NCBI GenBank assembly: GCA_963754875.1
Contig: CAVWHO010000008.1
Location: 224,001-288,000, forward strand
DNA length: 64,000 nucleotides
Direction of reading: 5' to 3'
From: Nitrospirota bacterium
GTDB taxonomy: Bacteria > Nitrospirota > UBA9217
Part shown: piece after piece, positions 1-64,000 of the stretch
How the letters are laid out: each line of letters begins with the position of its first letter
How positions within the stretch are numbered: the stretch's first letter is position 1
Notes under the pieces: generated by a model
Seen by the model: the letters and a program-made list of their open reading frames with translations, nothing else
The model's database searches: none
What the model was told of the DNA's origin: nothing
Made by a program: the position numbers and the translations under genes

Positions 1-192
1 GCGACACCGTCTCCTCTATACCTCGAATGTATAATACAGACCTAAAAAAACAATTTGCCATAGAGATCACAAAGAAAAAAAGCTTCACCTCTAGCACGCC
101 TAGACCAAAAAGTGAAGTCTTTCACATCTAGCGGTTATTGATTTTTTTTGCGTTCTTTGCGTCTTTGCGCGAACAATTGCTCTTCGTTTTCA

Positions 193-3100
193 TCACGGCT
201 TGCCTGATTGAGGCGCGGCGTCAATAATTTCTTCTGCCGATTCTCTTCTTGCGTGTTCTGCAGCCAGGAACATGTACATTGCCGGCACGACGAACAGCGT
301 GAACAGGGTGCCGATGGCGATGCCGGTCATGATCACCAGACCCATGCTGAAGCGGCCGGCCGCTCCCGCACCCGATGCGGTCACGAGCGGCAGAACGCCC
401 AGTACCATTGCCGCGGTGGTCATGAGGATCGGCCGCAGCCGGATAGCGGCGGCCATCTCCACGGCCTCTCGTTTTCCCTTGCCCTCGCGCTGCAGATCAT
501 TCGCAAACTGAACGATCAGGATGCCGTGCTTGCTGATGAGTCCGATCAGCGTGACGAGGCCCACCTCGGTATAGATGTTGAGGCTCGCGCCGCCGACGCC
601 CAGGCTGATGAAGATCATGGCCCCGCAGATCGACATGGGCACGCTCACCAGAACAGTGAGCGGGTCACGGAAACTTTCGAACAGCGCCGCCAGCGCAAGG
701 AAAATTATGATAAGGGAGAAGAAGAACGTCACTTCCAATGCCGTCGATTCCTGCACGTACTGCCGCGACTCACCCGCGTAATCTATGCTGTAGCCCTGGG
801 GAAGCACGTCCTTGGAAAGCGCCTTGAGCGTGTCCAGCGCTTCGCCGAGCGTCACCCCGGGTCTCGTCACCGCCGAGATCGTCGCCGAGTTGAGTTGCTG
901 AAAGTGGTTGAGTGATTCGGGTACGACCTCGGTCTTCAGCTTCGCGATAGTCGAAATCGGGACCGACGCTCCGCCCGGGGTCCTGATGTAGTAGTCCTGC
1001 AGCTGCGCAGCATTGAGCCGGTCATGCTGCATCACCTGCGGGATCACCTTGTAGGAGCGGCCGGCAAGGCTGAAGTAGTTGACGTAACCGCCGCCCAGCA
1101 TCGACCCAAGCGCGCCGCCGACGTCGCGCATGGTCAGACCGAGCTGTCCGGCCTTGTCGCGGTCGAACACCACGGTAGTCTGCGGCTTGTCGATTTTAAG
1201 GTCCGTATCGAGGAACGCGAACTTGCCGCTCGCATAGGCCTTGCCCATGAGCGCCTGCGACACCTCGTTCAACCGCTCGAACGACTCCGTAGTGCCGATT
1301 ACGAACTGCACCGGCAGGCCGCGTCCCGAACCGGGCAGCGGGGGCGGCTGAAATGCAACCGCGCGAAGGCCCGTGATGTTCCCGAGCCTCATCTGTACCT
1401 GCGGCTGGAGCTGTGCCGCCGTCTGCTTGCGTTCGTTCCAGGGTTTCAGCACCATGCCCGCGATGCCTGAGTTAAGACCGCCGATACCGTCGAACTGGAA
1501 TACGTGGTCCATTTCCGGAAAGGACGCGTAGGTTTCATAAACCTGGCGGGTAAAAAGCCGTGTCTGGTCCAGCGAGGCGTTCGGCGCGGCCGTGGCAAAG
1601 GTAATAATGATTCCCTGGTCCTCCTGCGGCGCAAGCTCGTTCTTCGACGTCGCATACAGGAAATAAATGCTCACCAGGATGAGGACCGCGAACACTCCGG
1701 TGACCGGCAGGGTGTTGAGCGAACCGTGCAATAAACGCTCGTACCCGCTGCGCAAACGGTTAAACTGTTTGTCGATACCCGCCGCGAACCGGTTCTGGCC
1801 GCCATGCTCATAGGGTTTTAAAAAACGGGAGCACATCATGGGCGACAGCGTGAGCGCGATGACCGCTGACACGGCAACCGCTCCTGCAAGGGTATAGGCA
1901 AACTCGGTAAAGAGCGCGCCCGTCAGACCTCCCATAAACCCGATCGGTATATACACCGCGATAAGCACGACTGAGATCGCGACGATCGGACCGGCGAGCT
2001 CCTGCGCGCCCTGGAGCGCCGCGGGCAGCGGTTTCATGCCCGTCTCCATGTGCCGATGCACGTTCTCCACGACGATGATGGCGTCGTCAACGACGAGGCC
2101 GATGGCGAGGACCAGCGCAAGCAGGGTCAGGAGGTTGATGGTATAGCCGAGGACGAGCATGATAAAGAACGCGCCGATGAGAGAGAGCGGCATGGCAATC
2201 GTCGGGATGATCACGGACCGCACGGTGCCGAGGAACAGGAAGATCACGGCGGTCACGATCAGGAGCGCCTCGACCAACGTGCCGATCACTTCGCGGATCG
2301 AACTGTTCACGTATTTGGTGGCATCGTAGACGATGCGGCCTTGCAGTCCTTCCGGCAATTGCTGCGCAATGGGCGGGAACGCTTTGCGTACGCCGTCGAT
2401 CACGGTAAGCAGGTTCGCCGTCGGAGCGACCTTGATACCGATGAACACCGCGCTTTCTCCGTCGAAGGCGACCGCAGTGTCGTAATCCTCGGCGCCCAGC
2501 GTTACGTTGGCGACATCTCCGAGCCGGACGATCGCGTCGTTCTGAGACTTGATCACGAGGTTCCGGAACTCTTCCACGGAATGCATGCCGGTGTCCGCCG
2601 TGAGGTCGACGGTGACCATCTGGCCCCGGGTACGGCCCACTGCGGAAATAAAATCGTTTGCTGCGAGGGCGTTACTGACGTCGGTGCCGCTCACGCCGTA
2701 GGCGGCCATCCGGTCCGGGTCGAGCCATGCCCTCAGCGCAAAACGACGCTGGCCGAGGACCTCGGCTGTCTGCACGCCGTCGACGGCCTGCAGCTTGGGC
2801 TGGACAACCCGGAGCAGATAGTCGGTTATCTTATTGGTGGGAAGGACGGAACTGTAAAACCCGATGTACATGGAATCGATGGTCTCGCCGATGGCGATGG
2901 TAACGACCGGCTGCTGCGCGTCCCTCGGCAGCTGGTTCAGGACCGCATTCACCCGCGTGTTGATCTCGGTCAGGGCCTTGTTCGGATCATAGTTCAGGCG
3001 TAGGCTCGCCTGGATCGTGCTCACACTGAGCTGGCTCGTCGAAGTGAGATAGTCTATGCCGTTTGCTTGGGCAATGGAGTTTTCGAGCGGCGTGGTGATG

Positions 3101-3285
3101 AAACCGGCAACCAGCGCCGGGTCGGCGCCGTAATAGATGGTTTGGACCGTGACGACTGCGTTCTGGACCAGCGGATACTGGCGCACGGGGAGGAGACCCA
3201 CCGACCGCAGGCCGAGCACCAGGATCAGCAGGCTGACCACGGTGGCAAGCACCGGACGTTTTATGAACAGATCAGTGAATTTCAT
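193..3285 (-). CDS. RND efflux permease subunit (AcrB/AcrD/AcrF family, MexW-like)
   Basis: 1030 aa; N-terminal FIKRPVLATV, GLVVDDAIIVVEN and RLRPILMTT motifs; downstream of MFP and OMF genes. Confidence 0.95.
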   Translation of the reverse strand: MKFTDLFIKRPVLATVVSLLILVLGLRSVGLLPVRQYPLVQNAVVTVQTIYYGADPALVAGFITTPLENSIAQANGIDYLTSTSQLSVSTIQASLRLNYDPNKALTEINTRVNAVLNQLPRDAQQPVVTIAIGETIDSMYIGFYSSVLPTNKITDYLLRVVQPKLQAVDGVQTAEVLGQRRFALRAWLDPDRMAAYGVSGTDVSNALAANDFISAVGRTRGQMVTVDLTADTGMHSVEEFRNLVIKSQNDAIVRLGDVANVTLGAEDYDTAVAFDGESAVFIGIKVAPTANLLTVIDGVRKAFPPIAQQLPEGLQGRIVYDATKYVNSSIREVIGTLVEALLIVTAVIFLFLGTVRSVIIPTIAMPLSLIGAFFIMLVLGYTINLLTLLALVLAIGLVVDDAIIVVENVHRHMETGMKPLPAALQGAQELAGPIVAISVVLIAVYIPIGFMGGLTGALFTEFAYTLAGAVAVSAVIALTLSPMMCSRFLKPYEHGGQNRFAAGIDKQFNRLRSGYERLLHGSLNTLPVTGVFAVLILVSIYFLYATSKNELAPQEDQGIIITFATAAPNASLDQTRLFTRQVYETYASFPEMDHVFQFDGIGGLNSGIAGMVLKPWNERKQTAAQLQPQVQMRLGNITGLRAVAFQPPPLPGSGRGLPVQFVIGTTESFERLNEVSQALMGKAYASGKFAFLDTDLKIDKPQTTVVFDRDKAGQLGLTMRDVGGALGSMLGGGYVNYFSLAGRSYKVIPQVMQHDRLNAAQLQDYYIRTPGGASVPISTIAKLKTEVVPESLNHFQQLNSATISAVTRPGVTLGEALDTLKALSKDVLPQGYSIDYAGESRQYVQESTALEVTFFFSLIIIFLALAALFESFRDPLTVLVSVPMSICGAMIFISLGVGGASLNIYTEVGLVTLIGLISKHGILIVQFANDLQREGKGKREAVEMAAAIRLRPILMTTAAMVLGVLPLVTASGAGAAGRFSMGLVIMTGIAIGTLFTLFVVPAMYMFLAAEHARRESAEEIIDAAPQSGKP

Positions 3286-3382
3286 AGGTACACCTGCTCA
3301 GGTCCAGGATGCACGACCGAGGACAGACGCGCCCCCCCTTCGTGGATCATGGATCATACATCGTTCGTTGAATTCCCAGCTT

Positions 3383-4510
3383 CTACTCGTCCACCGGTTT
3401 CGGCGACTCCTCGTTCTCCGGCTGGACCTGGTTATTAATTATCACCTCGCTGCCATTCTTCAGCTTCAACTGACCGCTCGTCACCACGGTGTCGCCTTCC
3501 TTGACCCCGGTGAGCAAAGCGACCTGATCGCCGCGGGTAGGACCTACGGTAACGAAGCGCTGTTCAACAATCAGGCGAGGCTTTCCCTCAGTGCCCTTCC
3601 CGCTATCCTGGACGATAAAAACGGTGTCTCCGTAGGGGTTATAAGTCACGACCGTCTGCGGAAGCGTCACATAACGCTGCACTACACCGGCCCGGACGTC
3701 GACGGTTGCATACATTCCCGGCAGCAGCACGTGTTTCGGATTGGCGATCGTCGCCTCCACCTGGAAGTTCCGCGTCTCGGGGTCCACTTTAGGATTGATG
3801 ACCGTTATCTTGCCCGCGAACATGCGGCCCGGGTAAGTGTCCGTCGCTACGGCAACAACCTGCCCGAGAACGATTCGCGAAAGCTCCTGCTGCGGCAAAT
3901 AAAAGTCGACATAGAGCGGATTAAGCTGCTGGAGCGTAACGATCTTATCGCCGGGATTGACATATTGTCCCGGATTGACCGTACTGATACCAAGCCTGCC
4001 GCTGAAGGGGGCTCGTATGGTTTTTTTGTCGACCAGTGCCTGTTGTTGCTCAACCTGGGCGCGCTTGCTCCTCAGATCGGCCGCTTCGCTGTCCAGCGTT
4101 GCCTGGCTCACGGCCTGGATCTCGAACTGTTTTTTGTCTCGCTCGTAAGTCGTATTCGCCAGATCTGCCGCGGCCTGATTAGCGCGCAGCTGGGCGGTGT
4201 CCGCATCGGCGTTGAGTTCCACCAGCACTTGCCCTTCTTCGACTTCCTCGCCGGACTTGAAATGGAGCGAGCGTACGAGCCCCGATATCTCGCTGCTTAC
4301 ATCGACGCCGCGGACGGCGCGCAGACTTCCCACGGCCTTCACTTGCGGCTGCCAGGGCTGGAATTCAGCCTTCATGGCGGTGACCGCCGCCGGCGGCATT
4401 TTGAAGGACATGTATTTTTTCATCATACTGGCCTTGAAAATCTGAAAGCCGAATAGACCGCCGAACAGCACACCGACGGCAGCGATCATAATTACCATTC
4501 TCTTGACCAT
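3383..4510 (-). CDS. RND efflux periplasmic adaptor (membrane fusion protein)
   Basis: ATG at 4510 with GGAG RBS; N-terminal TM helix, IRAPFSGRLG and LLPGMY motifs. Confidence 0.93.
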   Translation of the reverse strand: MVKRMVIMIAAVGVLFGGLFGFQIFKASMMKKYMSFKMPPAAVTAMKAEFQPWQPQVKAVGSLRAVRGVDVSSEISGLVRSLHFKSGEEVEEGQVLVELNADADTAQLRANQAAADLANTTYERDKKQFEIQAVSQATLDSEAADLRSKRAQVEQQQALVDKKTIRAPFSGRLGISTVNPGQYVNPGDKIVTLQQLNPLYVDFYLPQQELSRIVLGQVVAVATDTYPGRMFAGKITVINPKVDPETRNFQVEATIANPKHVLLPGMYATVDVRAGVVQRYVTLPQTVVTYNPYGDTVFIVQDSGKGTEGKPRLIVEQRFVTVGPTRGDQVALLTGVKEGDTVVTSGQLKLKNGSEVIINNQVQPENEESPKPVDE

Positions 4511-4580
4511 GGTCCGATTCTCCGTATATAAGTTCAACCAAAAGCATTTATTCACAGGGATGAAGGCATTCAACGGCCAT

Positions 4581-6095
4581 TCATTCCTTCATCGATAATC
4601 CCCCCGCTGGACCATCTTGCTTCAATTCGTTTCTATTCCACCAGCCGCCGCCGAGGGCCTGGAACAACGCCGCCGTATCGGCAAACCGCAAAGCCTGTGC
4701 CTGGACTAAACCAATCCGAGTCTGTTGGTACTGGCGTTCGGCATTGAGCAGCGTAAGATAGCTCACCGCGCCGAGCTGAAACTGCTTCTGCGTAAGGTCG
4801 AGTAAATCGCGGGCGAAAGCATCGGCGTCGGCCTGCGCCTTGAGTGCATTCGCGTCTGCATCGAGCGCGCGCAGCACGTCGGCCACGTTCTGGAAGGCCT
4901 GCAAAACGGTCGCACGATACTGGGCCGCCGCCTGATCAAACACCGCTACAGCCGCACGCCGCTTCGCGCTCAATTCTCCGCCGTGGAACAACGGCTGGAG
5001 CAGCCCGCCGCTGAGGCTCCAGACACCCGTACCGCTCCTGAAAAGAGTTCCCGATGAAATTGCTTCCGAGCCGTAACTGCCGGTCAGCGTGAGTTGCGGA
5101 TAAAGATTTGCGATGGCCACGCCGACCTGCGCATTCGCTGCGTGCAGAAGCGCCTCCGCAGCGCGGATATCCGGACGCTGTCGCGCCAGCGAGGAAGGCA
5201 GGCTTATGGGCAGTTTTGCGGGCAGCTGCAGTCCGTCAAGCGTGAACCGGGGAAGGTCCGCCGTTTCACTGGGCAGCCGCCCCACGAGCACCGCCAATTG
5301 GTGGCGCGTCTGGGACAGCTCCTTTTCAAGGGGAGGCAGGGTTGCTCGCGTCTGAGCAAGCTGCGTCTGTTGCGCAAGCACGTCGGGGCGTGCTGCGCCG
5401 CCCAGCCGGAACTGCTGCTCGATCACCTCGAGCTGTCTTTCCTCTGCAGTGAGGATCTCCTGAGTAGCCGACAGCTCAGCCCGCAACAGGGCCTCTTTCA
5501 CTGCCGTTGTTACGATGTTCGACGTGATCGTCAGATAGGCCGCCTCGAGCTGAAAGCGCTGGAAATCGACTTGTGATTGCAAGGCTTCCAGTTCGCGTCG
5601 CGCCCCACCGAAGAGATCGAAGGCATACGTTACATTCACCGAGGCATTATAAAGCGTGAAGGGGCTGAAGTTGGCTTCGGGCTGACCGAAGGCTGCGCCT
5701 GATATTTTCTGGCGTGAAACCGAGCCGCTTGCGTCCACCTTGGGGTAAAGAGCGGACCCGACAAGGGCGTTCAGGTTTTCTTGCGCCTGGCGCAGGGTCG
5801 CCTCTGCAGCAGCAAGAGTAGGATTGCCTGCCAGCGCCTGGTGCATAACCTGGTCCAGCTCCGCAGAGCGAAAGAGCGTCCACCACTGGCCGGGGATGTC
5901 CCCTCCCGGAATCAGACGCTGAGATGCGCCCCCTGTCCCGGGCGATGATGGGGTTTCTGCGGACAGCGGCTCCGCAGTATATGCATGTGTATCTGGGGCC
6001 TCTGGCGGTCTGAAGTTTGGCCCGACGGCACAGCCTGCCAATAGCACAACAAGTGCACCCGCGATCGCTTCCCTGACGAACTTTCTTCTAAACAC
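4581..6095 (-). CDS. Efflux outer-membrane factor lipoprotein (NodT/TolC family)
   Basis: Lipobox LAGC, RPDIRAAE motif, C-terminal ALGGGW. Confidence 0.93.
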   Translation of the reverse strand: MFRRKFVREAIAGALVVLLAGCAVGPNFRPPEAPDTHAYTAEPLSAETPSSPGTGGASQRLIPGGDIPGQWWTLFRSAELDQVMHQALAGNPTLAAAEATLRQAQENLNALVGSALYPKVDASGSVSRQKISGAAFGQPEANFSPFTLYNASVNVTYAFDLFGGARRELEALQSQVDFQRFQLEAAYLTITSNIVTTAVKEALLRAELSATQEILTAEERQLEVIEQQFRLGGAARPDVLAQQTQLAQTRATLPPLEKELSQTRHQLAVLVGRLPSETADLPRFTLDGLQLPAKLPISLPSSLARQRPDIRAAEALLHAANAQVGVAIANLYPQLTLTGSYGSEAISSGTLFRSGTGVWSLSGGLLQPLFHGGELSAKRRAAVAVFDQAAAQYRATVLQAFQNVADVLRALDADANALKAQADADAFARDLLDLTQKQFQLGAVSYLTLLNAERQYQQTRIGLVQAQALRFADTAALFQALGGGWWNRNELKQDGPAGGLSMKE

Positions 6096-6196
6096 TCTTG
6101 CATCCGTCCTTCCGTGTTGATACGATCAAGTGCCAAAGCGTCTCGAACGTTCACCCTATACTTGAAATCATAGCACAGCCGTCAAATACGGGACTA

Positions 6197-6222
6197 TTTA
6201 TGTATAAATTTTATGTATAAAT
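6197..6222. repeat. Perfect 13-bp tandem repeat (tttatgtataaat x2) upstream of the RND operon
   Basis: Read directly at 6197-6209 and 6210-6222; degenerate third copy follows. Confidence 0.6.
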
Positions 6223-6630
6223 TATCTGTAAATTAAGAACAAAGTATCAAGTCAGAGACGCGCTCGAAGTCGGACATCAACTTCGCGCGGCGACAAGCTG
6301 CACTCGTGGTGGACGATTCTAGATCAGGCTAATAAGATCAATACGCTGTTCCTGGAACAAAAAAGCGGGAAACATACGGCTGGACGACTGAAGAAAATTC
6401 CCCTATTTTCATCGAAACTCGTAAATTTGCTTGATTTTTTTTGGGAAAAGAATATAATTCAGCCGTTTTGCTTCTTTTTTAAGGATTAATGCAACAAAAA
6501 AATCTTGTCCGCTTCCCGGACCACGATACCCGACGGTACCTCTAACTGCGGTGCGTTGTTTATTCAATTCATCCTTATTGCGACAAACGCGCTGCTGTTA
6601 TTCAGAAGAGAAGAAAGGGGGTGAAAAAAC

Positions 6631-6789
6631 TTGAAAAAGATCAGTGCAATTATAGCAGTCCTTGCAGTTGTTGCGGTTTTCGCTTTTGCCGGCTGCCAGA
6701 AACAGGAGGCCCCGACGCCTGCACCGCAATCAGCAGTAACGTCAACAGCGACCACCACTGCGCCTGCAGCAATGCCCGGAATGAAGTAA
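6631..6789 (+). CDS. Small 52-aa lipoprotein (absent from the ORF track)
   Basis: TTG start after AAGGGGGTG RBS; MKKISAIIAVLAVVAVFAFAGC lipobox, then a Pro/Ala/Thr-rich tail; terminator hairpin follows. Confidence 0.8.
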   Translation: MKKISAIIAVLAVVAVFAFAGCQKQEAPTPAPQSAVTSTATTTAPAAMPGMK

Positions 6790-6813
6790 GTGAACGGATT
6801 TACCATAAAGGAA

Positions 6814-6848
6814 GTCCCTCCGGTTTTGTCCTGCCGGAGGGCCTTTTG
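6814..6848 (+). terminator. Probable intrinsic terminator of the small lipoprotein gene
   Basis: ccctccgg/ccggaggg stem followed by cctttt. Confidence 0.6.
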
Positions 6849-6956
6849 TATTGCGGATCTTGCCTTGAATGCCTGTTTTTTGCCTGCAGCGTTTCCCGGT
6901 TGACACCGTTCCCGGCTGCGCTTGCATTGGCGGGGAAATTATTTCATAATGCTCTT

Positions 6957-8192
6957 ATGTCCAGAAAGCAAATCGCCAGCTGGTGTCTTTTCGACTTTGC
7001 GAATTCTAGCTACTCCGCGGTCATAGCTGCCGTCATCTTCCAAGTCTATTACATCAATATTATCGTCGGGAACAAAGAGGGGAAAGGCGACCTTTGGTGG
7101 GGCGCGGCAATCTCGCTCAGCATGCTCGCTGTTTCCCTTTCCTCTCCCTTTCTCGGCGGCATTGCAGATTACACCGGGCTCAGAAAACGCCTCCTTGGGG
7201 CGTACACGCTTACCTGCATATCCGCCGTTACCGCGTTCTCATTGCTCGGCAACGGAGACGTCCTCGCGGGATTTATTCTCATCGTTCTTGCAAACATCGG
7301 CATGGAAGGAGGCCTCGTGTTCTATAACTCCTTCCTGCCGCAGATTGCGCCGGCGGACTACCAGGGCCGCGTCTCAGGATGGGGTTTTGCGGTCGGATAC
7401 GCCGGTTCCATACTCTCGCTCCTGATTGCCCTTCCGCTTGCACAGGCCGGCAGGTTCGAACTCATCTGGATCATGGTGGCTGCATTCTTCGCTCTTTTTT
7501 CCCTTCCTGCCTTTCTCTTCCTGCCGCAGGACCGGCGTATGAAGGTGGCCCCGGCGCAAGCAGGACTCCTGGGAATAAAGAAAGCCTGGCAAACGCTTCG
7601 GGAGATCTGGGGCCGAAAAGAGCCGAGAAAGTTTCTTCTCTCCTACCTCATCTATGAAGACGGCGTGAATACGGTTATCGTGTTCTCCAGCAGCCTGGCA
7701 GCCACAACATTCGGATTCAACCAGAGAGAGCTTATTATTCTGTACCTGCTCGTACAGGTTACGGCGCTCGTCGGTTCATTTCTCCTTTCGAAACCGACGG
7801 ATGTTTGGGGTCCGAAGTTCGTCGTAACGGTTTCACTCCTTCTCTGGTCCCTCGTTTCGGTATCTGCATTCTTCGTCCAGAGCAAGCCACAATTCTGGCT
7901 CATCGCCTGTACCGCCGGCCTGGGTCTCGGTTCCGTGCAGGCAGGGACCCGCGCGTTCTTTACCCAGTTCGTCCCCGAAGGAAAGGAAGCGGAATACTTC
8001 GGGGCCTATTCCCTGGTCGGGAAATCCTCTGCGATCATGGGCCCGCTTGTGTTCGGCCAGGTATCCGCAGCTTTCGGCAGCCAGCGGCCTGCAATCTTGT
8101 CCATTGCTGCCTTTTTTATTATTGGTTTTCTCGTGCTTCGACAGGTCAAAGGGGGCGGACCGAACGTGAGAAGACTGAAGGGACCGGCATAG
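6957..8192 (+). CDS. MFS transporter (UMF1/ATG22-like family)
   Basis: Start MSRKQIASWCLFDFANS; about 12 hydrophobic segments; FYNSFLP and EYFGAY motifs. Confidence 0.88.
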   Translation: MSRKQIASWCLFDFANSSYSAVIAAVIFQVYYINIIVGNKEGKGDLWWGAAISLSMLAVSLSSPFLGGIADYTGLRKRLLGAYTLTCISAVTAFSLLGNGDVLAGFILIVLANIGMEGGLVFYNSFLPQIAPADYQGRVSGWGFAVGYAGSILSLLIALPLAQAGRFELIWIMVAAFFALFSLPAFLFLPQDRRMKVAPAQAGLLGIKKAWQTLREIWGRKEPRKFLLSYLIYEDGVNTVIVFSSSLAATTFGFNQRELIILYLLVQVTALVGSFLLSKPTDVWGPKFVVTVSLLLWSLVSVSAFFVQSKPQFWLIACTAGLGLGSVQAGTRAFFTQFVPEGKEAEYFGAYSLVGKSSAIMGPLVFGQVSAAFGSQRPAILSIAAFFIIGFLVLRQVKGGGPNVRRLKGPA

Positions 8193-8357
8193 CATGTTGC
8201 TGCTGAGGGCACGGAGATGCTGCTAGACTCCACAGCTATTGTAGTACTGCAATCCATACTTCATCTGACCCACTGCCGTACAACGTGAAGTCTGCTCCGT
8301 TGGAGGACCAGCATTTCGCCAGCGGAGCAGATTTGTTAATTAACGCTTCCTTACTCT

Positions 8358-9572
8358 TCAAGATGAAGCAGACCCATAAGTACCCATCTTGAAGCTAAAC
8401 GTTCCCAACAGATGATAGTGGGGCGTAGGTGATATTGTCGAATCGTAATCAGTGAGCATAACATCAAACGTGCCGTTGACGTCGCCCGAGAGTGTTGAAT
8501 CTTGAGTAAAGGTGATGGTGCCGCTCTCCACTTTTTTCAAGGCTGATTTCTCGCCATTGAGAACGATGAAGGTCCCGGGGAACTTTTCATAGAACGTATT
8601 ATCCTCGATAGCAAACGTTTTGCCGCCGATGCTTGGCACGGTTCCATTCGTTTTAGGTATGTCGATCCGCATAACAGTCTTAAAATTCGGGTCCCACACA
8701 TTTTCCCCCACATCGGCCTGTATGGACCAGAAAGAATCATTGTTCGTGGAATAAAAGAAGTTCGGCCTGATGAGGCCGTACTCATCATACGTGACGGTAA
8801 AGCTGTCGGTCGTGTTTTGGGTCGTATCGGCATTCGACGGCACGACAACGGCGGTTGATGCATTCGAATTGCTCATCACGGTTGCGCCGGGTCCGGTTTG
8901 ACCGCCTCCCGAACCGCAGGCAGTCAACGATCCTAATGACATGACGGCGACCAGTACGGAGGTCACCAGCATTTGTTGTAAACGGATTCCGTGCTTAATA
9001 TGATGCGGCTGGACATATCCTTCCTCAATGAGCACCTCACCGAGCTTTTTCCGGCTTAAAACCTGTTTGAGGAGAGCTGCATCAAGCTGCTCACGGGTGA
9101 TGTGGCCGGCTGAGACCAGGATTTCGCCGAGCCGGAGGGGACCGGGAACAGGCTTCGGAGGCTGCTGGTTGTTTTGAAAATCGAGCAGCCTGTTCAGCTG
9201 CTGCTTGGTGAGCATTCCGTTGCGGACAAAAATCTCGCCGAGCTTGTCTCCTGTTTTCTTCTGCTCGTCCAAGGCTTGACTGAGTTCCGCCTCGGTGATG
9301 TGTCCGGCCTGGAGGAGCAACGCGCCGAGCATTTGACGGACTCCGGCCGCAGTTGTAACGGCTTGATCGGTATCATCGAGGCGTTCCTGCACTGCAAGAA
9401 CAGCATTGATGTCCGCGGGATCAAGCACTCCCATTCTGACCAGCACCTGCCCGAGGAGTTCATTGGTATGTTTCTGCTCCTCGAGAGCGCGCCCCAGGTC
9501 CGAGGAAGACATAAAACCGCCGTCAACAAGAATCTGTCCAAACGGCCGTTTAATACGCTTTTGCATCGACAT
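8358..9572 (-). CDS. Triple MshEN (c-di-GMP-binding type) protein with internal lipobox and extracytoplasmic C-terminal domain
   Basis: Six MshEN-like motifs, including the consensus match RLGEILVSAGHITREQLDAALLKQ; then MLVTSVLVAVMSLGSLTAC-GSGGG; ATG 9572 with AAGGAG RBS. Confidence 0.75.
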   Translation of the reverse strand: MSMQKRIKRPFGQILVDGGFMSSSDLGRALEEQKHTNELLGQVLVRMGVLDPADINAVLAVQERLDDTDQAVTTAAGVRQMLGALLLQAGHITEAELSQALDEQKKTGDKLGEIFVRNGMLTKQQLNRLLDFQNNQQPPKPVPGPLRLGEILVSAGHITREQLDAALLKQVLSRKKLGEVLIEEGYVQPHHIKHGIRLQQMLVTSVLVAVMSLGSLTACGSGGGQTGPGATVMSNSNASTAVVVPSNADTTQNTTDSFTVTYDEYGLIRPNFFYSTNNDSFWSIQADVGENVWDPNFKTVMRIDIPKTNGTVPSIGGKTFAIEDNTFYEKFPGTFIVLNGEKSALKKVESGTITFTQDSTLSGDVNGTFDVMLTDYDSTISPTPHYHLLGTFSFKMGTYGSASS

Positions 9573-9685
9573 TGCAGACTCCTTTGCGCCCCCTAAAGCG
9601 GCGCCCTGTTTTTCCAAACCAATGCTCCGCTGCGAATAGACCGGCCCTTCGATGGACCAGCCTTCCCACTTACAGAACCATTATA

Positions 9686-10198
9686 TCATGTTTTTCCATA
9701 AATATCTTGTTTTTTTATCACCGCGCTGCTTTGGACGGCGTTTCTGCTCCCTCTGTCTCCATCTCCCGAACCGCTGCTCGCCCTGTATTTCAAAGGACTT
9801 CCGCTGTACTCCGACGGGTAAGCCGGGGCATAGGTCGATTCATGAAGGAAGACTCTTTGCCCGATCAGGGGCGCCAGTTGATGAATGACATGCTCCTTGC
9901 TCAGAAACGCATTGGCCCCGGCATCAACGAACTGACGGGCCCTTGCATCTACGCTGCAACCGATAATGAACGAATCCGGAGAAAATCGGCGCGCCAGTCT
10001 CGCTACCTCATCTCCGTTCATCTCCGGCATCAAATAATCGGTGATGATGATTTCGAAGCGCTTTGATTTCATCAAATCGAGGCCGGACCTCCCGCTCTCG
10101 CAGCAGCTCACGTTATGGCCTTCGAATTCCAGAAGTGCTCGAAGCATATCCCTTGTGGTTTTGTTGTCATCGATGATCAAAACATCCAGTCTGCTCAC
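9686..10198 (-). CDS. Single-domain response regulator (CheY-like receiver)
   Basis: VLIIDD, IITDYLMPEMNG and AGANAFLSK motifs; C-terminal tail unassigned. Confidence 0.85.
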   Translation of the reverse strand: MSRLDVLIIDDNKTTRDMLRALLEFEGHNVSCCESGRSGLDLMKSKRFEIIITDYLMPEMNGDEVARLARRFSPDSFIIGCSVDARARQFVDAGANAFLSKEHVIHQLAPLIGQRVFLHESTYAPAYPSEYSGSPLKYRASSGSGDGDRGSRNAVQSSAVIKKQDIYGKT

Positions 10199-10237
10199 GT
10201 CTGTTCTCCCACATTATTACCGAACGTTTTTTTGACG

Positions 10238-13200
10238 TTACTGTCCGCTGAACCACTTTACCGCATCACGAACGCTCACCTGATCGAACTTGAGCCGCAG
10301 CTTGATAAAGGGCCCCTCGCTCGTGAAGTCGGACTGTCGAGAAATCACGGTCTTTGAAGCCCGAGAAATTGTATCCCACACTGACCCAGATGTTTTTACC
10401 GGCGTTGTAACCAACCGATGCCCCGGTGCCGTATATCATCTGGTCAACGCTCCATGAGTGCATCATGAGCTCCCGCAGACCGATGTCCCACTTCTTCGTG
10501 ACATCGTACCTGGCTTCGAGACCGGTGAGGTCGGTGTATCCCCGGTAGTCGTTCTGGTCGATGGTTTCCTGGACATACTTGGAGCCGTACTGCACCGAGA
10601 CCTGCGTTCTATCGTCTGTCCTAATGTTCGCGACGAAGTTATTGACCAGGCGCCAACTGTTGTCCTCAATACTCCCCCCGCCATGCTGATCGTTGAGAAG
10701 ATAATCGAGGCGGTCGAGGATTATGAAGCGCGTCTCTGCAGGACGGTACGCAAGAGAAAGACGGAGATCGCTGTTCTGCTGCATCAGCCCGCTTACTGCT
10801 GCGCTCCGGAACGCCTGCAGTCCCGCGGCAAGACCCAGCCCTTCCGCACCTCACCGTTGGACCCGACGAACACGCCGAACTTGTCCTCCGACGTCGAAAC
10901 ACGGTCCTCGACCCGCGCTGTCCAGGACCACTTCTCCTCACGGTACCCCACGCCGAGAGAAACTGCGGTAAAGTCTTCCGTCGTGCCGACGGCCGGCGGG
11001 ACGTTGGTGTTGAAGATATACGGGGCGGTGCTGCTATCCGTGCTCACGCTCGTATTGCGGAGCGTCGTGCTGCGGTCCAGGCCCGCGTCAACGCTCCACT
11101 TCTTCGTGATCTGCCAGGACTGCTTCAATCCCGTGGTGGAGAAGAGCCGCATGCCGTTCTCCGTTGACTGCTGTTCCATCGTTGAACCGACCTGGCCGCC
11201 TGTCCACGGCGCTGCCTTGATCCCGATCCGGGAGGTCTCGGTGTCGATGCCCGACCCCTGCGTCCATTCCTGGTCGGCGAAGAACGTGGCGGTGTCGCTC
11301 AGTTTGTAGTCCGCGCCGACCGTCGTCTTTGTCGGGAAATCGACATTGTCGTTTGAGCCGACAGACTGATCACGGCTCACGCGCAGCGCGAGCCGTTCGG
11401 TGAGCTGGTACTTCGCGCTCGCAAAAAACTGGTCGGACCGGTAGGACTGGCCCATGCGTGAGCGTATCTTCCGCGCTGCGCACGCCGGCCAGGAGATCGT
11501 ACTTGCCCGACGTGTATCTGCCGCGAAGTTCCGCCATGTCCCGAACCGCGCCGGTGGCGAGAACATTCTGCTGGAACACTTCCCCGCCTACGGACCAGAG
11601 TTTGTCGAGCCGGTAGTTGAGGTCTGCACCGACCTTTCGCGTGCCCGTTTCGCTGTTGTTCTGCTGGCCGAGACCAAAGCCGCTCGATTGTTCGCGCACG
11701 TAAGCCTTCCCGTCCATCTTTTCGGAGCGGTGGGAAAGTTCTGTCAGGTAGGCGGACCCGTCATTCGCAATCCCGTCTTCATTGGTGTTCGATGTGGCAA
11801 TTTCCGTCTTGATCTGCGTATGCTCGTTCACCTTGACGGTGGCGTCGACACCGGTGAGATGTCCGACGCCTCCATTGTCTTCCTCGTGAATGTGCGTGGC
11901 GCCGATCTCGACTTTGTTGTTCAGCACACGCACGGCGCCGCGGCCGCCGTAGGTATAGGAATCTCCGGATGCGCCGAAAATCTCATACCGGACCACGATG
12001 AAGATGGGGTTAAAGTTCGCATCGGTGTTGAACACCGGGGACTTGAAAAAGATGGTGCCGGTATCGTAGTCGATGGAGTAATCGAGATACCGGGCGAGCG
12101 GCTGAGAAGAGAGGATCACCTCGCTCCGGTACCGGTCTCTCGTTTCTATGACCACCGTTTCCGAATTGAGCACGATGTTCTTCCGCGACAGCTGGTAGAG
12201 ACCGGACGTGCCGTCGCCGGGGATCTCGTCCTTTACAAAGGTCTGGTCGTTCTTGCTCGCGAACAGCGTGTAGTTGAAGTGGTCCGACTTCATCTCCGAT
12301 TTGACGCCGGTCATCTGACGGCTGTACCGGGACAATTCAGTCATCGTCAGGCCCGTGTCATAGTCGCCGAAGAGGGCATAAAACTGGTCGCGTTCGATCT
12401 TGACGTAAAGGGAGCGGGAGCTGGCCGCGTCGTTGCCCTGCAGCGTACCATCGCCGTACAGGGTATAGTACTTGTTCGGATCGATGGTTTGATAGAGGCC
12501 GTTCTGGTCGCTGTGCACCGCGTTTGCTGCTGTCGTAGGCCAGGGTAAGCAGCCACTCGCCCTTGATCCTGCCTTTAGCATAGAAGGCCAGACGATCATC
12601 TTCGAAGTACTTGTCATCGCCTCCCCCGGAGCTAAAGGTCTCCATGTTGCCTTTCACTACATTGTATCCCACCGTGCCTTCGGCGAGACCGACCAGGACC
12701 CAATCCCGGTTTTCAGGCTTGAGCCAGGTGCGGATTTCCTGGGTGGTGCCGTCGGCAACCTGGAAGCGAAGGACTGCTTCACCGGTCTGCGTGGTCGGAA
12801 CAAGCTCGATCATCGCCACGCCGTCATCGCCGATGAGATAGCGGTATCTATCGGTATTCGGGGCGATGAGTGGTGATTGTTGAAGTTCATCAGCGCGCTG
12901 CTGGGGAATATACGGAGGATCGATGAAATAATCGGCCCGAACACCCTCCCGGGCAGGGTGCCCATCCTTATCCAGAAGCTGGACTGCAAGAATTATCGGG
13001 TTTTTGCCGTCCGCAACGAGCTTCGATCTCTCAGGCAACAGTACCGCCTTTACTGGCGGCCCTGAATAGTGTACGGTCCGCTGCAACCTCTTGATCTCGG
13101 AACCGGAACCGTCTGAGAGAACGAGTTCGAATCTGTTGTCCCCCTCCTGTAGATGGATCCCGCGCCAGAAACTGATGGCGACAGTGCCGTCAGATTTTTT

Positions 13201-16200
13201 AATCATCCCTTCATAATGAAGAGGATCCACTACGTCGCCATTCAAAAGGAGCTTCGGTTTCTGGCCCGGATCGTGTTTTATGGCAATTCTCATGCTCGCA
13301 ATATTGGGACGGTAGCCATCAACAGGCCAGAGCCACTCCAGCCCCGGGGCTGCTTTTTCTACCCAGGCCGTATCGTAGTCAGGCATGGTCTTATTGTCAC
13401 CAACTGTGTGCATCGGCTCCGATTGTGGATTCTCCACCCATACTTCGCCTTGCGCCAGGCCGGTGACCGGGACGGTCTTCATTCCGCTCGTTTCCTTGTC
13501 GTTGCGGATATAGGTCCAGGCGGAATCCTTGCGGGTGTCGACTCTGAACTCCACGCGGCGGTTCTGCGCCCGTCCTTCTGCGGTCCTGTTTGTCGCAATC
13601 GGATCGTCAGGTCCCTTCCCGACGATCGTGATCTGATCCGGGGCGAGCCGGAGGGCCTCGGCAATGACCTTGGCGACCGTCTTGGCGCGGCTTCGCGACA
13701 GCGCGTAATTATCCGGAAACTCCTTGCTGGCCCCGGGCCGGATAGCGTTGGAATCGGTATGACCGGTAACGGTGATATGCTCGATCTTTCTTGATTTCAA
13801 TTGTTCAACGATCTTTTCTATTTCCTTCCGGTCGCTTTGGGACAGGTCCGCCTTCAGCGTAGTCGAACTTGGGATGGAACACGGCGTCGGGTTCACTCAT
13901 CTGACGCTTCAGCTATAGCGGACAAGGTTCGTGTCAGCCACGGGCGTCTTCACTCCTTTTGCCGCCGGAGTGTCGAAAACCAGGAACGCCTTCGTGGACA
14001 GATTTCCCTCAACGCCCTGCGCCGGCGCTGTCGCGAGGAACACGACGGACCCCTCCCAGCCGGCGGGCCGCTCGCCCAGACGGTAGGTCAGGACGCCGTC
14101 GCCGAGGTCAGGATCAGGGACCCGGCCGTCATTCAGACAGCTGCTTCCCGCCGCGTACGTTACGCCGTCCGGCATCATCACGATCAGCCGGAGATTCCGC
14201 ACAGGGACCGCTCCCACATGCAGGTTGGCCGCGTAGGCGACGGTGTATTGGCCGTTCGCGTCCGGGAGACAGCAATTCTCATGCACGAAGGGCACCATGG
14301 CCGCATAGTCGTTATGGCCGTTCACGTCCGGCCTCGCGGTCCCGGTCTGGACCGTGGCCGGGGAATTCTTCTTCAGTTCGCCGAAGCAATGCGCGCCGAA
14401 GGTCCACGTCAGGGCCGTAGCCAGGGAAGCCCCCGGCTCAGCGTCGGCATGGTTGATCGACCCGGTCTGGGTCGTGACCAGGGAAGTCCGCAGCTCAAGG
14501 CCGACCTCGCCGGTCTGCTTCGCCTTCGGAGGGCGGGGCGCAAGATGGAAATCGGCCCTCCACAGCGACCCGCCCTGCAGGTCCACGAACTGCGAAAATG
14601 GCCGAGCCCGCAAACCGGGTGTTGTCCTCGCACTGTTCAGGCTCATATTGCTCGGGCACGTGACCCGTATCGAGCTGCACCACGTGGGTCCCGGCCTGAA
14701 CAGCCGCGAAGTGGTACATCCCGTTCTTGTCGGTCACGACATAGGACCCGTCCTCGAGGAAAATGCGGACCCCCGCGATGCCGCGCCCGTTGTCGCCGCA
14801 GCCTTCGAGGACTCGGCCGACAATGGTCGTTTTGCTCATAAAGAGGTCCTCGGTCACCAGCACCGTGGCCGCGGCCGTGTTGGATACCGCGCCGAGCGAG
14901 CCGCTGGCCACGGCCGTGTTGACGGCCTTTCCGAGGCTCGCCCCCGCGCCCACCTCGGCCACGTAGGTGATGACCGCTTGTCCCGCAGCAACGAGATCGC
15001 CGACGCATAAAGGTGAGGCTCCGGCCGTCTGCGGAGATCGCGGGATCGGGTCCCGGCACGCTGTTCAGCCGCACTGAACCCTTACGGTACCGGAAGCCCA
15101 CCGGCAACCGGTCGGTAATGGTCACTCCCGGCGCCGGTGCGCTGTTATCAATGTTCTCCACCGTGAGCTGATAGGGAACAAAGTCTCCGATCGCCGCAGA
15201 GTCCTTTGCTGCGGACTTTGATCAGGTAGAGCCGCGAGCTTATCGGGTCCGCGGGAATGTCGATATGGATCGCGGGACCGGCGTTCACCACGAACTGCTC
15301 GTCCCGCGACCCGGGGTCCACAATGGCAAAGGGCCCGCCCGACAGGGCCTGCAATGCGGCCGTGGCAACGGTGGAGGGCGCCCGGTATCCCGCGGGCGGC
15401 CGGACGTCGAGACGATAGTTTCCCGGCTTGATGAACGGGAAACGGTATCCGCCCGGCGACATAGGAATAGACCTTTCCGCTGCTGTCCACGGCCGTTCCG
15501 CCGGTGGTCACGTGGCCGGGAAGGTCGCGACACCGTCATCGCCGTACACGCTGGCCGGACCGCCCGTGGACGACGTCCACGAGGGTGACGGTAAGCGCCG
15601 TCAACAGGCTGGCCTGTCGAGCTGTTGAACACGATGCCGTAGGGATCGACCAGCGCTGCGATGGAATGCGTGTCCGTCGGGTCCACGGCATCGGTGTAGG
15701 AGGCCGTAACGCGCGAGTCGTTCACCATGTTCAGAAGACCGTTGTTGCTCGCGACGGGTTGGGAACTGGACTGTATAAAGCCGATGAACACGCCGGTGTT
15801 CGGCCCGGTCTCCGTGAGACGCAGCACTTCCGTGTCCCCGGTCTTGTCGTCGTGGACGGTCACCACGACCGTTTCCGCGACGGCGGGATCGTTGTTCTGG
15901 TCTCCGTCGGTCAGGCGTATGAAGACCGGCTCGCCCGCGTGATACTGCGTCGCCGGGACGAGCGGTACCGTGCTGGGTGAGATCGATGGGCGCGGTAGAT
16001 CCTGCAGGAACCGGCGCGCCTAGAGGCACGAAAGGGTCCGGCCAGGCTTCCGCTGGGACTGTAGGACGTCGGCGGGACCGGAACGAGCTGCGCGCCGGGC
16101 GTCGTCGGGCGCGTACTGGAGGAATTCAATGACCGCTGTGGTCCGCTGGACCGTGGTCGTCACCGATACGGTGTTCGACGCTGCGGTCACAAGACTCCCA

Positions 16201-16436
16201 GCGAAGCCATTGGTATACGTTGCATTCGCGATGTTGCTGATGATCGTGCCGGATGGCGTGATCGACCATCCGGCGGATGAAAACAGATGGATGAATAGGA
16301 ATGATAACAGAAAAATAACGAGGAAAGAAGAAACAGGGACCGCTCCGGCACGCGGACGCACCACGGCCGTGGCTTCACCCGGACGGATGCAGCCCTCGCC
16401 GTTTCTTGCGCGATATGTGTTGAAGCAGTCCCTCAT
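10238..16436 (-). CDS. Giant outer-membrane protein (signal peptide, DUF11/SdrB-like domains, OmpA-like peptidoglycan-binding domain, C-terminal beta-barrel), split by about a dozen frameshifts
   Basis: Consecutive ORF fragments join into one protein of ~2000 aa: DUF11 (ITDRLP...AVNTAVA), OmpA (GHTDS...RAQNRRVE), amphipathic beta strands; reconstructed end IKLRLKFDQVSVRDAVKWFSGQ with stop at 10238. Confidence 0.8.
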
Positions 16437-16448
16437 AAAGTATCAATC

Positions 16449-16473
16449 TCCCCGCCCCTCATCAGGGCGGGGA
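16449..16473 (-). terminator. Intergenic stem-loop after the putative major subunit gene (mRNA stabiliser or partial terminator)
   Basis: tccccgccc (16449-57) / gggcgggga (16465-73) 9-bp stem; no U-run. Confidence 0.5.
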
Positions 16474-16486
16474 ATATCACATCTCC

Positions 16487-17590
16487 TTATTGGATAACAA
16501 CCTGATATTTGATTGTGGCGGTAGTTCCTTGAGCAACGGTGAGGCCGGAAACCGTCATTTTGCCCGCAGTAAAATCAGCGCCATCAGCATCACTTGCGTT
16601 CGTTTTGCAAACATTATTCACGACGATACCCGACCCTGCAGCACACGGGCTGGTACCGTCATTAAACTGGGTGTTAAAGGCGATATACCCATTGGGGGCA
16701 TTAATCATAGCACTCAAGTCGTCCGTGATTACAACATTGGTCGCGTCAGCAGCGCCTAATGCGTTGGATACTGTTACGGTGTACGTGACAACTGCTCCAG
16801 GTATCGCCTTGGGGTTCCCGCCTGTACTTGTAGAACCGCTTATGGGGTCCGAATACACAGTAGCCGTCTTGTTTATGGTCAAGCCTGCGGCGGTAACTGT
16901 AAAGCGTCCGCTTGCGGAATGTTTTCCGTCGTGCAGCCCGTCACCAGTAGCGGTCCCTGCTGCGTCGCCGAATATCGTCATTACAACATTGAGATTGGCG
17001 GACTTGAGCCCGGCAGTCTGGGTAGAGGGGGTCAAGGTCCCCGCATCGACCGCTGTTGCCAGGAGGTCGTAATCCGTATATTGAGCATTTGTAGCGGTGG
17101 CCGGTATGTCACCGACGACCAGTACGGTGAAGGTTGCGCCTGACGCGATGTCACCGAAGGTGCTGGCATCAGTGTACAGTGTATCGCCGGCGTCGTATTG
17201 GCCGTTACTGTTGTTATCACGATAAATCTTCGCACCGGTCAAAGACCATGTGTTTGTCGACTTCGACACGGGTGACAGCGCAAAACGCATGGCCGTGTTG
17301 CTGCTATTTGTCACGAGGAACTGGATCGCCTGGTAGGTTGAGCTCGGGGCGCTGGTCACGTCGCTTTGTTTCGTGACGGTCAAGTAGATCACTCTGTCAA
17401 CCATGAAGGTGACGGTGTTCCCCAGCACCGCGGTTTGCGCTACCGTGCCGACCGTATAATTCACTGTTGCCTGGTTCGAGATGGAGACCCCTGCGGCCGT
17501 GTTCGCGGCCTGCGCGAACTTCGGGACCGCCAGGGCAATCGCCGCGAACAGCACTATTGCCGCTATCCTATACATACTTTGCTTCTTCAT
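16487..17590 (-). CDS. Secreted DUF11-domain pilin-like protein (putative major subunit)
   Basis: ATG 17590 with GGAGG RBS; signal peptide ending AQA; Ca-binding-like DNNSNGQYDAGD; C-terminal DUF11 (INKT..IPGAVVTYTV..ITDDL); paralogue of 18283..19332. Confidence 0.8.
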   Translation of the reverse strand: MKKQSMYRIAAIVLFAAIALAVPKFAQAANTAAGVSISNQATVNYTVGTVAQTAVLGNTVTFMVDRVIYLTVTKQSDVTSAPSSTYQAIQFLVTNSSNTAMRFALSPVSKSTNTWSLTGAKIYRDNNSNGQYDAGDTLYTDASTFGDIASGATFTVLVVGDIPATATNAQYTDYDLLATAVDAGTLTPSTQTAGLKSANLNVVMTIFGDAAGTATGDGLHDGKHSASGRFTVTAAGLTINKTATVYSDPISGSTSTGGNPKAIPGAVVTYTVTVSNALGAADATNVVITDDLSAMINAPNGYIAFNTQFNDGTSPCAAGSGIVVNNVCKTNASDADGADFTAGKMTVSGLTVAQGTTATIKYQVVIQ

Positions 17591-17769
17591 TGTTTCCTCC
17601 TTGTTTTTTAAATACGGTAATGTAAATTGTTTCAAATTATCGTTCTCAACATGTCAGGTTTCCTTTCCACATCCTAAGAATCATTCGCATAATACGTCTC
17701 CGCTCTTATGTCCTTGAAAAGCAATTTCCGTTTTTCCATGATCATATCCTCCAAATTGAATTTAATCGT

Positions 17770-18270
17770 CTACTTAATCTTGGCCTTGAAAGAAACACTG
17801 CCCGAACCTCCTGCGGGGAGCGGCCTGGTCAGTGTCCACCTGATGCCGTTGTAGTCTTCCGCTCTGGCCTGGCGCACCATTCCCTGGGCGTTCTTGATTA
17901 TCAGTTTCTCCGGCGCGTTGTAGGTCTTCCCGCCGTCCGTTGAAAACTCGATGCGGGTGTTGTTCCCTTCCGCGCTGCCGTCGAGATAGGTCATATGCTC
18001 GTCAATGGGATTGGTGATTACAATGCCGTCGGCGGGCCGCTTTCCGGTGTTGGTATAGTGCGTCGTAAAGATCACCGTGTCTCCCGGCACCGTCGTCGCT
18101 TTCGCGACATCTACCCGTTTAACTAACTTCTCCCCTTTTTGGTTTTTCTCCGCAACCTCGACTTGCGCGACAGACTTGAGCACTATTGCCCCTTTCTGCT
18201 GCGCCCACGCCGCCATCGGCGCCAATAGCGCCAGCGTCAAAACCACCTGTAATATTTTTTTCATCGTCAT
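17770..18270 (-). CDS. Small secreted single-DUF11 protein
   Basis: Signal peptide ending AWA; VPGDTVIFTTHYTNTG..VITNPID..VSFKAKIK. Confidence 0.8.
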   Translation of the reverse strand: MTMKKILQVVLTLALLAPMAAWAQQKGAIVLKSVAQVEVAEKNQKGEKLVKRVDVAKATTVPGDTVIFTTHYTNTGKRPADGIVITNPIDEHMTYLDGSAEGNNTRIEFSTDGGKTYNAPEKLIIKNAQGMVRQARAEDYNGIRWTLTRPLPAGGSGSVSFKAKIK

Positions 18271-18282
18271 CTCCTCCCTCGT

Positions 18283-19332
18283 CTATTTGATCTTCACATC
18301 AAAAGTTATCGTCTGTACTGGCGAAGCGTTCGTCAGATCGCCAAGTTTTACGGTCACCGTATTGGTCGTTGTGACTCCCACGTCCCCGGCGTCCGTGTCC
18401 GCCGCGTCGGTGAGGGCCGTGTTGTTCAGCCGGAGCGAATTAGCGATATATGTCGTGTTCACCGGCAGCGGATCGCTGATCACGACGTTTGTGGCTGTCC
18501 CGCCGCCCGTTGTCGTTGCCCCGATCGTGTACCGGAGTGTCGCTCCCGGGATGGGCTGGTTTCCGCCCCATTGGTCAAGGATTGTTACGGTCTTATTCAC
18601 GTTCACTTTCAATGCCGCGGTGGTCACGGTAAAGGTAGCGGCCGCGGAGTGTTTTCCGTCCCGCGCCCCGTCGCCGGGGGCGCTTCCCGCAGCGTCCAGA
18701 AACACCGTGTCCACTCCCGCGGTGTCGGGCCCGCTGGTCGGGGTGGAAACATTCAAGGTGCCCGCATCGACCGCCGTTGCCGCAAGGTCGTATGCTGCAG
18801 TCTCTCCGACCGTCAGGCCCGAAGGCGTATCGGCGACAATCAATACGGTTATCGATGCGCCGGTCGCAACGTCTCCAAAAGTGCCTGCGTCCGCATAGAG
18901 GGTGTCTCCCGCGTCCCAGGTGCCGCTGCTGTTATTGTCGCGAAAGATGCGCACATTGCTCATCGTCCACGTGTTCGTAGCCTTCGACACGGCCGCAAAG
19001 GAGAAACGCACGGCCGTATTGCTCATATTGGAGACGAGGAACGACACAGCCATGTTGTTCGAGGCCGGCGAGGTATTCACATCGGCGTTCTTGGTCACGA
19101 CCACGTTGACCACCCGGTCAACCATGAAACTGGTGGTCACGGACGTCGCGGAGCTTCCAACGCCGCCGAGAGTATACCTCACGGATGCAGTGTTCGTGAC
19201 AGCCGTGCCCGCGGCCGTGCCCGCGGCCAGGGCGTTGCCGGACGTGAACAGACACCCGATGAGGAATGCGACGATCGCCCAAAGGGTGCGCAATCTGGAT
19301 GCCCCTTTATTGTTGTGCGGAGTAGAATTCAT
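18283..19332 (-). CDS. Secreted DUF11-domain pilin-like protein (second paralogue)
   Basis: ATG 19332 with GAGGA RBS; signal peptide ending ALA; RDNNSSGTWDAGD; C-terminal DUF11 (VNKT..IPGATLRYTI..ISDPLP). Confidence 0.8.
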   Translation of the reverse strand: MNSTPHNNKGASRLRTLWAIVAFLIGCLFTSGNALAAGTAAGTAVTNTASVRYTLGGVGSSATSVTTSFMVDRVVNVVVTKNADVNTSPASNNMAVSFLVSNMSNTAVRFSFAAVSKATNTWTMSNVRIFRDNNSSGTWDAGDTLYADAGTFGDVATGASITVLIVADTPSGLTVGETAAYDLAATAVDAGTLNVSTPTSGPDTAGVDTVFLDAAGSAPGDGARDGKHSAAATFTVTTAALKVNVNKTVTILDQWGGNQPIPGATLRYTIGATTTGGGTATNVVISDPLPVNTTYIANSLRLNNTALTDAADTDAGDVGVTTTNTVTVKLGDLTNASPVQTITFDVKIK

Positions 19333-19370
19333 TCGGTCCTCAGTCACGAACAGCTGTCCACAAGATCTTC

Positions 19371-22300
19371 TCAATTGAGCTGCACCCTGAATTTGACGGT
19401 AAAGTTGGCATTGCCGCCGTTCAATGTCCCTTCAGGATTGATACAGAGACCCTTCACATTTGCGTCAAAATTGCCCGTCGGCGAGTAGGTGAAGTTGCCG
19501 CATGCATTGGGCGGAGCCAGAACCGCAGGAAGCGGATACGTAGTTGTATATTTCACGTCGCTTCCGTAACTGAACGTAAGTCCGCAGGCCGGCGACGCGC
19601 TGCACGAAAATAAGACGGGATCGCCGGAGACCGTGGAGACATACAGGGTCGTATTCGTGGGAATGGGGTCCGTAACAACGACGGAACTGCCGTCCGCGAC
19701 GCCGGTCCCGCTGTTCGTCACGGTTACGGTATATTCCAACACGGCGCCGGGGATGGCCCTTGCGCTGGTCGTTACCCCGCTGACGGGATCGGAGATGACC
19801 TGCACGGACTTCAGGACCATGATGTTCGGCATCAGCCCAACTCGGAACGTGCCGGTCCCAAGGTCCGAGATGGTACCTTCCGTTCCCTCGTTGGCGGTGA
19901 CGTTCACTGTCCAATAGCCGGTCGGGCCTGCTGCGGGTACGGTGTAGGCATACTCGTAGGTTTTGGTGCCCGTGGTAGAGGTAACGATGTTCGTCAGCGT
20001 TACTGCGCTCACGATGGCATTGTTGTTCGGGTCCTTGATCGTGATCTTCGTCGAGGAGATGTCGAAGGCACCGAAGGGATCGCTCACAGCTGTCCGCACA
20101 TAAACGGTCTGTCCGCCGATGTAGAAGCCGGAGACCGGGGTAGTCACGGCCGGATAGGCCGCACTGTAAGCGTTGACGCTGTTCACGCCGATCACGTTCT
20201 GAGAGGGCAGACTGACATTGGAAATGTTGCCACCGTTGGCCGGGGTAACGTTCACTCTGCGCGTGGTGCTTGCGGCACCGCTATTGGTGACTCTCAATAC
20301 CCAGGAGTTGCCCGTCGCGCAGGACATCGCAGAGGTCAGGGGCAGATTGAAGGGATAGGATGTCACCGTCCCCGTGAGAGCGAGGGTCCGGGACTGCGTT
20401 ATCAGCGTTCCCGGCGTCGCGGAACAAAACAGATCGACGATTACGGTGTAATTGTTACTGCTGTTGGTCGAGAGATTGAGGGATACCGGCACAGTGGCGC
20501 CGACAGCCGGGGAGATCGTGACCGGGGAGGCCAGGACTGGCAGTTCGGTCCAGCTTTGCGACGAACCCCTGTTGATCGCGACCAGCGGAGGCGCTCCCGG
20601 GGTAGGCGTTCTCGAAAGTGAGTAAGTCGGCGCGCTGTAAAGATACAGCGGCTTGCTGCCCGTCTGAGCAATGGACGAGGCCGACACCGTGATCGTCGGC
20701 GCTGCGGGCGCTGCGCCCGGACCTCCGGGGTTCGTGATCATTGCAGTATTGTCGATCGACGTGCCCGCTACGGTCCCGCCTGCTATCGTAGCAGATACGA
20801 CAATCGGGACATTCCCGTCCGCAGGGACCGATATGTTGGAAACCGTGAGCACTTGACCCGCAATATTGCACATCGCGCCCGAGGGACAGCTTGCTAATAA
20901 ACCCGTCAGCGTTGTAGGAAAGGTGTCCGTCACCGAAACTCCCGGGGCTGCCATGTGACCCGTCTCCTTCAGCATGATCGTGTACTGAATTACGTCTCCC
21001 GGGTTCTGGTCGCCGCCGTTGAGGTCTATCCATGTTTTTGTCGAAGTGGAAAGATCGGAGGGGACGGAAACGCTCACCGTGGCGCTGTCGTCGCTGGAGT
21101 TGTAGTCCGTAATTGCGCCCGGGACGACGAGGCTTGCGGTATTGCTGAGCAGGCTGGGAGCGCCAGCGCCCACGGTCCCGTTGATCGTATAGGTGACATA
21201 TCCGTTCTTGGGGAGGTTGGCGGTGGTATTGATGGCATTCCCGCTCCCCGAGGCCGCCCCGCAGGTTCCGCCTCCCGATCCCGCGCAGGTCCAGGCGACG
21301 CCGGTTATGGCCGCCGGCACGGTATCGAGTATGCCGACGCCGGTCGCCGTCACGTTGTTGGGGCCCGTATTGCTGGCGATGACGGTATAGCGGATCTGGT
21401 CGCCCACCGAAGCTGTTGTCGTCGATCCGGTCGTAATGTCCAAGAACGTCTTGGTGATCGCGAGGTCGATCGCCGAGGTCGTGTTCTGGTCGGTCACGAT
21501 CAGGTTGCGGATCTCGTGATAGTTGGTGGATCCTCCGGTGCTGGCGGCATAGCCGATCTTAAGCTGCTGCGTTGTCGTGATCGCCGGGAGCGCCTGGTTG
21601 GTGATCATCTGGGTAAAAACAAGCGGAGAGCTGTAACCGAATGAGACCCAGACATTGGCGACGGGATTGGGCGCCGGGCTGATCTGGATGCGCACATGGC
21701 GGTAATTCGGGCCGGTCTGAGAAGGTCTTGGCGAGCCGTTGAACCACAGCAGGCCGTTGTTAGCAGAGGTGGCGATCCAGGGATAGGACGCGGCTGACAG
21801 CGTTTGCCCAATGGCCCCTGCACCAAAACCGACCACGGAGCCCCGAAGCGTGATAGTATTTGGGACTGTATTGCTGTTGCCGTAGGCGCTGAGATACCGT
21901 CCTTCGCCGCAGTCGGCGAAATTACCGTATTCATCCACGCCGATCCCGATATAGCCGCCGCTGATCCCGGGAACATTTGAAGGAGCGGGGTTGCCGCAGG
22001 GACTGGTCGTCAGTTTCTGAGCATAACCAAGAGAGCCGCCGAAGGCGCCGATATTGAAGGCACCCACATTCGCGTCGAAGAGATAGACGCTGTAGCCGTC
22101 TGCGCCGGTCCCCCCCCAAGTGGCGTAATCAAACTCGACAAGGAGCCCAGCACTCAGGTCAAAGGCCGTGGTGTTGTAGGCAAACCCGGTCTGGTTGCCC
22201 GTATTGTTCGTCAGGCGCAGCCATCCCTGTCCCACCGGATCAATGGCGCCGCTTCCCGTCAGAATGGTGCCCCCCCCAAGGGTCCAGCCCGCGCTGTTCG

Positions 22301-22430
22301 TGTCGGTCATCGGTGCGTTGATGATGATTGCAGCTGAGGCATTCCCGGCAAGGCCCAAACTGAGGACAACAAGAATAAGGACCAGTATCCTCCGCGTTGA
22401 GTGAACAGCTGATGAAAAATGGCGGTACAT
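19371..22430 (-). CDS. Secreted adhesin with N-terminal L-type (legume-like) lectin domain and three DUF11 domains
   Basis: GWLRLT..GADG..GSLGY..IGVDEYGN..GYAASTGGSTNYHEI lectin motifs; DLAITKT, DLSTSTKT and VLKSV DUF11 starts. Confidence 0.82.
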   Translation of the reverse strand: MYRHFSSAVHSTRRILVLILVVLSLGLAGNASAAIIINAPMTDTNSAGWTLGGGTILTGSGAIDPVGQGWLRLTNNTGNQTGFAYNTTAFDLSAGLLVEFDYATWGGTGADGYSVYLFDANVGAFNIGAFGGSLGYAQKLTTSPCGNPAPSNVPGISGGYIGIGVDEYGNFADCGEGRYLSAYGNSNTVPNTITLRGSVVGFGAGAIGQTLSAASYPWIATSANNGLLWFNGSPRPSQTGPNYRHVRIQISPAPNPVANVWVSFGYSSPLVFTQMITNQALPAITTTQQLKIGYAASTGGSTNYHEIRNLIVTDQNTTSAIDLAITKTFLDITTGSTTTASVGDQIRYTVIASNTGPNNVTATGVGILDTVPAAITGVAWTCAGSGGGTCGAASGSGNAINTTANLPKNGYVTYTINGTVGAGAPSLLSNTASLVVPGAITDYNSSDDSATVSVSVPSDLSTSTKTWIDLNGGDQNPGDVIQYTIMLKETGHMAAPGVSVTDTFPTTLTGLLASCPSGAMCNIAGQVLTVSNISVPADGNVPIVVSATIAGGTVAGTSIDNTAMITNPGGPGAAPAAPTITVSASSIAQTGSKPLYLYSAPTYSLSRTPTPGAPPLVAINRGSSQSWTELPVLASPVTISPAVGATVPVSLNLSTNSSNNYTVIVDLFCSATPGTLITQSRTLALTGTVTSYPFNLPLTSAMSCATGNSWVLRVTNSGAASTTRRVNVTPANGGNISNVSLPSQNVIGVNSVNAYSAAYPAVTTPVSGFYIGGQTVYVRTAVSDPFGAFDISSTKITIKDPNNNAIVSAVTLTNIVTSTTGTKTYEYAYTVPAAGPTGYWTVNVTANEGTEGTISDLGTGTFRVGLMPNIMVLKSVQVISDPVSGVTTSARAIPGAVLEYTVTVTNSGTGVADGSSVVVTDPIPTNTTLYVSTVSGDPVLFSCSASPACGLTFSYGSDVKYTTTYPLPAVLAPPNACGNFTYSPTGNFDANVKGLCINPEGTLNGGNANFTVKFRVQLN

Positions 22431-22574
22431 CAAATGATGCCCCCTCCTGCCGAGCGTTTTACTGAAACTTCACGCGCACAGTTATGGCGTTATAGCGTTC
22501 TACAAAAAATATCTGATAAATCTGTAATTCGGCAATCCCCCCCGGGGTTGGCGGACTACAACTAAGGTAAGACA

Positions 22575-22603
22575 ATTTTAGGATAAATATTATTTTTTGT
22601 CAA
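22575..22603 (-). promoter_or_regulatory. sigma70 promoter of the DUF11 operon
   Basis: TTGACA (22603-22598), 17-bp spacer, TAAAAT (22580-22575). Confidence 0.75.
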
Positions 22604-22992
22604 TACATTTTTTTATGGTATTGCATTTTATTGTAACCCTCTACAGCGCCTAAATAGGTAATTTAGAACAAAATAAGGCATTTCAAGAATAATTCGGTCA
22701 GCTTTTGAACAACCAAATTGCTGCACTTTCCACATCTGCCGGAAGAAAGGGTTAAATTGTACTGGATAGAGAGAAGCTGGATTGGGAATACAGAATGTTG
22801 TGATACTTGAATTACTTGGAGTCGTTATGCGGGTCCTGAAAAACAAAAAGAAAGAAGATGGTCGTTGAAATATATGTTTTTTATATTTCAGAGCGTTGTA
22901 ATAAGCGCTCACATGCGTACGGCGATTTTTATGACCAAAAAGGGCTAAGGTTATTTTGGCCAAACTATGACCTCCTTCATTATCATCTGTAC

Positions 22993-23640
22993 TCACGATG
23001 ATTTATGCTTATGAAATTCTTTTCGCAACTCACGGAAAGATTCAAACCATGATTTTTTCACATCATCTGGCCATGAAGGATCAAAATCAGGAAATTTATT
23101 TAACCAGACTTGCTCAGATGATATGGTTTTTTCAGCTTTTATTACCTTAGATTCATCTTGTTCAATGCTGGAAAATTTAAATTTTTTGATATGCGGTGAT
23201 AGTTCTATCCCCGTATATTTTGCTGCAGCTAAGAAAAACGCTACACTTTTTCTAATGGTCCCACCAAAGGCACCAGCTTTCTCAAAACAGAGCTGTAAGT
23301 CTTTCGATGTGGCACTTTTTAGATCAAATCCTTCACTAAATAAAAAAGGATAGGATGCAATTATGATCTCTCGGAGTATTGTCTTTTTTTCTTCTTCAGA
23401 TGCTTCAACTAATTTATGGAATTTTTCAGTTGGAATACCATCGTGTCCTGACATTAAGTGAAAATATTTTAGAGTCGTAATAAGTTGAGCCTGGGCAGCA
23501 CTGGAAAAAGAACTCAAGGTCTTAATATTGCGGTCAATCTTATTTGGTACACCAACTTTTGCCAGCCCCTCAATAAAGTTAAGAAAGGTGTTAAGGGAGA
23601 GGTAAGGTGGGGTTAGTATCTTATCTTTAATTTTTTCCAT
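22993..23640 (-). CDS. DUF5343-like protein in an AT-rich islet
   Basis: PPYLSLNTFLNFIEGL..VPNKIDR..FFLAAAKYTGI..KFPDFDPSWPDDVKKSWF; composition much more AT-rich than flanks. Confidence 0.65.
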   Translation of the reverse strand: MEKIKDKILTPPYLSLNTFLNFIEGLAKVGVPNKIDRNIKTLSSFSSAAQAQLITTLKYFHLMSGHDGIPTEKFHKLVEASEEEKKTILREIIIASYPFLFSEGFDLKSATSKDLQLCFEKAGAFGGTIRKSVAFFLAAAKYTGIELSPHIKKFKFSSIEQDESKVIKAEKTISSEQVWLNKFPDFDPSWPDDVKKSWFESFRELRKEFHKHKSS

Positions 23641-23658
23641 ACAAAAGTCTTCCTGAAA

Positions 23659-23718
23659 ATATTCCGTATAATCCTTTTATATCAGATACGCATATTCCTG
23701 TCAAGAGGAATATATTCC
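23659..23718 (-). promoter_or_regulatory. sigma70 promoter of the DUF5343-like gene, overlapped by ATATTCC boxes
   Basis: TTGACA (23704-23699), 17 bp, TATAAA (23681-23676); palindrome GGAATATATTCC at 23707-23718. Confidence 0.6.
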
Positions 23719-24176
23719 ATTTTTTATTTTTTTCCAATATGCTTTATGAACCGACAGCGTATACTGTTAAAATTATTAACTTACAGGAAATAAAAGGTTG
23801 GACTGATGTTATATAATATTCCATATATTCCAACATTCCATCTATTAGAAAAAATGAATATTCATTTTAATAGAGAAAATATTCTTTTGTGCCGACTTTT
23901 TTGTAATATTTTTTATACAGAAAGGAAATATGCTTTAGGAATGGCGAGAGAATTGTCAGGCCTTAAAAGGAAATGAACCTTTACAGCAGAATGTAGAATG
24001 TAATGAGACCGACAGCAAAAAAATATTTAATGTTACAAAAGACGTATGATGAAACCTGCCAGTTATGCACGTCAAGAACCACGCGTCAAGATGCAGGGCA
24101 AACTGGCATGTTTTCGTCGATCGAACTTTTATAAAATAAACGAGAATAGCCAAGAAGAATGACTACAGCAGCATCT

Positions 24177-25031
24177 TCACGAAAGATCGCTGCCCCAAGA
24201 TTGGAAGGCGTTCCCTTTTTCATCGAGCTTGCAGGCAAGCAGGTAAGGATCATGATAAAAGGTAAACCAGGCGCCGTTATCGATTCCGATCTTAATCCAC
24301 TTTTCCTTCATTGCAATTGAATCCATGGGATAGTTATCATAGGCCATGACCCACAATGGGTTAGCATGTGCATGCGTGGGGAAAAGATCGCCAAGGTGCA
24401 ACGCAGTTTCTGCTTTTGATTTCATGTGTACGATCTGGTGCCCGCTGTTGTGCCCCCCCGTATGGACAACTGATATCCCCGGGACGACCTCTGCTTCTCC
24501 GTTCACCAGTTCGAGCTTGTCGTTTCCCTTCATCAGTTCTATGTTTACGGGCCAATACGTGTTAATGGACCTTGCATTCGGGCTCAACACGCCCTCCCAC
24601 TCCTTTTTTTGGAGTATGTGTTTCGCCTTTGGAAAGGTGAGAGCAAGCCGGCCAGTTTCGTCCTGCATGATAACGCCTCCCGCATGGTCGAAATCATAAT
24701 GAGTCAGAATGACGAAATCGATGTCCGTGCGCGAGATGCCGAGTTGATCAAGCTCTTGGAGAACGGACCATTCCTCCTTGACGAGGAAGATATTCTTCTG
24801 TTTGTCCGTCAGTTTATTCCCGAGCCCCGTCTCAATGAGCACGAGGGCACCCGGCGTCTTTACCAGGATGGGCCATGCACTGAGGCTGATTGTGTTCTCA
24901 TCGGTCGCCGGATATTTCTTCTGCCAGAGCACCTTCGGCACGACACCGAACATTGCTCCGCCGTCCAGCTCGAACCTGCCGCCGTTCAGCCACGTCAGTT
25001 CAAAATCACCCAACCGGAATCCTGTTTTCAT
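24177..25031 (-). CDS. MBL-fold metallo-hydrolase (YtnP-like)
   Basis: LDGGAMFGVVPK, THYDFDHAGG and FYHDP motifs. Confidence 0.88.
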   Translation of the reverse strand: MKTGFRLGDFELTWLNGGRFELDGGAMFGVVPKVLWQKKYPATDENTISLSAWPILVKTPGALVLIETGLGNKLTDKQKNIFLVKEEWSVLQELDQLGISRTDIDFVILTHYDFDHAGGVIMQDETGRLALTFPKAKHILQKKEWEGVLSPNARSINTYWPVNIELMKGNDKLELVNGEAEVVPGISVVHTGGHNSGHQIVHMKSKAETALHLGDLFPTHAHANPLWVMAYDNYPMDSIAMKEKWIKIGIDNGAWFTFYHDPYLLACKLDEKGNAFQSWGSDLS

Positions 25032-25044
25032 AATAGGCTCCCCA

Positions 25045-25070
25045 TAAAAAAAATGCGGCCCGAAGGCCGC
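25045..25070 (-). terminator. Intrinsic terminator just upstream of the MBL hydrolase start
   Basis: tgcggcc-ttcg-ggccgca hairpin followed by 8 T on the minus strand. Confidence 0.7.
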
Positions 25071-25326
25071 AGTCCCTGATCAAACCAGGAAAATACCGCT
25101 ACAATCATGGAGAAGAGAGAAGATCACAGGGCAATAGCAAAATCCCCTATCTGCCAAACTGCGCGTCCAGTGAAATCGGTAAAAGATCATTGACCACAGA
25201 CACGGACGGAGGAAGTGCTCTGAAAAAAAAGTCCCCCCTCACGCTTTGAGCCCCTGGGGTGAAATCCGTTTATTCAAGACAGTCACGACGTAACGAGGGG
25301 CTCTGTTCACCCCCGTGTCCTCTGCT

Positions 25327-27246
25327 TCACAAAGGCATATTGTTACTGTCTTCCTTGTGAGCATAGCCCACTTTTTTCAGCGCCTCTTCAATTTCGTTCA
25401 GCGTCGCCGGGTCGTCAATGGTCGACGGCATCGTGTAGGTCTCGCCGTCGGCGATCTTCCGCATGGTGCCGCGCAGGATCTTTCCGGAGCGCGTCTTCGG
25501 GAGCCGTTTCACGACGCACGTTTCCTTGTATCCGGCGATGGGGCCGATGGTCTCCCTGATCATGTTCGCGAGATCCTTCTTGATTGCCTCTTCACTCGTG
25601 TTCACGCCCGCCTTGAGCACGCAAAGCCCGACGGGAAGCTGGCCTTTCAGATTATCGTGCACACCGATGACCGCGCATTCCGCAATGTCCTTATGCGTGG
25701 ATACGACCTCTTCCATCTCTCCTGTGGAGAGCCGGTGGCCGGCCACGTTGATCACGTCGTCCACCCGGCCCATGATATAAACGTAGCCGTCTTCATCGAT
25801 ATACCCGCCGTCGCTCGTAAAGTAGTAACCGGGGTACACTTTGAGGTAGGACTCGAGAAACCGCTGGTCCGCCTGCCAGAGCGTGGGGAGCGTGCCCGGA
25901 GGCAGCGGCAGCTTGATGGTTACGAGACCGGTCACTTTCGGACCGACCGGCTTGCCGTTCGTGTCCAGGATCGTGACGTTGAACCCGGGCACCGGCTTGG
26001 TAGAAGATCCCGGTTTGATCGGATGTTCTTCGATGCCCATGCTGTTTGCCGTTATCGGCCAGCCGGTCTCGGTCTGCCACCAGTGGTCGATGACCGGTTT
26101 TTGCAGAAGATCATGAGCCCAATGGTAGGTATCGGGATCGAGACGTTCACCGGCGAGGAACAGGTACTTGAACCCCGAGAGGTCGTACTTCTTGATGAAT
26201 TCACCATTCGGGTCTTCCTTCTTGATGGCACGGAACGCAGTCGGTGCCGTGAACAGCACTTTGACTTTGTGCTGGGATATGACCCTCCAGAACGCCCCGG
26301 CGTCGGGCGTGCCGACCGGTTTCCCCTCGTAGATGATCGTAGTGCAGCCATGCAGGAGCGGACCGTAAACAATGTAGGAGTGCCCGACGACCCAGCCCAC
26401 ATCCGATGCGGCCCAGTAGACGTCGCCCGGTTCGACGTTGTAGATGTACCGCATGCTCCACCGGAGCGCCACGGCATGGCCGCCGTTGTCTCGGACCACG
26501 CCCTTCGGTTTGCCGGTCGTTCCCGACGTATAGAGGATATAGAGCGGATCGGTCGCCTTGACCGGTGTGCACTCCGTGGGCTTTGCTTTTGCAATGAGCT
26601 CTTCCCAGTCGAGGTCGCGGCCCGGGTTCAGCGCGGCTTTTACGAACTGGCGCTGGAATATGATGTTCTTTTCCGGTTTATGCGTGGCCAGCTCTATGGC
26701 TTTGTCGAGCATGGGCTTGTATTCCAGGGTTTTCTTTCCCTCGATGGCGCCCGAGGCGGTGATTATGACTTTGGGTTTTGCGTCGTCGATCCTGATCGCA
26801 AGCTCGTGGGGTGCAAATCCGCCGAACACCACGGAATGCACGGCGCCGAGACGTGCGCACGCGAGCATGGCAATCACCGCCTGCGGGATCATGGGCATGT
26901 AGATGATGACCGTCGTCCCCTTCTGGACGCCCATGCCCTTCAAGGCGCCTGCAAACCGGGAAACCTGATCGAGCAGTTCCGTATAGGTGTACTTCCGGAC
27001 CGTGTTGGTCACCGGGCTGTCGTAGATCAGAGCGACCTGATCGCCCCTGCCGTACTTCGCGTGCCGGTCGAGAGCATTGTAACAGGTGTTCATCTCACCG
27101 CCGCTGTACCAGCGGTAGAAAGGCTTGTTGGAATCATCAAGAACTTTGTCCCACTTCTTGGTCCAGGTGATCGCTTCTGCAGCCTCACCCCAGAACTTCT
27201 CCGGGTCCTTGATGCTCTTCTGAAAGAGATCCTGATACTTTCCCAT
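25327..27246 (-). CDS. prpE: Propionyl-CoA synthetase
   Basis: YTSGTTGKPKG, DHWWQTETG and LPKTRSGKILR motifs; last gene of the prp cluster; ATG 27246 with GAGGAGG RBS. Confidence 0.88.
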   Translation of the reverse strand: MGKYQDLFQKSIKDPEKFWGEAAEAITWTKKWDKVLDDSNKPFYRWYSGGEMNTCYNALDRHAKYGRGDQVALIYDSPVTNTVRKYTYTELLDQVSRFAGALKGMGVQKGTTVIIYMPMIPQAVIAMLACARLGAVHSVVFGGFAPHELAIRIDDAKPKVIITASGAIEGKKTLEYKPMLDKAIELATHKPEKNIIFQRQFVKAALNPGRDLDWEELIAKAKPTECTPVKATDPLYILYTSGTTGKPKGVVRDNGGHAVALRWSMRYIYNVEPGDVYWAASDVGWVVGHSYIVYGPLLHGCTTIIYEGKPVGTPDAGAFWRVISQHKVKVLFTAPTAFRAIKKEDPNGEFIKKYDLSGFKYLFLAGERLDPDTYHWAHDLLQKPVIDHWWQTETGWPITANSMGIEEHPIKPGSSTKPVPGFNVTILDTNGKPVGPKVTGLVTIKLPLPPGTLPTLWQADQRFLESYLKVYPGYYFTSDGGYIDEDGYVYIMGRVDDVINVAGHRLSTGEMEEVVSTHKDIAECAVIGVHDNLKGQLPVGLCVLKAGVNTSEEAIKKDLANMIRETIGPIAGYKETCVVKRLPKTRSGKILRGTMRKIADGETYTMPSTIDDPATLNEIEEALKKVGYAHKEDSNNMPL

Positions 27247-27359
27247 ACTTACCCTCCTCACATTGTTTTAATGTGCATGTTTTTGCTACACTGATGCCCA
27301 AAAAAAGTCGGCTCGAATGTATGCTCTTACGGCTTAAGCGACTCTCTCAAAAAACCGCA

Positions 27360-30068
27360 CTACGGTCCGTGCATGAGTTCCCGTAGTACATACGGCAGAA
27401 TTCCCCCATGCTGATAATAATCGACCTCGATCGGGGTATCGATCCGCGACAGCAGCTTGACTTCCTGGCGAACTCCCCCGTGTCTTTTGACGAGAAGGCT
27501 GATTTCCTGTTGCGGCATCAGATTGTTCAAGCCGACAATATCGAACTCTTCATCTCCGATGAGCCGCAGTGATTGGACGGAATCGTTGCCTTTGAACTGC
27601 AGCGGCAATACGCCCATGCCTACGAGGTTGGAACGGTGGATACGCTCGAAGCTTCGTGCAATAACGGCGCGCACTCCGAAAAGTCTGGTGCCTTTGGCTG
27701 CCCAATCACGCGATGATCCTGTCCCGTATTCTTCTCCACCGAAGACCACCGTCGGCGTGCCTTGGGCCAGATATTTCATTGCAGCGTCATAGATCGACAT
27801 CTGCTCTCCGCTGGGCTGAAACAGGGTAATGCCGCCTTCCACGCGCGCGCCGTCTGCCTTCGGGAGGCACCATGAGGTTCTTGATGCGCACGTTCGCGAA
27901 GGTGCCGCGAATCATCACATCGTGATTGCCCCGGCGCGTGCCGTAGCTCTGAAAATCGGTCTTGGCACGTTGTTTTCGAGCAGGTATTTTCCCGCGGGAG
28001 TGGTCTCCTTGATGGAGCCTGCCGGACTGATATGGTCGGTCGTGACCGAATCGCCGAAGATGCCGAGCGCCCGGGCTCCGAGCGATGTCGTTGACGCGCC
28101 CGGCTGCATCGAGAAGTCCATGAAGAACGGAGGTTCCGCAATGTACGTGGATTTCGGCCAGTTATAGACTTCCTCGGAAACCGAGGCCACGTTGTTCCAC
28201 AAGACATTGTCCTTGGTGAAGTCCGCGTAGAGACGCTGGAAGGTTTCCGGGTCCGTGGCATACTTCATCACGGACGCAACTTCGGCATTGCTCGGCCAGA
28301 TGTCTTTGAGGTAGACCGTTGCTGCCGTCCTTGCCGATGCCCAGAGGATCTTTCTCCATGATTCATGAGCACGGTCCCGGCTATGGCATAGGCCACGACA
28401 AGGGGCGGGCTCATCAAAAAGTTGGCGCGCAGGTTCGGATGGATGCGCGCTTCGAAGTTGCGGTTGCCGGAAAGGACCGATGCGCAGACGAGATCATTCT
28501 GCAGAATGGCCTCTTCCGTCCCTTCATCCAGGGGGCCTGAATTGCCGATGCAGGTGGTGCAGCCGTAGGCAACGATATTGAAACCGAGCTTTCCAGGATA
28601 AGGCAGGAGACCGGCTTTTGCAGATATTCGGTCACGACTCGCGAGCCCGGCGCAAGGGACGTCTTGACGTGCTTTTTTACGACGTGCAGGCCTTTCTCCA
28701 CAGCCTTCTTTGCCAGCAGACCGGCAGCGAGCAGCACCGCACGGATTGGAGGTGTTGGTGCAGGAGGTGATGGCGGCGATGATCACATCTCCGGAGCCGA
28801 TGTCTATGCCGTCCTTTGTTTTGAAGCGCGCTGCAATGTCTTCGGACTTCTTTGCAAATCCGTTTTCCGTTGTCGGCTTGACGAATAATTGGGACATCGT
28901 ATTTTTCAGAGCGGGAAGTTCAATGCGGTCCTGCGGGCGTTTCGGCCCTGCAACGGAAGGTTTGATCGAAGAGAGGTCGAGTTCAAGGGTCCGCGTGTAA
29001 TCTATCTCTCCGGCCTTCGGGAATGCCGTACATTCTCTGGGCTGTGTAATAGGACTTGCAAGCGGCGACTTCCTCGTGAGTACGTCCGCTGCTGCTGAGG
29101 TACTCGACGGTCACGTCGTCGATCGGGAAGAAGCCCATGGTCGCGCCGTACTCCGGCGACATATTCGCGATCGTGGCGCGGTCAGGCACGCTGAGGGATG
29201 CGGTGCCTGATCCGAAAAATTCGACAAAGGCGCCGACGACCTTATTTTTCCGGAGCATCTCGGTGATGGTCAGCACGAGGTCGGTGGCAGTGACGCCTTC
29301 CCGGAGTTTTCCGGTCAGGTTCACCCCCACCACATCAGGAGTTAGGAAGTAGAGCGGCTGACCGAGCATACCCGCTTCCGCCTCAATGCCTCCCACGCCC
29401 CAGCCGACCGAGCCGATACCATTGATCATCGTCGTATGGCTGTCGGTGCCGACGAGCGTATCGGGATAGTAGACATCGTTCTTGTCATGCACGCCGCGCG
29501 CCAGGTATTCAAGGTTCACCTGGTGAACGATGCCGATGCCCGGCGGGACTACCTGGAAGGAATGGAATGTGTTCATGCCCCACTTCAGGAACTCGTACCG
29601 TTCCCGGTTGCGCTTGAATTCCATTTCCATATTGATCCGAAGCGCATCAGGATTTCCGTAGGAGTCTATCTGCACGGAGTGGTCCACGACCAGATCGACA
29701 GGGACGAGCGGTTCGATGATGCCCGGATTTTTGCCCATCCTGCGGGCCGCGCCGCGCATTGCCGCCAGATCGCACAGGAGGGGTACGCCGGTAAAGTCCT
29801 GGAGCAGGATGCGTGCAACGACAAAAGGAATTTCCTCTATGCGCCGTCCCTGGGGCGACCAGGCAGCAAGCTGTTTAACGTGATCTTCTGTTATCTTCTT
29901 GCCATCGTAATTACGCAGCACCGATTCGAGCACGATCCTGATCGAAACGGGCAAATGCGAGATCATGCCGATCCCCGCTTTTTCCAGAACAGGCAGGGAA
30001 TACAATTTCCCCTTTTTCCCGTTGCCCAGGCTGAAATCTCGGAGCGTATTGAAGAGATTATGGGTCAC
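27360..30068 (-). CDS. acnA: Aconitate hydratase A, interrupted by several frameshifts
   Basis: [51 protein letters not shown] and [10 protein letters not shown] motifs spread over overlapping ORF fragments. Confidence 0.88.
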
Positions 30069-30190
30069 TGTGTCTCCATTTTTTATCGCACGAAGGCACG
30101 AAGCCACAAAGAAGTACACTGAAAGGCAGGTGATCCTCCCCTTCGTGGCTTCGCGCCTTCGTGTGAGACCGACTGCATCTGTTTTTTGGT

Positions 30191-31642
30191 TCAGATCACA
30201 TACAAATCGACGTATTCATGCACCGGCATAGCTTCCAGTTTTTGCTGGTCCAGACTGATCTCAAGAATCGCCTTCTGCTGTCTAGCCGGGAACCGACGCG
30301 CCAGGTTGGTCTTGAACTTATCGACGAGCACCGGCATGCCTTCCTTCCGCCGGCGGCGGTGTCCTATGGGGTATTCGACGAGAATTTCCGGCAGCTTGGT
30401 GTTGTCCTTGAATTCCAGGGTAAGGCCGTTCGCGATCGAACGTTTTTCAGGGTCGTGGTAATCCTTCGTAAACTGCGGGTCCTCAACGCAGGATATCTTA
30501 TCGCGCAGAGCATCTATGCGCGGGTCAGCCGCGACACTGTCTTCGTAGTCAGCGGCAATGAGCCTGCCGAAGATGAGCGGCACGGCTACCATGTACTGGA
30601 TGCAATGATCCCGGTCCGCAGGATTGTTGAGCGGCCCTTTCTTGTCGATGATGCGGATTGCAGCCTCGTGGGTGCGGATCGTGATTTTCTTTATATCGTC
30701 AGTGCTCCTGCCCGTGTCCTTGAGTTTTCTGTTCAGGGTCATGGCGCTTTCCACTGCCGTCTGGGAGTGGAATTCCGCCGGGAAAGAAATTTTAAACAGC
30801 ACGTTCTCCATCACATAGGAGCCGTAGGGCCGCTGGAACTTGAATTCATTCCCCTTGAAGAGCACGTCATAGAAACCCCAGGTCTTAGCCGTCATTGCCG
30901 AGGGGTACCCCATCTCGCCCTTCATGGCCATGAGCGCCAACCGGACGCCGCGCGCCGTTGCGTCGCCCGCTGCCCAGGATTTCCGGGAGCCCGTGTTCGG
31001 AGCATGGCGGTAGGTCCGGAGGGACTGGCCGTCGATCCACGCATTCGACAGGGCATCGATGATCTCTTCCTTTGTCCCGCCCAGCATCTTCATTACTACT
31101 GCGGTCGTCGCGACTTTGACGAGAACGACGTGGTCAAGCCCTACCCGGTTGAAGGAGTTTTCGATGGCGATAATCCCCTGGATCTCGTGGGCCTTGATCA
31201 TGCCGGTGAGTACGTCCCGCATCACAAGAGGCTTCTTGCCCTCGGACACTGCTTTGCGTGAAAGATAGTCAGCTGTTGCCAGGATGCCGCCCAGGTTGTC
31301 CGACGGATGGCCCCACTCCGCGGCAAGCCAGGTATCGTTGAAGTCGAGCCAGCGGATCATAGCGCCGATGTTGAATGCAGCCTGGATCGGGTCGAGCTGG
31401 AACTGGGTGCCGGGGACCTTTGCGCCCTGAGGAACAACGGTGCCCGGTACGATCGGCCCGAGGAGCTTCGTGCACGCGGGATACCCCAGCGCTTCGAGCC
31501 CGCAACCCAGGGTATCGATAAGACAGTACCGCGATGTTTCATAAGCCTCAGCCGACTTGATTTCATAATCATGTGCATAATTGGCAATGTCCACCAGGAC
31601 CTTGTCCGGGTCAGGACGGACATTGGAGATGTGAGAACTCAT
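30191..31642 (-). CDS. prpD: 2-methylcitrate dehydratase
   Basis: [20 protein letters not shown] and SFPAEFH motifs. Confidence 0.95.
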
Positions 31643-31751
31643 GCTGTTCTTTTTTCCTTTCGATGTGTGATTATAGTTTAAACCGATAGAGGATGGACGC
31701 AATTTCTTTTTCGTCCCTCGTCCATCCTCCATCCTCCCTCATCCCGCGTTT

Positions 31752-32921
31752 CTACTTCCTGTCCTTGATCGGCGCATACTTCCGGTCTTCAGGTCCGGTG
31801 TAGTTCGCGGAAGGACGGATGATCTTGTTATCGAGCCGCTGCTCGATCACATGGGCGCCCCAGCCCGTGGTGCGTGAAATGACGAAGATCGGTGTGAACA
31901 GGCTGGTCGGTACACCCAGCATATGATAAGTCACCGCAGAATACCAGTCAAGATTGGAGAACATGTTCTTTTCCCTTTTCATGACCGCTTCGATACGGTC
32001 GGCAATGTTAAAGAGGTTCATGTTGTCTCCGTCTTCACAGAGCCCTTTCGCGATGCCCTTGATCGTGGTGTTCCGCGGATCGCTCACCGTGTACACCGGA
32101 TGTCCGAAACCGATGATGATCTCTTTTCGCGCGACCCGGGCCATGATGTCCGCTTCGGCTTCGTCGGGCGTCCGGTAGCGCCGCTGGATCTCGTGGGCCA
32201 CTTCGTTCGCGCCGCCGTGCTTCGGTCCCCGCAAAGCTCCAATCGCTCCGGTGATGGCCGAATAGACATCGGAAAGCGTGCCTGCTATGACGCGTGCGGT
32301 GAAAGTGGATGCGGTGAACTCGTGCTCGGCATAAAGGATCAGTGACTGGTCGAGCGCTTTTTCATGGAGCGCTGACGGCTTTTTCCCGTGCAGGAGATGG
32401 AGGAAGTGTCCTGCCACGGTATCGTCGTCGGTATCAACGTCTATCCGGGTCCCGTTCTGACTGAAATGCCACCAGTAGAGAAGCATGGAACCGAAAGATG
32501 CCACCATCCGGTCAATGATGTCGCCTGCTCCGGGGATGTTCTGGTCGTCCTTCTCCGGAAGCACGTTGCCGAGGATGGAGCAGCCGGTGCGCAGCACGTC
32601 CATGGGATGGGCTGATGCGGGAATGTGTTCCAGCACGGTCCTCACCTGGTTGGGCAGGCCGCGAAGGCTTTTCAGCTTTTTCTTATAGTCCTTTAATGCC
32701 GACTGGGTCGGCAGTTCGCCGTGGACCAGGAGATACGCCACTTCCTCGAAGGTGGACTGTTTTGCAAGCTCCACGATATCGTAGCCGCGGTAGTGCAGAT
32801 CATTCCCGGTCCTGCCGACGGTGCAGACCGCCGAGTTGCCGGCCACCACACCCGAAAGGGCGACGGATTTTTTTACCTTGGGCGCTGCTGCAGGAGTCGC
32901 AGTAATAGTGTCGTTACTCAT
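31752..32921 (-). CDS. prpC: 2-methylcitrate synthase
   Basis: [18 protein letters not shown] and GFGHPVY motifs; lies between prpB and prpD. Confidence 0.95.
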
Positions 32922-32922
32922 G

Positions 32923-33810
32923 TTATTTTTCCTCCTTGGAAAATATTTTATCGAGCTTTTCTTCGAAAGCATGGTAATCAAGGTAATCATAGAGATCGGC
33001 ACGGGTCTGCATGAGGTTGATCACGTTTTTCTGGGATTCTTCCTTGCGGATCGTGCAATAGACCGTCAGCGCGGCCTTGCTCATGGCCCGGAACGCGGAC
33101 AGCGGATACAATACGAGGGAGACATCGACGCTGCGCAGTTCTTCCACCGAATAGAGCGGCGTTGCGCCGAACTCGGTGATGTTGGCGAGGATCGGCACCT
33201 TTACCGCCTGGGCGAACTTCTTATACATGACAAGATCGGTTATCGCCTCGGGGAAGATCATGTCCGCACCGGCTTCGACACATGCCTGTGCACGGTCGAT
33301 CGCTGCTTCAAGCCCCTCCACGGCGAGAGCGTCTGTTCTCGCCATGATGACGAACTCCGAATCGGTCTTTGCATCGACCGCCGCCTTGATGCGGTCCACC
33401 ATTTCGTCTTTGCTGACGATTGCCTTGCCGGGTCGGTGGCCGCAGCGTTTCGCCTGTACCTGGTCTTCGATATGCACGGCGGCCGCCCCGGCTTTGATCA
33501 TGGATTTTATCGCACGCGCGATGTTGAAGGCGCCGCCCCATCCGGTATCGATGTCAACAAGCACGGGAAGATCCGTGTTATCGGTGATGCGCCGAACGTC
33601 AGTCAGGACGTCTTCCATTGTGGTGATGCCGAGGTCCGGAACGCCGAGCGATCCGGCGGCAACGCCGCCGCCCGAAACATAGAGCGCTTTGAAACCCGTG
33701 CGCTCTGCCAGGCGCGCCGCATACGCATTGATCGCGCCCACGACCTGTAATGGTTTTTCTTCACGTAGGGCCGCCCGAAAACGGCTGCCCGGTGATATCG
33801 GTCTTGTCAT
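32923..33810 (-). CDS. prpB: 2-methylisocitrate lyase
   Basis: KRCGHRPGK active-site motif; DIDTGWG. Confidence 0.96.
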
Positions 33811-33935
33811 GCCAGAATCCTCCTCAGAACAATTGATGTTTTATCATCTCGCTACCATTGTTTCAACTGCTTCAACGGCATGGAACGAAGTATCGAGAAA
33901 AAATGACCGATATATAGAATGGCGACATTAGTAAG

Positions 33936-33951
33936 AGCAATTACCGGGCCA
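33936..33951 (-). promoter_or_regulatory. sigma54 -24/-12 promoter of the prpB operon
   Basis: TGGCCC-GGTAA-TTGCT matches TGGCAC-N5-TTGCW; adjacent sigma54 activator gene. Confidence 0.8.
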
Positions 33952-34060
33952 GGAATAGACAGTATCAGAAAGCTAACACTTATTGAGTTTAACAGATTGA
34001 TATTATGAGATTGTTTATCGGAAGGAATATTAGATAAAAGAAAAAATACTTTTCATCAAC

Positions 34061-34093
34061 TGCAATAATTATCATTTATTGCGAATTATTGCA
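34061..34093. promoter_or_regulatory. Candidate upstream activator site (inverted repeat)
   Basis: tgcaataatt-N13-aattattgca, perfect 10-bp inverted repeat ~110-140 bp upstream of the sigma54 promoter. Confidence 0.6.
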
Positions 34094-34110
34094 GGCAACA
34101 TGTTGCAGTA

Positions 34111-35838
34111 TCATACTTCGGTAATACCAAATTTTTTTATCTTATAGTAAAGATTTCTCAGCGCGACGTCCAGGAGCTCTGCAGCCTTTTCTCTATTTCC
34201 GCCCGATTCTCTGAGCGCCCTCATAATAGCGGCACGCTCTGCATCGGAAACCACCTGATCGAGTGAACGCGGCGCCATCGCTGCTTGTTCGGCAGCGAGG
34301 AATGCCTCGTTTATTTTCTCGCACTCTAGGATCGGCAGATGCTGCGTATCGATCACCCTCTCTTGCGGCCGCATGTTGATCATGGCCCGGCCGAGAACGT
34401 TTTCGAGTTCTCTGACATTTCCGGGCCAGGGGTATTTCCCGAGTTCCGCAAGGGCTTCCGGCGCCATACCCGTCACTTGTCTTCCGAATTCCTGGTTCAG
34501 GCGGAAGATAACATGCTGGACCAGCCGCGGGATGTCCTCCGGCCGCGCCCGGAGCGGCGGGATCGCGATAGGCAAGACGTTCAGACGGTAATAGAGGTCC
34601 CCCTTGAACGTGCCGTCTTTCACTTTCTGCTCAAGGTTCACATTGGTCGCGGCGATCACCCGAACGTCGACAGAGCAAGGCATCGTACTGCCGACGCGAA
34701 CGATCTCTCGCTCTTGCAGCACCCGGAGTAATTTCCGCTGGAGCGACAGGCTGATTTCGCCGATCTCGTCAAGAAAGATGGTGCCGCCGCTCGCCTCTTC
34801 AAAGAGGCCTTTCTTACCGCCCTTCAGGGCGCCGGTAAAGGCCCCTTCCACGTAACCGAACAGTTCGCTCTCAAGCAGGTTCTCGGACAGCGCTGCACAA
34901 TTGACCCGGACGAACTGCCCTTGCTGCCGCGCGCTCGCATTGTGGATCGCATGAGCAAAGAGCTCCTTGCCGGTCCCGCTCTCTCCGCGCAACAGCACGG
35001 TTGCAGGCGTCTCGGCGGCCCTTCGAGCCTGGTCTTTCGCGGCCACCATGGCGGGGCTTGAGCCGATAATGTCGCCCCAGGTATAACGGGCTTTGAGGTG
35101 ACGTATGAGTTTCCGCGCCTGGGCCAGTTCCTCGTTGAGCCCCATGATCTCGGAAATATCGTGGATCACACCGACGCTTCCCTTGATCTGGCCGTCGATA
35201 AAGATGGGGGCCACATTCACGATCACTTCTTTTTTTGCGGCCCCCACCTTCATCCGTACGTTGCGAACGGGCCTGCCGCTCCGGAGCACCTTCAAATGCA
35301 TGCTCTCTCCCTCGGCGATGTCCACGGTCACGGGTTTATTCAACACGGCGTCCTTGGTGAACCCGGTGAGGCGCGTGTACGCAGGGTTCACGATCATGTT
35401 GTTGCCGTGCTCGTCGGCCACGGAGATGGCGTCCGCCGTGGATTCGATCACTGCTTCGAGGAGACTCTGCACATTCCAGAGGCCGGTCACTTTGTCCGTA
35501 AGGGTCCGGATCTCCGTAATATCGCGGAATACCGCTACGGCCCCGATGATCTCGCCTGCCTCGTCTCTCACCGGCACGCGGTTCGTTACGATGACTACAT
35601 CGTTCAGGTGCTGCTCCTGGTTAATCTCGGGCTTGCCTTCGTGCAGGACTACGTGGAGGCGGGTATTGGGGATGACTTCGATGGCGGAACGATTGAGGAC
35701 GGTTTCTGCCTTCAGGCCGGTGATACGTTCAGCAGCTTTATTAAAAAGCGTAACAACACCTGACTTATTGATGGCAATCATCCCGTCATGGGTCGAATCG
35801 AGGATGATGTCCAGTTCGCGTGTGGTGATTGCAGCCAT
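34111..35838 (-). CDS. Double-PAS sigma54-dependent activator (PrpR-like role)
   Basis: Two PAS domains, GESGTGKE, GAFTGA, C-terminal HTH. Confidence 0.9.
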   Translation of the reverse strand: MAAITTRELDIILDSTHDGMIAINKSGVVTLFNKAAERITGLKAETVLNRSAIEVIPNTRLHVVLHEGKPEINQEQHLNDVVIVTNRVPVRDEAGEIIGAVAVFRDITEIRTLTDKVTGLWNVQSLLEAVIESTADAISVADEHGNNMIVNPAYTRLTGFTKDAVLNKPVTVDIAEGESMHLKVLRSGRPVRNVRMKVGAAKKEVIVNVAPIFIDGQIKGSVGVIHDISEIMGLNEELAQARKLIRHLKARYTWGDIIGSSPAMVAAKDQARRAAETPATVLLRGESGTGKELFAHAIHNASARQQGQFVRVNCAALSENLLESELFGYVEGAFTGALKGGKKGLFEEASGGTIFLDEIGEISLSLQRKLLRVLQEREIVRVGSTMPCSVDVRVIAATNVNLEQKVKDGTFKGDLYYRLNVLPIAIPPLRARPEDIPRLVQHVIFRLNQEFGRQVTGMAPEALAELGKYPWPGNVRELENVLGRAMINMRPQERVIDTQHLPILECEKINEAFLAAEQAAMAPRSLDQVVSDAERAAIMRALRESGGNREKAAELLDVALRNLYYKIKKFGITEV

Positions 35839-35958
35839 ATTCCGTCCTTGTCCGGGAATTGTACTGCAAACATCCTCTTTACGCAAGCGCCAAAAAACGA
35901 TGGTTCACCGTGGAAACACAGGATACTCAGTCAAATTATCAAGGCACTGATGCTTACA

Positions 35959-38400
35959 TCAACTTGCCCTCGCTCGCAAGGAATTTCCCACAACGCTTAA
36001 GGAACTGAGGGCCATTGCTCCCGCCGCCACAATGGGGTGAAGAACGCCTGCGATTGCAAGAGGGATCGCCACCGCGTTATAGGCAAAGGCCCAGAAAAGG
36101 TTCTGCCGTATAATGGAAAAGGTCTTCTTCGACAGTTTCAGCGCCTGCGGCACGAGCCGAAGATCGTATCGCATGAGCACCATGTCCGCGCTTTCCAGGG
36201 CAATGTCCGTGGCCCTTCCCATGGCGATGCCGACCTCGGCCTCGACAAGTGCGGGCGCGTCATTGATCCCGTCTCCTACCATGATGCAGTGTTTTCCTTT
36301 TTCGTGCATCTTCCGGATGTCCTCCACTTTTTCCAAGGGAGAACGTTTTGCCTGCACGTCCGTGATCCCGACACTTCTGGCAACGGCTTCTGCCGTAGCC
36401 AAGGCGTCTCCCGTAATCATCACGATTTCGTGGCCCTGTCGCTTGAGAAGTTTGACCGCTTCCGCTGCTTCTTTTCTCGGCGCGTCGGACACGGCGAATA
36501 CGCCCGCCAGATTTCCGGCATAGGCGAGGTACACAACTGTGGCCCCTTCTTCTTGGCGGGACGAAGCGAGTGTAATTTCGCTCGCGTCCAGGCTCCTCTT
36601 GGTCCCCTCCGTTTCAATGAACTCACGGTTGCCGACCAAAACATCATTTCCGGCAATCCTGCCGCGAATCCCCTTGCCCGGAACGACGGTAAATGCCGTT
36701 ACCTCGGAGAATGAACAACCACGGGCCGCGGCTGTTACGGCGTTGCCGATCGAGTGTTCTGAAAATCTTTCGAGGGAAGCAGCGAGACAAAGAGCTTCCC
36801 TGTCCTCCATGCCGATCCCGCGGGAAAAGATCAACGACGGTTTACCTTCGGTAATAGTTCCGGTTTTGTCGAATACGACCACATTGACTTTTTTTGTCCG
36901 CTCAATCACGTCGCCGCCTTTGATCAGGATCCCCTTCGACGCTCCGAAGGTGGTACCGATCAGGATGGCCAGGGGCGTGGCGAGCCCCAAAGCGCAGGGA
37001 CAGGCGATGACCATTACGGACACCGCGTTCATTACGGCCACGGACACCGGACTCCCCCTGAAGAGCCAGTACCCTGCTGTTGCGAGACTGAGCAGCATGA
37101 CAGCCGGGACGAAGATAGAAATCATGCGGTCCACGAGGGATTGGACAGGCGCGCGCCTCGCCTGCGCATCCTCCACTGCTTTGATGATGCGCGCCAATAC
37201 CGTATCGCTGCCCGTCATCGTCACCTGATAGACGAAACGGCCGTAGAGGTTCACGGTCCCGCAGCAGACTTCGGACCCGGGCTGTTTCGCTGCCGGCCGG
37301 GACTCGCCGGTTAACATGGACTCGTCTGTTTCCGACTCCCCTTCTTTCACCATGCCGTCGAGCGGGATCTTTTCTCCGGGTATCACCTCGATGAGGTCTC
37401 CGGGCCTCACGAGAGACACAGGGACCATACGCCGATCGGCATTCAGCATTGTTCCGGTCTCGTCCTTGAGCTCCTTCGACGAGAACAGCTTTCGTGCTTC
37501 CTGCGGGGCGAGCGTAACAAGCCTCATAATGACTTCCGATGCTTTTCGCTTGGCCCCGGATTCGATGTACCTTCCCAGAAGGATCAGGGTAATAATCATG
37601 ACGGCCGTGTCGAAGTAAACCTCACCGCCTATCATCATCTGGTAGATGCTGTACAAATAAGCCGATCCTGCGCCTGCAGCTATCAGGAAGTCCATGTTGA
37701 AGGTAAGATTTCTCAGCCCCCGTACGGCTCCGGCCAGAAACGGCCATCCCGAATAAAAGATCACCGGCGTGGTCAACGCCAGCGAGATCACGTTAAAAAC
37801 GTTCTTCATCCTCACGTCCATGCCCTGGAAGTAACCGGCGTACAGGGCGATGGAGAAGATCATGAGTTGCATGGAAAGGAAGCCTGCGGTCCCGAAGCGG
37901 AGAAGAAGGTCGCGCGAAGCTTTCCGTTGCTCCTCCTCGATTGCCGCGGCAAGGAAGGGCTTCGGCGTGTATCCGATGGACGTGATGCGGGACAGGATCG
38001 TTTCGATGCGCGTTTCCGCGGGAAGCCAGCGGATGCGAGCCCGGTGCGTTGCGTAGTTGACCTGGGCAAAGGTCACGCCCTGGGTCTTCATGAGGATCTT
38101 TTCATTCAGCCAGACACAGGAGGCGCAGCGGATGCCGTCGAGTACGATATCCAGTTCAAGTTCAGTCCCCGACTGCCGGACCTGCGCGGCAAATGCGGCA
38201 AGGTCCACGGGCCTGGCAACAACCGGACCGGGCTGCCACTCCCTCCGGCGCCTATAGAAATCGTCCAGTCCTTCGCTATTGATAAGCTGGTAAACATCCT
38301 GGCAGCCGTGACAACAGAAAACCTTCTGAGATCCGTTAAGAGAATCATAGACCGCTTCGTTATCGGGAAATTCAATGAGGCAGTGGTCACAGGTCAACAT
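35959..38400 (-). CDS. Heavy-metal P1B-type ATPase (CcoI/FixI-like)
   Basis: CDHC and FCCHGC N-terminus, CASC, CPC, DKTGT, GDGIND. Confidence 0.9.
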   Translation of the reverse strand: MLTCDHCLIEFPDNEAVYDSLNGSQKVFCCHGCQDVYQLINSEGLDDFYRRRREWQPGPVVARPVDLAAFAAQVRQSGTELELDIVLDGIRCASCVWLNEKILMKTQGVTFAQVNYATHRARIRWLPAETRIETILSRITSIGYTPKPFLAAAIEEEQRKASRDLLLRFGTAGFLSMQLMIFSIALYAGYFQGMDVRMKNVFNVISLALTTPVIFYSGWPFLAGAVRGLRNLTFNMDFLIAAGAGSAYLYSIYQMMIGGEVYFDTAVMIITLILLGRYIESGAKRKASEVIMRLVTLAPQEARKLFSSKELKDETGTMLNADRRMVPVSLVRPGDLIEVIPGEKIPLDGMVKEGESETDESMLTGESRPAAKQPGSEVCCGTVNLYGRFVYQVTMTGSDTVLARIIKAVEDAQARRAPVQSLVDRMISIFVPAVMLLSLATAGYWLFRGSPVSVAVMNAVSVMVIACPCALGLATPLAILIGTTFGASKGILIKGGDVIERTKKVNVVVFDKTGTITEGKPSLIFSRGIGMEDREALCLAASLERFSEHSIGNAVTAAARGCSFSEVTAFTVVPGKGIRGRIAGNDVLVGNREFIETEGTKRSLDASEITLASSRQEEGATVVYLAYAGNLAGVFAVSDAPRKEAAEAVKLLKRQGHEIVMITGDALATAEAVARSVGITDVQAKRSPLEKVEDIRKMHEKGKHCIMVGDGINDAPALVEAEVGIAMGRATDIALESADMVLMRYDLRLVPQALKLSKKTFSIIRQNLFWAFAYNAVAIPLAIAGVLHPIVAAGAMALSSLSVVGNSLRARAS

Positions 38401-39067
38401 ACAGCTCTATCCCCTTCAATATATAGTAGAGACCCATAACCATTACCACGACGCCGCCCGCCTTCTGCACCCGGGCGCGCAGCCGCGAACCGAGATAGCT
38501 GACTATCATACCGAAGAGCAACAGGGCCGGGACCGTGCCAGCGCCGAAGGCGAGCATGGTGAACATACCGGCAAGCGGTGTCCCTGTGCCTGCTGCTGCA
38601 ATAAAGGCCGTATAGGAAAGTCCGCAGGGTAAGAGCCCTAGTACCAGTCCGAGAGGAAGATATCTCCAGCCGGAACTATGGGAAAATATTTTTTTTGCCA
38701 TGCCGAGGACCAGCGAATTATGTTGTTCCAGCCAACCCGTTCCGCCCAAGACACCGAGGATGCTGAGTCCCATGACGAGCATGATGAGGCCGGCCGCGAT
38801 CATGACCCCGTTCTGGACCCCCGCCAGCTTGCTCGCCACGTTCACGAAGGAGCCGACAAGCCCCATGACCGCTCCCACGGTCCCGTAGGTGGTGATACGG
38901 CCCGTGTTGTAAAGCAGTTGGCGAACGACCGTGCCCGGCACACCCGTGCGTTTGGCAGCTGCTGAGTGCAGCGCGGACGAGGCTACGAGCGGACCGCACA
39001 TGCCGATGCAATGCCCGAACCCGCCGACGAGCCCCGTGGTCAGGGCCAAAAGATAACCGGCATTCAT
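38387..39067 (-). CDS. DsbD_2 / TauE-SafE-like membrane protein (oxidase accessory type)
   Basis: GHCIGMCGP, YNTGRITTY and LPCG motifs. Confidence 0.85.
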   Translation of the reverse strand: MNAGYLLALTTGLVGGFGHCIGMCGPLVASSALHSAAAKRTGVPGTVVRQLLYNTGRITTYGTVGAVMGLVGSFVNVASKLAGVQNGVMIAAGLIMLVMGLSILGVLGGTGWLEQHNSLVLGMAKKIFSHSSGWRYLPLGLVLGLLPCGLSYTAFIAAAGTGTPLAGMFTMLAFGAGTVPALLLFGMIVSYLGSRLRARVQKAGGVVVMVMGLYYILKGIELYVDL

Positions 39068-39068
39068 G

Positions 39069-39524
39069 TCAGGGGACCTCGAACAGATAGTTCACGACTG
39101 ATTTTTTTCCGCCCTGTTCTATTGTGACAGAGGCTTGCCAATTTTTCCCCCCGCTCGGACAGTGAATGATGACACCCGTCCCTTCGTAGATACCGTCCGC
39201 GCGGTGTGCGAGCCGGACGATATTTTCCCCCATGTACATACCGGGCATCGACAGGTTGATCAGGAGGGAGGCGTTCGTGACCGGCTTGCCCTTCTCTTTC
39301 ACTGTCACAATAAAGGTCAGCTCCCGCATGGCCTTGAGCGGTTTGGGGGAAACGTCGAAGCCCACCGAGAGAGCGCCCGAAGTCTGGACGCAGGAACCGG
39401 CATCGATGCGGCAGTCCGGCTCTGCGGCATTAAGTGCTGGCGTGCGGATTCCAAGAAATGTAATTATCAACAGGAGTGGGGTAAGTGACGCTAGTTTTTT
39501 TTTCGTGGTCCGGCAAGCATACAT
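39069..39524 (-). CDS. FixH/YtkA-like exported protein
   Basis: Signal peptide; LSMPGMYMG..GIYEG..HCPSG. Confidence 0.6.
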   Translation of the reverse strand: MYACRTTKKKLASLTPLLLIITFLGIRTPALNAAEPDCRIDAGSCVQTSGALSVGFDVSPKPLKAMRELTFIVTVKEKGKPVTNASLLINLSMPGMYMGENIVRLAHRADGIYEGTGVIIHCPSGGKNWQASVTIEQGGKKSVVNYLFEVP

Positions 39525-39587
39525 AAGTACTAGTATAACATGCTGTGTGAGGCAGCGGGGGTTTGCACGATGCCAAGATTTAGGTAG

Positions 39588-40901
39588 TTAAAAATGCACT
39601 TCGATCCCGACCATGTAACTTTCCGCGAGGAGAGAATTGAATTCCGTATTCCTTCCACTGCCCACGGCAACAGTGTTGATGTTAAAAAGCTGGACACGAT
39701 TCGACATTTGCCATTCAATGATCGAAGAGGCCTGGCCTGCATGCTCTTCCAAGCCGTGGGTATACCTCACGATGACATCGAGGACGTTCTTAATTTCCCT
39801 GACCTGAAATTGTCCCATGAGATAATATCTCCTGAGAAAGGGCAGCTCGTTGTTAATCGTTTCACCGAGCGTCATCTGCGACAAGCCGGACATCGGCGTT
39901 GCATCAAAAAAATGGTCGTATGCATTCTGCCGGATCATGTAGTAGGAGTTTGCTTCGGCATTGTCGTAACCCAGGCCGTTGTAAAGAAATTCCATGCTGA
40001 GCGTCGATCCTGACAAAAATGTATACGATCCCCCGGCTGATACTGTCGTGAAGAGCCTGCTTGAGCCGTCATAGCGTTTTGCAAAAGCTCCGCCCAGCGG
40101 GTTGGAAGCATCGGCAACAGGATAGAGTGCATCGTTTCCTTTTGATACAATCCCGTCATAATAGAGAAGAACCGCATCCGATGCCGTCAACTGGCCGTAG
40201 CTTCCCAAACGGAAACGGTCGTCCTGCCGATAATAGGCGATCATGCTGATGAGTGAATTGCTGTTCAGATAATCAACCTTCAGCGCCTGCGCGGGTTTGA
40301 GCGACTCCCCGAGATCGTTATTCTCCTTTTGCGTTTCCGAGATCAGGTTGATGGTGATTATGCTGTTCGGTACGTAAATCACTTTTGCCAGATATTTTCC
40401 TTCTACTTCGGTCTTTGGGTTTATCTTTTCCGTGTCCTTGAACAGGATGTTCGAGGGGCTCGCGATGAAAGACGGGCCCCAGAGCAATTTTTCTTTTCCA
40501 AAGGAAACAAATACAGTTGAGAGCGGTTTTGCCTGTACGCGCCACTCATTCACGAACGCCCGGTCCGATGACTGGTTTTTGCCTTTCGAAACGCCGTCTT
40601 CCCACCACTGATAAGACGCTATGACCCGCGGTTTGAACAAAGCGCTCACGTCCGGCAAATCCAGAAAAAAATCCGGCCGCAGATCGAGCTCCGTAGAATA
40701 CCGGTACAGATCGAGGAAAGCATTGTCCGGGTTCTGCGTCGAGTGTCCGGGAACCTGCATATCGCCGAAAACGAGAGCTTTTAGGTTATAGGAGAATGCA
40801 TCGCTGCCCTTGCTGTCCTCACCCGCCGCAGCAACAAGAGGAAGGAAAGAAAAGAGAACCGACATTATGGAAAGCGCCACTGATGATTTCAAGAATTTCA
40901 T
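39588..40901 (-). CDS. Putative outer-membrane beta-barrel protein
   Basis: Signal peptide, alternating aromatic strands, C-terminal VGIEVHF. Confidence 0.65.
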   Translation of the reverse strand: MKFLKSSVALSIMSVLFSFLPLVAAAGEDSKGSDAFSYNLKALVFGDMQVPGHSTQNPDNAFLDLYRYSTELDLRPDFFLDLPDVSALFKPRVIASYQWWEDGVSKGKNQSSDRAFVNEWRVQAKPLSTVFVSFGKEKLLWGPSFIASPSNILFKDTEKINPKTEVEGKYLAKVIYVPNSIITINLISETQKENNDLGESLKPAQALKVDYLNSNSLISMIAYYRQDDRFRLGSYGQLTASDAVLLYYDGIVSKGNDALYPVADASNPLGGAFAKRYDGSSRLFTTVSAGGSYTFLSGSTLSMEFLYNGLGYDNAEANSYYMIRQNAYDHFFDATPMSGLSQMTLGETINNELPFLRRYYLMGQFQVREIKNVLDVIVRYTHGLEEHAGQASSIIEWQMSNRVQLFNINTVAVGSGRNTEFNSLLAESYMVGIEVHF

Positions 40902-41057
40902 CGCATAATCTCAAACTGTGATCAAAAAAAAGCTAATCTTCATCTTGTGGAGAATTGCCTCGAAGACCAGAGCCTCGCAGGGCTCCTTTTACATCCGCAA
41001 ATTTTGCGTTGCCTTCCTCCGCGTCTCAGCGTCTCCGCGGTTCACTGATTTCATCTT

Positions 41058-41810
41058 CTACCGTACCAGCACGTTCAGGTTAAACGTCGTATCAGGGATC
41101 GGTTCAACCTTGATATTAGTATAGGTCATCGTGGTTATCCGGTCTTTCTGGATCGCGTCCCGGATGATCAGCTCCGAAACAAAGGGGATTTCTTCCTGAT
41201 CGTCCATTTTGACCCGGTTGCCATACTTGAATTCCGCGGTTTTGAAGAGCTTGCCGGACAAGGTGTAAAACTCGGCCTTCACCCCGACAAGCCGCTCTTT
41301 CGAGACCCAGTACTTGATCCGGTCATAGGTCACATTCTTACTGGCCGCCTTCAGATCCAGAACGTAGCATGCCTCTCCGCGGACGCTTTCTTCGCCCAGA
41401 AACGCGGCGTTATAATCACCTGCATAATTCGTAGACGCGATATCGCCGTTTGCCGCATCGCCGATGAGCTTCTGGCGCGGCGAGAGCGAGACCGGTTTTT
41501 GCAGTCCCGAGCGTATGAACCACATGTTGCGGTCGACCATAAGCACCATGCGGTCGTTCATATTTGCCGGGCTCGTGAATTTCGCCAGGGTATTATTCTT
41601 CTTCACTTTCACCATCATGCCCCGCGATTCATTCGAACCCTCATCGGTCGTGGTGATTTTAATGTTCCAGACAATGCCACCGAGATTGCCCCGTGCGCGG
41701 TCTGCGTGCTTCAGGATGTCCTTGACTGGCAGGTCTCCCGCATGAACTCTACCGATTAATCCGCACAGGCCGAGCAGCAGGCTGAGCATGATCAGCTTAT
41801 ATTGTTTCAT
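41058..41810 (-). CDS. LolA-like outer-membrane lipoprotein-sorting family protein
   Basis: SPRQKLIGDAANGDIA, YDRIKYWV and EFYTLSGKLFKTA motifs. Confidence 0.8.
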   Translation of the reverse strand: MKQYKLIMLSLLLGLCGLIGRVHAGDLPVKDILKHADRARGNLGGIVWNIKITTTDEGSNESRGMMVKVKKNNTLAKFTSPANMNDRMVLMVDRNMWFIRSGLQKPVSLSPRQKLIGDAANGDIASTNYAGDYNAAFLGEESVRGEACYVLDLKAASKNVTYDRIKYWVSKERLVGVKAEFYTLSGKLFKTAEFKYGNRVKMDDQEEIPFVSELIIRDAIQKDRITTMTYTNIKVEPIPDTTFNLNVLVR

Positions 41811-41817
41811 CTGAAAA

Positions 41818-41870
41818 TCCCCCCTCACCTTTATCCTCTCCCCCGAGGGGAGAGGGTGGAGTGAGGGGTT
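41818..41870. repeat. REP-like palindrome (cccctcacc..cctctccc..gggagagg family)
   Basis: Related copies at 55416-55511 and 56154-56203. Confidence 0.65.
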
Positions 41871-41932
41871 TTCATTCACCCTTGTGTCGACTCTCCGAAA
41901 TGAACGACTCATAGCAACCCCTCCTTTATTTC

Positions 41933-42430
41933 CTATCCCCTATTTGCATCAATCTTTTTGAACAGCTGTTCCCTGGCTTCGTCTGTCGGGCCTCCCGCGT
42001 GCAGATACCGTACATAGCCGTTGCTGTCAATGAGAACCACATTGGGAAGGCCTTTCGAAAGTCCGTAGGCCATAAAAATTGTTCCTTCCCAATCGAGAAG
42101 AATGCTGTTCGGATTCTTTTTGAAATCGTTTCGGATTTTCCCCTTTAAAAAGAACGGCACAGTCCGTACATCGGCCACACCGATAATCCTCACGCTCTTC
42201 CCGTATTTCTTCTCGACTGACTCAATCCATAAATGGTTCTGCTCTGATCCCTTTTTGTCACTTGCGAGCAGCACGAACGGCTGGCCAACAAAAGACTGCA
42301 GGCTGTATTGCCGATCATATTGATCGGATAAAGCGAACTCAGGAGCCTTGGTATTGACGAGCGACTGTTCTCCCGTTGCGAGGCTGACGGGCAGGAAAAG
42401 AAATGCAAGAAATACAAGATAGTGTTTCAT
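41933..42430 (-). CDS. Exported thioredoxin-fold (redoxin/YtfJ-like) protein lacking catalytic Cys
   Basis: APEFALSDQ..ILLDWEG..VVLIDSNGYVRY; no CxxC. Confidence 0.6.
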   Translation of the reverse strand: MKHYLVFLAFLFLPVSLATGEQSLVNTKAPEFALSDQYDRQYSLQSFVGQPFVLLASDKKGSEQNHLWIESVEKKYGKSVRIIGVADVRTVPFFLKGKIRNDFKKNPNSILLDWEGTIFMAYGLSKGLPNVVLIDSNGYVRYLHAGGPTDEAREQLFKKIDANRG

Positions 42431-42687
42431 AATGCCTCCCGCTTAAGCGTTCCGTAGTATCAAAACCTTTCACCGTAGCCTGCACTCGCGTGAACGCGGC
42501 CATAAACAGAGGGACGCTGAGAACACTGAGAAAATCTTGGATTATAAACGCTGTGTCTCTACTGCCTGTTTTTTCGTTTTATTCGAGAACTAGAAATTCT
42601 CTGCGTCTCTGCGGTAAAAAACCTTTCAGTTTTTCATAAAACTTCTGACGTTACCCATTGTTCTACATCATTCCGCAATCAAAAACA

Positions 42688-43935
42688 CTACACATGTCCC
42701 AGCGCGTCCACGATGCTCATCCTTGCCGACCTCCGTGCAGGTACGAACGCAGCGATCATCGAAAGAGCGAGCATGAAGATCAGGTTCCTGGTCAGCGCCG
42801 GCCATACCAGGTCCACGCGAAGGGGCACCGGGTTCGATGATGCGGGCGGCACATAGGTCGGATGGGTCATCATGATGATGAAATACACACCGAAAAAGAT
42901 GAGGCCGCCGAACAGGCTTCCCAGGAGGCCGAGCAGCATTCCTTCCGTGGAGAACAGGAATTTCACTCCGTACTGTTTGAACCCCAGGGCCCGGAGCGTG
43001 CCGATCTCCCGCGTCCGCTCCATGACGGTCATGCTCATGGTATTGATGACGCTCATGACCACGATGACCAGCACGATGGAGAAGATAAAGAAAAAGATCA
43101 TATCGAACATGTTCTTGACCTGGTTATAAAAGACCGACAGTTTCGCCCACGTCTCGATCTCCACGTCGTACCCTGCCTTTGACAGCTGGACGCGCATGTT
43201 TTCCGCGGTAACTGCGTCGGCCTTCTCGTCGCCGCCATCCTTCAGGAGAACGACGAGGCGCTCTGCGCCCTGGTAATCCACGAGGTCCTGGGCATGCCGG
43301 AACGTCATCAGCATCATTTTGTCGTTCGTTGCCGACGTGCCCGTATTGTAGATGCCGATCACCTTGGCGTCAAGAGCGTTCGCCATGCCGGAATAGGAAT
43401 TGCTCAGGATCACGGCATAGTCCTTCTGTTTCAGGCTCAGCATTGCAGCCAGGTCAGAACCCATGACCACCCCGCGGGCTCCTGGTCCGTAAGAAACGTT
43501 CCCGAGAAGCCCGGAAACTTCGTGAGGTCGCCGCGAATGACGGCGTCGTCAGCCGGGACCAGGCCTTCGCCGATGAAGATCGTGGAGTTTTTGCCGTTCG
43601 AGACGATACCTGCAACCGAAAGCCGAGGCGTGACCAGTTCTACATCGGGGTCTTGCCGCAAAATGCCGGATATGGCCTTCACTTCGTCCTTGTTGAACTG
43701 GTATTTCTCAGGATGGAGCTTCCCCATGGCCTGGAACCCTTTCTTGAAGATCGTCAGATGTCCCAGACCCGACGCCGTGGATCGCGGCGTTCGTCAGCCC
43801 CTGGTAGGTGCTGTGCACGTATCCCTGGAACAGGTTAATCGCGCCGAACCCCAAAGCGATTGCCAGGATCGTCGTCAGGCTTCGCCGTCCGTTTTTAAGG
43901 ATGTTTCTGAGTGATATGGTAAACCACATGAACAT
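42688..43935 (-). CDS. ABC transporter permease (FtsX/LolE-like), frameshifted
   Basis: SLRNILKNGRRS start, ERTREIGTLRALG, PARRSA; three ORF fragments. Confidence 0.85.
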
Positions 43936-44022
43936 ATAGACCTCCCAATTCGTAAATCCGGATCTTATAACTGTCTCTCGCAGACGCGGAGCTCGCAGAG
44001 AAAAGCCTATGCCTTCTTGTTC

Positions 44023-44094
44023 GTCATTCCTGCGAACGCAGGAATCCAGGATATAACCAAAAACCGCTGGATTCCGGGTCAAGCCCGGAATGAC
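44023..44094. repeat. Palindromic repeat element (gtcattcc..ggaatccag..ctggattcc..ggaatgac; RS3/RPE-like)
   Basis: Two internal hairpins with inverted termini. Confidence 0.7.
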
Positions 44095-44110
44095 AACTTT
44101 TGAGGATAGC

Positions 44111-44779
44111 TTAAACGATCTTCCCGTCCTCCAGCCGTACGACCCGTTTGACCTCGTTAATGAGCCGCTGGTCGTGGGTCGAAAAAATGAAGGTGACCTT
44201 CTCTTTTTCATTCAGGTCCTTCATGAGATCGATGATCGACTGGGCGGTCTCGTGGTCCAGATTTGCCGTCGGTTCATCGGCAAAAATAAGGAGCGGCTTA
44301 GTTATCAGAGCGCGAGCAATCGCCACGCGCTGCCGCTGGCCCCCGGACAGTTTGTCCGGCCGGTGATGCAGGAAATCGGCCAGCCCCACTTCATCCAGAC
44401 GCTGCGCCGCCTCCGCCCGAATGGCGGACAAACGGCCTCCCCGTATCTGGAGCGCAAGCATGACGTTCTCCAGCGCCGTGAGGACCGACACCAGGTTAAA
44501 GTTCTGGAACACATACCCAATGGTCCTGTTTCGGAGATCCGCCTTCTGGTTGTCCGTGAGCCGCGATATGTCCTGGCCGTTGATGCTCACCCGGCCGTCG
44601 GTCGGGTCGTCGATGGCCCCTGCAAGATTGAGGAGGGTTGTCTTTCCGCTCCCCGAAGCACCGAGGATTGCAGCAAATTCTCCCTGCTCTACTGCCAGGT
44701 CAACGCCGCGCAAGGCATGGACAGTCGTTTCTCCGAGACGGTAATCTTTTTTTACATTTTGAAATTCGAGAATGTTCAT
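44111..44779 (-). CDS. ABC transporter ATP-binding protein (LolD-like)
   Basis: [20 protein letters not shown]. Confidence 0.93.
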
Positions 44780-44922
44780 TGTTCACCTCTTCACCGGCGT
44801 CCTAGTGACTTCTTAGTCTTTCCGATTATATGATATGCAAACCCATTGATATTGACAATGAGAATGCGATGGAAGGGGTAAAAGGGGTGACAAAGGGCAG
44901 AAAGGACGGATGAACAGCTTCT

Positions 44923-45684
44923 CTACATCTGCTTAAAGAGATGGGAATAGGCGCGGCTGACCGACAGGTCGTCCTTTATGTCCTTGAACTGTATCGTGTA
45001 CGTGCCTGCCAAAGAGTGAATCACGCTCTGGATGGCCCTGGCGTTCACAATGGCAGCCCTGTGCACGCGCCAGAATTGTTCCGGGTCCAGCTCTTGCTTC
45101 AGTTCCTTGATGGTCTTCCGGATCAGGAATTCCCCCTCTTTGGTCCGCACGGTCGTGTATTTGTCCGTTGCCCGGAAATAGTAGATATCTCCCACAGGGA
45201 TCAGCCGTACGCCGTCCTTGTGCTGCGTTTTTATCCACTGGAGGTGTGCGGGAGCTTTTTGGAGAGATAGGGCGACCTTTTCGATAATTTCGGACATGTT
45301 CGGGGCAAGTGGTTGTGAGGAACTCAGGCGCTCTTTGAGACGGCTTACGGTCTTTTCCAGCCGTTCGTCAGTCACCGGTTTTACGAGATAATCGAGGGCC
45401 TCGTTCTCAAAGGCCTCTACTGCATAATGGTTGAAGGCAGTGATGAATACCACGGCACACGTCCCGGCTACCCTTCTCGCCACTTCGATCCCGGTAACAC
45501 CCGGCATCTGGATGTCAAGAAAAGCAACGTCCGGCTCCTGGTCTTCGATGAGGCGCAGAGCAGTTGCCCCATCTGCGGCTTCTCCAATGATCTCCAGCTC
45601 AGGCCAGGCAGCTGCAAGCTTTTTCCTGAGGTAGCCGCGGAGGGCTTCCTCGTCATCTGCTATGATTGCTCGGATCGGTTTCAT
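44923..45684 (-). CDS. LytTR-family response regulator
   Basis: FLDIQMP receiver; FWRVHRAAIVN and VSRAY LytTR motifs. Confidence 0.93.
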   Translation of the reverse strand: MKPIRAIIADDEEALRGYLRKKLAAAWPELEIIGEAADGATALRLIEDQEPDVAFLDIQMPGVTGIEVARRVAGTCAVVFITAFNHYAVEAFENEALDYLVKPVTDERLEKTVSRLKERLSSSQPLAPNMSEIIEKVALSLQKAPAHLQWIKTQHKDGVRLIPVGDIYYFRATDKYTTVRTKEGEFLIRKTIKELKQELDPEQFWRVHRAAIVNARAIQSVIHSLAGTYTIQFKDIKDDLSVSRAYSHLFKQM

Positions 45685-46735
45685 AGGGTAACTCGATCAC
45701 CACCTTAACGCCCGTGGGCTCATTCTCTGCAAAGGTCAGGCTGGCGCGGCCTTGGTACAGCAGGTCCAGTCGCTTTCTGATATTTTCAAGACTGATGCCG
45801 TTGCCGGGACTCGATTCATTGATCCCCATACCGGAGTCGGACACAGTAATCCTGACACGGTCGCCTTCTTGCTGACCCTGGATCAAGAGCTCTCCCCCGC
45901 GCACTGACGGCTCCAACCCGTGCTTTACGGCATTTTCTACCAAAGGCTGTATGATCAGCGGCGGGATCCGAAAGTCGCGGAGGCTGTCGGGAATATCGAT
46001 TTTGTAGCGGAGACGTTCTCCCATGCGCACGGCATAGATCTTGAGATAGTTCTTTACCACGTCCAGTTCCTGGGAAAGCGTTGTTGTTTCGCCTCGCCCG
46101 GTTACGAGTGATGTACGCAGGAACGCGGTAAAAGACTCGAGCATCTGCTTGGCTTTTTCCTGGTCCGTGTCGATCAAGCTGAGGATCGTAGAAAGCGTAT
46201 TGAACAGGAAGTGCGGTTCCATCTGCGACTGGAGGAGTTTGATCTCCGTTACGATTGCGTTCTTTTCCACTTCCAGCCTTTTTATTTTCTCGTCCGATAA
46301 TCGCTGAAGAGAAATGAACACGTAGCTGACAATCGAGCCGAAAAGAAGGGCCCAAAGGAGGTTGGACAAATAGAAGTGGCTTTTCATGTTCTCCGGCAAC
46401 GTGGCCCCGGCGTCCATGTGCAAAAGGCGGGTCACTGCAGTAGCGAGCGCAACGCCGATGAAAGCGCCCACGATCACTGCCGCGACGAGCAGCACGGCCT
46501 GCACGCTCATCCGCTGGACTTTGATTAAATTTGCCGTCCCGAATACGCAACAGCAGATGGAAATTCCGATGCATTGGGAAATGGTAAAACTGACGATGAA
46601 CCTGGCTTGCGGATTGATCAAGACGATGAACAGGGCGATAAGCGTGTTTGCAACAAGGATGGAGATAACTTTTGTGGGAGTGACTTTGAAATATATCGGC
46701 GCTTGCACTGGAGACACAATTTGTCGCTCTGTCAT
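45653..46735 (-). CDS. LytS/YehU-family sensor histidine kinase
   Basis: QMEPHFLFNTL, QPLVENAVKHG; four N-terminal TM segments. Confidence 0.92.
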   Translation of the reverse strand: MTERQIVSPVQAPIYFKVTPTKVISILVANTLIALFIVLINPQARFIVSFTISQCIGISICCCVFGTANLIKVQRMSVQAVLLVAAVIVGAFIGVALATAVTRLLHMDAGATLPENMKSHFYLSNLLWALLFGSIVSYVFISLQRLSDEKIKRLEVEKNAIVTEIKLLQSQMEPHFLFNTLSTILSLIDTDQEKAKQMLESFTAFLRTSLVTGRGETTTLSQELDVVKNYLKIYAVRMGERLRYKIDIPDSLRDFRIPPLIIQPLVENAVKHGLEPSVRGGELLIQGQQEGDRVRITVSDSGMGINESSPGNGISLENIRKRLDLLYQGRASLTFAENEPTGVKVVIELPYETDPSNHSR

Positions 46736-46898
46736 TGATTTTTTACCTGTTGGTTTTCAAGAGAAAAGGCCAGTGGCCAAGGCTGTTTACGATGCTAGCT
46801 TATCACAGATCAGGGGAAAAGTGTAGAATGGACTTTCGTGCAGAGTCCGAAGGAGACTTGCCAATCATTCCGTGCGCTATGCAGATGAGTTTCTCCCT

Positions 46899-46931
46899 CC
46901 GTTCGCCCTGAGCCTGTCGAAGGGTGTACGG
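46899..46931. repeat. Small palindromic repeat (ccgttcgccctgagcctgtcgaagggtgtacgg)
   Basis: Imperfect intergenic hairpin typical of REP-like families. Confidence 0.5.
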
Positions 46932-47012
46932 AGGTCTTTTTAACAGTCTGCTAGTCATAGGACATACATGGCACGTTACTACTGTGCAACGCGGGCTGCA
47001 CCACTTCAAATC

Positions 47013-47792
47013 TCATCGGATAGAAATATCAACTTGCTCAGTATTGCCGATAAAGGATGCTTTTACCGTATAGTTGCCTGGTTGCACCTGGTTCCCCGCG
47101 TTGTCTTTCTGGTCCCAACTGAAGTCGTATTTCTTTGTCTCTCCTGCGGGAATCGAAAGTTGGTGAACTATGGCCGGAAATGCCAACCCGAAGTATGGAT
47201 CCCAAACCACCGCATTGTCTTTGACAACCTGAACAGCAACCTCTGGAGCACCTATAAGAACTTCAAAAAGTCCGCTGCCGGTGTTCTTGACACTTAATGT
47301 TATTGGTACATTTTTACCTGGGTCGACAACATCGAGAGAGGTTAATGTATACTGCAGTGTATCATATTGGTGGGAGCTTGTTGCGATGTTGATGTTAGGG
47401 TCATTGACTGCAATAATTCCGGGAATTAAATTGTTTGCAGCAACGTAGCCACAGATACTTGTTTGGCCTTGCGCAAGCACGATAAGAGAAAGCTGGTCGC
47501 CCGAGTATTTTTCCGCAATGCTATAGGTGACTGCGGTTATGTCCTGCCCCGCATACGGTGTTAAGTCATAACCTGCTTGCTGACACGCGCCTTGTTTTAA
47601 TCCCCAATTTGCATCTGTAAATTGCTGCGGTAAGGTGAGGTTAGTAGTCAAGGGCTGACCTTCTACGTGCAAGTTATACTTTTGTATAATGTCTGCCCCA
47701 ACTGCGGGAGCGCTTGACGTGTTGCCGCACCCATATATTGAGATTAAAATATAAATTCCAACTAATGGAAACAGATAGAATTCCTTCTTCAT
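47013..47792 (-). CDS. Lipoprotein with DUF4830-like and BsuPI-like domains
   Basis: IYGC lipobox; GYDLTPYAG; WDQKDNAGNQVQPGNYTV; lower GC than flanks. Confidence 0.6.
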   Translation of the reverse strand: MKKEFYLFPLVGIYILISIYGCGNTSSAPAVGADIIQKYNLHVEGQPLTTNLTLPQQFTDANWGLKQGACQQAGYDLTPYAGQDITAVTYSIAEKYSGDQLSLIVLAQGQTSICGYVAANNLIPGIIAVNDPNINIATSSHQYDTLQYTLTSLDVVDPGKNVPITLSVKNTGSGLFEVLIGAPEVAVQVVKDNAVVWDPYFGLAFPAIVHQLSIPAGETKKYDFSWDQKDNAGNQVQPGNYTVKASFIGNTEQVDISIR

Positions 47793-47852
47793 ACGAACCT
47801 CCCTTCAGCCGGTTCTGCAGGTCGGTTAGAGCTCTGCGAAACCCGGCATCAT

Positions 47853-49122
47853 TCACTCAACTCTAGCCGTCACCTGCCGATATGGTCGGCAACTTTCTGC
47901 AAGTCGGTCCGGCGGAATACCTCGTAGGTCGTCCAGAGATCGAGGGAGCCCTTCTTCTGGTCGGGCCGGCCTTGCTTTCCATATTTTTTCGAGTGACTTG
48001 AACCGCGTAACGACGATGATCTGCGGCACGCTGCGGGGCAGGCCCGGATCGAAGAAGTTCGGGTTCTTGCCCACGAGCGGTTTGCACTGGGGCGTGCCCA
48101 TCGCCACCAGACCGCTTTTGGTCGGGTCGCGCATATCCTCGAGGAGGTATGCTGGCCCGCTGCGGTCGGCAGGGGACATGGATGCGAGCTGCTCCTCAGC
48201 GGCCTTGAGGCCCGCGATCACGCCGGCGAAGGCAGAGTCTTTCGGATCATGGGATGCCCCGCGCTTCAAGCGGGCCAGCGTATCGGCCTCATCACGCTCC
48301 CAGTACCGTCGTTCGTGTTCTACGGCTGCCGCGCCCTTGGACGCCATTTTGTCGACCGCTGCCTTGTATTTCGCCTGGCGGGCGGCGTATGCGTCGGGAG
48401 CGACAAACGCCTCATACTGTCTTCTGCTGATCGGCAATGTATCTCTCGGCATTGGCGGCGTCAGGCCGGCGTTTTGCGATGAAGGCCTTGAGATAACGCT
48501 CGCGGGAAACGGGCGTCCAGACGGGCCGTCCGTTCTTCGCCATGATCAGCAGGTCGCCATAGGTCGGGAACCCGCCCATGTCGGCCGTGCGGACCGGCTC
48601 CTCGTAAAATTCTCCCTCATTGTCGCTCAGCATGTTGACACCGCCGCCCTTGGGGAGCATATTCACATCGATCATGATGTGCGAGGTCTCGCCGCCAACG
48701 TAATGTTCGTGTTCTTCCCTGTTGCCCACCTGCCGGATCACCTCATAGTGATCGAAGCTGCCCATCATGATGGTGCCTGCGATAGGCTGATTCTTCTTTG
48801 CAGCGGAAGAAACGGTCCACGGCATGAAGAGCGAGCCCGTGAGCGAGGGATCGACCCCCATCGGCTTGTTCCAGACAGGGGACGACTGAAAGACCTCGGC
48901 GATCTGCTGGAGCCGGGTCTTAAAGGCGTTGACGTCGGACAGGGTGAGGCCGTAGCTCTTGATATCGTTTTGCGACAGGCTGCTGCAGGTCCACGGGCGC
49001 CATGTGCCCGGCTCGTTCGCAAGCGTTCGCATCGTCGCTTCTTGTTCGCCAAGGGACGGCGCTGCGGTCAGCAGCATTACGGCAAGGGTCAGCCAAAACA
49101 GTCTGAAGGGGCGCATCGTCAT
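47853..49122 (-). CDS. Secreted hypothetical protein, one frameshift near 48420
   Basis: Signal peptide; ORFs 48412..49122 and 47853..48452 read continuously across the shift. Confidence 0.65.
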
Positions 49123-49155
49123 GGATTTCTCCTTATTCAGACGCGAACAGCCTTC

Positions 49156-49572
49156 TTAGGGACAATTTCCAATCCTCTTCCCCTTCACCTTCATTGTCAT
49201 AGACCTGCCCTTGCCCGAATCGGACTGCATATTCATGACGGACTCGTAGGAGTCCCCCGAAAACACAGTTTCGCCACTGAACGTGCCGGCATTCTTACCA
49301 GTGCATTTCATCTTCCAACTCACCTTGTTGCCGGACTTCTTCAAATCGGTCACGGTACAGTTCTTGTCCTTGCTGATCACGTTCTTCTGGTCTTTGACGT
49401 CTTCCTTCGTGTAGCAGTGCTTGACAGTAGCCGGGGGCATCTCCATTGGCATGCCCGGCATATCCATTTTGGACGTGATCTCCCACATTCCCGCCCGGAT
49501 GCCATCGGCAGCAAAAATCGTAGCGGGCAGAGAAACCAAAACGAGAACCGCAAAAATATGTTTCATTTTCAT
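49156..49572 (-). CDS. DUF3617 family exported protein
   Basis: GMWEIT..HC..NC..MKC..GKRIGNC pattern. Confidence 0.85.
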   Translation of the reverse strand: MKMKHIFAVLVLVSLPATIFAADGIRAGMWEITSKMDMPGMPMEMPPATVKHCYTKEDVKDQKNVISKDKNCTVTDLKKSGNKVSWKMKCTGKNAGTFSGETVFSGDSYESVMNMQSDSGKGRSMTMKVKGKRIGNCP

Positions 49573-49635
49573 AATTACTCCCTCCTTTTGTTTGTGATCA
49601 ATTTTGATAGTTTACGGCTCGCCAGCTGGTAGCTG

Positions 49636-49667
49636 GTAGGTCGGGTAGAGCGTAGCAAAACCCGACA
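49636..49667 (+). repeat. GTAG-type REP element
   Basis: gtag-gtcggg..cccgac hairpin; related to 51635-51780 and 52743-52817. Confidence 0.7.
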
Positions 49668-49764
49668 CTATCATCCTTTATTCATTTCCAATATCATGTC
49701 CAAATGCAATCTCATTGTCTGAGCCTCAATCGACATAATATTCCAATAGCTTCATGTCTTTTTA

Positions 49765-49952
49765 CTTTTGTGTACTTTCGCTCGAGTACCCGCAGGCGCT
49801 TTCTTCTTCAATTTGGCACGCCAGTCTGTGAGTTCTGCGATCAGCTTGTCAATACGTTTCGATGGATTCATAGGATCTTTATGCCTTCCTTTTCAGTTTT
49901 CTTATCGAAGTAGCTTTTAAATTATCCTTTTCTTTGCCTTGGGGCAGCACAA
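49765..49952 (-). repeat. 188-bp direct repeat copy 1 (start of a gene cassette with an internally deleted DUF1801-like ORF at 49752..49871)
   Basis: Matches 52821..53008 with 3 substitutions by eye. Confidence 0.92.
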
Positions 49953-50006
49953 TGCGCGGGTGAAACGCGCGTCTCTTGCGCCTCGGACTCGACCCGCAGG
50001 TTGAAC
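49947..50006 (-). mobile_element. Integron attC site after the rsgA-like cassette (R' degenerate)
   Basis: R'' GTTCAAC 2 bp after the stop, gcgggtcga/tcacccgc L boxes, R' ATTGTGC; 60 bp. Confidence 0.7.
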
Positions 50007-50008
50007 TA

Positions 50009-51076
50009 CTAATCACTTTTTTTGTGATGTTTCATTGCAGTCTTGACGAACTGTCCGAATTTCCTGTCCTTTCTACGCTTTTCAACGTAGGACAGCTCAT
50101 TGTATTCAGATTCTTTCATCAGCTTCAAATAGCTCTGATATCGATCCGCTTGCAATGTGCCATTATCAATTGCGTTTAAGAGTGCGCAACCGGCTTCCTG
50201 AGTATGAGTGCAATTGGCAAAACGGCAGGTTTTTGAAAGGCTCCAAATATCAGAGAAGCTTTCCTCAAGACCTGAGCTGACGCCGATATTCCCCAGTTCT
50301 CTCATCCCGGGAGTGTCGATCAGCATTGCCCCTTGATCAAGGACGATTAGTTGGCGCTGCGCCGTCGTGTGTTTTCCCTTCCCGTCGCTTGCACGGACTG
50401 TGTTTGTCTCAAATAAATCGCGTCCTATGATATGGTTCAAGAGCGTTGTTTTGCCTACTCCGGAAGACCCAACCAAACAATACGTTTTGCACGGCTCCAG
50501 TAATTGACGCACTTGATCCACTCCGAAGCCGGTCACGTTGCTGAGCGGAAAAACTTTGCATTTGATGTTGGCTTGACGCACCTCTGATATTCTTTGCTCC
50601 AGCTTCTCTGGGGTGACGAGGTCGCTTTTTGTCAGGAGCAGTGTCGGCTCAATGTGTCCTTCGTTTACCATTACGAGGTAGCGCTCCAGCCTGCGCAGAT
50701 TGAAATCGAAATCGCAGGATTGGACGATTAAGGCAGAATCTATATTGACCGCGATCATTTGGTAATCAATTTTTTTACCTGGGGTTTTCCGCCGCAAAAA
50801 CGATTTACGTGGGAGTAAGCCATGAATAATGGCAAATGTATCAACGTTGTGGTACTGGACAAGTGCCCAATCGCCAACTGAAGGAAGGTCTATGCTTGAC
50901 TCAGCGGAGTAAACGAAACTGCCAGCCAGTTCAGCGAGTACCTCGCTGTTTTCATTTCTTACGAGATAGCTGTCCCTGTGGACAGCGGTCACACGAGCCA
51001 CGTTGCAGTCAGGTCTCAGCGCTTCCGACCTTTTGTCTTCAAACCACTGATCAAATCCGAGAGCTTTAAGTTCCAT
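50009..51076 (-). CDS. rsgA: Ribosome small subunit-dependent GTPase A family protein
   Basis: TKSD, GSSGVGKT, GKHTT, DTPG and CRFANCTHTQEAGC zinc motif. Confidence 0.9.
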   Translation of the reverse strand: MELKALGFDQWFEDKRSEALRPDCNVARVTAVHRDSYLVRNENSEVLAELAGSFVYSAESSIDLPSVGDWALVQYHNVDTFAIIHGLLPRKSFLRRKTPGKKIDYQMIAVNIDSALIVQSCDFDFNLRRLERYLVMVNEGHIEPTLLLTKSDLVTPEKLEQRISEVRQANIKCKVFPLSNVTGFGVDQVRQLLEPCKTYCLVGSSGVGKTTLLNHIIGRDLFETNTVRASDGKGKHTTAQRQLIVLDQGAMLIDTPGMRELGNIGVSSGLEESFSDIWSLSKTCRFANCTHTQEAGCALLNAIDNGTLQADRYQSYLKLMKESEYNELSYVEKRRKDRKFGQFVKTAMKHHKKSD

Positions 51077-51125
51077 AGTAAGTTTACGCGCGTCGCTGTG
51101 GACCCGCTTTCCCGAAGGCACACCG

Positions 51126-51593
51126 CTAGCCGATTTTGCCGGGATGTTCGCGCCGAACCATCTGGATCATCTGGTCCAGTTTCTGCAAAAAGTTCGACCT
51201 GTCGCGTTTGGAGAAGGGCGCTGGCCCCCCGGTGATCTCGCCGTTCCCGCGCAGCTCTGTAAGCAGGTTACGGGTTGCGACAGCATCTCCGATGTTTCCC
51301 TCGGTGAAGGCCTTCCCCGCTGGGCTGATTGCGTGCGCACCTGCCTTGATGCATCGGCTCGCTAGAAGAATGTCCGTCGTGACCACAATGTCGTGGGGAG
51401 TGACATTGGCAACGATCCAGTTGTCGGCCTCATCTAGCCCATCGCCGACAACTTGAAGTACGATTCCATCCTCTGTGGGCACGTTCATCCAGGAGTTGGC
51501 CACCAAGGTGACACTTATATGATACCTGGCTGCAACCCGGTAGACCTCTTGCTTCACAGGGCATGCGTCAGCATCTACAAAAACATTCAGCAA
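51126..51593 (-). CDS. YaiI/YqxD (DUF188) family protein
   Basis: VFVDADACPVK, DIVVTTDILLA, TGGPAPF. Confidence 0.9.
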   Translation of the reverse strand: MLNVFVDADACPVKQEVYRVAARYHISVTLVANSWMNVPTEDGIVLQVVGDGLDEADNWIVANVTPHDIVVTTDILLASRCIKAGAHAISPAGKAFTEGNIGDAVATRNLLTELRGNGEITGGPAPFSKRDRSNFLQKLDQMIQMVRREHPGKIG

Positions 51594-51634
51594 TCGATAT
51601 CCTTGGTTGGCAAACTCAAAAGCAATCCAGTTAC

Positions 51635-51780
51635 GTAGGTTGGGCTGAACGCTTTACGTGAAGCCCAACGCATTTATCGTCGAAAGATGTTGGGCAAGGT
51701 GAAGCTTTTTGCCCAACCTACCAGCTGAAATTCTGAAATTCTGGCGTCGGGTTTCACAAAAAACGTTCTACCCGACCTAC
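51635..51780. repeat. Cluster of three GTAG-type REP elements
   Basis: gtaggttgggc..gcccaac, inverted gttgggc..gcccaacctac and gtcggg..cccgacctac. Confidence 0.75.
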
Positions 51781-51812
51781 CCGCTGCAATCCCTATCCAC
51801 GTCTGGATGTCG

Positions 51813-52682
51813 CTAGTCAAGCGCCCCGTGTTCTTTTGCAGTCTTGATCCAATGTTCGGCCAGTTCGGTAGGATTTGCGCCCAGACCACGGCTAAGGTGC
51901 AGCGCCAGTCCCATCATTAATTCCGATGCCTTGCAGAAATCGGTGACATTGTCCAGTGTACCAAATGATTCTTGAGCTTTCAATAGGAGTAGATCGTGAT
52001 GCTGGCGAGAAAAAGCTACGGGATCATTTAAGCCATCCGTTAACTCAGGGAGCATCAGCAGGTCGATCCACTCGGGACCAAGCCGGTCCTGCAATTGTTC
52101 GGGCTCTTCTCCACCCATCTCTCGCCAGAGACGCAATGTCTGCCGGTCACCCGATTCGGCCAAACCACTTTCCAGCAGAAGGGCGAAAGCGCTATCAGCT
52201 AAATTTTGCATCAGTTCGAGATACTCATCCTGAGCAACTTCGAAGCGCTTCGTGGCCTGTCCTTCAATGTAGGCGGCGACACTCAATTGAGGTAAATCTA
52301 AAACTTCCGGACACCCTTCCATACAGGGTAAGTCACTCCCTTGGTACATGTAGTGCAGTTCCTCGGCCTGCCTTCGGCGGCCAAGAGGATATAACCGGCA
52401 GGCCAATGGGCGCCCCAAATGCGCGCTGCATCCAAAATCAGGTACATACTGGCTGCACGCCGGCAGCTGTCTCCAGCCGGGTGCACCATCAAAACGCAAA
52501 TGGATGCCGCCAAAATCGCAGTAACGATCACGAAACGCCCTCGGGGTCAGCCCTTTTGCTTCAGCCAGACACGCCAGTTCCCACGGGTTCAGCCTGACAG
52601 TTTTGCCATGACAGCAGGTGCCTGAACGTGAACAGGTAAGTGGCAGATTATCAGTAAGGGTGAGTTTGGTCGTGGCCGACAT
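51813..52682 (-). CDS. YkgJ family cysteine-cluster protein
   Basis: CSRSGTCC and RPLACRLYPL motifs. Confidence 0.85.
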   Translation of the reverse strand: MSATTKLTLTDNLPLTCSRSGTCCHGKTVRLNPWELACLAEAKGLTPRAFRDRYCDFGGIHLRFDGAPGWRQLPACSQYVPDFGCSAHLGRPLACRLYPLGRRRQAEELHYMYQGSDLPCMEGCPEVLDLPQLSVAAYIEGQATKRFEVAQDEYLELMQNLADSAFALLLESGLAESGDRQTLRLWREMGGEEPEQLQDRLGPEWIDLLMLPELTDGLNDPVAFSRQHHDLLLLKAQESFGTLDNVTDFCKASELMMGLALHLSRGLGANPTELAEHWIKTAKEHGALD

Positions 52683-52742
52683 TGTGGGTTTTCCTTCTGT
52701 ATTCCATTTGTTCAAATTCTCGCATAACGTGAAATCAGTTGT

Positions 52743-52817
52743 GTAGGTTGGGCTACGCATCAAAGCCCAACATCTTGAAATCCCGTTGGGCAAGGAGAAC
52801 CGTTTTGCACAACCTAC
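52743..52817. repeat. Inverted pair of GTAG-type REP elements
   Basis: gtaggttgggc..gcccaac plus gttgggcaa..caacctac. Confidence 0.75.
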
Positions 52818-52820
52818 CAG

Positions 52821-53008
52821 CTTTTGTGTACTTTCGCTCGAGTACCCGCAGGCGCTTTCTTCTTCAATTTGGCACGCCAGTCTGTGAGTTCTGCGATCAG
52901 CTGGTCAATACGTTCCGATGGATTCATAGGATCTTTATGCCTTCCTTTTCAGTTTTTTTATCGAAGTAGCTTTTAAATTATCCTTTTCTTTGCCTTGGGG
53001 CAGCACAA
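52821..53008 (-). repeat. 188-bp direct repeat copy 2 (mini-ORF 52814..52927)
   Basis: Matches 49765..49952; ends next to the REP pair. Confidence 0.92.
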
Positions 53009-53068
53009 CGTTGAGGTTAACCGGCGAGCGGCCGGAGGCCGCGAGTCCGGTTCAACCTGGTGTTAGGC
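53003..53068 (-). mobile_element. Integron attC site after the SRPBCC cassette
   Basis: R'' GCCTAAC, L'' ggttgaac / L' gttaacc with extrahelical G, paired centre, R' GTTGTGC; 66 bp. Confidence 0.85.
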
Positions 53069-53077
53069 AGAGCTCCC

Positions 53078-53563
53078 CTATTTGCGGCGACGGAGAATGG
53101 CCCGAAGGCACCGGACGTATCGGGACCATGGTACCGGTACTGCTTTGCCCGTGAGGGCCCTTTCGGCATTCGTGAGCGCATCCTCGAGCAACGCGTCATG
53201 AAGGGGCCGAAACACGAGTAGCCACGACGCCACGCCTACCCCATGGGCTGACATTGAAATGGTATGGGAAAGGACAGTTCCGCCTTCTGTGCCGGTGACC
53301 GTGAAACAGTGCGTACCGTCGAACCCCCTTGGTGCGATGAAGCGGAACGTGGCAGCACGGCCGGGCTCGTAAGACTCCACGGTGTAACGAATGGGGCCGT
53401 GACCGCCGGTCGCGCCAGGCTGCAGAGGCCGATCCAGACGCATCGGGGGCCACGCATGGACTGGCCACAGCCGATCCGATGGACTGCCGAGCGTGTTGAG
53501 AAGATTACCTGTGGCCTCCACAGTCGCCGCGATGGTCCGAGAATGCGTGTTCAGAACTTGCAT
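53078..53563 (-). CDS. SRPBCC-superfamily protein (gene cassette)
   Basis: DRLWP..WP..GGHGPIRY..HDALLED; flanked by GTTAGGT and attC. Confidence 0.75.
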   Translation of the reverse strand: MQVLNTHSRTIAATVEATGNLLNTLGSPSDRLWPVHAWPPMRLDRPLQPGATGGHGPIRYTVESYEPGRAATFRFIAPRGFDGTHCFTVTGTEGGTVLSHTISMSAHGVGVASWLLVFRPLHDALLEDALTNAERALTGKAVPVPWSRYVRCLRAILRRRK

Positions 53564-53583
53564 GAGATGACGTGCCCGGCTCT

Positions 53584-53632
53584 ACCTAACCAGTATTTGA
53601 TGGGACGCTACCCGCCATGTCCGAAAATTCGG
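53584..53632 (-). mobile_element. Candidate attI site
   Basis: Core GTTAGGT (53590-53584) nearly complements the cassette R'' GCCTAAC; no attC hairpin upstream. Confidence 0.5.
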
Positions 53633-53761
53633 AAATGGCGGGGCGAAAAATTCACATTCCGGCGCAACAGTGTGCAAAACTTAACCACATTTTTTTCGCT
53701 CCTCCAAATGCAGAATTTTGGATTTGGAGGGATGAAATTTCTGCAACTTTATTGTTGGTCG

Positions 53762-53790
53762 AGTATATTCCTTGCTTTAAGGAGTGTCAA
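53762..53790 (-). promoter_or_regulatory. sigma70 promoter pointing into the cassette array (Pc-like)
   Basis: TTGACA-17 bp-TATACT. Confidence 0.7.
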
Positions 53791-53834
53791 GGCAAAGCCC
53801 TTGGACAAGAACCCGTCGATCGCACGTTGCGGGA

Positions 53835-53863
53835 TTGACAGAAAAAGGTTTGTCCTGTACACT
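53835..53863 (+). promoter_or_regulatory. sigma70 promoter of the glycosyltransferase gene
   Basis: TTGACA-17 bp-TACACT. Confidence 0.65.
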
Positions 53864-53935
53864 GATGCTCGTTTTCCAGCAAAGGCAAATGAGTCATGTG
53901 CCGCGCTTCAGCATATTTTTTTTCATGAGGTCCTG

Positions 53936-55394
53936 ATGGATACTTTCTTTACAAAGCGTAATACAATCATTGTCGTTGGTCTTTTGATCCTGTGGAAAAT
54001 ATATCTCTCCGCAACCTTGCAGCTCCATCCCGACGAAGCTTATTACTGGCTATGGTCACGGCACCTCGATTTCGGCTATTTCGATCACGCTCCCTTGATC
54101 GCGTGGGCCATACGGCTGACCACTCTTTTTTCGCAGCAGGAGCTGTGGGTGCGGTTCACCGGTATCATAGGTGCGGTCGTTACGAGCATCTGCGCCTGGG
54201 TCCTCACCATGCAGCTGTTTCCGAGACAGGACAATCGCTTCCGTAAGCGTCATTACGTTGAACGTGATGCCGCTCACCCTTGCCGGTTCATTACTCATAA
54301 CGCCTGATATCCCGGCTTTTCTCTTCTGGGGCCTTACCATATATCTGTACTGGCAGATCGTTGCCACCCGACAAGTTCTGTACTGGTATTTCATGGGTAT
54401 CGCCTTCGGCCTGGGGCTCCTGTCAAAATATACGGGCGTGCTCATCGCGCCCTGTTTCTTTCTCTTCATGCTCGTAACCGACGAACGGCGATGGTTTAAA
54501 ACCATTCACCCCTACGCCGCTTTCCTACTTGGCTGCGCATTCTTCCTTCCGGTCCTCTATTGGAACAGCAAACATAACTGGATCTCTTTCGGCTATCAAC
54601 TGGGCCATGGCCTTGGCGGGGCAACGTACTCTCCCAGAAAAGTCCTCGAATATCTGGGCGGACAGGCCGCTGTCGCGAGCCCCTTTCTCTGGATCCCGGG
54701 AGCATACGCATCAGTCCTCTATCTCTTCCGGAAAAACAAGGAGCAGCTGTTTGTGAGCCTCACCTCGCTCCCAATAATAGCTTTTTTCGCATATTCTTCT
54801 TTAAAGAATGTGGCCCAGGCCAACTGGCCTGCCACTGCCTATTTCTCCTTCAGCATACTTGTGGGCCATTATCTCTTCACCGGCGCTAAATGGAAAAAGA
54901 ATCTCTGGGCCTTCGCCGTCCTGTTCAGCGTTGTTCTCTGCTTTATCGTCATGCTGCATGCCCGGTTCAGCATACTTCCTCTTGAAAAATTCTCGAAGAA
55001 CGCAGCAGAAGCTGATGCCACGCAGTTTTTCTATGGCTGGCGGGAATTGGGGCAGGAACTCGAAAAAGATCCCTCTATAAAATTCGCTATAGCGGAAAAA
55101 CATCAATTGGCTGCCGAGATCAGCTACTACACGAAGGAACGGGTTTTCGCCTATGTCGATTACAACAACACGAAGGTGAACCAGTTTAACTTTTGGACGT
55201 TTCCCGACGAATTAAAAAACAAAAAGGGCGTCGCTGTTTACGTGGAAGGGCATGATGCTCTTCCCTACGCAAAATATTTTCAATCCCTGGGAGACATAAA
55301 TACTTTCTCGGTAAAAAGGGGCGATCGTGTCGTACGCACGTACCATATGATTTACGGCACCGGTTACATCTATCCGCCGCCCCCGAAACTGTAG
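53936..55394 (+). CDS. GT-C glycosyltransferase (ArnT/PMT-like), one frameshift near 54220
   Basis: LHPDEAYYWLWS..GYFDHAP, TPD and GLLSKY motifs over two ORFs. Confidence 0.85.
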
Positions 55395-55415
55395 CAATGA
55401 AGCACCCTGAGTAAG

Positions 55416-55511
55416 TCTCCCCTCCCTATGATGGGAGGGGACTAAGGGGGGTGAAGTATCCGACGCCCATGCTCATCACCCTCACCTAACCTCTCCCGTC
55501 AAGGGAGAGGA
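55416..55511. repeat. REP-like palindromic doublet
   Basis: cccctccc..gggagggg and caccctcacc..cctctccc..gggagagg. Confidence 0.65.
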
Positions 55512-55589
55512 ACTAGCAAGAATTGCAATATAAACTCAAAAAAGTGATTTGATTTCGGGTCATGACAATGCTATAAGAAAGCAACATTA

Positions 55590-55760
55590 CATATCAGTCT
55601 GTTCAAGTTAAGGGAATCCCGTGAAATCCGGGAGCGGACCCGCCGCTGTAATCCTGGCCCCATCGAGGGCCAAACCGTTTACCAAGGAAATTGCCACTGA
55701 CCAGCGAAATGGTTGGGAAGGCCGGTAAAGGGGGGAGAGCCAGAAGACCTGCTTGGATAT
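55590..55760 (+). ncRNA. Cobalamin riboswitch 1
   Basis: aagggaa..gtgaaatcc..cccgccgctgt..gccactg..gggaaggc..agccagaagacctg (B12 box). Confidence 0.9.
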
Positions 55761-55813
55761 TCTTTTACACTGTCTTCGGAGTTAAGACCACGTGTGGATT
55801 ACGGTATTTTTCT

Positions 55814-55853
55814 AATCCCCAGTCTTCTATTCAAGACTGGGGATTTTTTGTTT
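55814..55853 (+). terminator. Intrinsic terminator (expression platform of riboswitch 1)
   Basis: aatccccagtctt/aagactggggatt stem plus T-run. Confidence 0.85.
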
Positions 55854-55899
55854 GCTGATCCCGCAAAAAGCTTTAACCGTGTGTCCGACAAAGTCGGAC

Positions 55900-56063
55900 C
55901 TGTGGTGACAATTGCCTTTTCAGGAATGAGAAAACGGAAAGGGGTGAAAATCCCCTGCTGTCGCGCAACTGTGATGGAAACGAAAGCTGATTATGCCACT
56001 GCCCTCTTCGGGTGGGAAGGCCGGCGAGTAGGTTGTCCAGAGCCAGGAGACGTCTCATTCCAA
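55900..56063 (+). ncRNA. Cobalamin riboswitch 2
   Basis: aacggaa..ggtgaaaatcc..gcaactgt..gccactg..gggaaggc..agccaggagac; closing stem ggaatgaga/tctcattcc. Confidence 0.88.
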
Positions 56064-56153
56064 TAACCGCGCTGAAGGAGATGACCATGAAAAGAAAAAA
56101 TCAGACGTTGTCGTAGAGGGCAATGCAAACGCATGTAAACTCGTTACTCTTTG

Positions 56154-56203
56154 CCCCTCATCCAACCCTTCTCCACAACGGTGAGAGGACTAAGGTGAGG
56201 GGA
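56154..56203. repeat. REP-like palindrome in the bzaF leader
   Basis: cccctca..tgagggg; same family as 41818 and 55416. Confidence 0.55.
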
Positions 56204-56241
56204 GACTTTCCATTAACCCTATTGCCAAAAGGAGTTTTTCT

Positions 56242-57552
56242 ATGACAACGCAAATTGAAAGCGCCCGCAAAGGGCTTGTAACACCCCAGATGGAGGCTGT
56301 TTCTTGTTCTGAGAATTTATCGATTGAGTACGTCCGGACAATGGTGGCAGAGGGAAAGATCGTAATCCCTTGGAATATAAACCGGCGTCCGCAAGCAGTC
56401 GGCATCGGCAAGGGGTTGCGTACGAAGGTGAACGCTTCCATCGGTACGTCCTCTGATATCGTCGACTATGCAGCCGAAGTCAGGAAGGCGAAAACAGCAG
56501 TGGAAGCAGGTACAGACACGCTCATGGAACTTTCGGTGGGCGGCGACCTCGATCGCGTGCGGCGGGAAGTGATCGCGGCAGTCGATATCCCGGTCGGGAA
56601 TGTCCCGCTCTACCAGGCATTCTGCGAAGCCGGACGCAAATACGGCGATCCGAACAAGCTCGACGAGGAGATGCTCTTCGATTTGATTGAGCAGCAGTGC
56701 GTAGACGGCATCGCCTTCATGGCGATCCACTGCGGCATCAATCTCTATACCATAGAGCGTTTGCGAAAACAGGGGTATCGCTACGGCGGACTGGTGAGCA
56801 AAGGCGGGGTCAGCATGGTTGCCTGGATGCTTGCCAACAATAAGGAAAACCCGCTGTATGAGAAATTCGACCGCGTCGTCTCTATATTGAAGAAATACGA
56901 TGTGGTCCTTTCCCTGGGCAATGGCCTCAGGGCCGGGGCCATCCACGATTCGTCCGACCGGGCGCAGATCCAGGAATTGATCATCAATTGCGAACTTGCG
57001 GAACTCGGCAGGGAAATGGGATGCCAGATGCTGGTAGAAGGCCCGGGCCATGTGCCGCTCGATGAGATCGAGGGAAACATCCAGCTCCAAAAAAGGATGA
57101 GCAACGGGGCCCCGTACTATATGCTCGGCCCGATATCCACTGACGTTGCTCCGGGTTTCGACCACATCACTGCTGCCATCGGTGCGGCGCAATCGAGCCG
57201 GTATGGCGCAGATCTGATCTGCTACATCACTCCTGCCGAGCATCTGGCGTTGCCCAATGAGGCCGATGTTCGCATGGGCGTGCAGGCAGCCAAAATCGCC
57301 GCCTATATCGGCGACATGAACAAATATCCCGAGAAAGGAAGAATTCGCGACAAGGAAATGAGCAAAGCGCGGAGAGACCTCGATTGGGAAAAGCAATTCA
57401 AACTCGCGCTCTATCCTGATGAGGCGAAGGCGATCCGCAACAGCCGGATGCCGGAGCATGAAGATTCCTGTACCATGTGCGGTAGCTTTTGCGCTGCGAA
57501 GGGAGCTGCAAAGCTTTTTGCCGAGGACTTGCAGCAGAGCGTTAAATTATAA
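56242..57552 (+). CDS. bzaF: ThiC-family radical-SAM enzyme, probably 5-hydroxybenzimidazole synthase
   Basis: TKVNASIGTS, EGPGH, CYITPAEHL and CTMCGSFC motifs; cobalamin rather than TPP riboswitch control favours BzaF over ThiC. Confidence 0.75.
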   Translation: MTTQIESARKGLVTPQMEAVSCSENLSIEYVRTMVAEGKIVIPWNINRRPQAVGIGKGLRTKVNASIGTSSDIVDYAAEVRKAKTAVEAGTDTLMELSVGGDLDRVRREVIAAVDIPVGNVPLYQAFCEAGRKYGDPNKLDEEMLFDLIEQQCVDGIAFMAIHCGINLYTIERLRKQGYRYGGLVSKGGVSMVAWMLANNKENPLYEKFDRVVSILKKYDVVLSLGNGLRAGAIHDSSDRAQIQELIINCELAELGREMGCQMLVEGPGHVPLDEIEGNIQLQKRMSNGAPYYMLGPISTDVAPGFDHITAAIGAAQSSRYGADLICYITPAEHLALPNEADVRMGVQAAKIAAYIGDMNKYPEKGRIRDKEMSKARRDLDWEKQFKLALYPDEAKAIRNSRMPEHEDSCTMCGSFCAAKGAAKLFAEDLQQSVKL

Positions 57553-57562
57553 ATCGTTCAGA

Positions 57563-57600
57563 GGACCTCCCTATGCAGCGAAGATGGGGAGGTCTTTGCT
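57563..57600 (+). terminator. Possible terminator after bzaF
   Basis: gacctccc/gggaggtc stem followed by tttgct. Confidence 0.45.
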
Positions 57601-57912
57601 TCACCTACCGAGGACTGATCCAGACCGCTACCCGTCCCTTACCTGCGAGAAGTCGATCAAGTGGCACAACTCAATGGATAGGTGACTGCTAATTGCCGAG
57701 AGGCCTCGAAGAGGTGAATAACCTCACATTGATATTCTTACCCCAACTTGCACCATCCTGCTTCTTTTCTCTTCTTGACAATTATTGCCGACAATGCTGA
57801 AATAGTGCAAGAAACGACAGAACGCGGGTCATGACGACTCTAGTGGAGCCCCCTCCGGCAGGAGCCGGGGGATTGCAAGTCGCGGGATTCAGCGAGGAAG
57901 AGAGGAGCGGAC

Positions 57913-59535
57913 ATGAAAACATCCAGCACAGGAGTTCTCATAGGATCAGTGGTTGGGGCATTGCTGGCCGCAGCACTGATCGCCGTCTTTTACGCGGGAT
58001 GGCGGCTTGCGGACCTGCCCTTCGTCCCCTTTGATGTGTTCGACTGGACGACCCGTATACTTCCGGGAGCGCTCATCGAATTCGTCATCGGCGCCATGGT
58101 GGCCGTTATCCGCGGACTGCACCTGGGTCCCACATCGGTGGTCGCCAAGATCATTGAGCAGGCAATGGGGATTGCCGGTTTGTTCATCACCGGCGTCGTT
58201 GCCGGCGCAGTTCTCTTCGGCGTGCTGCGGGCGCTGCGCGGCCGGTACGCCTACGTGTCTGGTTTTTCCCTGGGATTGATCGCGGCCATTCCCGCGGTGC
58301 TCATCAGTTCTTTTCTCAATAAAACAGCCGTCGCTTTGCCGCTGGTCAGCGCGCTCTGGATCATCTTCGTCTTTGCCTGCTGGGGCATTGCAATTGCCTG
58401 GACTTATCTGCGGTTGGCCGCTTTCAGCGCTTCCACTGAACCGGGTACGGACCTCGAACCCTTTGCACAGCGGGTCAGCCGGCGTAAATTCCTGGTCCGG
58501 CTTGCGGGGTACACGGCGACAATCACGGTGAGCGGGGCGATGGTGGGTCTTCTGTCGGAGCGCCACAGCCGGATGAAACTGCAGGGCCTCATGCCCTGGT
58601 CCGCAACGCACGTCCTGCCGAACGTGGGCGCCGCTGTCAAGCCCGCGCCCGGCACACGGCCCGAATACACCCCCCTGGAACGGCACTACCGCATTGACAT
58701 CAACACGACCCCGCCGAAGATCGACGGCATGCTGTGGCGGCTAAAGATCACGGGAATGATCGAAAAGCCTCTGTCCTTAACACTGGACGAGCTCCAGCGC
58801 TATGAACCCATGCACCAGTTCATCACGCTGTCCTGCATCTCCAACCCGGTGGGCGGCGATCTTATCGGCACGACGCGCTGGACCGGCGTTAGCCTGAAGA
58901 GCCTCCTGCCCGACCTCGGCCTGAAGCCGCACGCCACGCATTTGAAGATCAGCTCGGCAGACGGGTTCTTTGAAACCCTGCCCCTGGAGACGATCGAGGC
59001 CGACGAGCGGGTAATGCTGGCCTATGCCTGGGACGGGGTGCCGCTGCTTGAGGATCACGGCTTCCCGCTGCGGGTCTACATTCCGGACGTACACGGGATG
59101 AAGCAGCCCAAATGGATCGAGTCTATCGAGGCAATGGACCATTGGGAACCGGGCTACTGGGTGGTCCGCGGGTGGGACAAGGTCGCAAAGATGAAGGCAA
59201 CGTCCGTGATCGACACCATAGCCGTCGATATGACCATCATCGGCGCTGATAAGCGGAAGCTGGTGCCTATCGGCGGCATCGCCCACGCGGGTGACCGCGG
59301 GATCTCAAGGGTCGAAGTGCGGGTTGATGACGGCCCCTGGCAAACGGCCGAGATCAGAACGCCCTTATCGCAAACGACGTGGGTGATCTGGCGCTATGAC
59401 TGGCCGTTCCAGCCGGGCAAACACACCTTCGCGGTGCGCTGTTATGACGGGAGCAATACTCCGCAGATCGTTCAAGCGATGCCGCCTGCGCCCAGCGGTG
59501 CATCCGGACTGTTCAGCAAAAGCCAGAAATTCTGA
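57913..59535 (+). CDS. Membrane-anchored molybdopterin-dependent oxidoreductase (sulfite oxidase family)
   Basis: N-terminal TM helices, SRRKFL, TLSCISN, HGFPLR, GMKQPKW. Confidence 0.88.
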   Translation: MKTSSTGVLIGSVVGALLAAALIAVFYAGWRLADLPFVPFDVFDWTTRILPGALIEFVIGAMVAVIRGLHLGPTSVVAKIIEQAMGIAGLFITGVVAGAVLFGVLRALRGRYAYVSGFSLGLIAAIPAVLISSFLNKTAVALPLVSALWIIFVFACWGIAIAWTYLRLAAFSASTEPGTDLEPFAQRVSRRKFLVRLAGYTATITVSGAMVGLLSERHSRMKLQGLMPWSATHVLPNVGAAVKPAPGTRPEYTPLERHYRIDINTTPPKIDGMLWRLKITGMIEKPLSLTLDELQRYEPMHQFITLSCISNPVGGDLIGTTRWTGVSLKSLLPDLGLKPHATHLKISSADGFFETLPLETIEADERVMLAYAWDGVPLLEDHGFPLRVYIPDVHGMKQPKWIESIEAMDHWEPGYWVVRGWDKVAKMKATSVIDTIAVDMTIIGADKRKLVPIGGIAHAGDRGISRVEVRVDDGPWQTAEIRTPLSQTTWVIWRYDWPFQPGKHTFAVRCYDGSNTPQIVQAMPPAPSGASGLFSKSQKF

Positions 59536-59694
59536 GGCCTCCGGCCGGACCGGTGTATGAATTCTGTCCCGATGCCGTCGCTCTGGATCGGGGAGCGTCA
59601 CGGGGCAGGTCAAGAAGACACTTGCGCGAACGAGGGCAGGCCCACGAAGTATTTCACCGCGCCTGCCGTGCCGAATCGTTCCGACCTCGCAACG

Positions 59695-60511
59695 TTATTT
59701 GGCGTTCGGGATAAACAAAGCATTGCCGTTCTTGTCCTTGTAAGCGGCGACAACATCCTGCCCTTCCTTGGAAATGATCCAGTTCACAAATTCCATTGCC
59801 TCTTTGAATTTCACCTCTTTGTGCTTGGCAGGGTTCACTGCCATAACGCCGTACTGGTTGAAAAGGGAAGGATCTCCTTCGAGGACGATGACCATGTCCA
59901 GCTTATCTTTGTCCTTTGTCGCCAGCCAGGTCCCCCGGTCCGTAAGCGTATAGGCACGCTTCTCGTTGGCGATCCGCTGGGTCTTCTCCATCCCCTGCCC
60001 TGCATCAAGGTACCATGGCCTGCCTTTTGGATCGATTCCCGCTTTTTTCCAGAGCGCAAGTTCCTTGGTGTTCGTGCCGGACTTGTCGCCCCGGGAGACG
60101 AAAACAGATCCGGATTTCGGCGATCCTCTTGAAGGTGTCGACAGCCGACTTCATGCCCTTGATCTTCGCCGGATCGCTCGTCGGGCCGATGACGACGAAG
60201 TCATTGTACATCACGTCATGCCGGTTCACAAAGTAGCCCTCTTCGAGAGCCTTCAGTTCCTGCTCCTTCGCATGGACGAAGACCACGTCGGCATCGCCGC
60301 GTTTGCCGATTTCGATGGCAGCACCGGTGCCCACGGCAACCACGTCGATCTTGATCCCGGTCTTTTTCTCAAAGATCGGCAGCAAATAGTCAAAGAGCCC
60401 GGAATTCTGCGTACTTGTGGTCGAGGCCATGCGGATGCGCGTCTCGGCCGAAACCGCGGCAGCGTTGCCAATAATCATTAAAACCGAAATCAATACGAAT
60501 AGCTTTTTCAT
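59695..60511 (-). CDS. tupA: Tungstate-binding periplasmic protein, frameshifted near 60000-60120
   Basis: Signal peptide, ASTTSTQNSGL, AVGTG, YTLTDRGT. Confidence 0.8.
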
Positions 60512-60691
60512 GCTTCCCTCCGTTTGTAAAATGTATGGTGAAGCTTCTTCCTTCCGTGAACCGGGGGAAAACAACGGTTCTCCCTCCTTGTCCCCTTCTG
60601 AAATCACGGATGACGGTCTGCGCCTGGAAACTCGACAGAGGAGCAGAAACGCGGCAAGGGGGTCAACGTGCGGCTCGCCATACGGCAGCCC

Positions 60692-61486
60692 CTACCCTTC
60701 CCTCCGCCGCCCTGAGGACGCGGCCAATTGAACAGCGTCAGGATTGAAAAGACGAACGCCGTGTTTCGCGTATTTCGCAATAACGCCCTGCCCCTCGGGC
60801 GAGGTCACAAAGGCGATAAAATCCATTGCCTCGCGGTATCGTACGTTTGGAAAACGGGCCGGGTTGACGGCCATTACGCTGTAAAGATTCTTGAGCGCCG
60901 GGTCGCCCTGGAGAAGAACCTTCAGACCGAGCTGCTTCTCGTAGTTCAGGAACGTTGCGATGTCGGTAAGCGTATAAGCTTTCTTCTGGTCAGCTATGAG
61001 GAGGGTGTCGCCCATCTTGCCGCCGGACTCAAAGTACCACCCTTTGCCCTTCGGGCTTATCCCCGCATCATCCCACAGATCCAGTTCTCTGATGTTCGTT
61101 CCCGAATCGTCGCCGCGGGACACGAAAGGAGAACCCAATTCTGCGACGAGTTCAAGGGCTTCCGCGGCAGTTTTTACGGTTTTTACCCGCGCCGGGTCCT
61201 TCGCGGGGCCGGCAATGACGAAGGCATTATGCATGACCGAGCGACGGTTCACGCCGTACCCTTCGGCGACGAATTTCTCCTCGCGGAAAGGATCGTGAAC
61301 AAAGAGCAGGTCAGCCCCGCCTTTCTTGGCGATGCGAAGGGCCTTCCCGGTACCAACGGCGATCACCTCTACGGTCACGCCGTATTTCGAGGATTTCTCA
61401 TAGGCGGGAATAAGGATGTCGAAGAGACCGGAGTTCTGCGTGCTCGTTGTTGAGGCCATGACGAGCTTAGCTGCTTGTTTTTTCAT
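60692..61486 (-). CDS. Second TupA-like tungstate-binding protein with no signal peptide
   Basis: MKKQAAKLVMASTTSTQNSGL after GGAGG RBS; SRGDDSGT. Confidence 0.8.
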   Translation of the reverse strand: MKKQAAKLVMASTTSTQNSGLFDILIPAYEKSSKYGVTVEVIAVGTGKALRIAKKGGADLLFVHDPFREEKFVAEGYGVNRRSVMHNAFVIAGPAKDPARVKTVKTAAEALELVAELGSPFVSRGDDSGTNIRELDLWDDAGISPKGKGWYFESGGKMGDTLLIADQKKAYTLTDIATFLNYEKQLGLKVLLQGDPALKNLYSVMAVNPARFPNVRYREAMDFIAFVTSPEGQGVIAKYAKHGVRLFNPDAVQLAASSGRRREG

Positions 61487-61545
61487 ATGAACACCTCCAG
61501 GAGGACGATAACTATAATTGTAGGGATGACGCCGGTGAAAGTAAA

Positions 61546-61582
61546 ATGCATAAAAATCATGAATAATATGATTATTATGCAT
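61546..61582. promoter_or_regulatory. Inverted repeat upstream of the tupA-like genes (candidate operator)
   Basis: atgcataaaaatcat-N7-atgattattatgcat, 14/15 complementary. Confidence 0.5.
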
Positions 61583-61644
61583 ATATGCTTGATCCGCATC
61601 TGTTCAATCGACTGGGCCGCTGTGGAGGGGGATGATCGACGAAA

Positions 61645-62391
61645 TTAATTCCGGCAATCGGCTATTGAGTAGAGGAGTCGGTCCCCTGTGTTGACAAGCA
61701 TTTCAACCTCGGGGCAGGCTGGTGAGTCCGACACTTCGCAAGGAGTGCCGACCTGTACGATCCTGCCATTGGCACAGATGATGAGCTTGTCTGCCAGGGC
61801 CGAAGCTTCGGCAAGATCATGGGTCACGAGCACGACGGGGATGGGAAATTCGCGCCGTATCTCTTTCAGGAAATTCTGCATTTCAGCGCGCAGGGGGGCG
61901 TCGAGGGCCGAGAAGGGCTCGTCCAGGAGGAGCGCGTCGGGCCTCCGGATCAGCGCCCGGGCAAGGGCCACACGCTGCTTCTGTCCACCTGATATTTCAT
62001 GGGGAAATTTTTTTTCCAGTCCTGCGATCATGAACCGCTCCATCATATCCCGGGCGCGCTGCTCCCGCACGCTCCGGCTCAAACCGTGGGCGCCATAGAG
62101 AATATTCTCCCGGACCGTCATGTGCGGGAAGAGCGCGAGGTCCTGGCATACATACCCGAAGGAGCGGGCCTGCGGAGGCAGGTCGATTGCAGCGGCGCTG
62201 TCGTATACGGGGTTTCCGTTCAAACGGATGTTTCCCCTGTCGGGCTTCAGCAGACCCGCGATCATCCGAAGCGTCATGGATTTGCCTGCGCCCGAGCAGC
62301 CGAAGAGCACGGCCAGTTCTTCGCCGATCTCCCACTGGGCGTCGAGGGTGAAGCCTTTGACCGCTTTTCTGATATTGACCGAAAGTCCCAT
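61645..62391 (-). CDS. modC: Molybdate ABC transporter ATP-binding protein (short, no TOBE)
   Basis: GCSGAGKS, ISGGQKQR, LLLDEPF; coupled to modB. Confidence 0.9.
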   Translation of the reverse strand: MGLSVNIRKAVKGFTLDAQWEIGEELAVLFGCSGAGKSMTLRMIAGLLKPDRGNIRLNGNPVYDSAAAIDLPPQARSFGYVCQDLALFPHMTVRENILYGAHGLSRSVREQRARDMMERFMIAGLEKKFPHEISGGQKQRVALARALIRRPDALLLDEPFSALDAPLRAEMQNFLKEIRREFPIPVVLVTHDLAEASALADKLIICANGRIVQVGTPCEVSDSPACPEVEMLVNTGDRLLYSIADCRN

Positions 62392-63056
62392 TAGATAACC
62401 CGTTTCGTCCACCTGTTCGCTGCATACAGGAAGAGCCCGGAGATGGCCGTAAAGAGAAGGACCATCGCGTTCGCCTCGTACCGGTCTCCGCTTGCCGTTG
62501 CGGAGTAAATCGCCAGCGGCATCGTGTTCGTTTTCCCGGGAATGTTGCCCGCCAGCATGAGCGTCGCACCGAACTCGCCCATGGCGCGCGCAAAGGAGAG
62601 GACTGCGCCGGCAAGCATTCCTCTTTTGGCGAGCGGCAGAATGACCTTGAACGCTGTCCACCATTCCGAATGGCCCAGGGTATAGGATGCATTGATCAGG
62701 TTTTCGTCCACGGACTCTACAGCTGCCCGGGTCGTCTTGACCATGAGCGGAAGCGCAACGACAAATGACGCAAGCGCTGCCGCATACCAGGTAAACATGA
62801 TGCTCCAGCCCGTCCAGCCGTATAGAGTGTGGCCGACCAGGCCGTTTCTGCCGAACAGCAGGATGAGGTAATATCCGGTGACCGTGGGAGGGAGCACCAG
62901 AGGGAGCGTAAAGAGCATGTCCAGGAATTCTTTCCCCTGAAACGACCTGCGCGCAAGGATATAGGCAACTGCAGTGCCGACGATGACGACGAACACCGTG
63001 GCGACCGCCGCCACCTGAACGGAAAGCCGCAATGAAAATAATAAGGAGTTATCCAT
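62391..63056 (-). CDS. modB: Molybdate ABC transporter permease
   Basis: LPLVLPPTVTG and ARAMGEFGAT motifs. Confidence 0.95.
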   Translation of the reverse strand: MDNSLLFSLRLSVQVAAVATVFVVIVGTAVAYILARRSFQGKEFLDMLFTLPLVLPPTVTGYYLILLFGRNGLVGHTLYGWTGWSIMFTWYAAALASFVVALPLMVKTTRAAVESVDENLINASYTLGHSEWWTAFKVILPLAKRGMLAGAVLSFARAMGEFGATLMLAGNIPGKTNTMPLAIYSATASGDRYEANAMVLLFTAISGLFLYAANRWTKRVI

Positions 63057-63065
63057 AGCAACTAT

Positions 63066-63842
63066 TTACTGCACTGATTTAAAACCGTACTTTTCGAGAA
63101 CTTTTCTGCCTTCAGCAGAGCGGACAAAGGATATAAATGCACGGGCCGTCTTTTCGTTTTTTGAACCCTTTACGACACCGATGGGATAGAGAACGGGTTT
63201 GTGACTCGCTTCCGGCGCTACAGTGACAACCGTGACTTCCTGCGGCCTCGTCCTCGCGTCCGTCGCATAAACCACTCCCGCGTCTGTTTCCCCCGTTGCT
63301 ACGTAGTCAAGCACTTGCCGCACGTTCTCCGCAAGGACAAGCTTGTCTTTGATCGCATCGGAAAGTTTGTAAAATTGCAAAACTTCATCGGCATATCTCC
63401 CGGCAGGAACAGTCCTGGGATTTCCGATCGCGATCTTCTTAATCTCGGACTTCTTCAGGTCTTCAAATGAAGTGACGGGGACCTTCGAAAATGCGGGCAC
63501 GATCAACACGACCCTGTTCGACGCGAAATTTATCTTTGTATCCTGCAGAACAAGACCATCCTTATCGAGTTCGTCCATGTCCTTGAGAGCGGCAGACGCG
63601 AACACGTCAACGGGAGCCCCTCCTTTGATCTGCGCCATCAGGTAGCCCGACGCACCGAAATTGAACAGGACCTTTTCAGCCCCGTTCCGCAGCTCGTACA
63701 GTCGTCCGATCTCTTCGAAAGCGTTCTTCAGGCTGATGGCAGCCGAAACCGTGATGTACCTGGATTCAACCGCATAGGCATGCCCGGCGAACACACCGCA
63801 CAAAATTGTAATAATAAACACGGCAAACATTTTTCTCAGCAC
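63066..63842 (-). CDS. modA: Molybdate ABC transporter substrate-binding protein
   Basis: SAAISL, FGASG, VPAGRYA, ENVRQ, VYATD. Confidence 0.95.
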   Translation of the reverse strand: MLRKMFAVFIITILCGVFAGHAYAVESRYITVSAAISLKNAFEEIGRLYELRNGAEKVLFNFGASGYLMAQIKGGAPVDVFASAALKDMDELDKDGLVLQDTKINFASNRVVLIVPAFSKVPVTSFEDLKKSEIKKIAIGNPRTVPAGRYADEVLQFYKLSDAIKDKLVLAENVRQVLDYVATGETDAGVVYATDARTRPQEVTVVTVAPEASHKPVLYPIGVVKGSKNEKTARAFISFVRSAEGRKVLEKYGFKSVQ

Positions 63843-64000
63843 TGCTCATCCCTCCGGTCTTCAATTATTTTATCATAACCTTCTCATGAGTGCATGCGGC
63901 AACGGAGCTTGCGAACGCATCCTCCCGGACGTTCAGGTGGTTCTCGGTCGATGAGAATATTGCAAGGTTTCTACCAGAAGATCGTTTTTGTAATAAATCA

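Follow-up and report, generated by a model that had tools for sequence, protein, structure and literature searches.

The locus raises the question of why secreted proteins encoded side by side stop before the last conserved strand of a domain, and where that strand is to be found. In the window, by which we mean the whole stretch of 64,000 nucleotides analysed, five adjacent genes on the minus strand (where all features given below lie) encode an adhesin, subunit A, a small DUF11 protein, subunit B and an anchor that continues into a barrel. Judged from sequence, these five genes of a diderm host carry one self-crosslinking adhesin domain halved over different proteins. Sequence and models together suggest that the proteins probably plug head to tail into a surface fibre, that they probably lock covalently, and that the fibre is probably rooted in a very large outer-membrane barrel. 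We put at about 0.72 the probability that the operon builds such a fibre from a CLIPPER domain (DUF11, CnaA-type) divided at the loop that precedes the Asn strand, in the full scheme given below. Complementation of the split domains in trans is by itself very probable, and a covalent link between chains is probable, if held with somewhat less assurance.

A family scan (Pfam and the TIGR01451 set) of the 16 ORFs of 8358-23640 gave PF01345 scores of 74.1 bits for the adhesin, 25.8 for the small protein and 24.9 for subunit A (curated cut-off 24.6), and 32.6 bits with TIGR01451 for subunit B (cut-off 24). By both sets of models these domains belong to the same family as the solved CLIPPER domain (DUF11, PF01345, 9IFR), with which they share a Lys near the start, an Asp some 35 residues further on and an Asn near the end; intact 9IFR carries an intramolecular Lys715-Asn806 bond, with Asp748 (PMC12617251). 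All five proteins have predicted signal peptides, which in the alignments end in Ala-x-Ala without a lipobox Cys.

The tip adhesin (19371..22433; 1020 aa) consists of a signal peptide, a weak L-type lectin-like head, two complete CLIPPER domains, an MG2-like domain and a C-terminal acceptor half; N-termini are highly variable among 28 related adhesins. The complete internal domains expected from the original prediction were both found in the translation of 22433-19371, with Pfam/TIGR01451 matches: domain 1 (21045..21476, residues ~320-463; PF01345 over residues 323-455) has Lys, Asp and Asn in cis, and domain 2 (20667..21053) spans residues ~461-589. The acceptor half (19374..19835, 154 aa) has its Lys codon at 19811-19809 and its Asp codon at 19670-19668. 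Subunit A (18283..19332), the first subunit and probable tip adaptor, comprises a signal peptide, a donor hairpin (19117..19224, mature residues 1-36, Asn11 codon 19194-19192), a middle Ig domain and an acceptor half (Lys codon 18594-18592, Asp codon 18474-18472). Subunit B (16487..17590), probably the major shaft subunit, likewise joins a donor hairpin (17506-17399, Asn codon 17476-17474), a middle Ig domain and an acceptor half (16885-16490, Lys codon 16870-16868, Asp codon 16723-16721). Codon coordinates, here and for the anchor below, were worked out manually from the starts of the ORFs and the numbering of the alignments. As had been claimed, the C-terminal DUF11 domains of the adhesin and of both subunits have Lys and Asp, and a stop codon precedes the Asn strand. 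The Asn strand also follows the signal peptide in both subunits and the anchor, but two strands are missing rather than the single one proposed, and the donor is a hairpin of ~36 residues. The earlier reading named adhesin, subunits and anchor, but missed, within its interval 16214..19820, a fifth gene (17770..18270) for a small secreted DUF11 protein of 166 aa, which is acceptor-shaped, lacks the Lys, has Asn in place of Asp and has no donor.

The anchor/barrel gene (10238..16436) encodes a donor hairpin (16150..16262, Asn codon 16235-16233), Ig domains, a complete CLIPPER domain (14850..15235, approximate limits), an SdrD_B-like domain, a peptidoglycan-binding OmpA domain (13558..13854, PF00691; optional in relatives, with a column occupancy of ~0.4 in 50 anchors), a further Ig domain and an outer-membrane beta-barrel region (10241..12710), modelled in the L001 orthologue with ~40 long strands. 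The complete domain formerly claimed here is present, but its reading crosses a frameshift and is not continuous; it is the single CLIPPER domain detected in the anchor, and we found no truncated one. The gene is intact in close relatives (2061-2076 aa), contigs of related strains from two studies differ from the window by single-base indels at or close to 10338, 11456, 13860, 13914 and 14659 (among the matches listed), and unrelated genes of the window are likewise broken up. A true pseudogene is thus unlikely, and the frameshifts are probably assembly errors, the indel evidence coming from other strains.

The division of the domain exceeds what chance would give and recurs across 76 related loci, although all counts overstate independence because 21 of these loci are Sphingopyxis-like kin. 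In 122/129 subunits and all 29 adhesins the chain ends exactly five residues past the last core aromatic column; the acceptor Lys and Asp are kept in 128/129 subunits and 29/29 adhesins, the Lys being invariant in the adhesin alignment A4, and the N-terminal donor Asn is present in 120/129 subunits and 48/50 anchors. For these residue counts one misclassed subunit was removed from the 30 adhesin-class rows; a separate list took five longer proteins whose middle domain is of the subunit type, namely this misclassed row and four that entered no count. Alignment A2 combined the two subunits of the window with 117 of 120 listed homologs, and alignment A5 combined the window's first subunit with 51 of the 58 others. 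Complete internal domains have all three residues in cis (Lys 102/104, Asp 103/104, and Asn 104/104, a count partly built in because the domains were chosen for full profile coverage), whereas terminal domains end before the Asn strand. A donor profile made solely from the Asn strand of complete internal domains reached its threshold of 9 bits at the N-termini of 30/129 subunits and 23/50 anchors, with shuffled sequences doing so in 1.0-2.6%. It matched none of the 66 small proteins retained after exclusion of 4/70 (frameshifted or duplicate) and 0/30 adhesin-class proteins, in keeping with the claim that adhesins lack this N-terminal strand. The subunit acceptor profile covers columns 13-97 of the 135-column complete domain (probability 98.6), and donors cover columns 105-118 with no overlap, a match that is weak alone (probability 2-3%, E 0.013-0.023). 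Since the adhesin has no donor in cis and the anchor no truncated CLIPPER domain, both could be completed only in trans. By these counts the polarity originally put forward (adhesin acceptor only, subunits donor and acceptor, anchor donor only) holds across many phyla; the second donor strand, the inactive small acceptor and the barrel had no place in that first model.

The isopeptide part of the original prediction draws support from residue conservation and, by analogy, from the solved intramolecular CLIPPER bond (PMC12617251). It is unlikely that complementation in trans is mostly non-covalent, with Lys and Asp kept for folding or packing and the interchain bond slow or absent. Such a reading would account for the first subunits, 7/58 of which lack the donor Asn (six real by inspection), while at four loci with an Asn-less first subunit the adhesin still has Lys and Asp; either some tip joints are non-covalent or the order can vary. 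It also finds a parallel in Clostridium perfringens BsaA, whose N35A oligomers are reportedly still SDS-resistant when unboiled (PMC11580942). It does not sit well with the near-invariance of Lys and Asp, nor with that of the Asn in anchors and in second subunits, where the donor Asn is best conserved (57/58). The small proteins, moreover, have the same shape, with the C-terminus exactly five residues past the last core aromatic column in 65/66, yet have lost the Lys in 66/66 (Asp 3/66, Asn at the Asp site 61/66), so that the fold does not need it. A closer likeness of the small protein to the adhesin acceptor than to the subunit acceptors was considered and dropped (profile probability 97.1 vs 97.3).

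The length of the structure is a separate matter. The order subunit, small protein, subunit, anchor, with or without an upstream adhesin, is found at 45/76 loci, and 28 loci have no adhesin within the fetched DNA. A short fixed stalk, in which a single adhesin, a single subunit A and subunit B in one copy or a few are clipped to the anchor as a modular fibrillar adhesin, is improbable, at roughly one chance in ten; it shares complementation and chemistry with the preferred explanation and differs in length only. The barrel-fused donor could indeed terminate chains early, and the anchor resembles the C-terminal part of a giant single-chain adhesin of the same genome fused to its barrel: that part matches anchor residues 278-612 (E 8.5e-22), and a related separate barrel gene comes after the giant gene. 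On the other hand, subunit B carries both halves and can in principle repeat, its donor Asn is the best conserved, and a strong RNA hairpin (16448..16474; -22.9 kcal/mol, z -4.5) separates its gene from that of the anchor. Hairpins with z <= -2 follow 29/58 second subunits (12/39 with the 21 Sphingopyxis-like loci left out) vs 4/28, 7/58 and 6/64 at the other junctions; that at 16448..16474 may raise expression of subunit B over the anchor. Upstream of the adhesin gene, a sigma-70-like promoter at 22575..22603 (11/12 consensus matches, as a consensus match only) was the best of five regional sites in a scan in which shuffles averaged 4.6 sites at the 9-of-12 threshold. No Rfam family was found in 8000-24500, and we therefore place no riboswitch there.

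Structure models bear on where the hairpin goes. In a complex model of one joint, full-length subunit A inserts its hairpin into the C-terminal DUF11 domain of the adhesin although its own acceptor is present, which agrees with the predicted strand insertion and, in that one complex, argues against fold-back in cis. The score was 0.85 vs 0.00 for the best of three controls, runs agreed in at least 98% of contacts and partner pLDDT was at least 93; the score mark is passed by 116/157 solved and 2/215 mismatched pairs, rates that are only rough with our own alignments, and likeness to solved CnaA-type domains tends to let two halves of one known fold through such a test. The modelled interface joins residues 1-38 of subunit A with 2-62 of the adhesin domain, strand 13-18 pairing antiparallel to 51-56 and 35-36 lying against 26-29. 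Asn11, Lys9 and Asp56 all occur in the interface lists, the Asn11-Lys9 and Asn11-Asp56 pairs falling outside the best 25. In the subunit B monomer model (pLDDT 96), the middle domain, residues 37-207, is a complete Ig fold. A structural match to the tandem domains of antigen I/II covers residues 38-339 (4Z1P: Z 6.9, rmsd 4.9, 210 aligned); the last domain matches GBS104 (3TXA, 183-680; Z 6.7, rmsd 2.8, 97 aligned), over a range that ends before the isopeptide Asn692 (PMC12617251). The fold-search matches listed do not include 9IFR, and sequence searches of solved structures with subunits A and B, the adhesin and its two complete domains returned nothing meaningful. Mean-field covariation links hairpin residues 2-8 to the near pole of their own middle domain (ranks 6, 9, 19 and 23); donor-acceptor covariation is weak (best ranks 42, 52 and 81 of 39,429 pairs, effective depth 259).

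A reading in which the hairpin of each subunit closes its own chain, as a circularly permuted or discontinuous domain that forms no polymer, is very improbable. Discontinuous CnaA domains are known, as in GBS104 (3TXA 137-211 plus 587-717; PMC12617251), and the hairpin has a pLDDT above 90 in the monomer model. In that same model, however, hairpin, middle and C-terminal domains lie in line with linkers of just 2-4 residues, the complex model sends the hairpin to the other chain, and donor-less adhesin acceptors and anchors with a donor but no detected acceptor would be left unexplained. It is hardly credible that the truncated domain is a complete seven-stranded fold that binds the barrel or acts as an export signal and is unrelated to the Asn hairpin: its pLDDT above 90 alone, the existence of seven-stranded CLIPPER_2 domains (PMC12617251), the stand-alone small protein and the sharply fixed C-terminus, which could be a signal, would suit this, but acceptor and donor share out the complete domain with no overlap, the buried Lys and Asp persist where no Asn strand exists in cis, and the hairpin fills the groove in the complex model.

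The split-domain fibre may then be pictured as follows. All five proteins would reach the periplasm through their signal peptides, and cleavage would expose an N-terminal hairpin of two strands, its Asn at mature position 11 in the subunits and at a like position in the anchor. The hairpin would complete the open, seven-stranded last domain of another molecule, as modelled for one joint and by extension for the others, and the acceptor Asp would catalyse an interchain Lys-Asn isopeptide bond as in intact CLIPPER. The chain would run adhesin, subunit A, many subunit B, anchor, its polarity being read from sequence and its order and copy number presumed; this order would reproduce, with separate modules and a tip that can be exchanged, the N-to-C layout of a giant single-chain adhesin. 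The odds are even that the catalytically dead small acceptor caps free hairpins reversibly and averts premature locking. We incline slightly towards the barrel as an export pore for the folded fibre, with its own hairpin ending the chain, much as if an usher carried its terminator, and, by a similarly narrow preference, towards tip-first over base-first growth. Fold matches of the barrel are generic (top FimD, Z 17.8, rmsd 9.0, 336 of 947 residues aligned) and give no proof of export, Pfam and TIGRFAM-type models gave no usher (PapC/FimD) match on its fragments, and its Atlas neighbours share no common Pfam. A SprA-like barrel was unsupported, SprA ranking under SlpA and FimD (TM-score 0.15-0.17).

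Chaperone-usher pili (FimH-FimG/F-FimA-FimI, FimC, FimD) offer a close plan in outline, with an incomplete Ig fold completed by the neighbour's N-terminal extension, a donor-less tip adhesin, an outer-membrane barrel and a small periplasmic helper; both the completing extension and the tip adhesin without one are seen here, by sequence and in one complex model. They are non-covalent, with a single donor strand, a strand-donating chaperone and a 24-stranded usher, whereas the operon has a ~40-strand barrel (larger than the 36 strands of SprA), an acceptor-shaped helper and a last donor fused to the barrel. The proposed "acceptor exchange" by the small protein would be the mirror image of their chaperone; among the 16 ORFs we found no PapD-like donor-strand chaperone, the sole small gene being that of the acceptor-type protein. 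Sortase-dependent pili have covalent inter-subunit links and require the enzyme and LPXTG motifs; no sortase match was found among the 16 ORFs of 8358-23640, and a beta strand forms the very end of the subunits, leaving no tail for a C-terminal LPXTG or membrane anchor. SpyTag/SpyCatcher is a split domain re-forming an isopeptide bond, engineered from a CnaB Lys-Asp pair, whereas the operon would hold a natural CnaA-type Lys-Asn pair. Type V pili of Bacteroidota arise from lipoprotein precursors and use a C-terminal donor strand, unlike the N-terminal donors and lipobox-free signal peptides found here.

A donor strand with an isopeptide lock is already known from BsaA, of TasA fold, where it is termed "donor-strand exchange and lock" (PMC11580942); the original prediction overlooked that the concept had been published for this protein. 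As described there, an N-terminal donor Asn, an acceptor Lys and a catalytic acid give an autocatalytic isopeptide-locked polymer, and by sequence and one complex model the same residues (with Asp, not Glu) are split between chains in the operon. BsaA, in the same source, has a single-domain subunit of TasA fold, a Glu catalyst, a SipW peptidase and a monoderm host (PMC11580942), whereas the operon combines the CLIPPER fold, a two-strand donor, an Asp catalyst, a spacer Ig domain, diderm hosts and its own barrel. The subunits (hairpin, Ig domain, half CLIPPER) had no TasA/camelysin-family Pfam match at E 0.1, and no SipW signal peptidase was found among the 16 ORFs of 8358-23640. The CLIPPER paper, whose main text does not contain the word "donor", describes the intramolecular bond in tandem stalk domains of single-chain adhesins (PMC12617251); here terminal domains are cut, with the Asn strand on another protein, and we found no split CLIPPER system in the literature searched. 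The Sulfolobus thread protein Saci_0406 combines donor-strand complementation with an apparent inter-subunit isopeptide bond, from Asn57 to the N-terminal amino group of subunit n+2, without a Lys-Asp triad and in an archaeal host (PMC9715654); the conserved Lys-Asp-Asn set points to another chemistry in the operon. Litorilinea GhlA is a single-chain filament of 49 DUF11 domains, for which neither donor nor isopeptide is mentioned (PMC13319060, 10.1101/2025.08.19.671072); its beaded domains form a visible surface filament. TLP-1 (PMC11494351), tafi (PMC11821415) and Pam pili (PMC13278184) were rejected as solved relatives, all having donor strands with no DUF11 tie seen; the "DUF11" matches in the tafi paper are to DUF1102.

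Such loci were seen in Nitrospirota, Desulfobacterota, Alpha- and Gammaproteobacteria, Campylobacterota and Verrucomicrobiota, among others. The cultured strain Thermus thermophilus HB8 has a related operon on its plasmid pTT27; literature searches by presumed Thermus locus tags and by TIGR01451 found no paper. Homologues form 1,490 clusters at 50% identity with E <= 1e-30, and 6,847 at 0.001. Tentatively, and against somewhat unfavourable odds, the whole could be an undescribed class of pilus, with a secretion route to match, in Gram-negative bacteria: a natural split-isopeptide polymer with sortase-free covalent locking, a dead small acceptor keeping subunits apart by acceptor exchange, a ~40-strand barrel with its own terminating donor, and an origin by cutting of a giant single-chain CLIPPER adhesin. 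If the proposed reading is true, diderms of many phyla would build covalent adhesive fibres without sortase or ATP, a route that we did not find in the literature searched. It would also give a function to thousands of proteins annotated as "DUF11" or "hypothetical", as well as to a family of very large barrels that has no name yet, and would supply natural Lys-Asn tag-and-catcher pairs for protein engineering.

Five minus-strand genes, preceded by a near-consensus sigma-70 site (consensus match), make up the operon: the adhesin (22433-19371), subunit A (19332-18283), a small protein (18270-17770), subunit B (17590-16487) and the anchor (16436-10238). The original prediction listed the adhesin, both subunits and the anchor correctly and missed the small-protein gene. 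Signal-peptide-like stretches can be read from the sequence at the start of all five products. DUF11 or TIGR01451 matches were found in the adhesin, subunit A, the small protein and subunit B; the anchor matched SdrD_B-like and OmpA domains in domain scans, and also DUF11 in a genome search. The nearest named relatives are Nitrospirota. The distribution of the operon is patchy, 18 of the 201 genomes searched within the phylum containing a match. Just upstream of the promoter lies a low-GC stretch with a DUF5343-like gene (22628-23640; GC 40% in 22001-24000).

DUF11 domains are now named CLIPPER, and the accessible part of their description presents their bond as intramolecular, with Lys715 joined to Asn806 and Asp748 nearby in structure 9IFR (PMC12617251). 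The prediction that here the Lys and Asp remain in a C-terminal acceptor domain, with the Asn strand moved to the N-terminus of another chain, was borne out. We compared 129 subunits, 29 adhesins, 50 full-length anchors and 66 small proteins from 76 loci, including the window proteins where intact; about 21 of these loci are closely related to one another, which makes the counts non-independent. No adhesin lay close by in 28 loci. The C-terminus falls exactly five residues past the final core aromatic column in 122/129 subunits, 29/29 adhesins and 65/66 small proteins. Lys and Asp are both present in the last domain of 128/129 subunits and all 29 adhesins, and the N-terminal Asn in 120/129 subunits and 48/50 anchors. 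A second set of 122 close homologs retained Lys and Asp throughout (122 each) and Asn in 113 of the 120 with a residue at that site, and complete internal domains (n = 104, picked for full profile coverage) had Lys in 102, Asp in 103 and Asn in 104. In profile alignments a complete domain has 135 columns, of which the subunit acceptor takes up 13-97 and ends at its own C-terminus, and donors match columns 105-118, weakly. A matrix built from the internal-domain Asn strand recognized the N-termini of 30/129 subunits and 23/50 anchors (shuffles 1.0-2.6%), and none among 30 adhesins and 66 small proteins. To judge from these sequences, the domain split is real and general across loci.

Should each N-terminal strand fold back into its own chain, as the original prediction named for its refutation, the split would amount to completion in cis. 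AlphaFold2 models mature subunit B (pLDDT 96.1) as a hairpin with strands at 8-15 and 27-35, then a middle domain and a last domain (acceptor, 16885-16490), separated by only 2-4 residues. The middle domain is a whole Ig fold by structural alignment, and together with the last domain it aligns to antigen I/II domains in tandem and to successive integrin calf domains, templates that are elongated. For the last domain, the match is to residues 183-680 of GBS104 and stops before Asn692 of that protein. These alignments bear on the choice between cis and trans indirectly. When mature subunit A was modelled in full length with the adhesin last domain (19835-19374), its own acceptor being a possible competitor, its hairpin entered the adhesin domain. 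This complex scored 0.85 (best of three controls 0.00), with partner pLDDT at least 93 and at least 98% of contacts alike between runs; 116 of 157 solved pairs attain the mark it reached, as do 2 of 215 mismatched ones, rates that are only approximate here. Two halves of one known fold may also pass through their resemblance to it. The interface pairs hairpin residues 1-38 and a few middle-domain loops with adhesin residues including Lys9 and Asp56; strand 13-18 lies antiparallel to 51-56, with residues 35-36 in contact with 26-29. The model thus supports binding in trans. Independently of any model, the adhesin has no donor and the anchor no detected acceptor, so neither can be completed in cis. 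Covariation analysis added no clear donor-acceptor pairs. The proposed polarity, with the adhesin at the tip, subunits in the shaft and the anchor at the base, is well supported. The analysis shows the split, its conservation, the gene order and, in a model, one joint in trans.

The middle domains (19117-18619 and 17398-16886) also carry conserved Asn/Asp-rich loops (residues 69, 163-176 and 188), which in the complex model contact a conserved loop of the neighbour's acceptor (adhesin acceptor residues 13-29); together these may form a calcium-bound rigid joint.

The donor Asn is retained by subunit B in 57 of 58 loci and by subunit A in 51 of 58, and a strong RNA hairpin follows the subunit B gene here and in many relatives, a trend that is weaker without Sphingopyxis. 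We take subunit B to be the probable major subunit and subunit A the tip adaptor. Six of the Asn losses among subunit A are real, and the adhesins in four such loci retain Lys and Asp nonetheless, so the tip joint need not be covalent. We infer an inter-chain Lys-Asn covalent bond and, likewise, the length of the fibre. The small protein, encoded between the two subunit genes in most loci, has no donor and shares its C-terminal limit with the acceptors, with Lys in 0/66 and Asn replacing Asp in 61/66. It shows that Lys and Asp are dispensable for the fold, which argues that their conservation in the other acceptors reflects a chemical role. The small protein might reversibly cap free hairpins.

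Four loci (L017, L022, L024 and L032) encode long subunit variants of 654-776 aa that combine a donor and a middle domain with extra domains and an end of the acceptor type, in a deviating gene order (subunit, long subunit, small protein, anchor). The first-ranking protein in the profile search, P0121 (5697 aa, 50 stretches matching the subunit profile), is probably a giant tandem adhesin.

The anchor reading frame is split among several frames in the window and is a single ORF of 2061-2076 aa in two related loci (L001 and L002). Assembly error is the likeliest cause: at or near several of the breaks, contigs that two studies obtained from related strains show single-base differences to the window, and other window genes are fragmented as well. 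A gene at 27360-30119, which we take to be aconitase-like from its translation, is apparently in several frames, as indel errors would give. In L001, the final 947 anchor residues were modelled (pLDDT 80.3) as about 40 long strands following an Ig domain. Fold searches with this barrel gave generic barrel matches only (SlpA, FimD and SprA), and its nearest Atlas clusters had no Pfam family in common; the OmpA domain is optional among anchors. The fibre would be exported through this barrel. The anchor gene is followed (8358-10198, minus strand) by a response regulator gene and by one for a protein that has four c-di-GMP-binding stretches of the MshEN type and a second half that is probably lipoprotein-like; L001 and L002 also have a similar gene after the anchor. 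A connection to c-di-GMP is possible.

At a second locus of the same genome (L077:2670-17289; G000:C20, about 30700-45300), a gene with one frameshift encodes a giant adhesin that carries many CLIPPER-like domains on a single chain. The gene after it is separate and encodes OmpA repeats and a barrel related to that of the anchor. The locus resembles an unsplit form in two genes and may be a two-partner export system that has not been described. Because this adhesin matches residues 278-612 of the anchor with its C-terminal part, and the second gene matches the anchor's barrel, the operon reads like a giant adhesin cut inside its CLIPPER domains whose base has been joined to the barrel. Thermus thermophilus HB8 has a related operon on pTT27 (L078:11430-24480; TTH_RS10905-RS10925). 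It encodes the small protein, a subunit of 888 aa with a donor and a terminal acceptor, and another protein of 897 aa that bears a donor; a further gene, of 1795 aa, matches the barrel profile weakly (11.7 bits). The anchor there appears divided over two genes.

Among known filaments, the accessible accounts describe a donor strand with an autocatalytic lock in BsaA (PMC11580942), a donor strand locked by different chemistry in the Sulfolobus thread (PMC9715654), and a single-chain DUF11 filament in GhlA. The operon resembles BsaA in chemistry and chaperone-usher pili in layout, but fails the defining tests of both families. The accessible literature searched, which covers few subscription papers and included PMC11821415, PMC11494351, PMC13278184 and PMC12357932, held no account of a split DUF11 operon; the supplements of PMC12617251 list domains without bonds and could be relevant here. 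That the operon represents a new class of pilus, exported by a route of its own, has, in our estimate, somewhat less than an even chance (about 0.4). From sequences and models, we file it as encoding a putative variant of donor-strand fibres, not previously described in the literature searched.

Follow-up and report, generated by a model that had tools for sequence, protein, structure and literature searches.

The window examined here, a stretch of 64,000 nucleotides from a Nitrospirota bacterium, carries on its reverse strand an operon with the gene order tip, adaptor, small protein, major pilin and an outer-membrane protein of ~2050 amino acids (Table 1). Within the limits of each contig, relatives titled Nitrospirota, Deltaproteobacteria and Desulfuromonadales have the same order. 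Judged from its sequence, the promoter match upstream of the tip gene is likely to be the operon promoter; it is the best of 8 sites, 7.6 being expected by chance at the 9-of-12 level. No terminator match separates the small gene from that of the major pilin, and the operon has no Rfam match.

Table 1. Features of the operon and of the small protein that it encodes, in window coordinates
Feature	Position	Strand	Remarks
Likely tip adhesin	19371..22433	-	Lectin-like at the N-terminus; complete DUF11 repeats; ends in a reactive acceptor (IMVLKS, VVTDPIP)
Likely adaptor or minor pilin	18283..19374	-	Asn donor strand and Lys/Asp acceptor (VISDPLP)
Small acceptor-only DUF11/CLIPPER-fold protein	17770..18270	-	Isopeptide Lys and catalytic Asp both absent
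Likely major pilin (ATG 17590)	16487..17635	-	N-terminal donor hairpin with Asn11; middle domain; Lys213 and Asp262 in the C-terminal acceptor (mature numbering)
~2050-aa outer-membrane protein	10241..16480	-	N-terminal donor strand, DUF11, SdrD-B-like, OmpA
Sigma-70-like promoter match	22575..22603	-	TTGACA-17-TAAAAT, 11/12; upstream of tip gene
Sec-type signal peptide of small protein	18202..18270	-	Residues 1-23 (AWA|QQ), read by eye
Lys32	18175-18177	-	One residue off the isopeptide-Lys register
Ser33	18172..18174	-	Isopeptide-Lys position; profile and homologue alignments
Protruding beta-hairpin	18109..18165	-	Residues 36-54; outside predicted donor interface; Gly46 in 99% of homologues
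Asn87	18010..18012	-	Catalytic-Asp position; homologue alignments
SxDGG motif and second inserted hairpin RxA..Y[TH]IRW	17836..17943	-	Residues 110-145; most conserved part of the family

The CLIPPER domain 9IFR has a bond between Lys715 and Asn806 of one chain, presumably catalysed by Asp748 (PMC12617251, in the part available). The fibre genes of the operon carry Asn on donor strands, and Lys and Asp on acceptors. Adaptors and major pilins have the Asn donor, plus Lys and Asp where the sequence was covered; the tip acceptor has both Lys and Asp in eight of nine loci and, in the sequence covered, Lys only in the ninth. A donor strand was found in the tip adhesin in none of the nine loci. An Asn donor stands at the start of the outer-membrane protein in 5/6 cases, by pattern, and the C-terminal region of this protein is presumed to be a β-barrel.

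In the window, the outer-membrane gene is spread over several frames; intact open reading frames of ~1975–2076 amino acids are present in loci L001, L002, L005, L007 and L008. The contigs of close relatives in two runs have single-base differences at several of the breaks, and the contig piece that spans most of the small gene has no gap across it. Assembly error is a likelier cause of the breaks than decay, since a neighbouring aconitase gene (window 27360–30119, reverse strand) is fragmented too, into no fewer than four pieces; the prpD and citrate-synthase-family genes beside it are intact. Located 3′ of the operon is a gene (8358–9617, reverse strand) with repeated N-terminal motifs (LG..L...G.I) and a Pfam DUF4388 match, and a gene of this type likewise follows the operon in L001 (18046–19383) and L002 (18054–19391). 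It is possibly a regulator; its motifs presumably resemble the c-di-GMP-binding motifs of MshEN. Elsewhere in the window (55588–55770 and 55903–56071, forward strand) there are tandem cobalamin riboswitch aptamers, scoring 82.8 and 79.4 bits.

The open reading frame of the small gene encodes 166 amino acids. Translation is likely to start at the second ATG (18264), giving 164 amino acids, with an anti-Shine–Dalgarno duplex of −11.4 rather than −7.3 kcal/mol; the corresponding duplexes of the major pilin and tip genes are −11.4 and −11.2 kcal/mol. There is no conserved lipobox, a lipobox-like pattern occurring in only 2 of 143 homologues and in both within the hydrophobic region. The preliminary description of the locus had regarded the protein as acceptor-only, which is borne out: the sequence has no N-terminal donor strand, there is no C-terminal anchor, and in 139 of the 143 homologues the chain goes no further than the last acceptor strand. 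It had also been described as Lys/Arg-rich. This holds for the protein in the window (14.9% compared with 3–5%, net charge +6) but not for the family, which is charge-rich rather than basic, with a median of 25% charged residues (10% in pilin acceptors), a median net charge of −2 and a positive net charge in 56/143. A general rule that a basic protein binds acidic pilins by charge was rejected on the basis of that family median. The composition resembles that of a soluble protein and appears unlike that of any fibre subunit. One homologue, P0249, is a secreted tandem two-domain form of 319 amino acids with Met at the Lys site of both domains; it could bind two donors.

As judged by sequence, the small protein is a member of the DUF11 family, yet is not an isopeptide-forming CLIPPER domain. 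It matches DUF11 (PF01345) with 25.8 bits, the cut-off being 24.6, and TIGR01451 with 32.4 bits, the cut-off being 24. The AlphaFold2 model of the protein alone is a single domain of 143 residues with a pLDDT of 94, which aligns among CnaA pilin and adhesin domains and is a CnaA-like Ig β-sandwich. The structural match to 9IFR (Z 8.1, rmsd 3.0, 90 residues) has rank 7, tied with other, unrelated Ig-like folds, and its alignment ends at residue 109 of the 123-residue chain. In contrast to 9IFR, the small protein is a stand-alone half-domain without the first-strand Lys, the catalytic Asp or the same-chain Asn-bearing terminal strands, and with two inserted hairpins. Foldseek gave generic Ig matches only, and the ESM Atlas DUF11 clusters only. 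The PDB sequence search found no relative (best E 0.25 with the protein and 0.0038 with its profile, the latter for the repeats of the grappling-hook protein GhpA), and the same search with the pilin profile or the tip repeats found nothing. No PapD family was among the 4 Pfam matches at E ≤ 0.1. A search for fusions gave 25 longer matches, nearly all of them tandem adhesins; the fusions P0344 (pilin plus small protein) and P0214, each with a signal peptide inside the chain, appear to be read-throughs of gene calling.

Homologues were compared in three alignments. A1 contains 68 of the 70 close homologue matches, frameshifted and truncated ones being omitted. A3 (n = 144) contains the query, 44 other close matches and 99 of the 150 rows of a second search, from which 41 long tandem proteins, 1 duplicate and 9 fragments or fusions had been dropped. 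The pilin alignment A2 (n = 119) contains the major pilin and 118 of 120 rows, with major and adaptor types mixed. A3 was pooled with 90 and 51 proteins from further loci, giving 281 distinct sequences of 285; these are kin rather than independent samples, and the alignment of their first strand is less certain in distant rows. Inspection by eye finds no Lys at the isopeptide-Lys position of L034 and L047 either, two rows that are visibly misaligned.

The preliminary description had drawn attention to the sequence IVITNPID, where fibre subunits have VISDPLP, VITDDL or VVTDPIP. All of these motifs are present, and Asn87 aligns with Asp262 of the major pilin (HHalign 96%, E 1.6e-9). Alignment of the homologues, which had been proposed as a check, revealed that this Asn is prevalent (214/281) though not universal (Asp in 24, other residues in 43), so that the homologues do not mostly carry Asp. 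The Asn is kept in 67/68 close homologues, in 130/144 sequences of A3 and in all 58 alphaproteobacterial rows; none of the 30 Deinococcota rows has Asn or Asp, the site being L, G, I or V in every one. As controls, the pilins of A2 have Lys in 119/119, Asp in 119/119 and the donor Asn in 111/119, and complete tandem repeats picked by their Lys and Asn (with either Asp or Asn allowed at the third site) have Asp in 219/219. On these sequence comparisons, Asn at the Asp site is not due to chance.

The claim that the first-strand Lys is present (VLKS) did not survive. In reactive domains, the first strand reads hydrophobic-x-hydrophobic-x-Lys, and the small protein has I29-V-L31-K32-S33-V-A35. HHalign settled the Asp/Asn column but left the register of the first strand undecided. 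When the first-strand profile was slid against that of the pilins, placing Ser33 on the Lys site scored +4.2 and placing K32 there scored −3.5; against the repeats the scores were +1.9 and −5.7, with the Lys column counted. Position 33 is Lys in 0/281 homologues, and position 32 is Lys in 87/281. By these registers, the resemblance of VLKSV to the IMVLKSV of the tip is a coincidence. Locus L031 offers an internal control from close by: the acceptor encoded upstream has the sequence MSLSKSA...LDNIP, and in that of the small protein, LTLKMTA...SDPVP, the Asp is kept and the Lys site is Met. It is the loss of the nucleophilic Lys that is, from the alignments, the constant feature of the family.

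The bond in 9IFR uses Lys715, so a protein without this Lys cannot form that bond; and because Lys is absent throughout the family, changing Asn87 to Asp should not by itself reactivate the small protein. The earlier proposal that the protein is non-reactive is consequently supported beyond its original argument, the nucleophile being missing as well as the Asp. Of the chemical reason then given, the replacement of Asp stands, but the Lys is not kept and the Asn is not universal. Lys37 accompanies Asp87, in 14/24 Asp homologues versus 33/214 Asn homologues. Lys37 is taken to be structural, as 14% of normal repeats likewise have a Lys at +4, alongside the true Lys, and as residue 37 lies outside the predicted donor interface; from sequence, there may yet be a reactive subgroup among the Asp87/Lys37 homologues. 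Subgroups which keep Asp87 and tend to have Lys37 (L027–L031, L164–L170) may reflect an ancestral state or a shifted reactive Lys.

The feature is real and widespread. Among 61 relatives, 10 have pilin matches (E ≤ 1e-20), each with exactly one adjoining small gene, 3 have the small gene and pilins too divergent for this threshold, and 48 have neither. Genome G173 has three pilins and still only one small gene. In the reverse test, the small gene was found in 7/8 genomes with a pilin match; genome G432, a candidate for a pilin without the small gene, was discounted, its contig terminating inside the pilin. A pilin-like gene is adjacent in 85/90 and in 41/51 further loci, the latter viewed with 1.5 kb flanks. 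Full-length matches occur in 22/201 genomes of the phylum of the window and in 18/301 genomes of the phylum of a Sphingopyxis genome; in the phylum of a Deinococcus genome 67/81 match at E ≤ 1e-10, a few via pilin acceptors. On Thermus, Synechococcus, Kovacikia and Novosphingobium plasmids, the small gene lies beside donor-bearing genes.

Two genomes depart from this arrangement. In G495, the small gene is 350 kb from the pilin–barrel pair, which fits action in trans, and there are three scattered tip-like genes. These belong to a dispersed system (G495:C1; L183, L184, L190–L192) in which the tip-like genes differ in their N-termini, which suggests interchangeable tips. Genome G415 has an intact small gene, yet no pilin, tip or barrel match with the queries used. 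This orphan (G415:C1:1052117-1052575, L186), which precedes genes resembling trpB and accD (as judged by eye), counts against a strict coupling to pilus genes. On the Thermus brockianus plasmid pTB1 (L047, 8827–18347), the operon starts with the small gene and comes directly after a cluster of carotenoid and photolyase genes of the same strand, making light or stress co-regulation possible. In the cyanobacterial and Deinococcota loci L046, L049, L045 and L047, the outer-membrane gene is apparently two open reading frames and the pilins are 740–910 amino acids long.

A complex was predicted between the small protein and residues 1–205 of the pilin, i.e., its donor and middle domain only. Its score was 0.84, compared with 0.01 for the best of 3 controls, where the mark applied is reached by 116/157 solved pairs and 2/215 mismatched pairs; the runs agree in at least 96% of contacts, and the partner has a pLDDT of 90. 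In the predicted complex, pilin donor residues 13–17 pair with residues 82–86 of the small protein, which by extrapolation would put donor Asn11 beside Asn87 and Pro88. The 25 best contact pairs include L31 and S33 and not K32, although all three are within interface range. Such a pass is expected from likeness to an intact CLIPPER domain: since the complex amounts to two halves of one domain, it shows an open, compatible groove rather than binding in cells. The earlier suggestion that donor strands are shielded is upheld to the extent that the model binds the donor. The groove-lining residues I29 and L31 are hydrophobic in 144/144 homologues, so this face is still built for covering.

The best-conserved residues, G46, S110, D112, G114, G130, A135, T141, R144 and W145, lie outside the interface, as does the region of the SxDGG motif and second hairpin. 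Some of these residues belong to the core; others suggest a second partner, plausibly the barrel. As the most conserved residues are outside the groove, the main selected function may involve another partner.

Starting from what is directly established, namely the missing residues, the donor/acceptor anatomy of the operon, the single copy and the co-occurrence, the small protein is, on balance, probably a soluble periplasmic, non-covalent donor-strand chaperone, as the sequence and the predicted complex suggest. Once exported, each pilin would have its donor hairpin free and its socket reactive, and could become welded in the periplasm, either with itself or with neighbouring subunits. The small protein would occupy the donor hairpin without bonding and so block premature welding; the donors held would be the Asn-bearing hairpins of the pilins and perhaps also that of the outer-membrane protein. 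The conserved outer surface of the small protein would then dock on the outer-membrane protein, where the donor would move over to the last subunit's Lys/Asp socket, the isopeptide bond making the step one-way and freeing the chaperone. Asn87 could serve as a neutral stand-in which keeps the hydrogen bonding and does not activate the donor Asn. The model leaves the open sockets of the pilins unshielded, and these are the part that known chaperones cover. Possibly, the pilin shields itself, as the full major pilin folds alone at pLDDT 96.5, with its donor hairpin ordered. An argument that the protein is periplasmic because it is more conserved than the pilins was dropped, its conservation being little above that of the acceptor domain of the adaptor; its full-length identity exceeds that of both pilins in 8/9 loci, a comparison not used because the loci were chosen by similarity to the small protein.

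Among the rival readings, a guard of the terminator and a non-covalent cap share the same chemistry. As such a guard, the small protein might mainly bind the donor of the outer-membrane protein, so that this donor does not weld to a pilin and growth does not stop early; it would thereby set fibre length instead of escorting each subunit. The outer-membrane protein does start with a pilin-like Asn donor strand, the conserved surface beyond the groove points to another contact, and there is one copy per system regardless of the number of pilins. However, the strong ribosome-binding site and the usual place just before the major pilin fit higher amounts, if weakly, and in the model it is the pilin donor that fits the groove; this explanation is considered unlikely.

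It is improbable, too, that the protein is a non-covalent cap or nucleator on the free donor of the first subunit, acting as a primer or in place of the tip. Its acceptor-only anatomy is like that of the tip, it binds a donor in the predicted complex, and acceptor-type end pieces have been proposed for archaeal tafi (TafF; PMC11821415, in part). Yet the operon already encodes a reactive acceptor-only tip, a non-covalent piece would weaken a fibre that is otherwise covalent, and the composition is unlike that of all fibre subunits. A chain of tip, adaptor, n major pilins and barrel would use every donor and socket without the small protein, so a permanent cap would be redundant. Of the two roles first offered, chaperone or cap, the chaperone is favoured because the reactive acceptor-only tip gene is already present.

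Quite improbable is a chaperone of the PapD/FimC kind, with hairpin 36–54 lent to the open acceptor groove of the pilin, with or without holding of the donor. The hairpin protrudes, has 19 residues with a near-invariant Gly46 and is free in the predicted complex; the pilin sockets need cover; and this is the mode of known chaperones (PMC11821415 and, for ElrE, bioRxiv 10.64898/2026.10.17.759780, both in part). Against it, most of the hairpin is charged and, Gly46 excepted, little conserved, and the hydrophobic groove and conserved Asn87 would be left unexplained. Least probable is a degenerate pilin domain that serves the envelope in some other way, that closes its groove with its own hairpin or by self-dimerisation and that lost its Lys and Asp simply because no bond is made: the G415 orphan, the tandem form P0249, the L, G, I or V of the Deinococcota rows and the ability to fold alone would suit it, but not the close linkage to donor-bearing pilins and the joint occurrence with them in several phyla, the constancy of Asn in alphaproteobacterial and close homologues, or the score of the predicted donor complex.

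The favoured chaperone can be set beside known systems. FimI/PapH terminators enter the fibre base by a donor strand. The small protein has neither a donor strand nor a C-terminal anchor and so differs from such terminators and from TafF; by sequence, the outer-membrane protein is in a position to fill the donor-bearing terminal role. PapD/FimC chaperones have two domains. The small protein is like them in being likely periplasmic, in being encoded by a single-copy operon gene and in probably preventing donor-strand pilins from polymerising before the outer-membrane platform. It is unlike them in having one domain and no PapD Pfam match and in serving pilins with a Lys/Asp/Asn triad. Most importantly, PapD/FimC donate a strand to the acceptor groove of the pilin (PMC11821415, in part), whereas the small protein is an acceptor in its own right and is predicted to receive the donor. 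ElrE of the Enterococcus WxL pilus is also a donor-strand-exchange chaperone unrelated to PapD, but it is membrane-anchored, primes its pilin by donor-strand complementation and belongs to a Gram-positive, sortase-anchored system (same preprint, in the part available). The archaeal thread is a donor-strand filament (PMC9715654, in part), with isopeptide bonds according to the title of a preprint, and haloarchaeal TafF is a modelled acceptor of the TafA donor strand (PMC11821415, in part); these archaeal systems have no outer-membrane platform, and TafF is a membrane anchor and terminator rather than a soluble, disarmed acceptor.

The working principle proposed here is that of SpyDock, a split isopeptide domain without its catalytic acid: SpyDock is SpyCatcher2.1 E77A S49C, which captures and releases its tag reversibly (PMC6465384, in the part available). 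SpyDock is engineered, derived from CnaB2 and altered only in the acid, whereas the small protein is natural, CnaA-like and also without the Lys. A search of the openly available literature found no description of the small protein or operon. The available part of PMC12617251 mentions DUF11 domains without a bond and does not contain the words 'donor', 'operon' or 'split'; its Table S2, on bond-less DUF11 domains, may bear on novelty. Three other sources, each seen in part, were set aside: PMC11494351 (neither DUF11 nor isopeptide), PMC3711429 (DUF111, irrelevant) and bioRxiv 2025.08.19.671072 (a tandem DUF11 hook).

Perhaps, and with a little less than an even chance, the small protein is a natural pseudo-catcher: a chaperone that evolved from a pilin acceptor by losing first the Lys and later the Asp, that holds donors, the reverse of PapD/FimC, and hands them over at an unrelated outer-membrane platform. 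It would then be the dedicated assembly factor of a sortase-free, covalent kind of pilus that is as yet undescribed and whose range takes in Nitrospirota, sphingomonads, cyanobacteria and the majority of sampled Deinococcota. The operon offers a natural tag, catcher and non-reactive dock, in a fold orthogonal to SpyTag/SpyCatcher. Being single-copy, short and detected by one profile across several phyla, the small gene is the best marker of the system, and its carriers include cultured Thermus, Deinococcus, Sphingopyxis and Novosphingobium, which makes the pilus accessible to testing. A fibre that welds itself needs a means to stop welding in the wrong place. The small gene is a concrete candidate answer, with a chaperone logic unseen in the literature searched.
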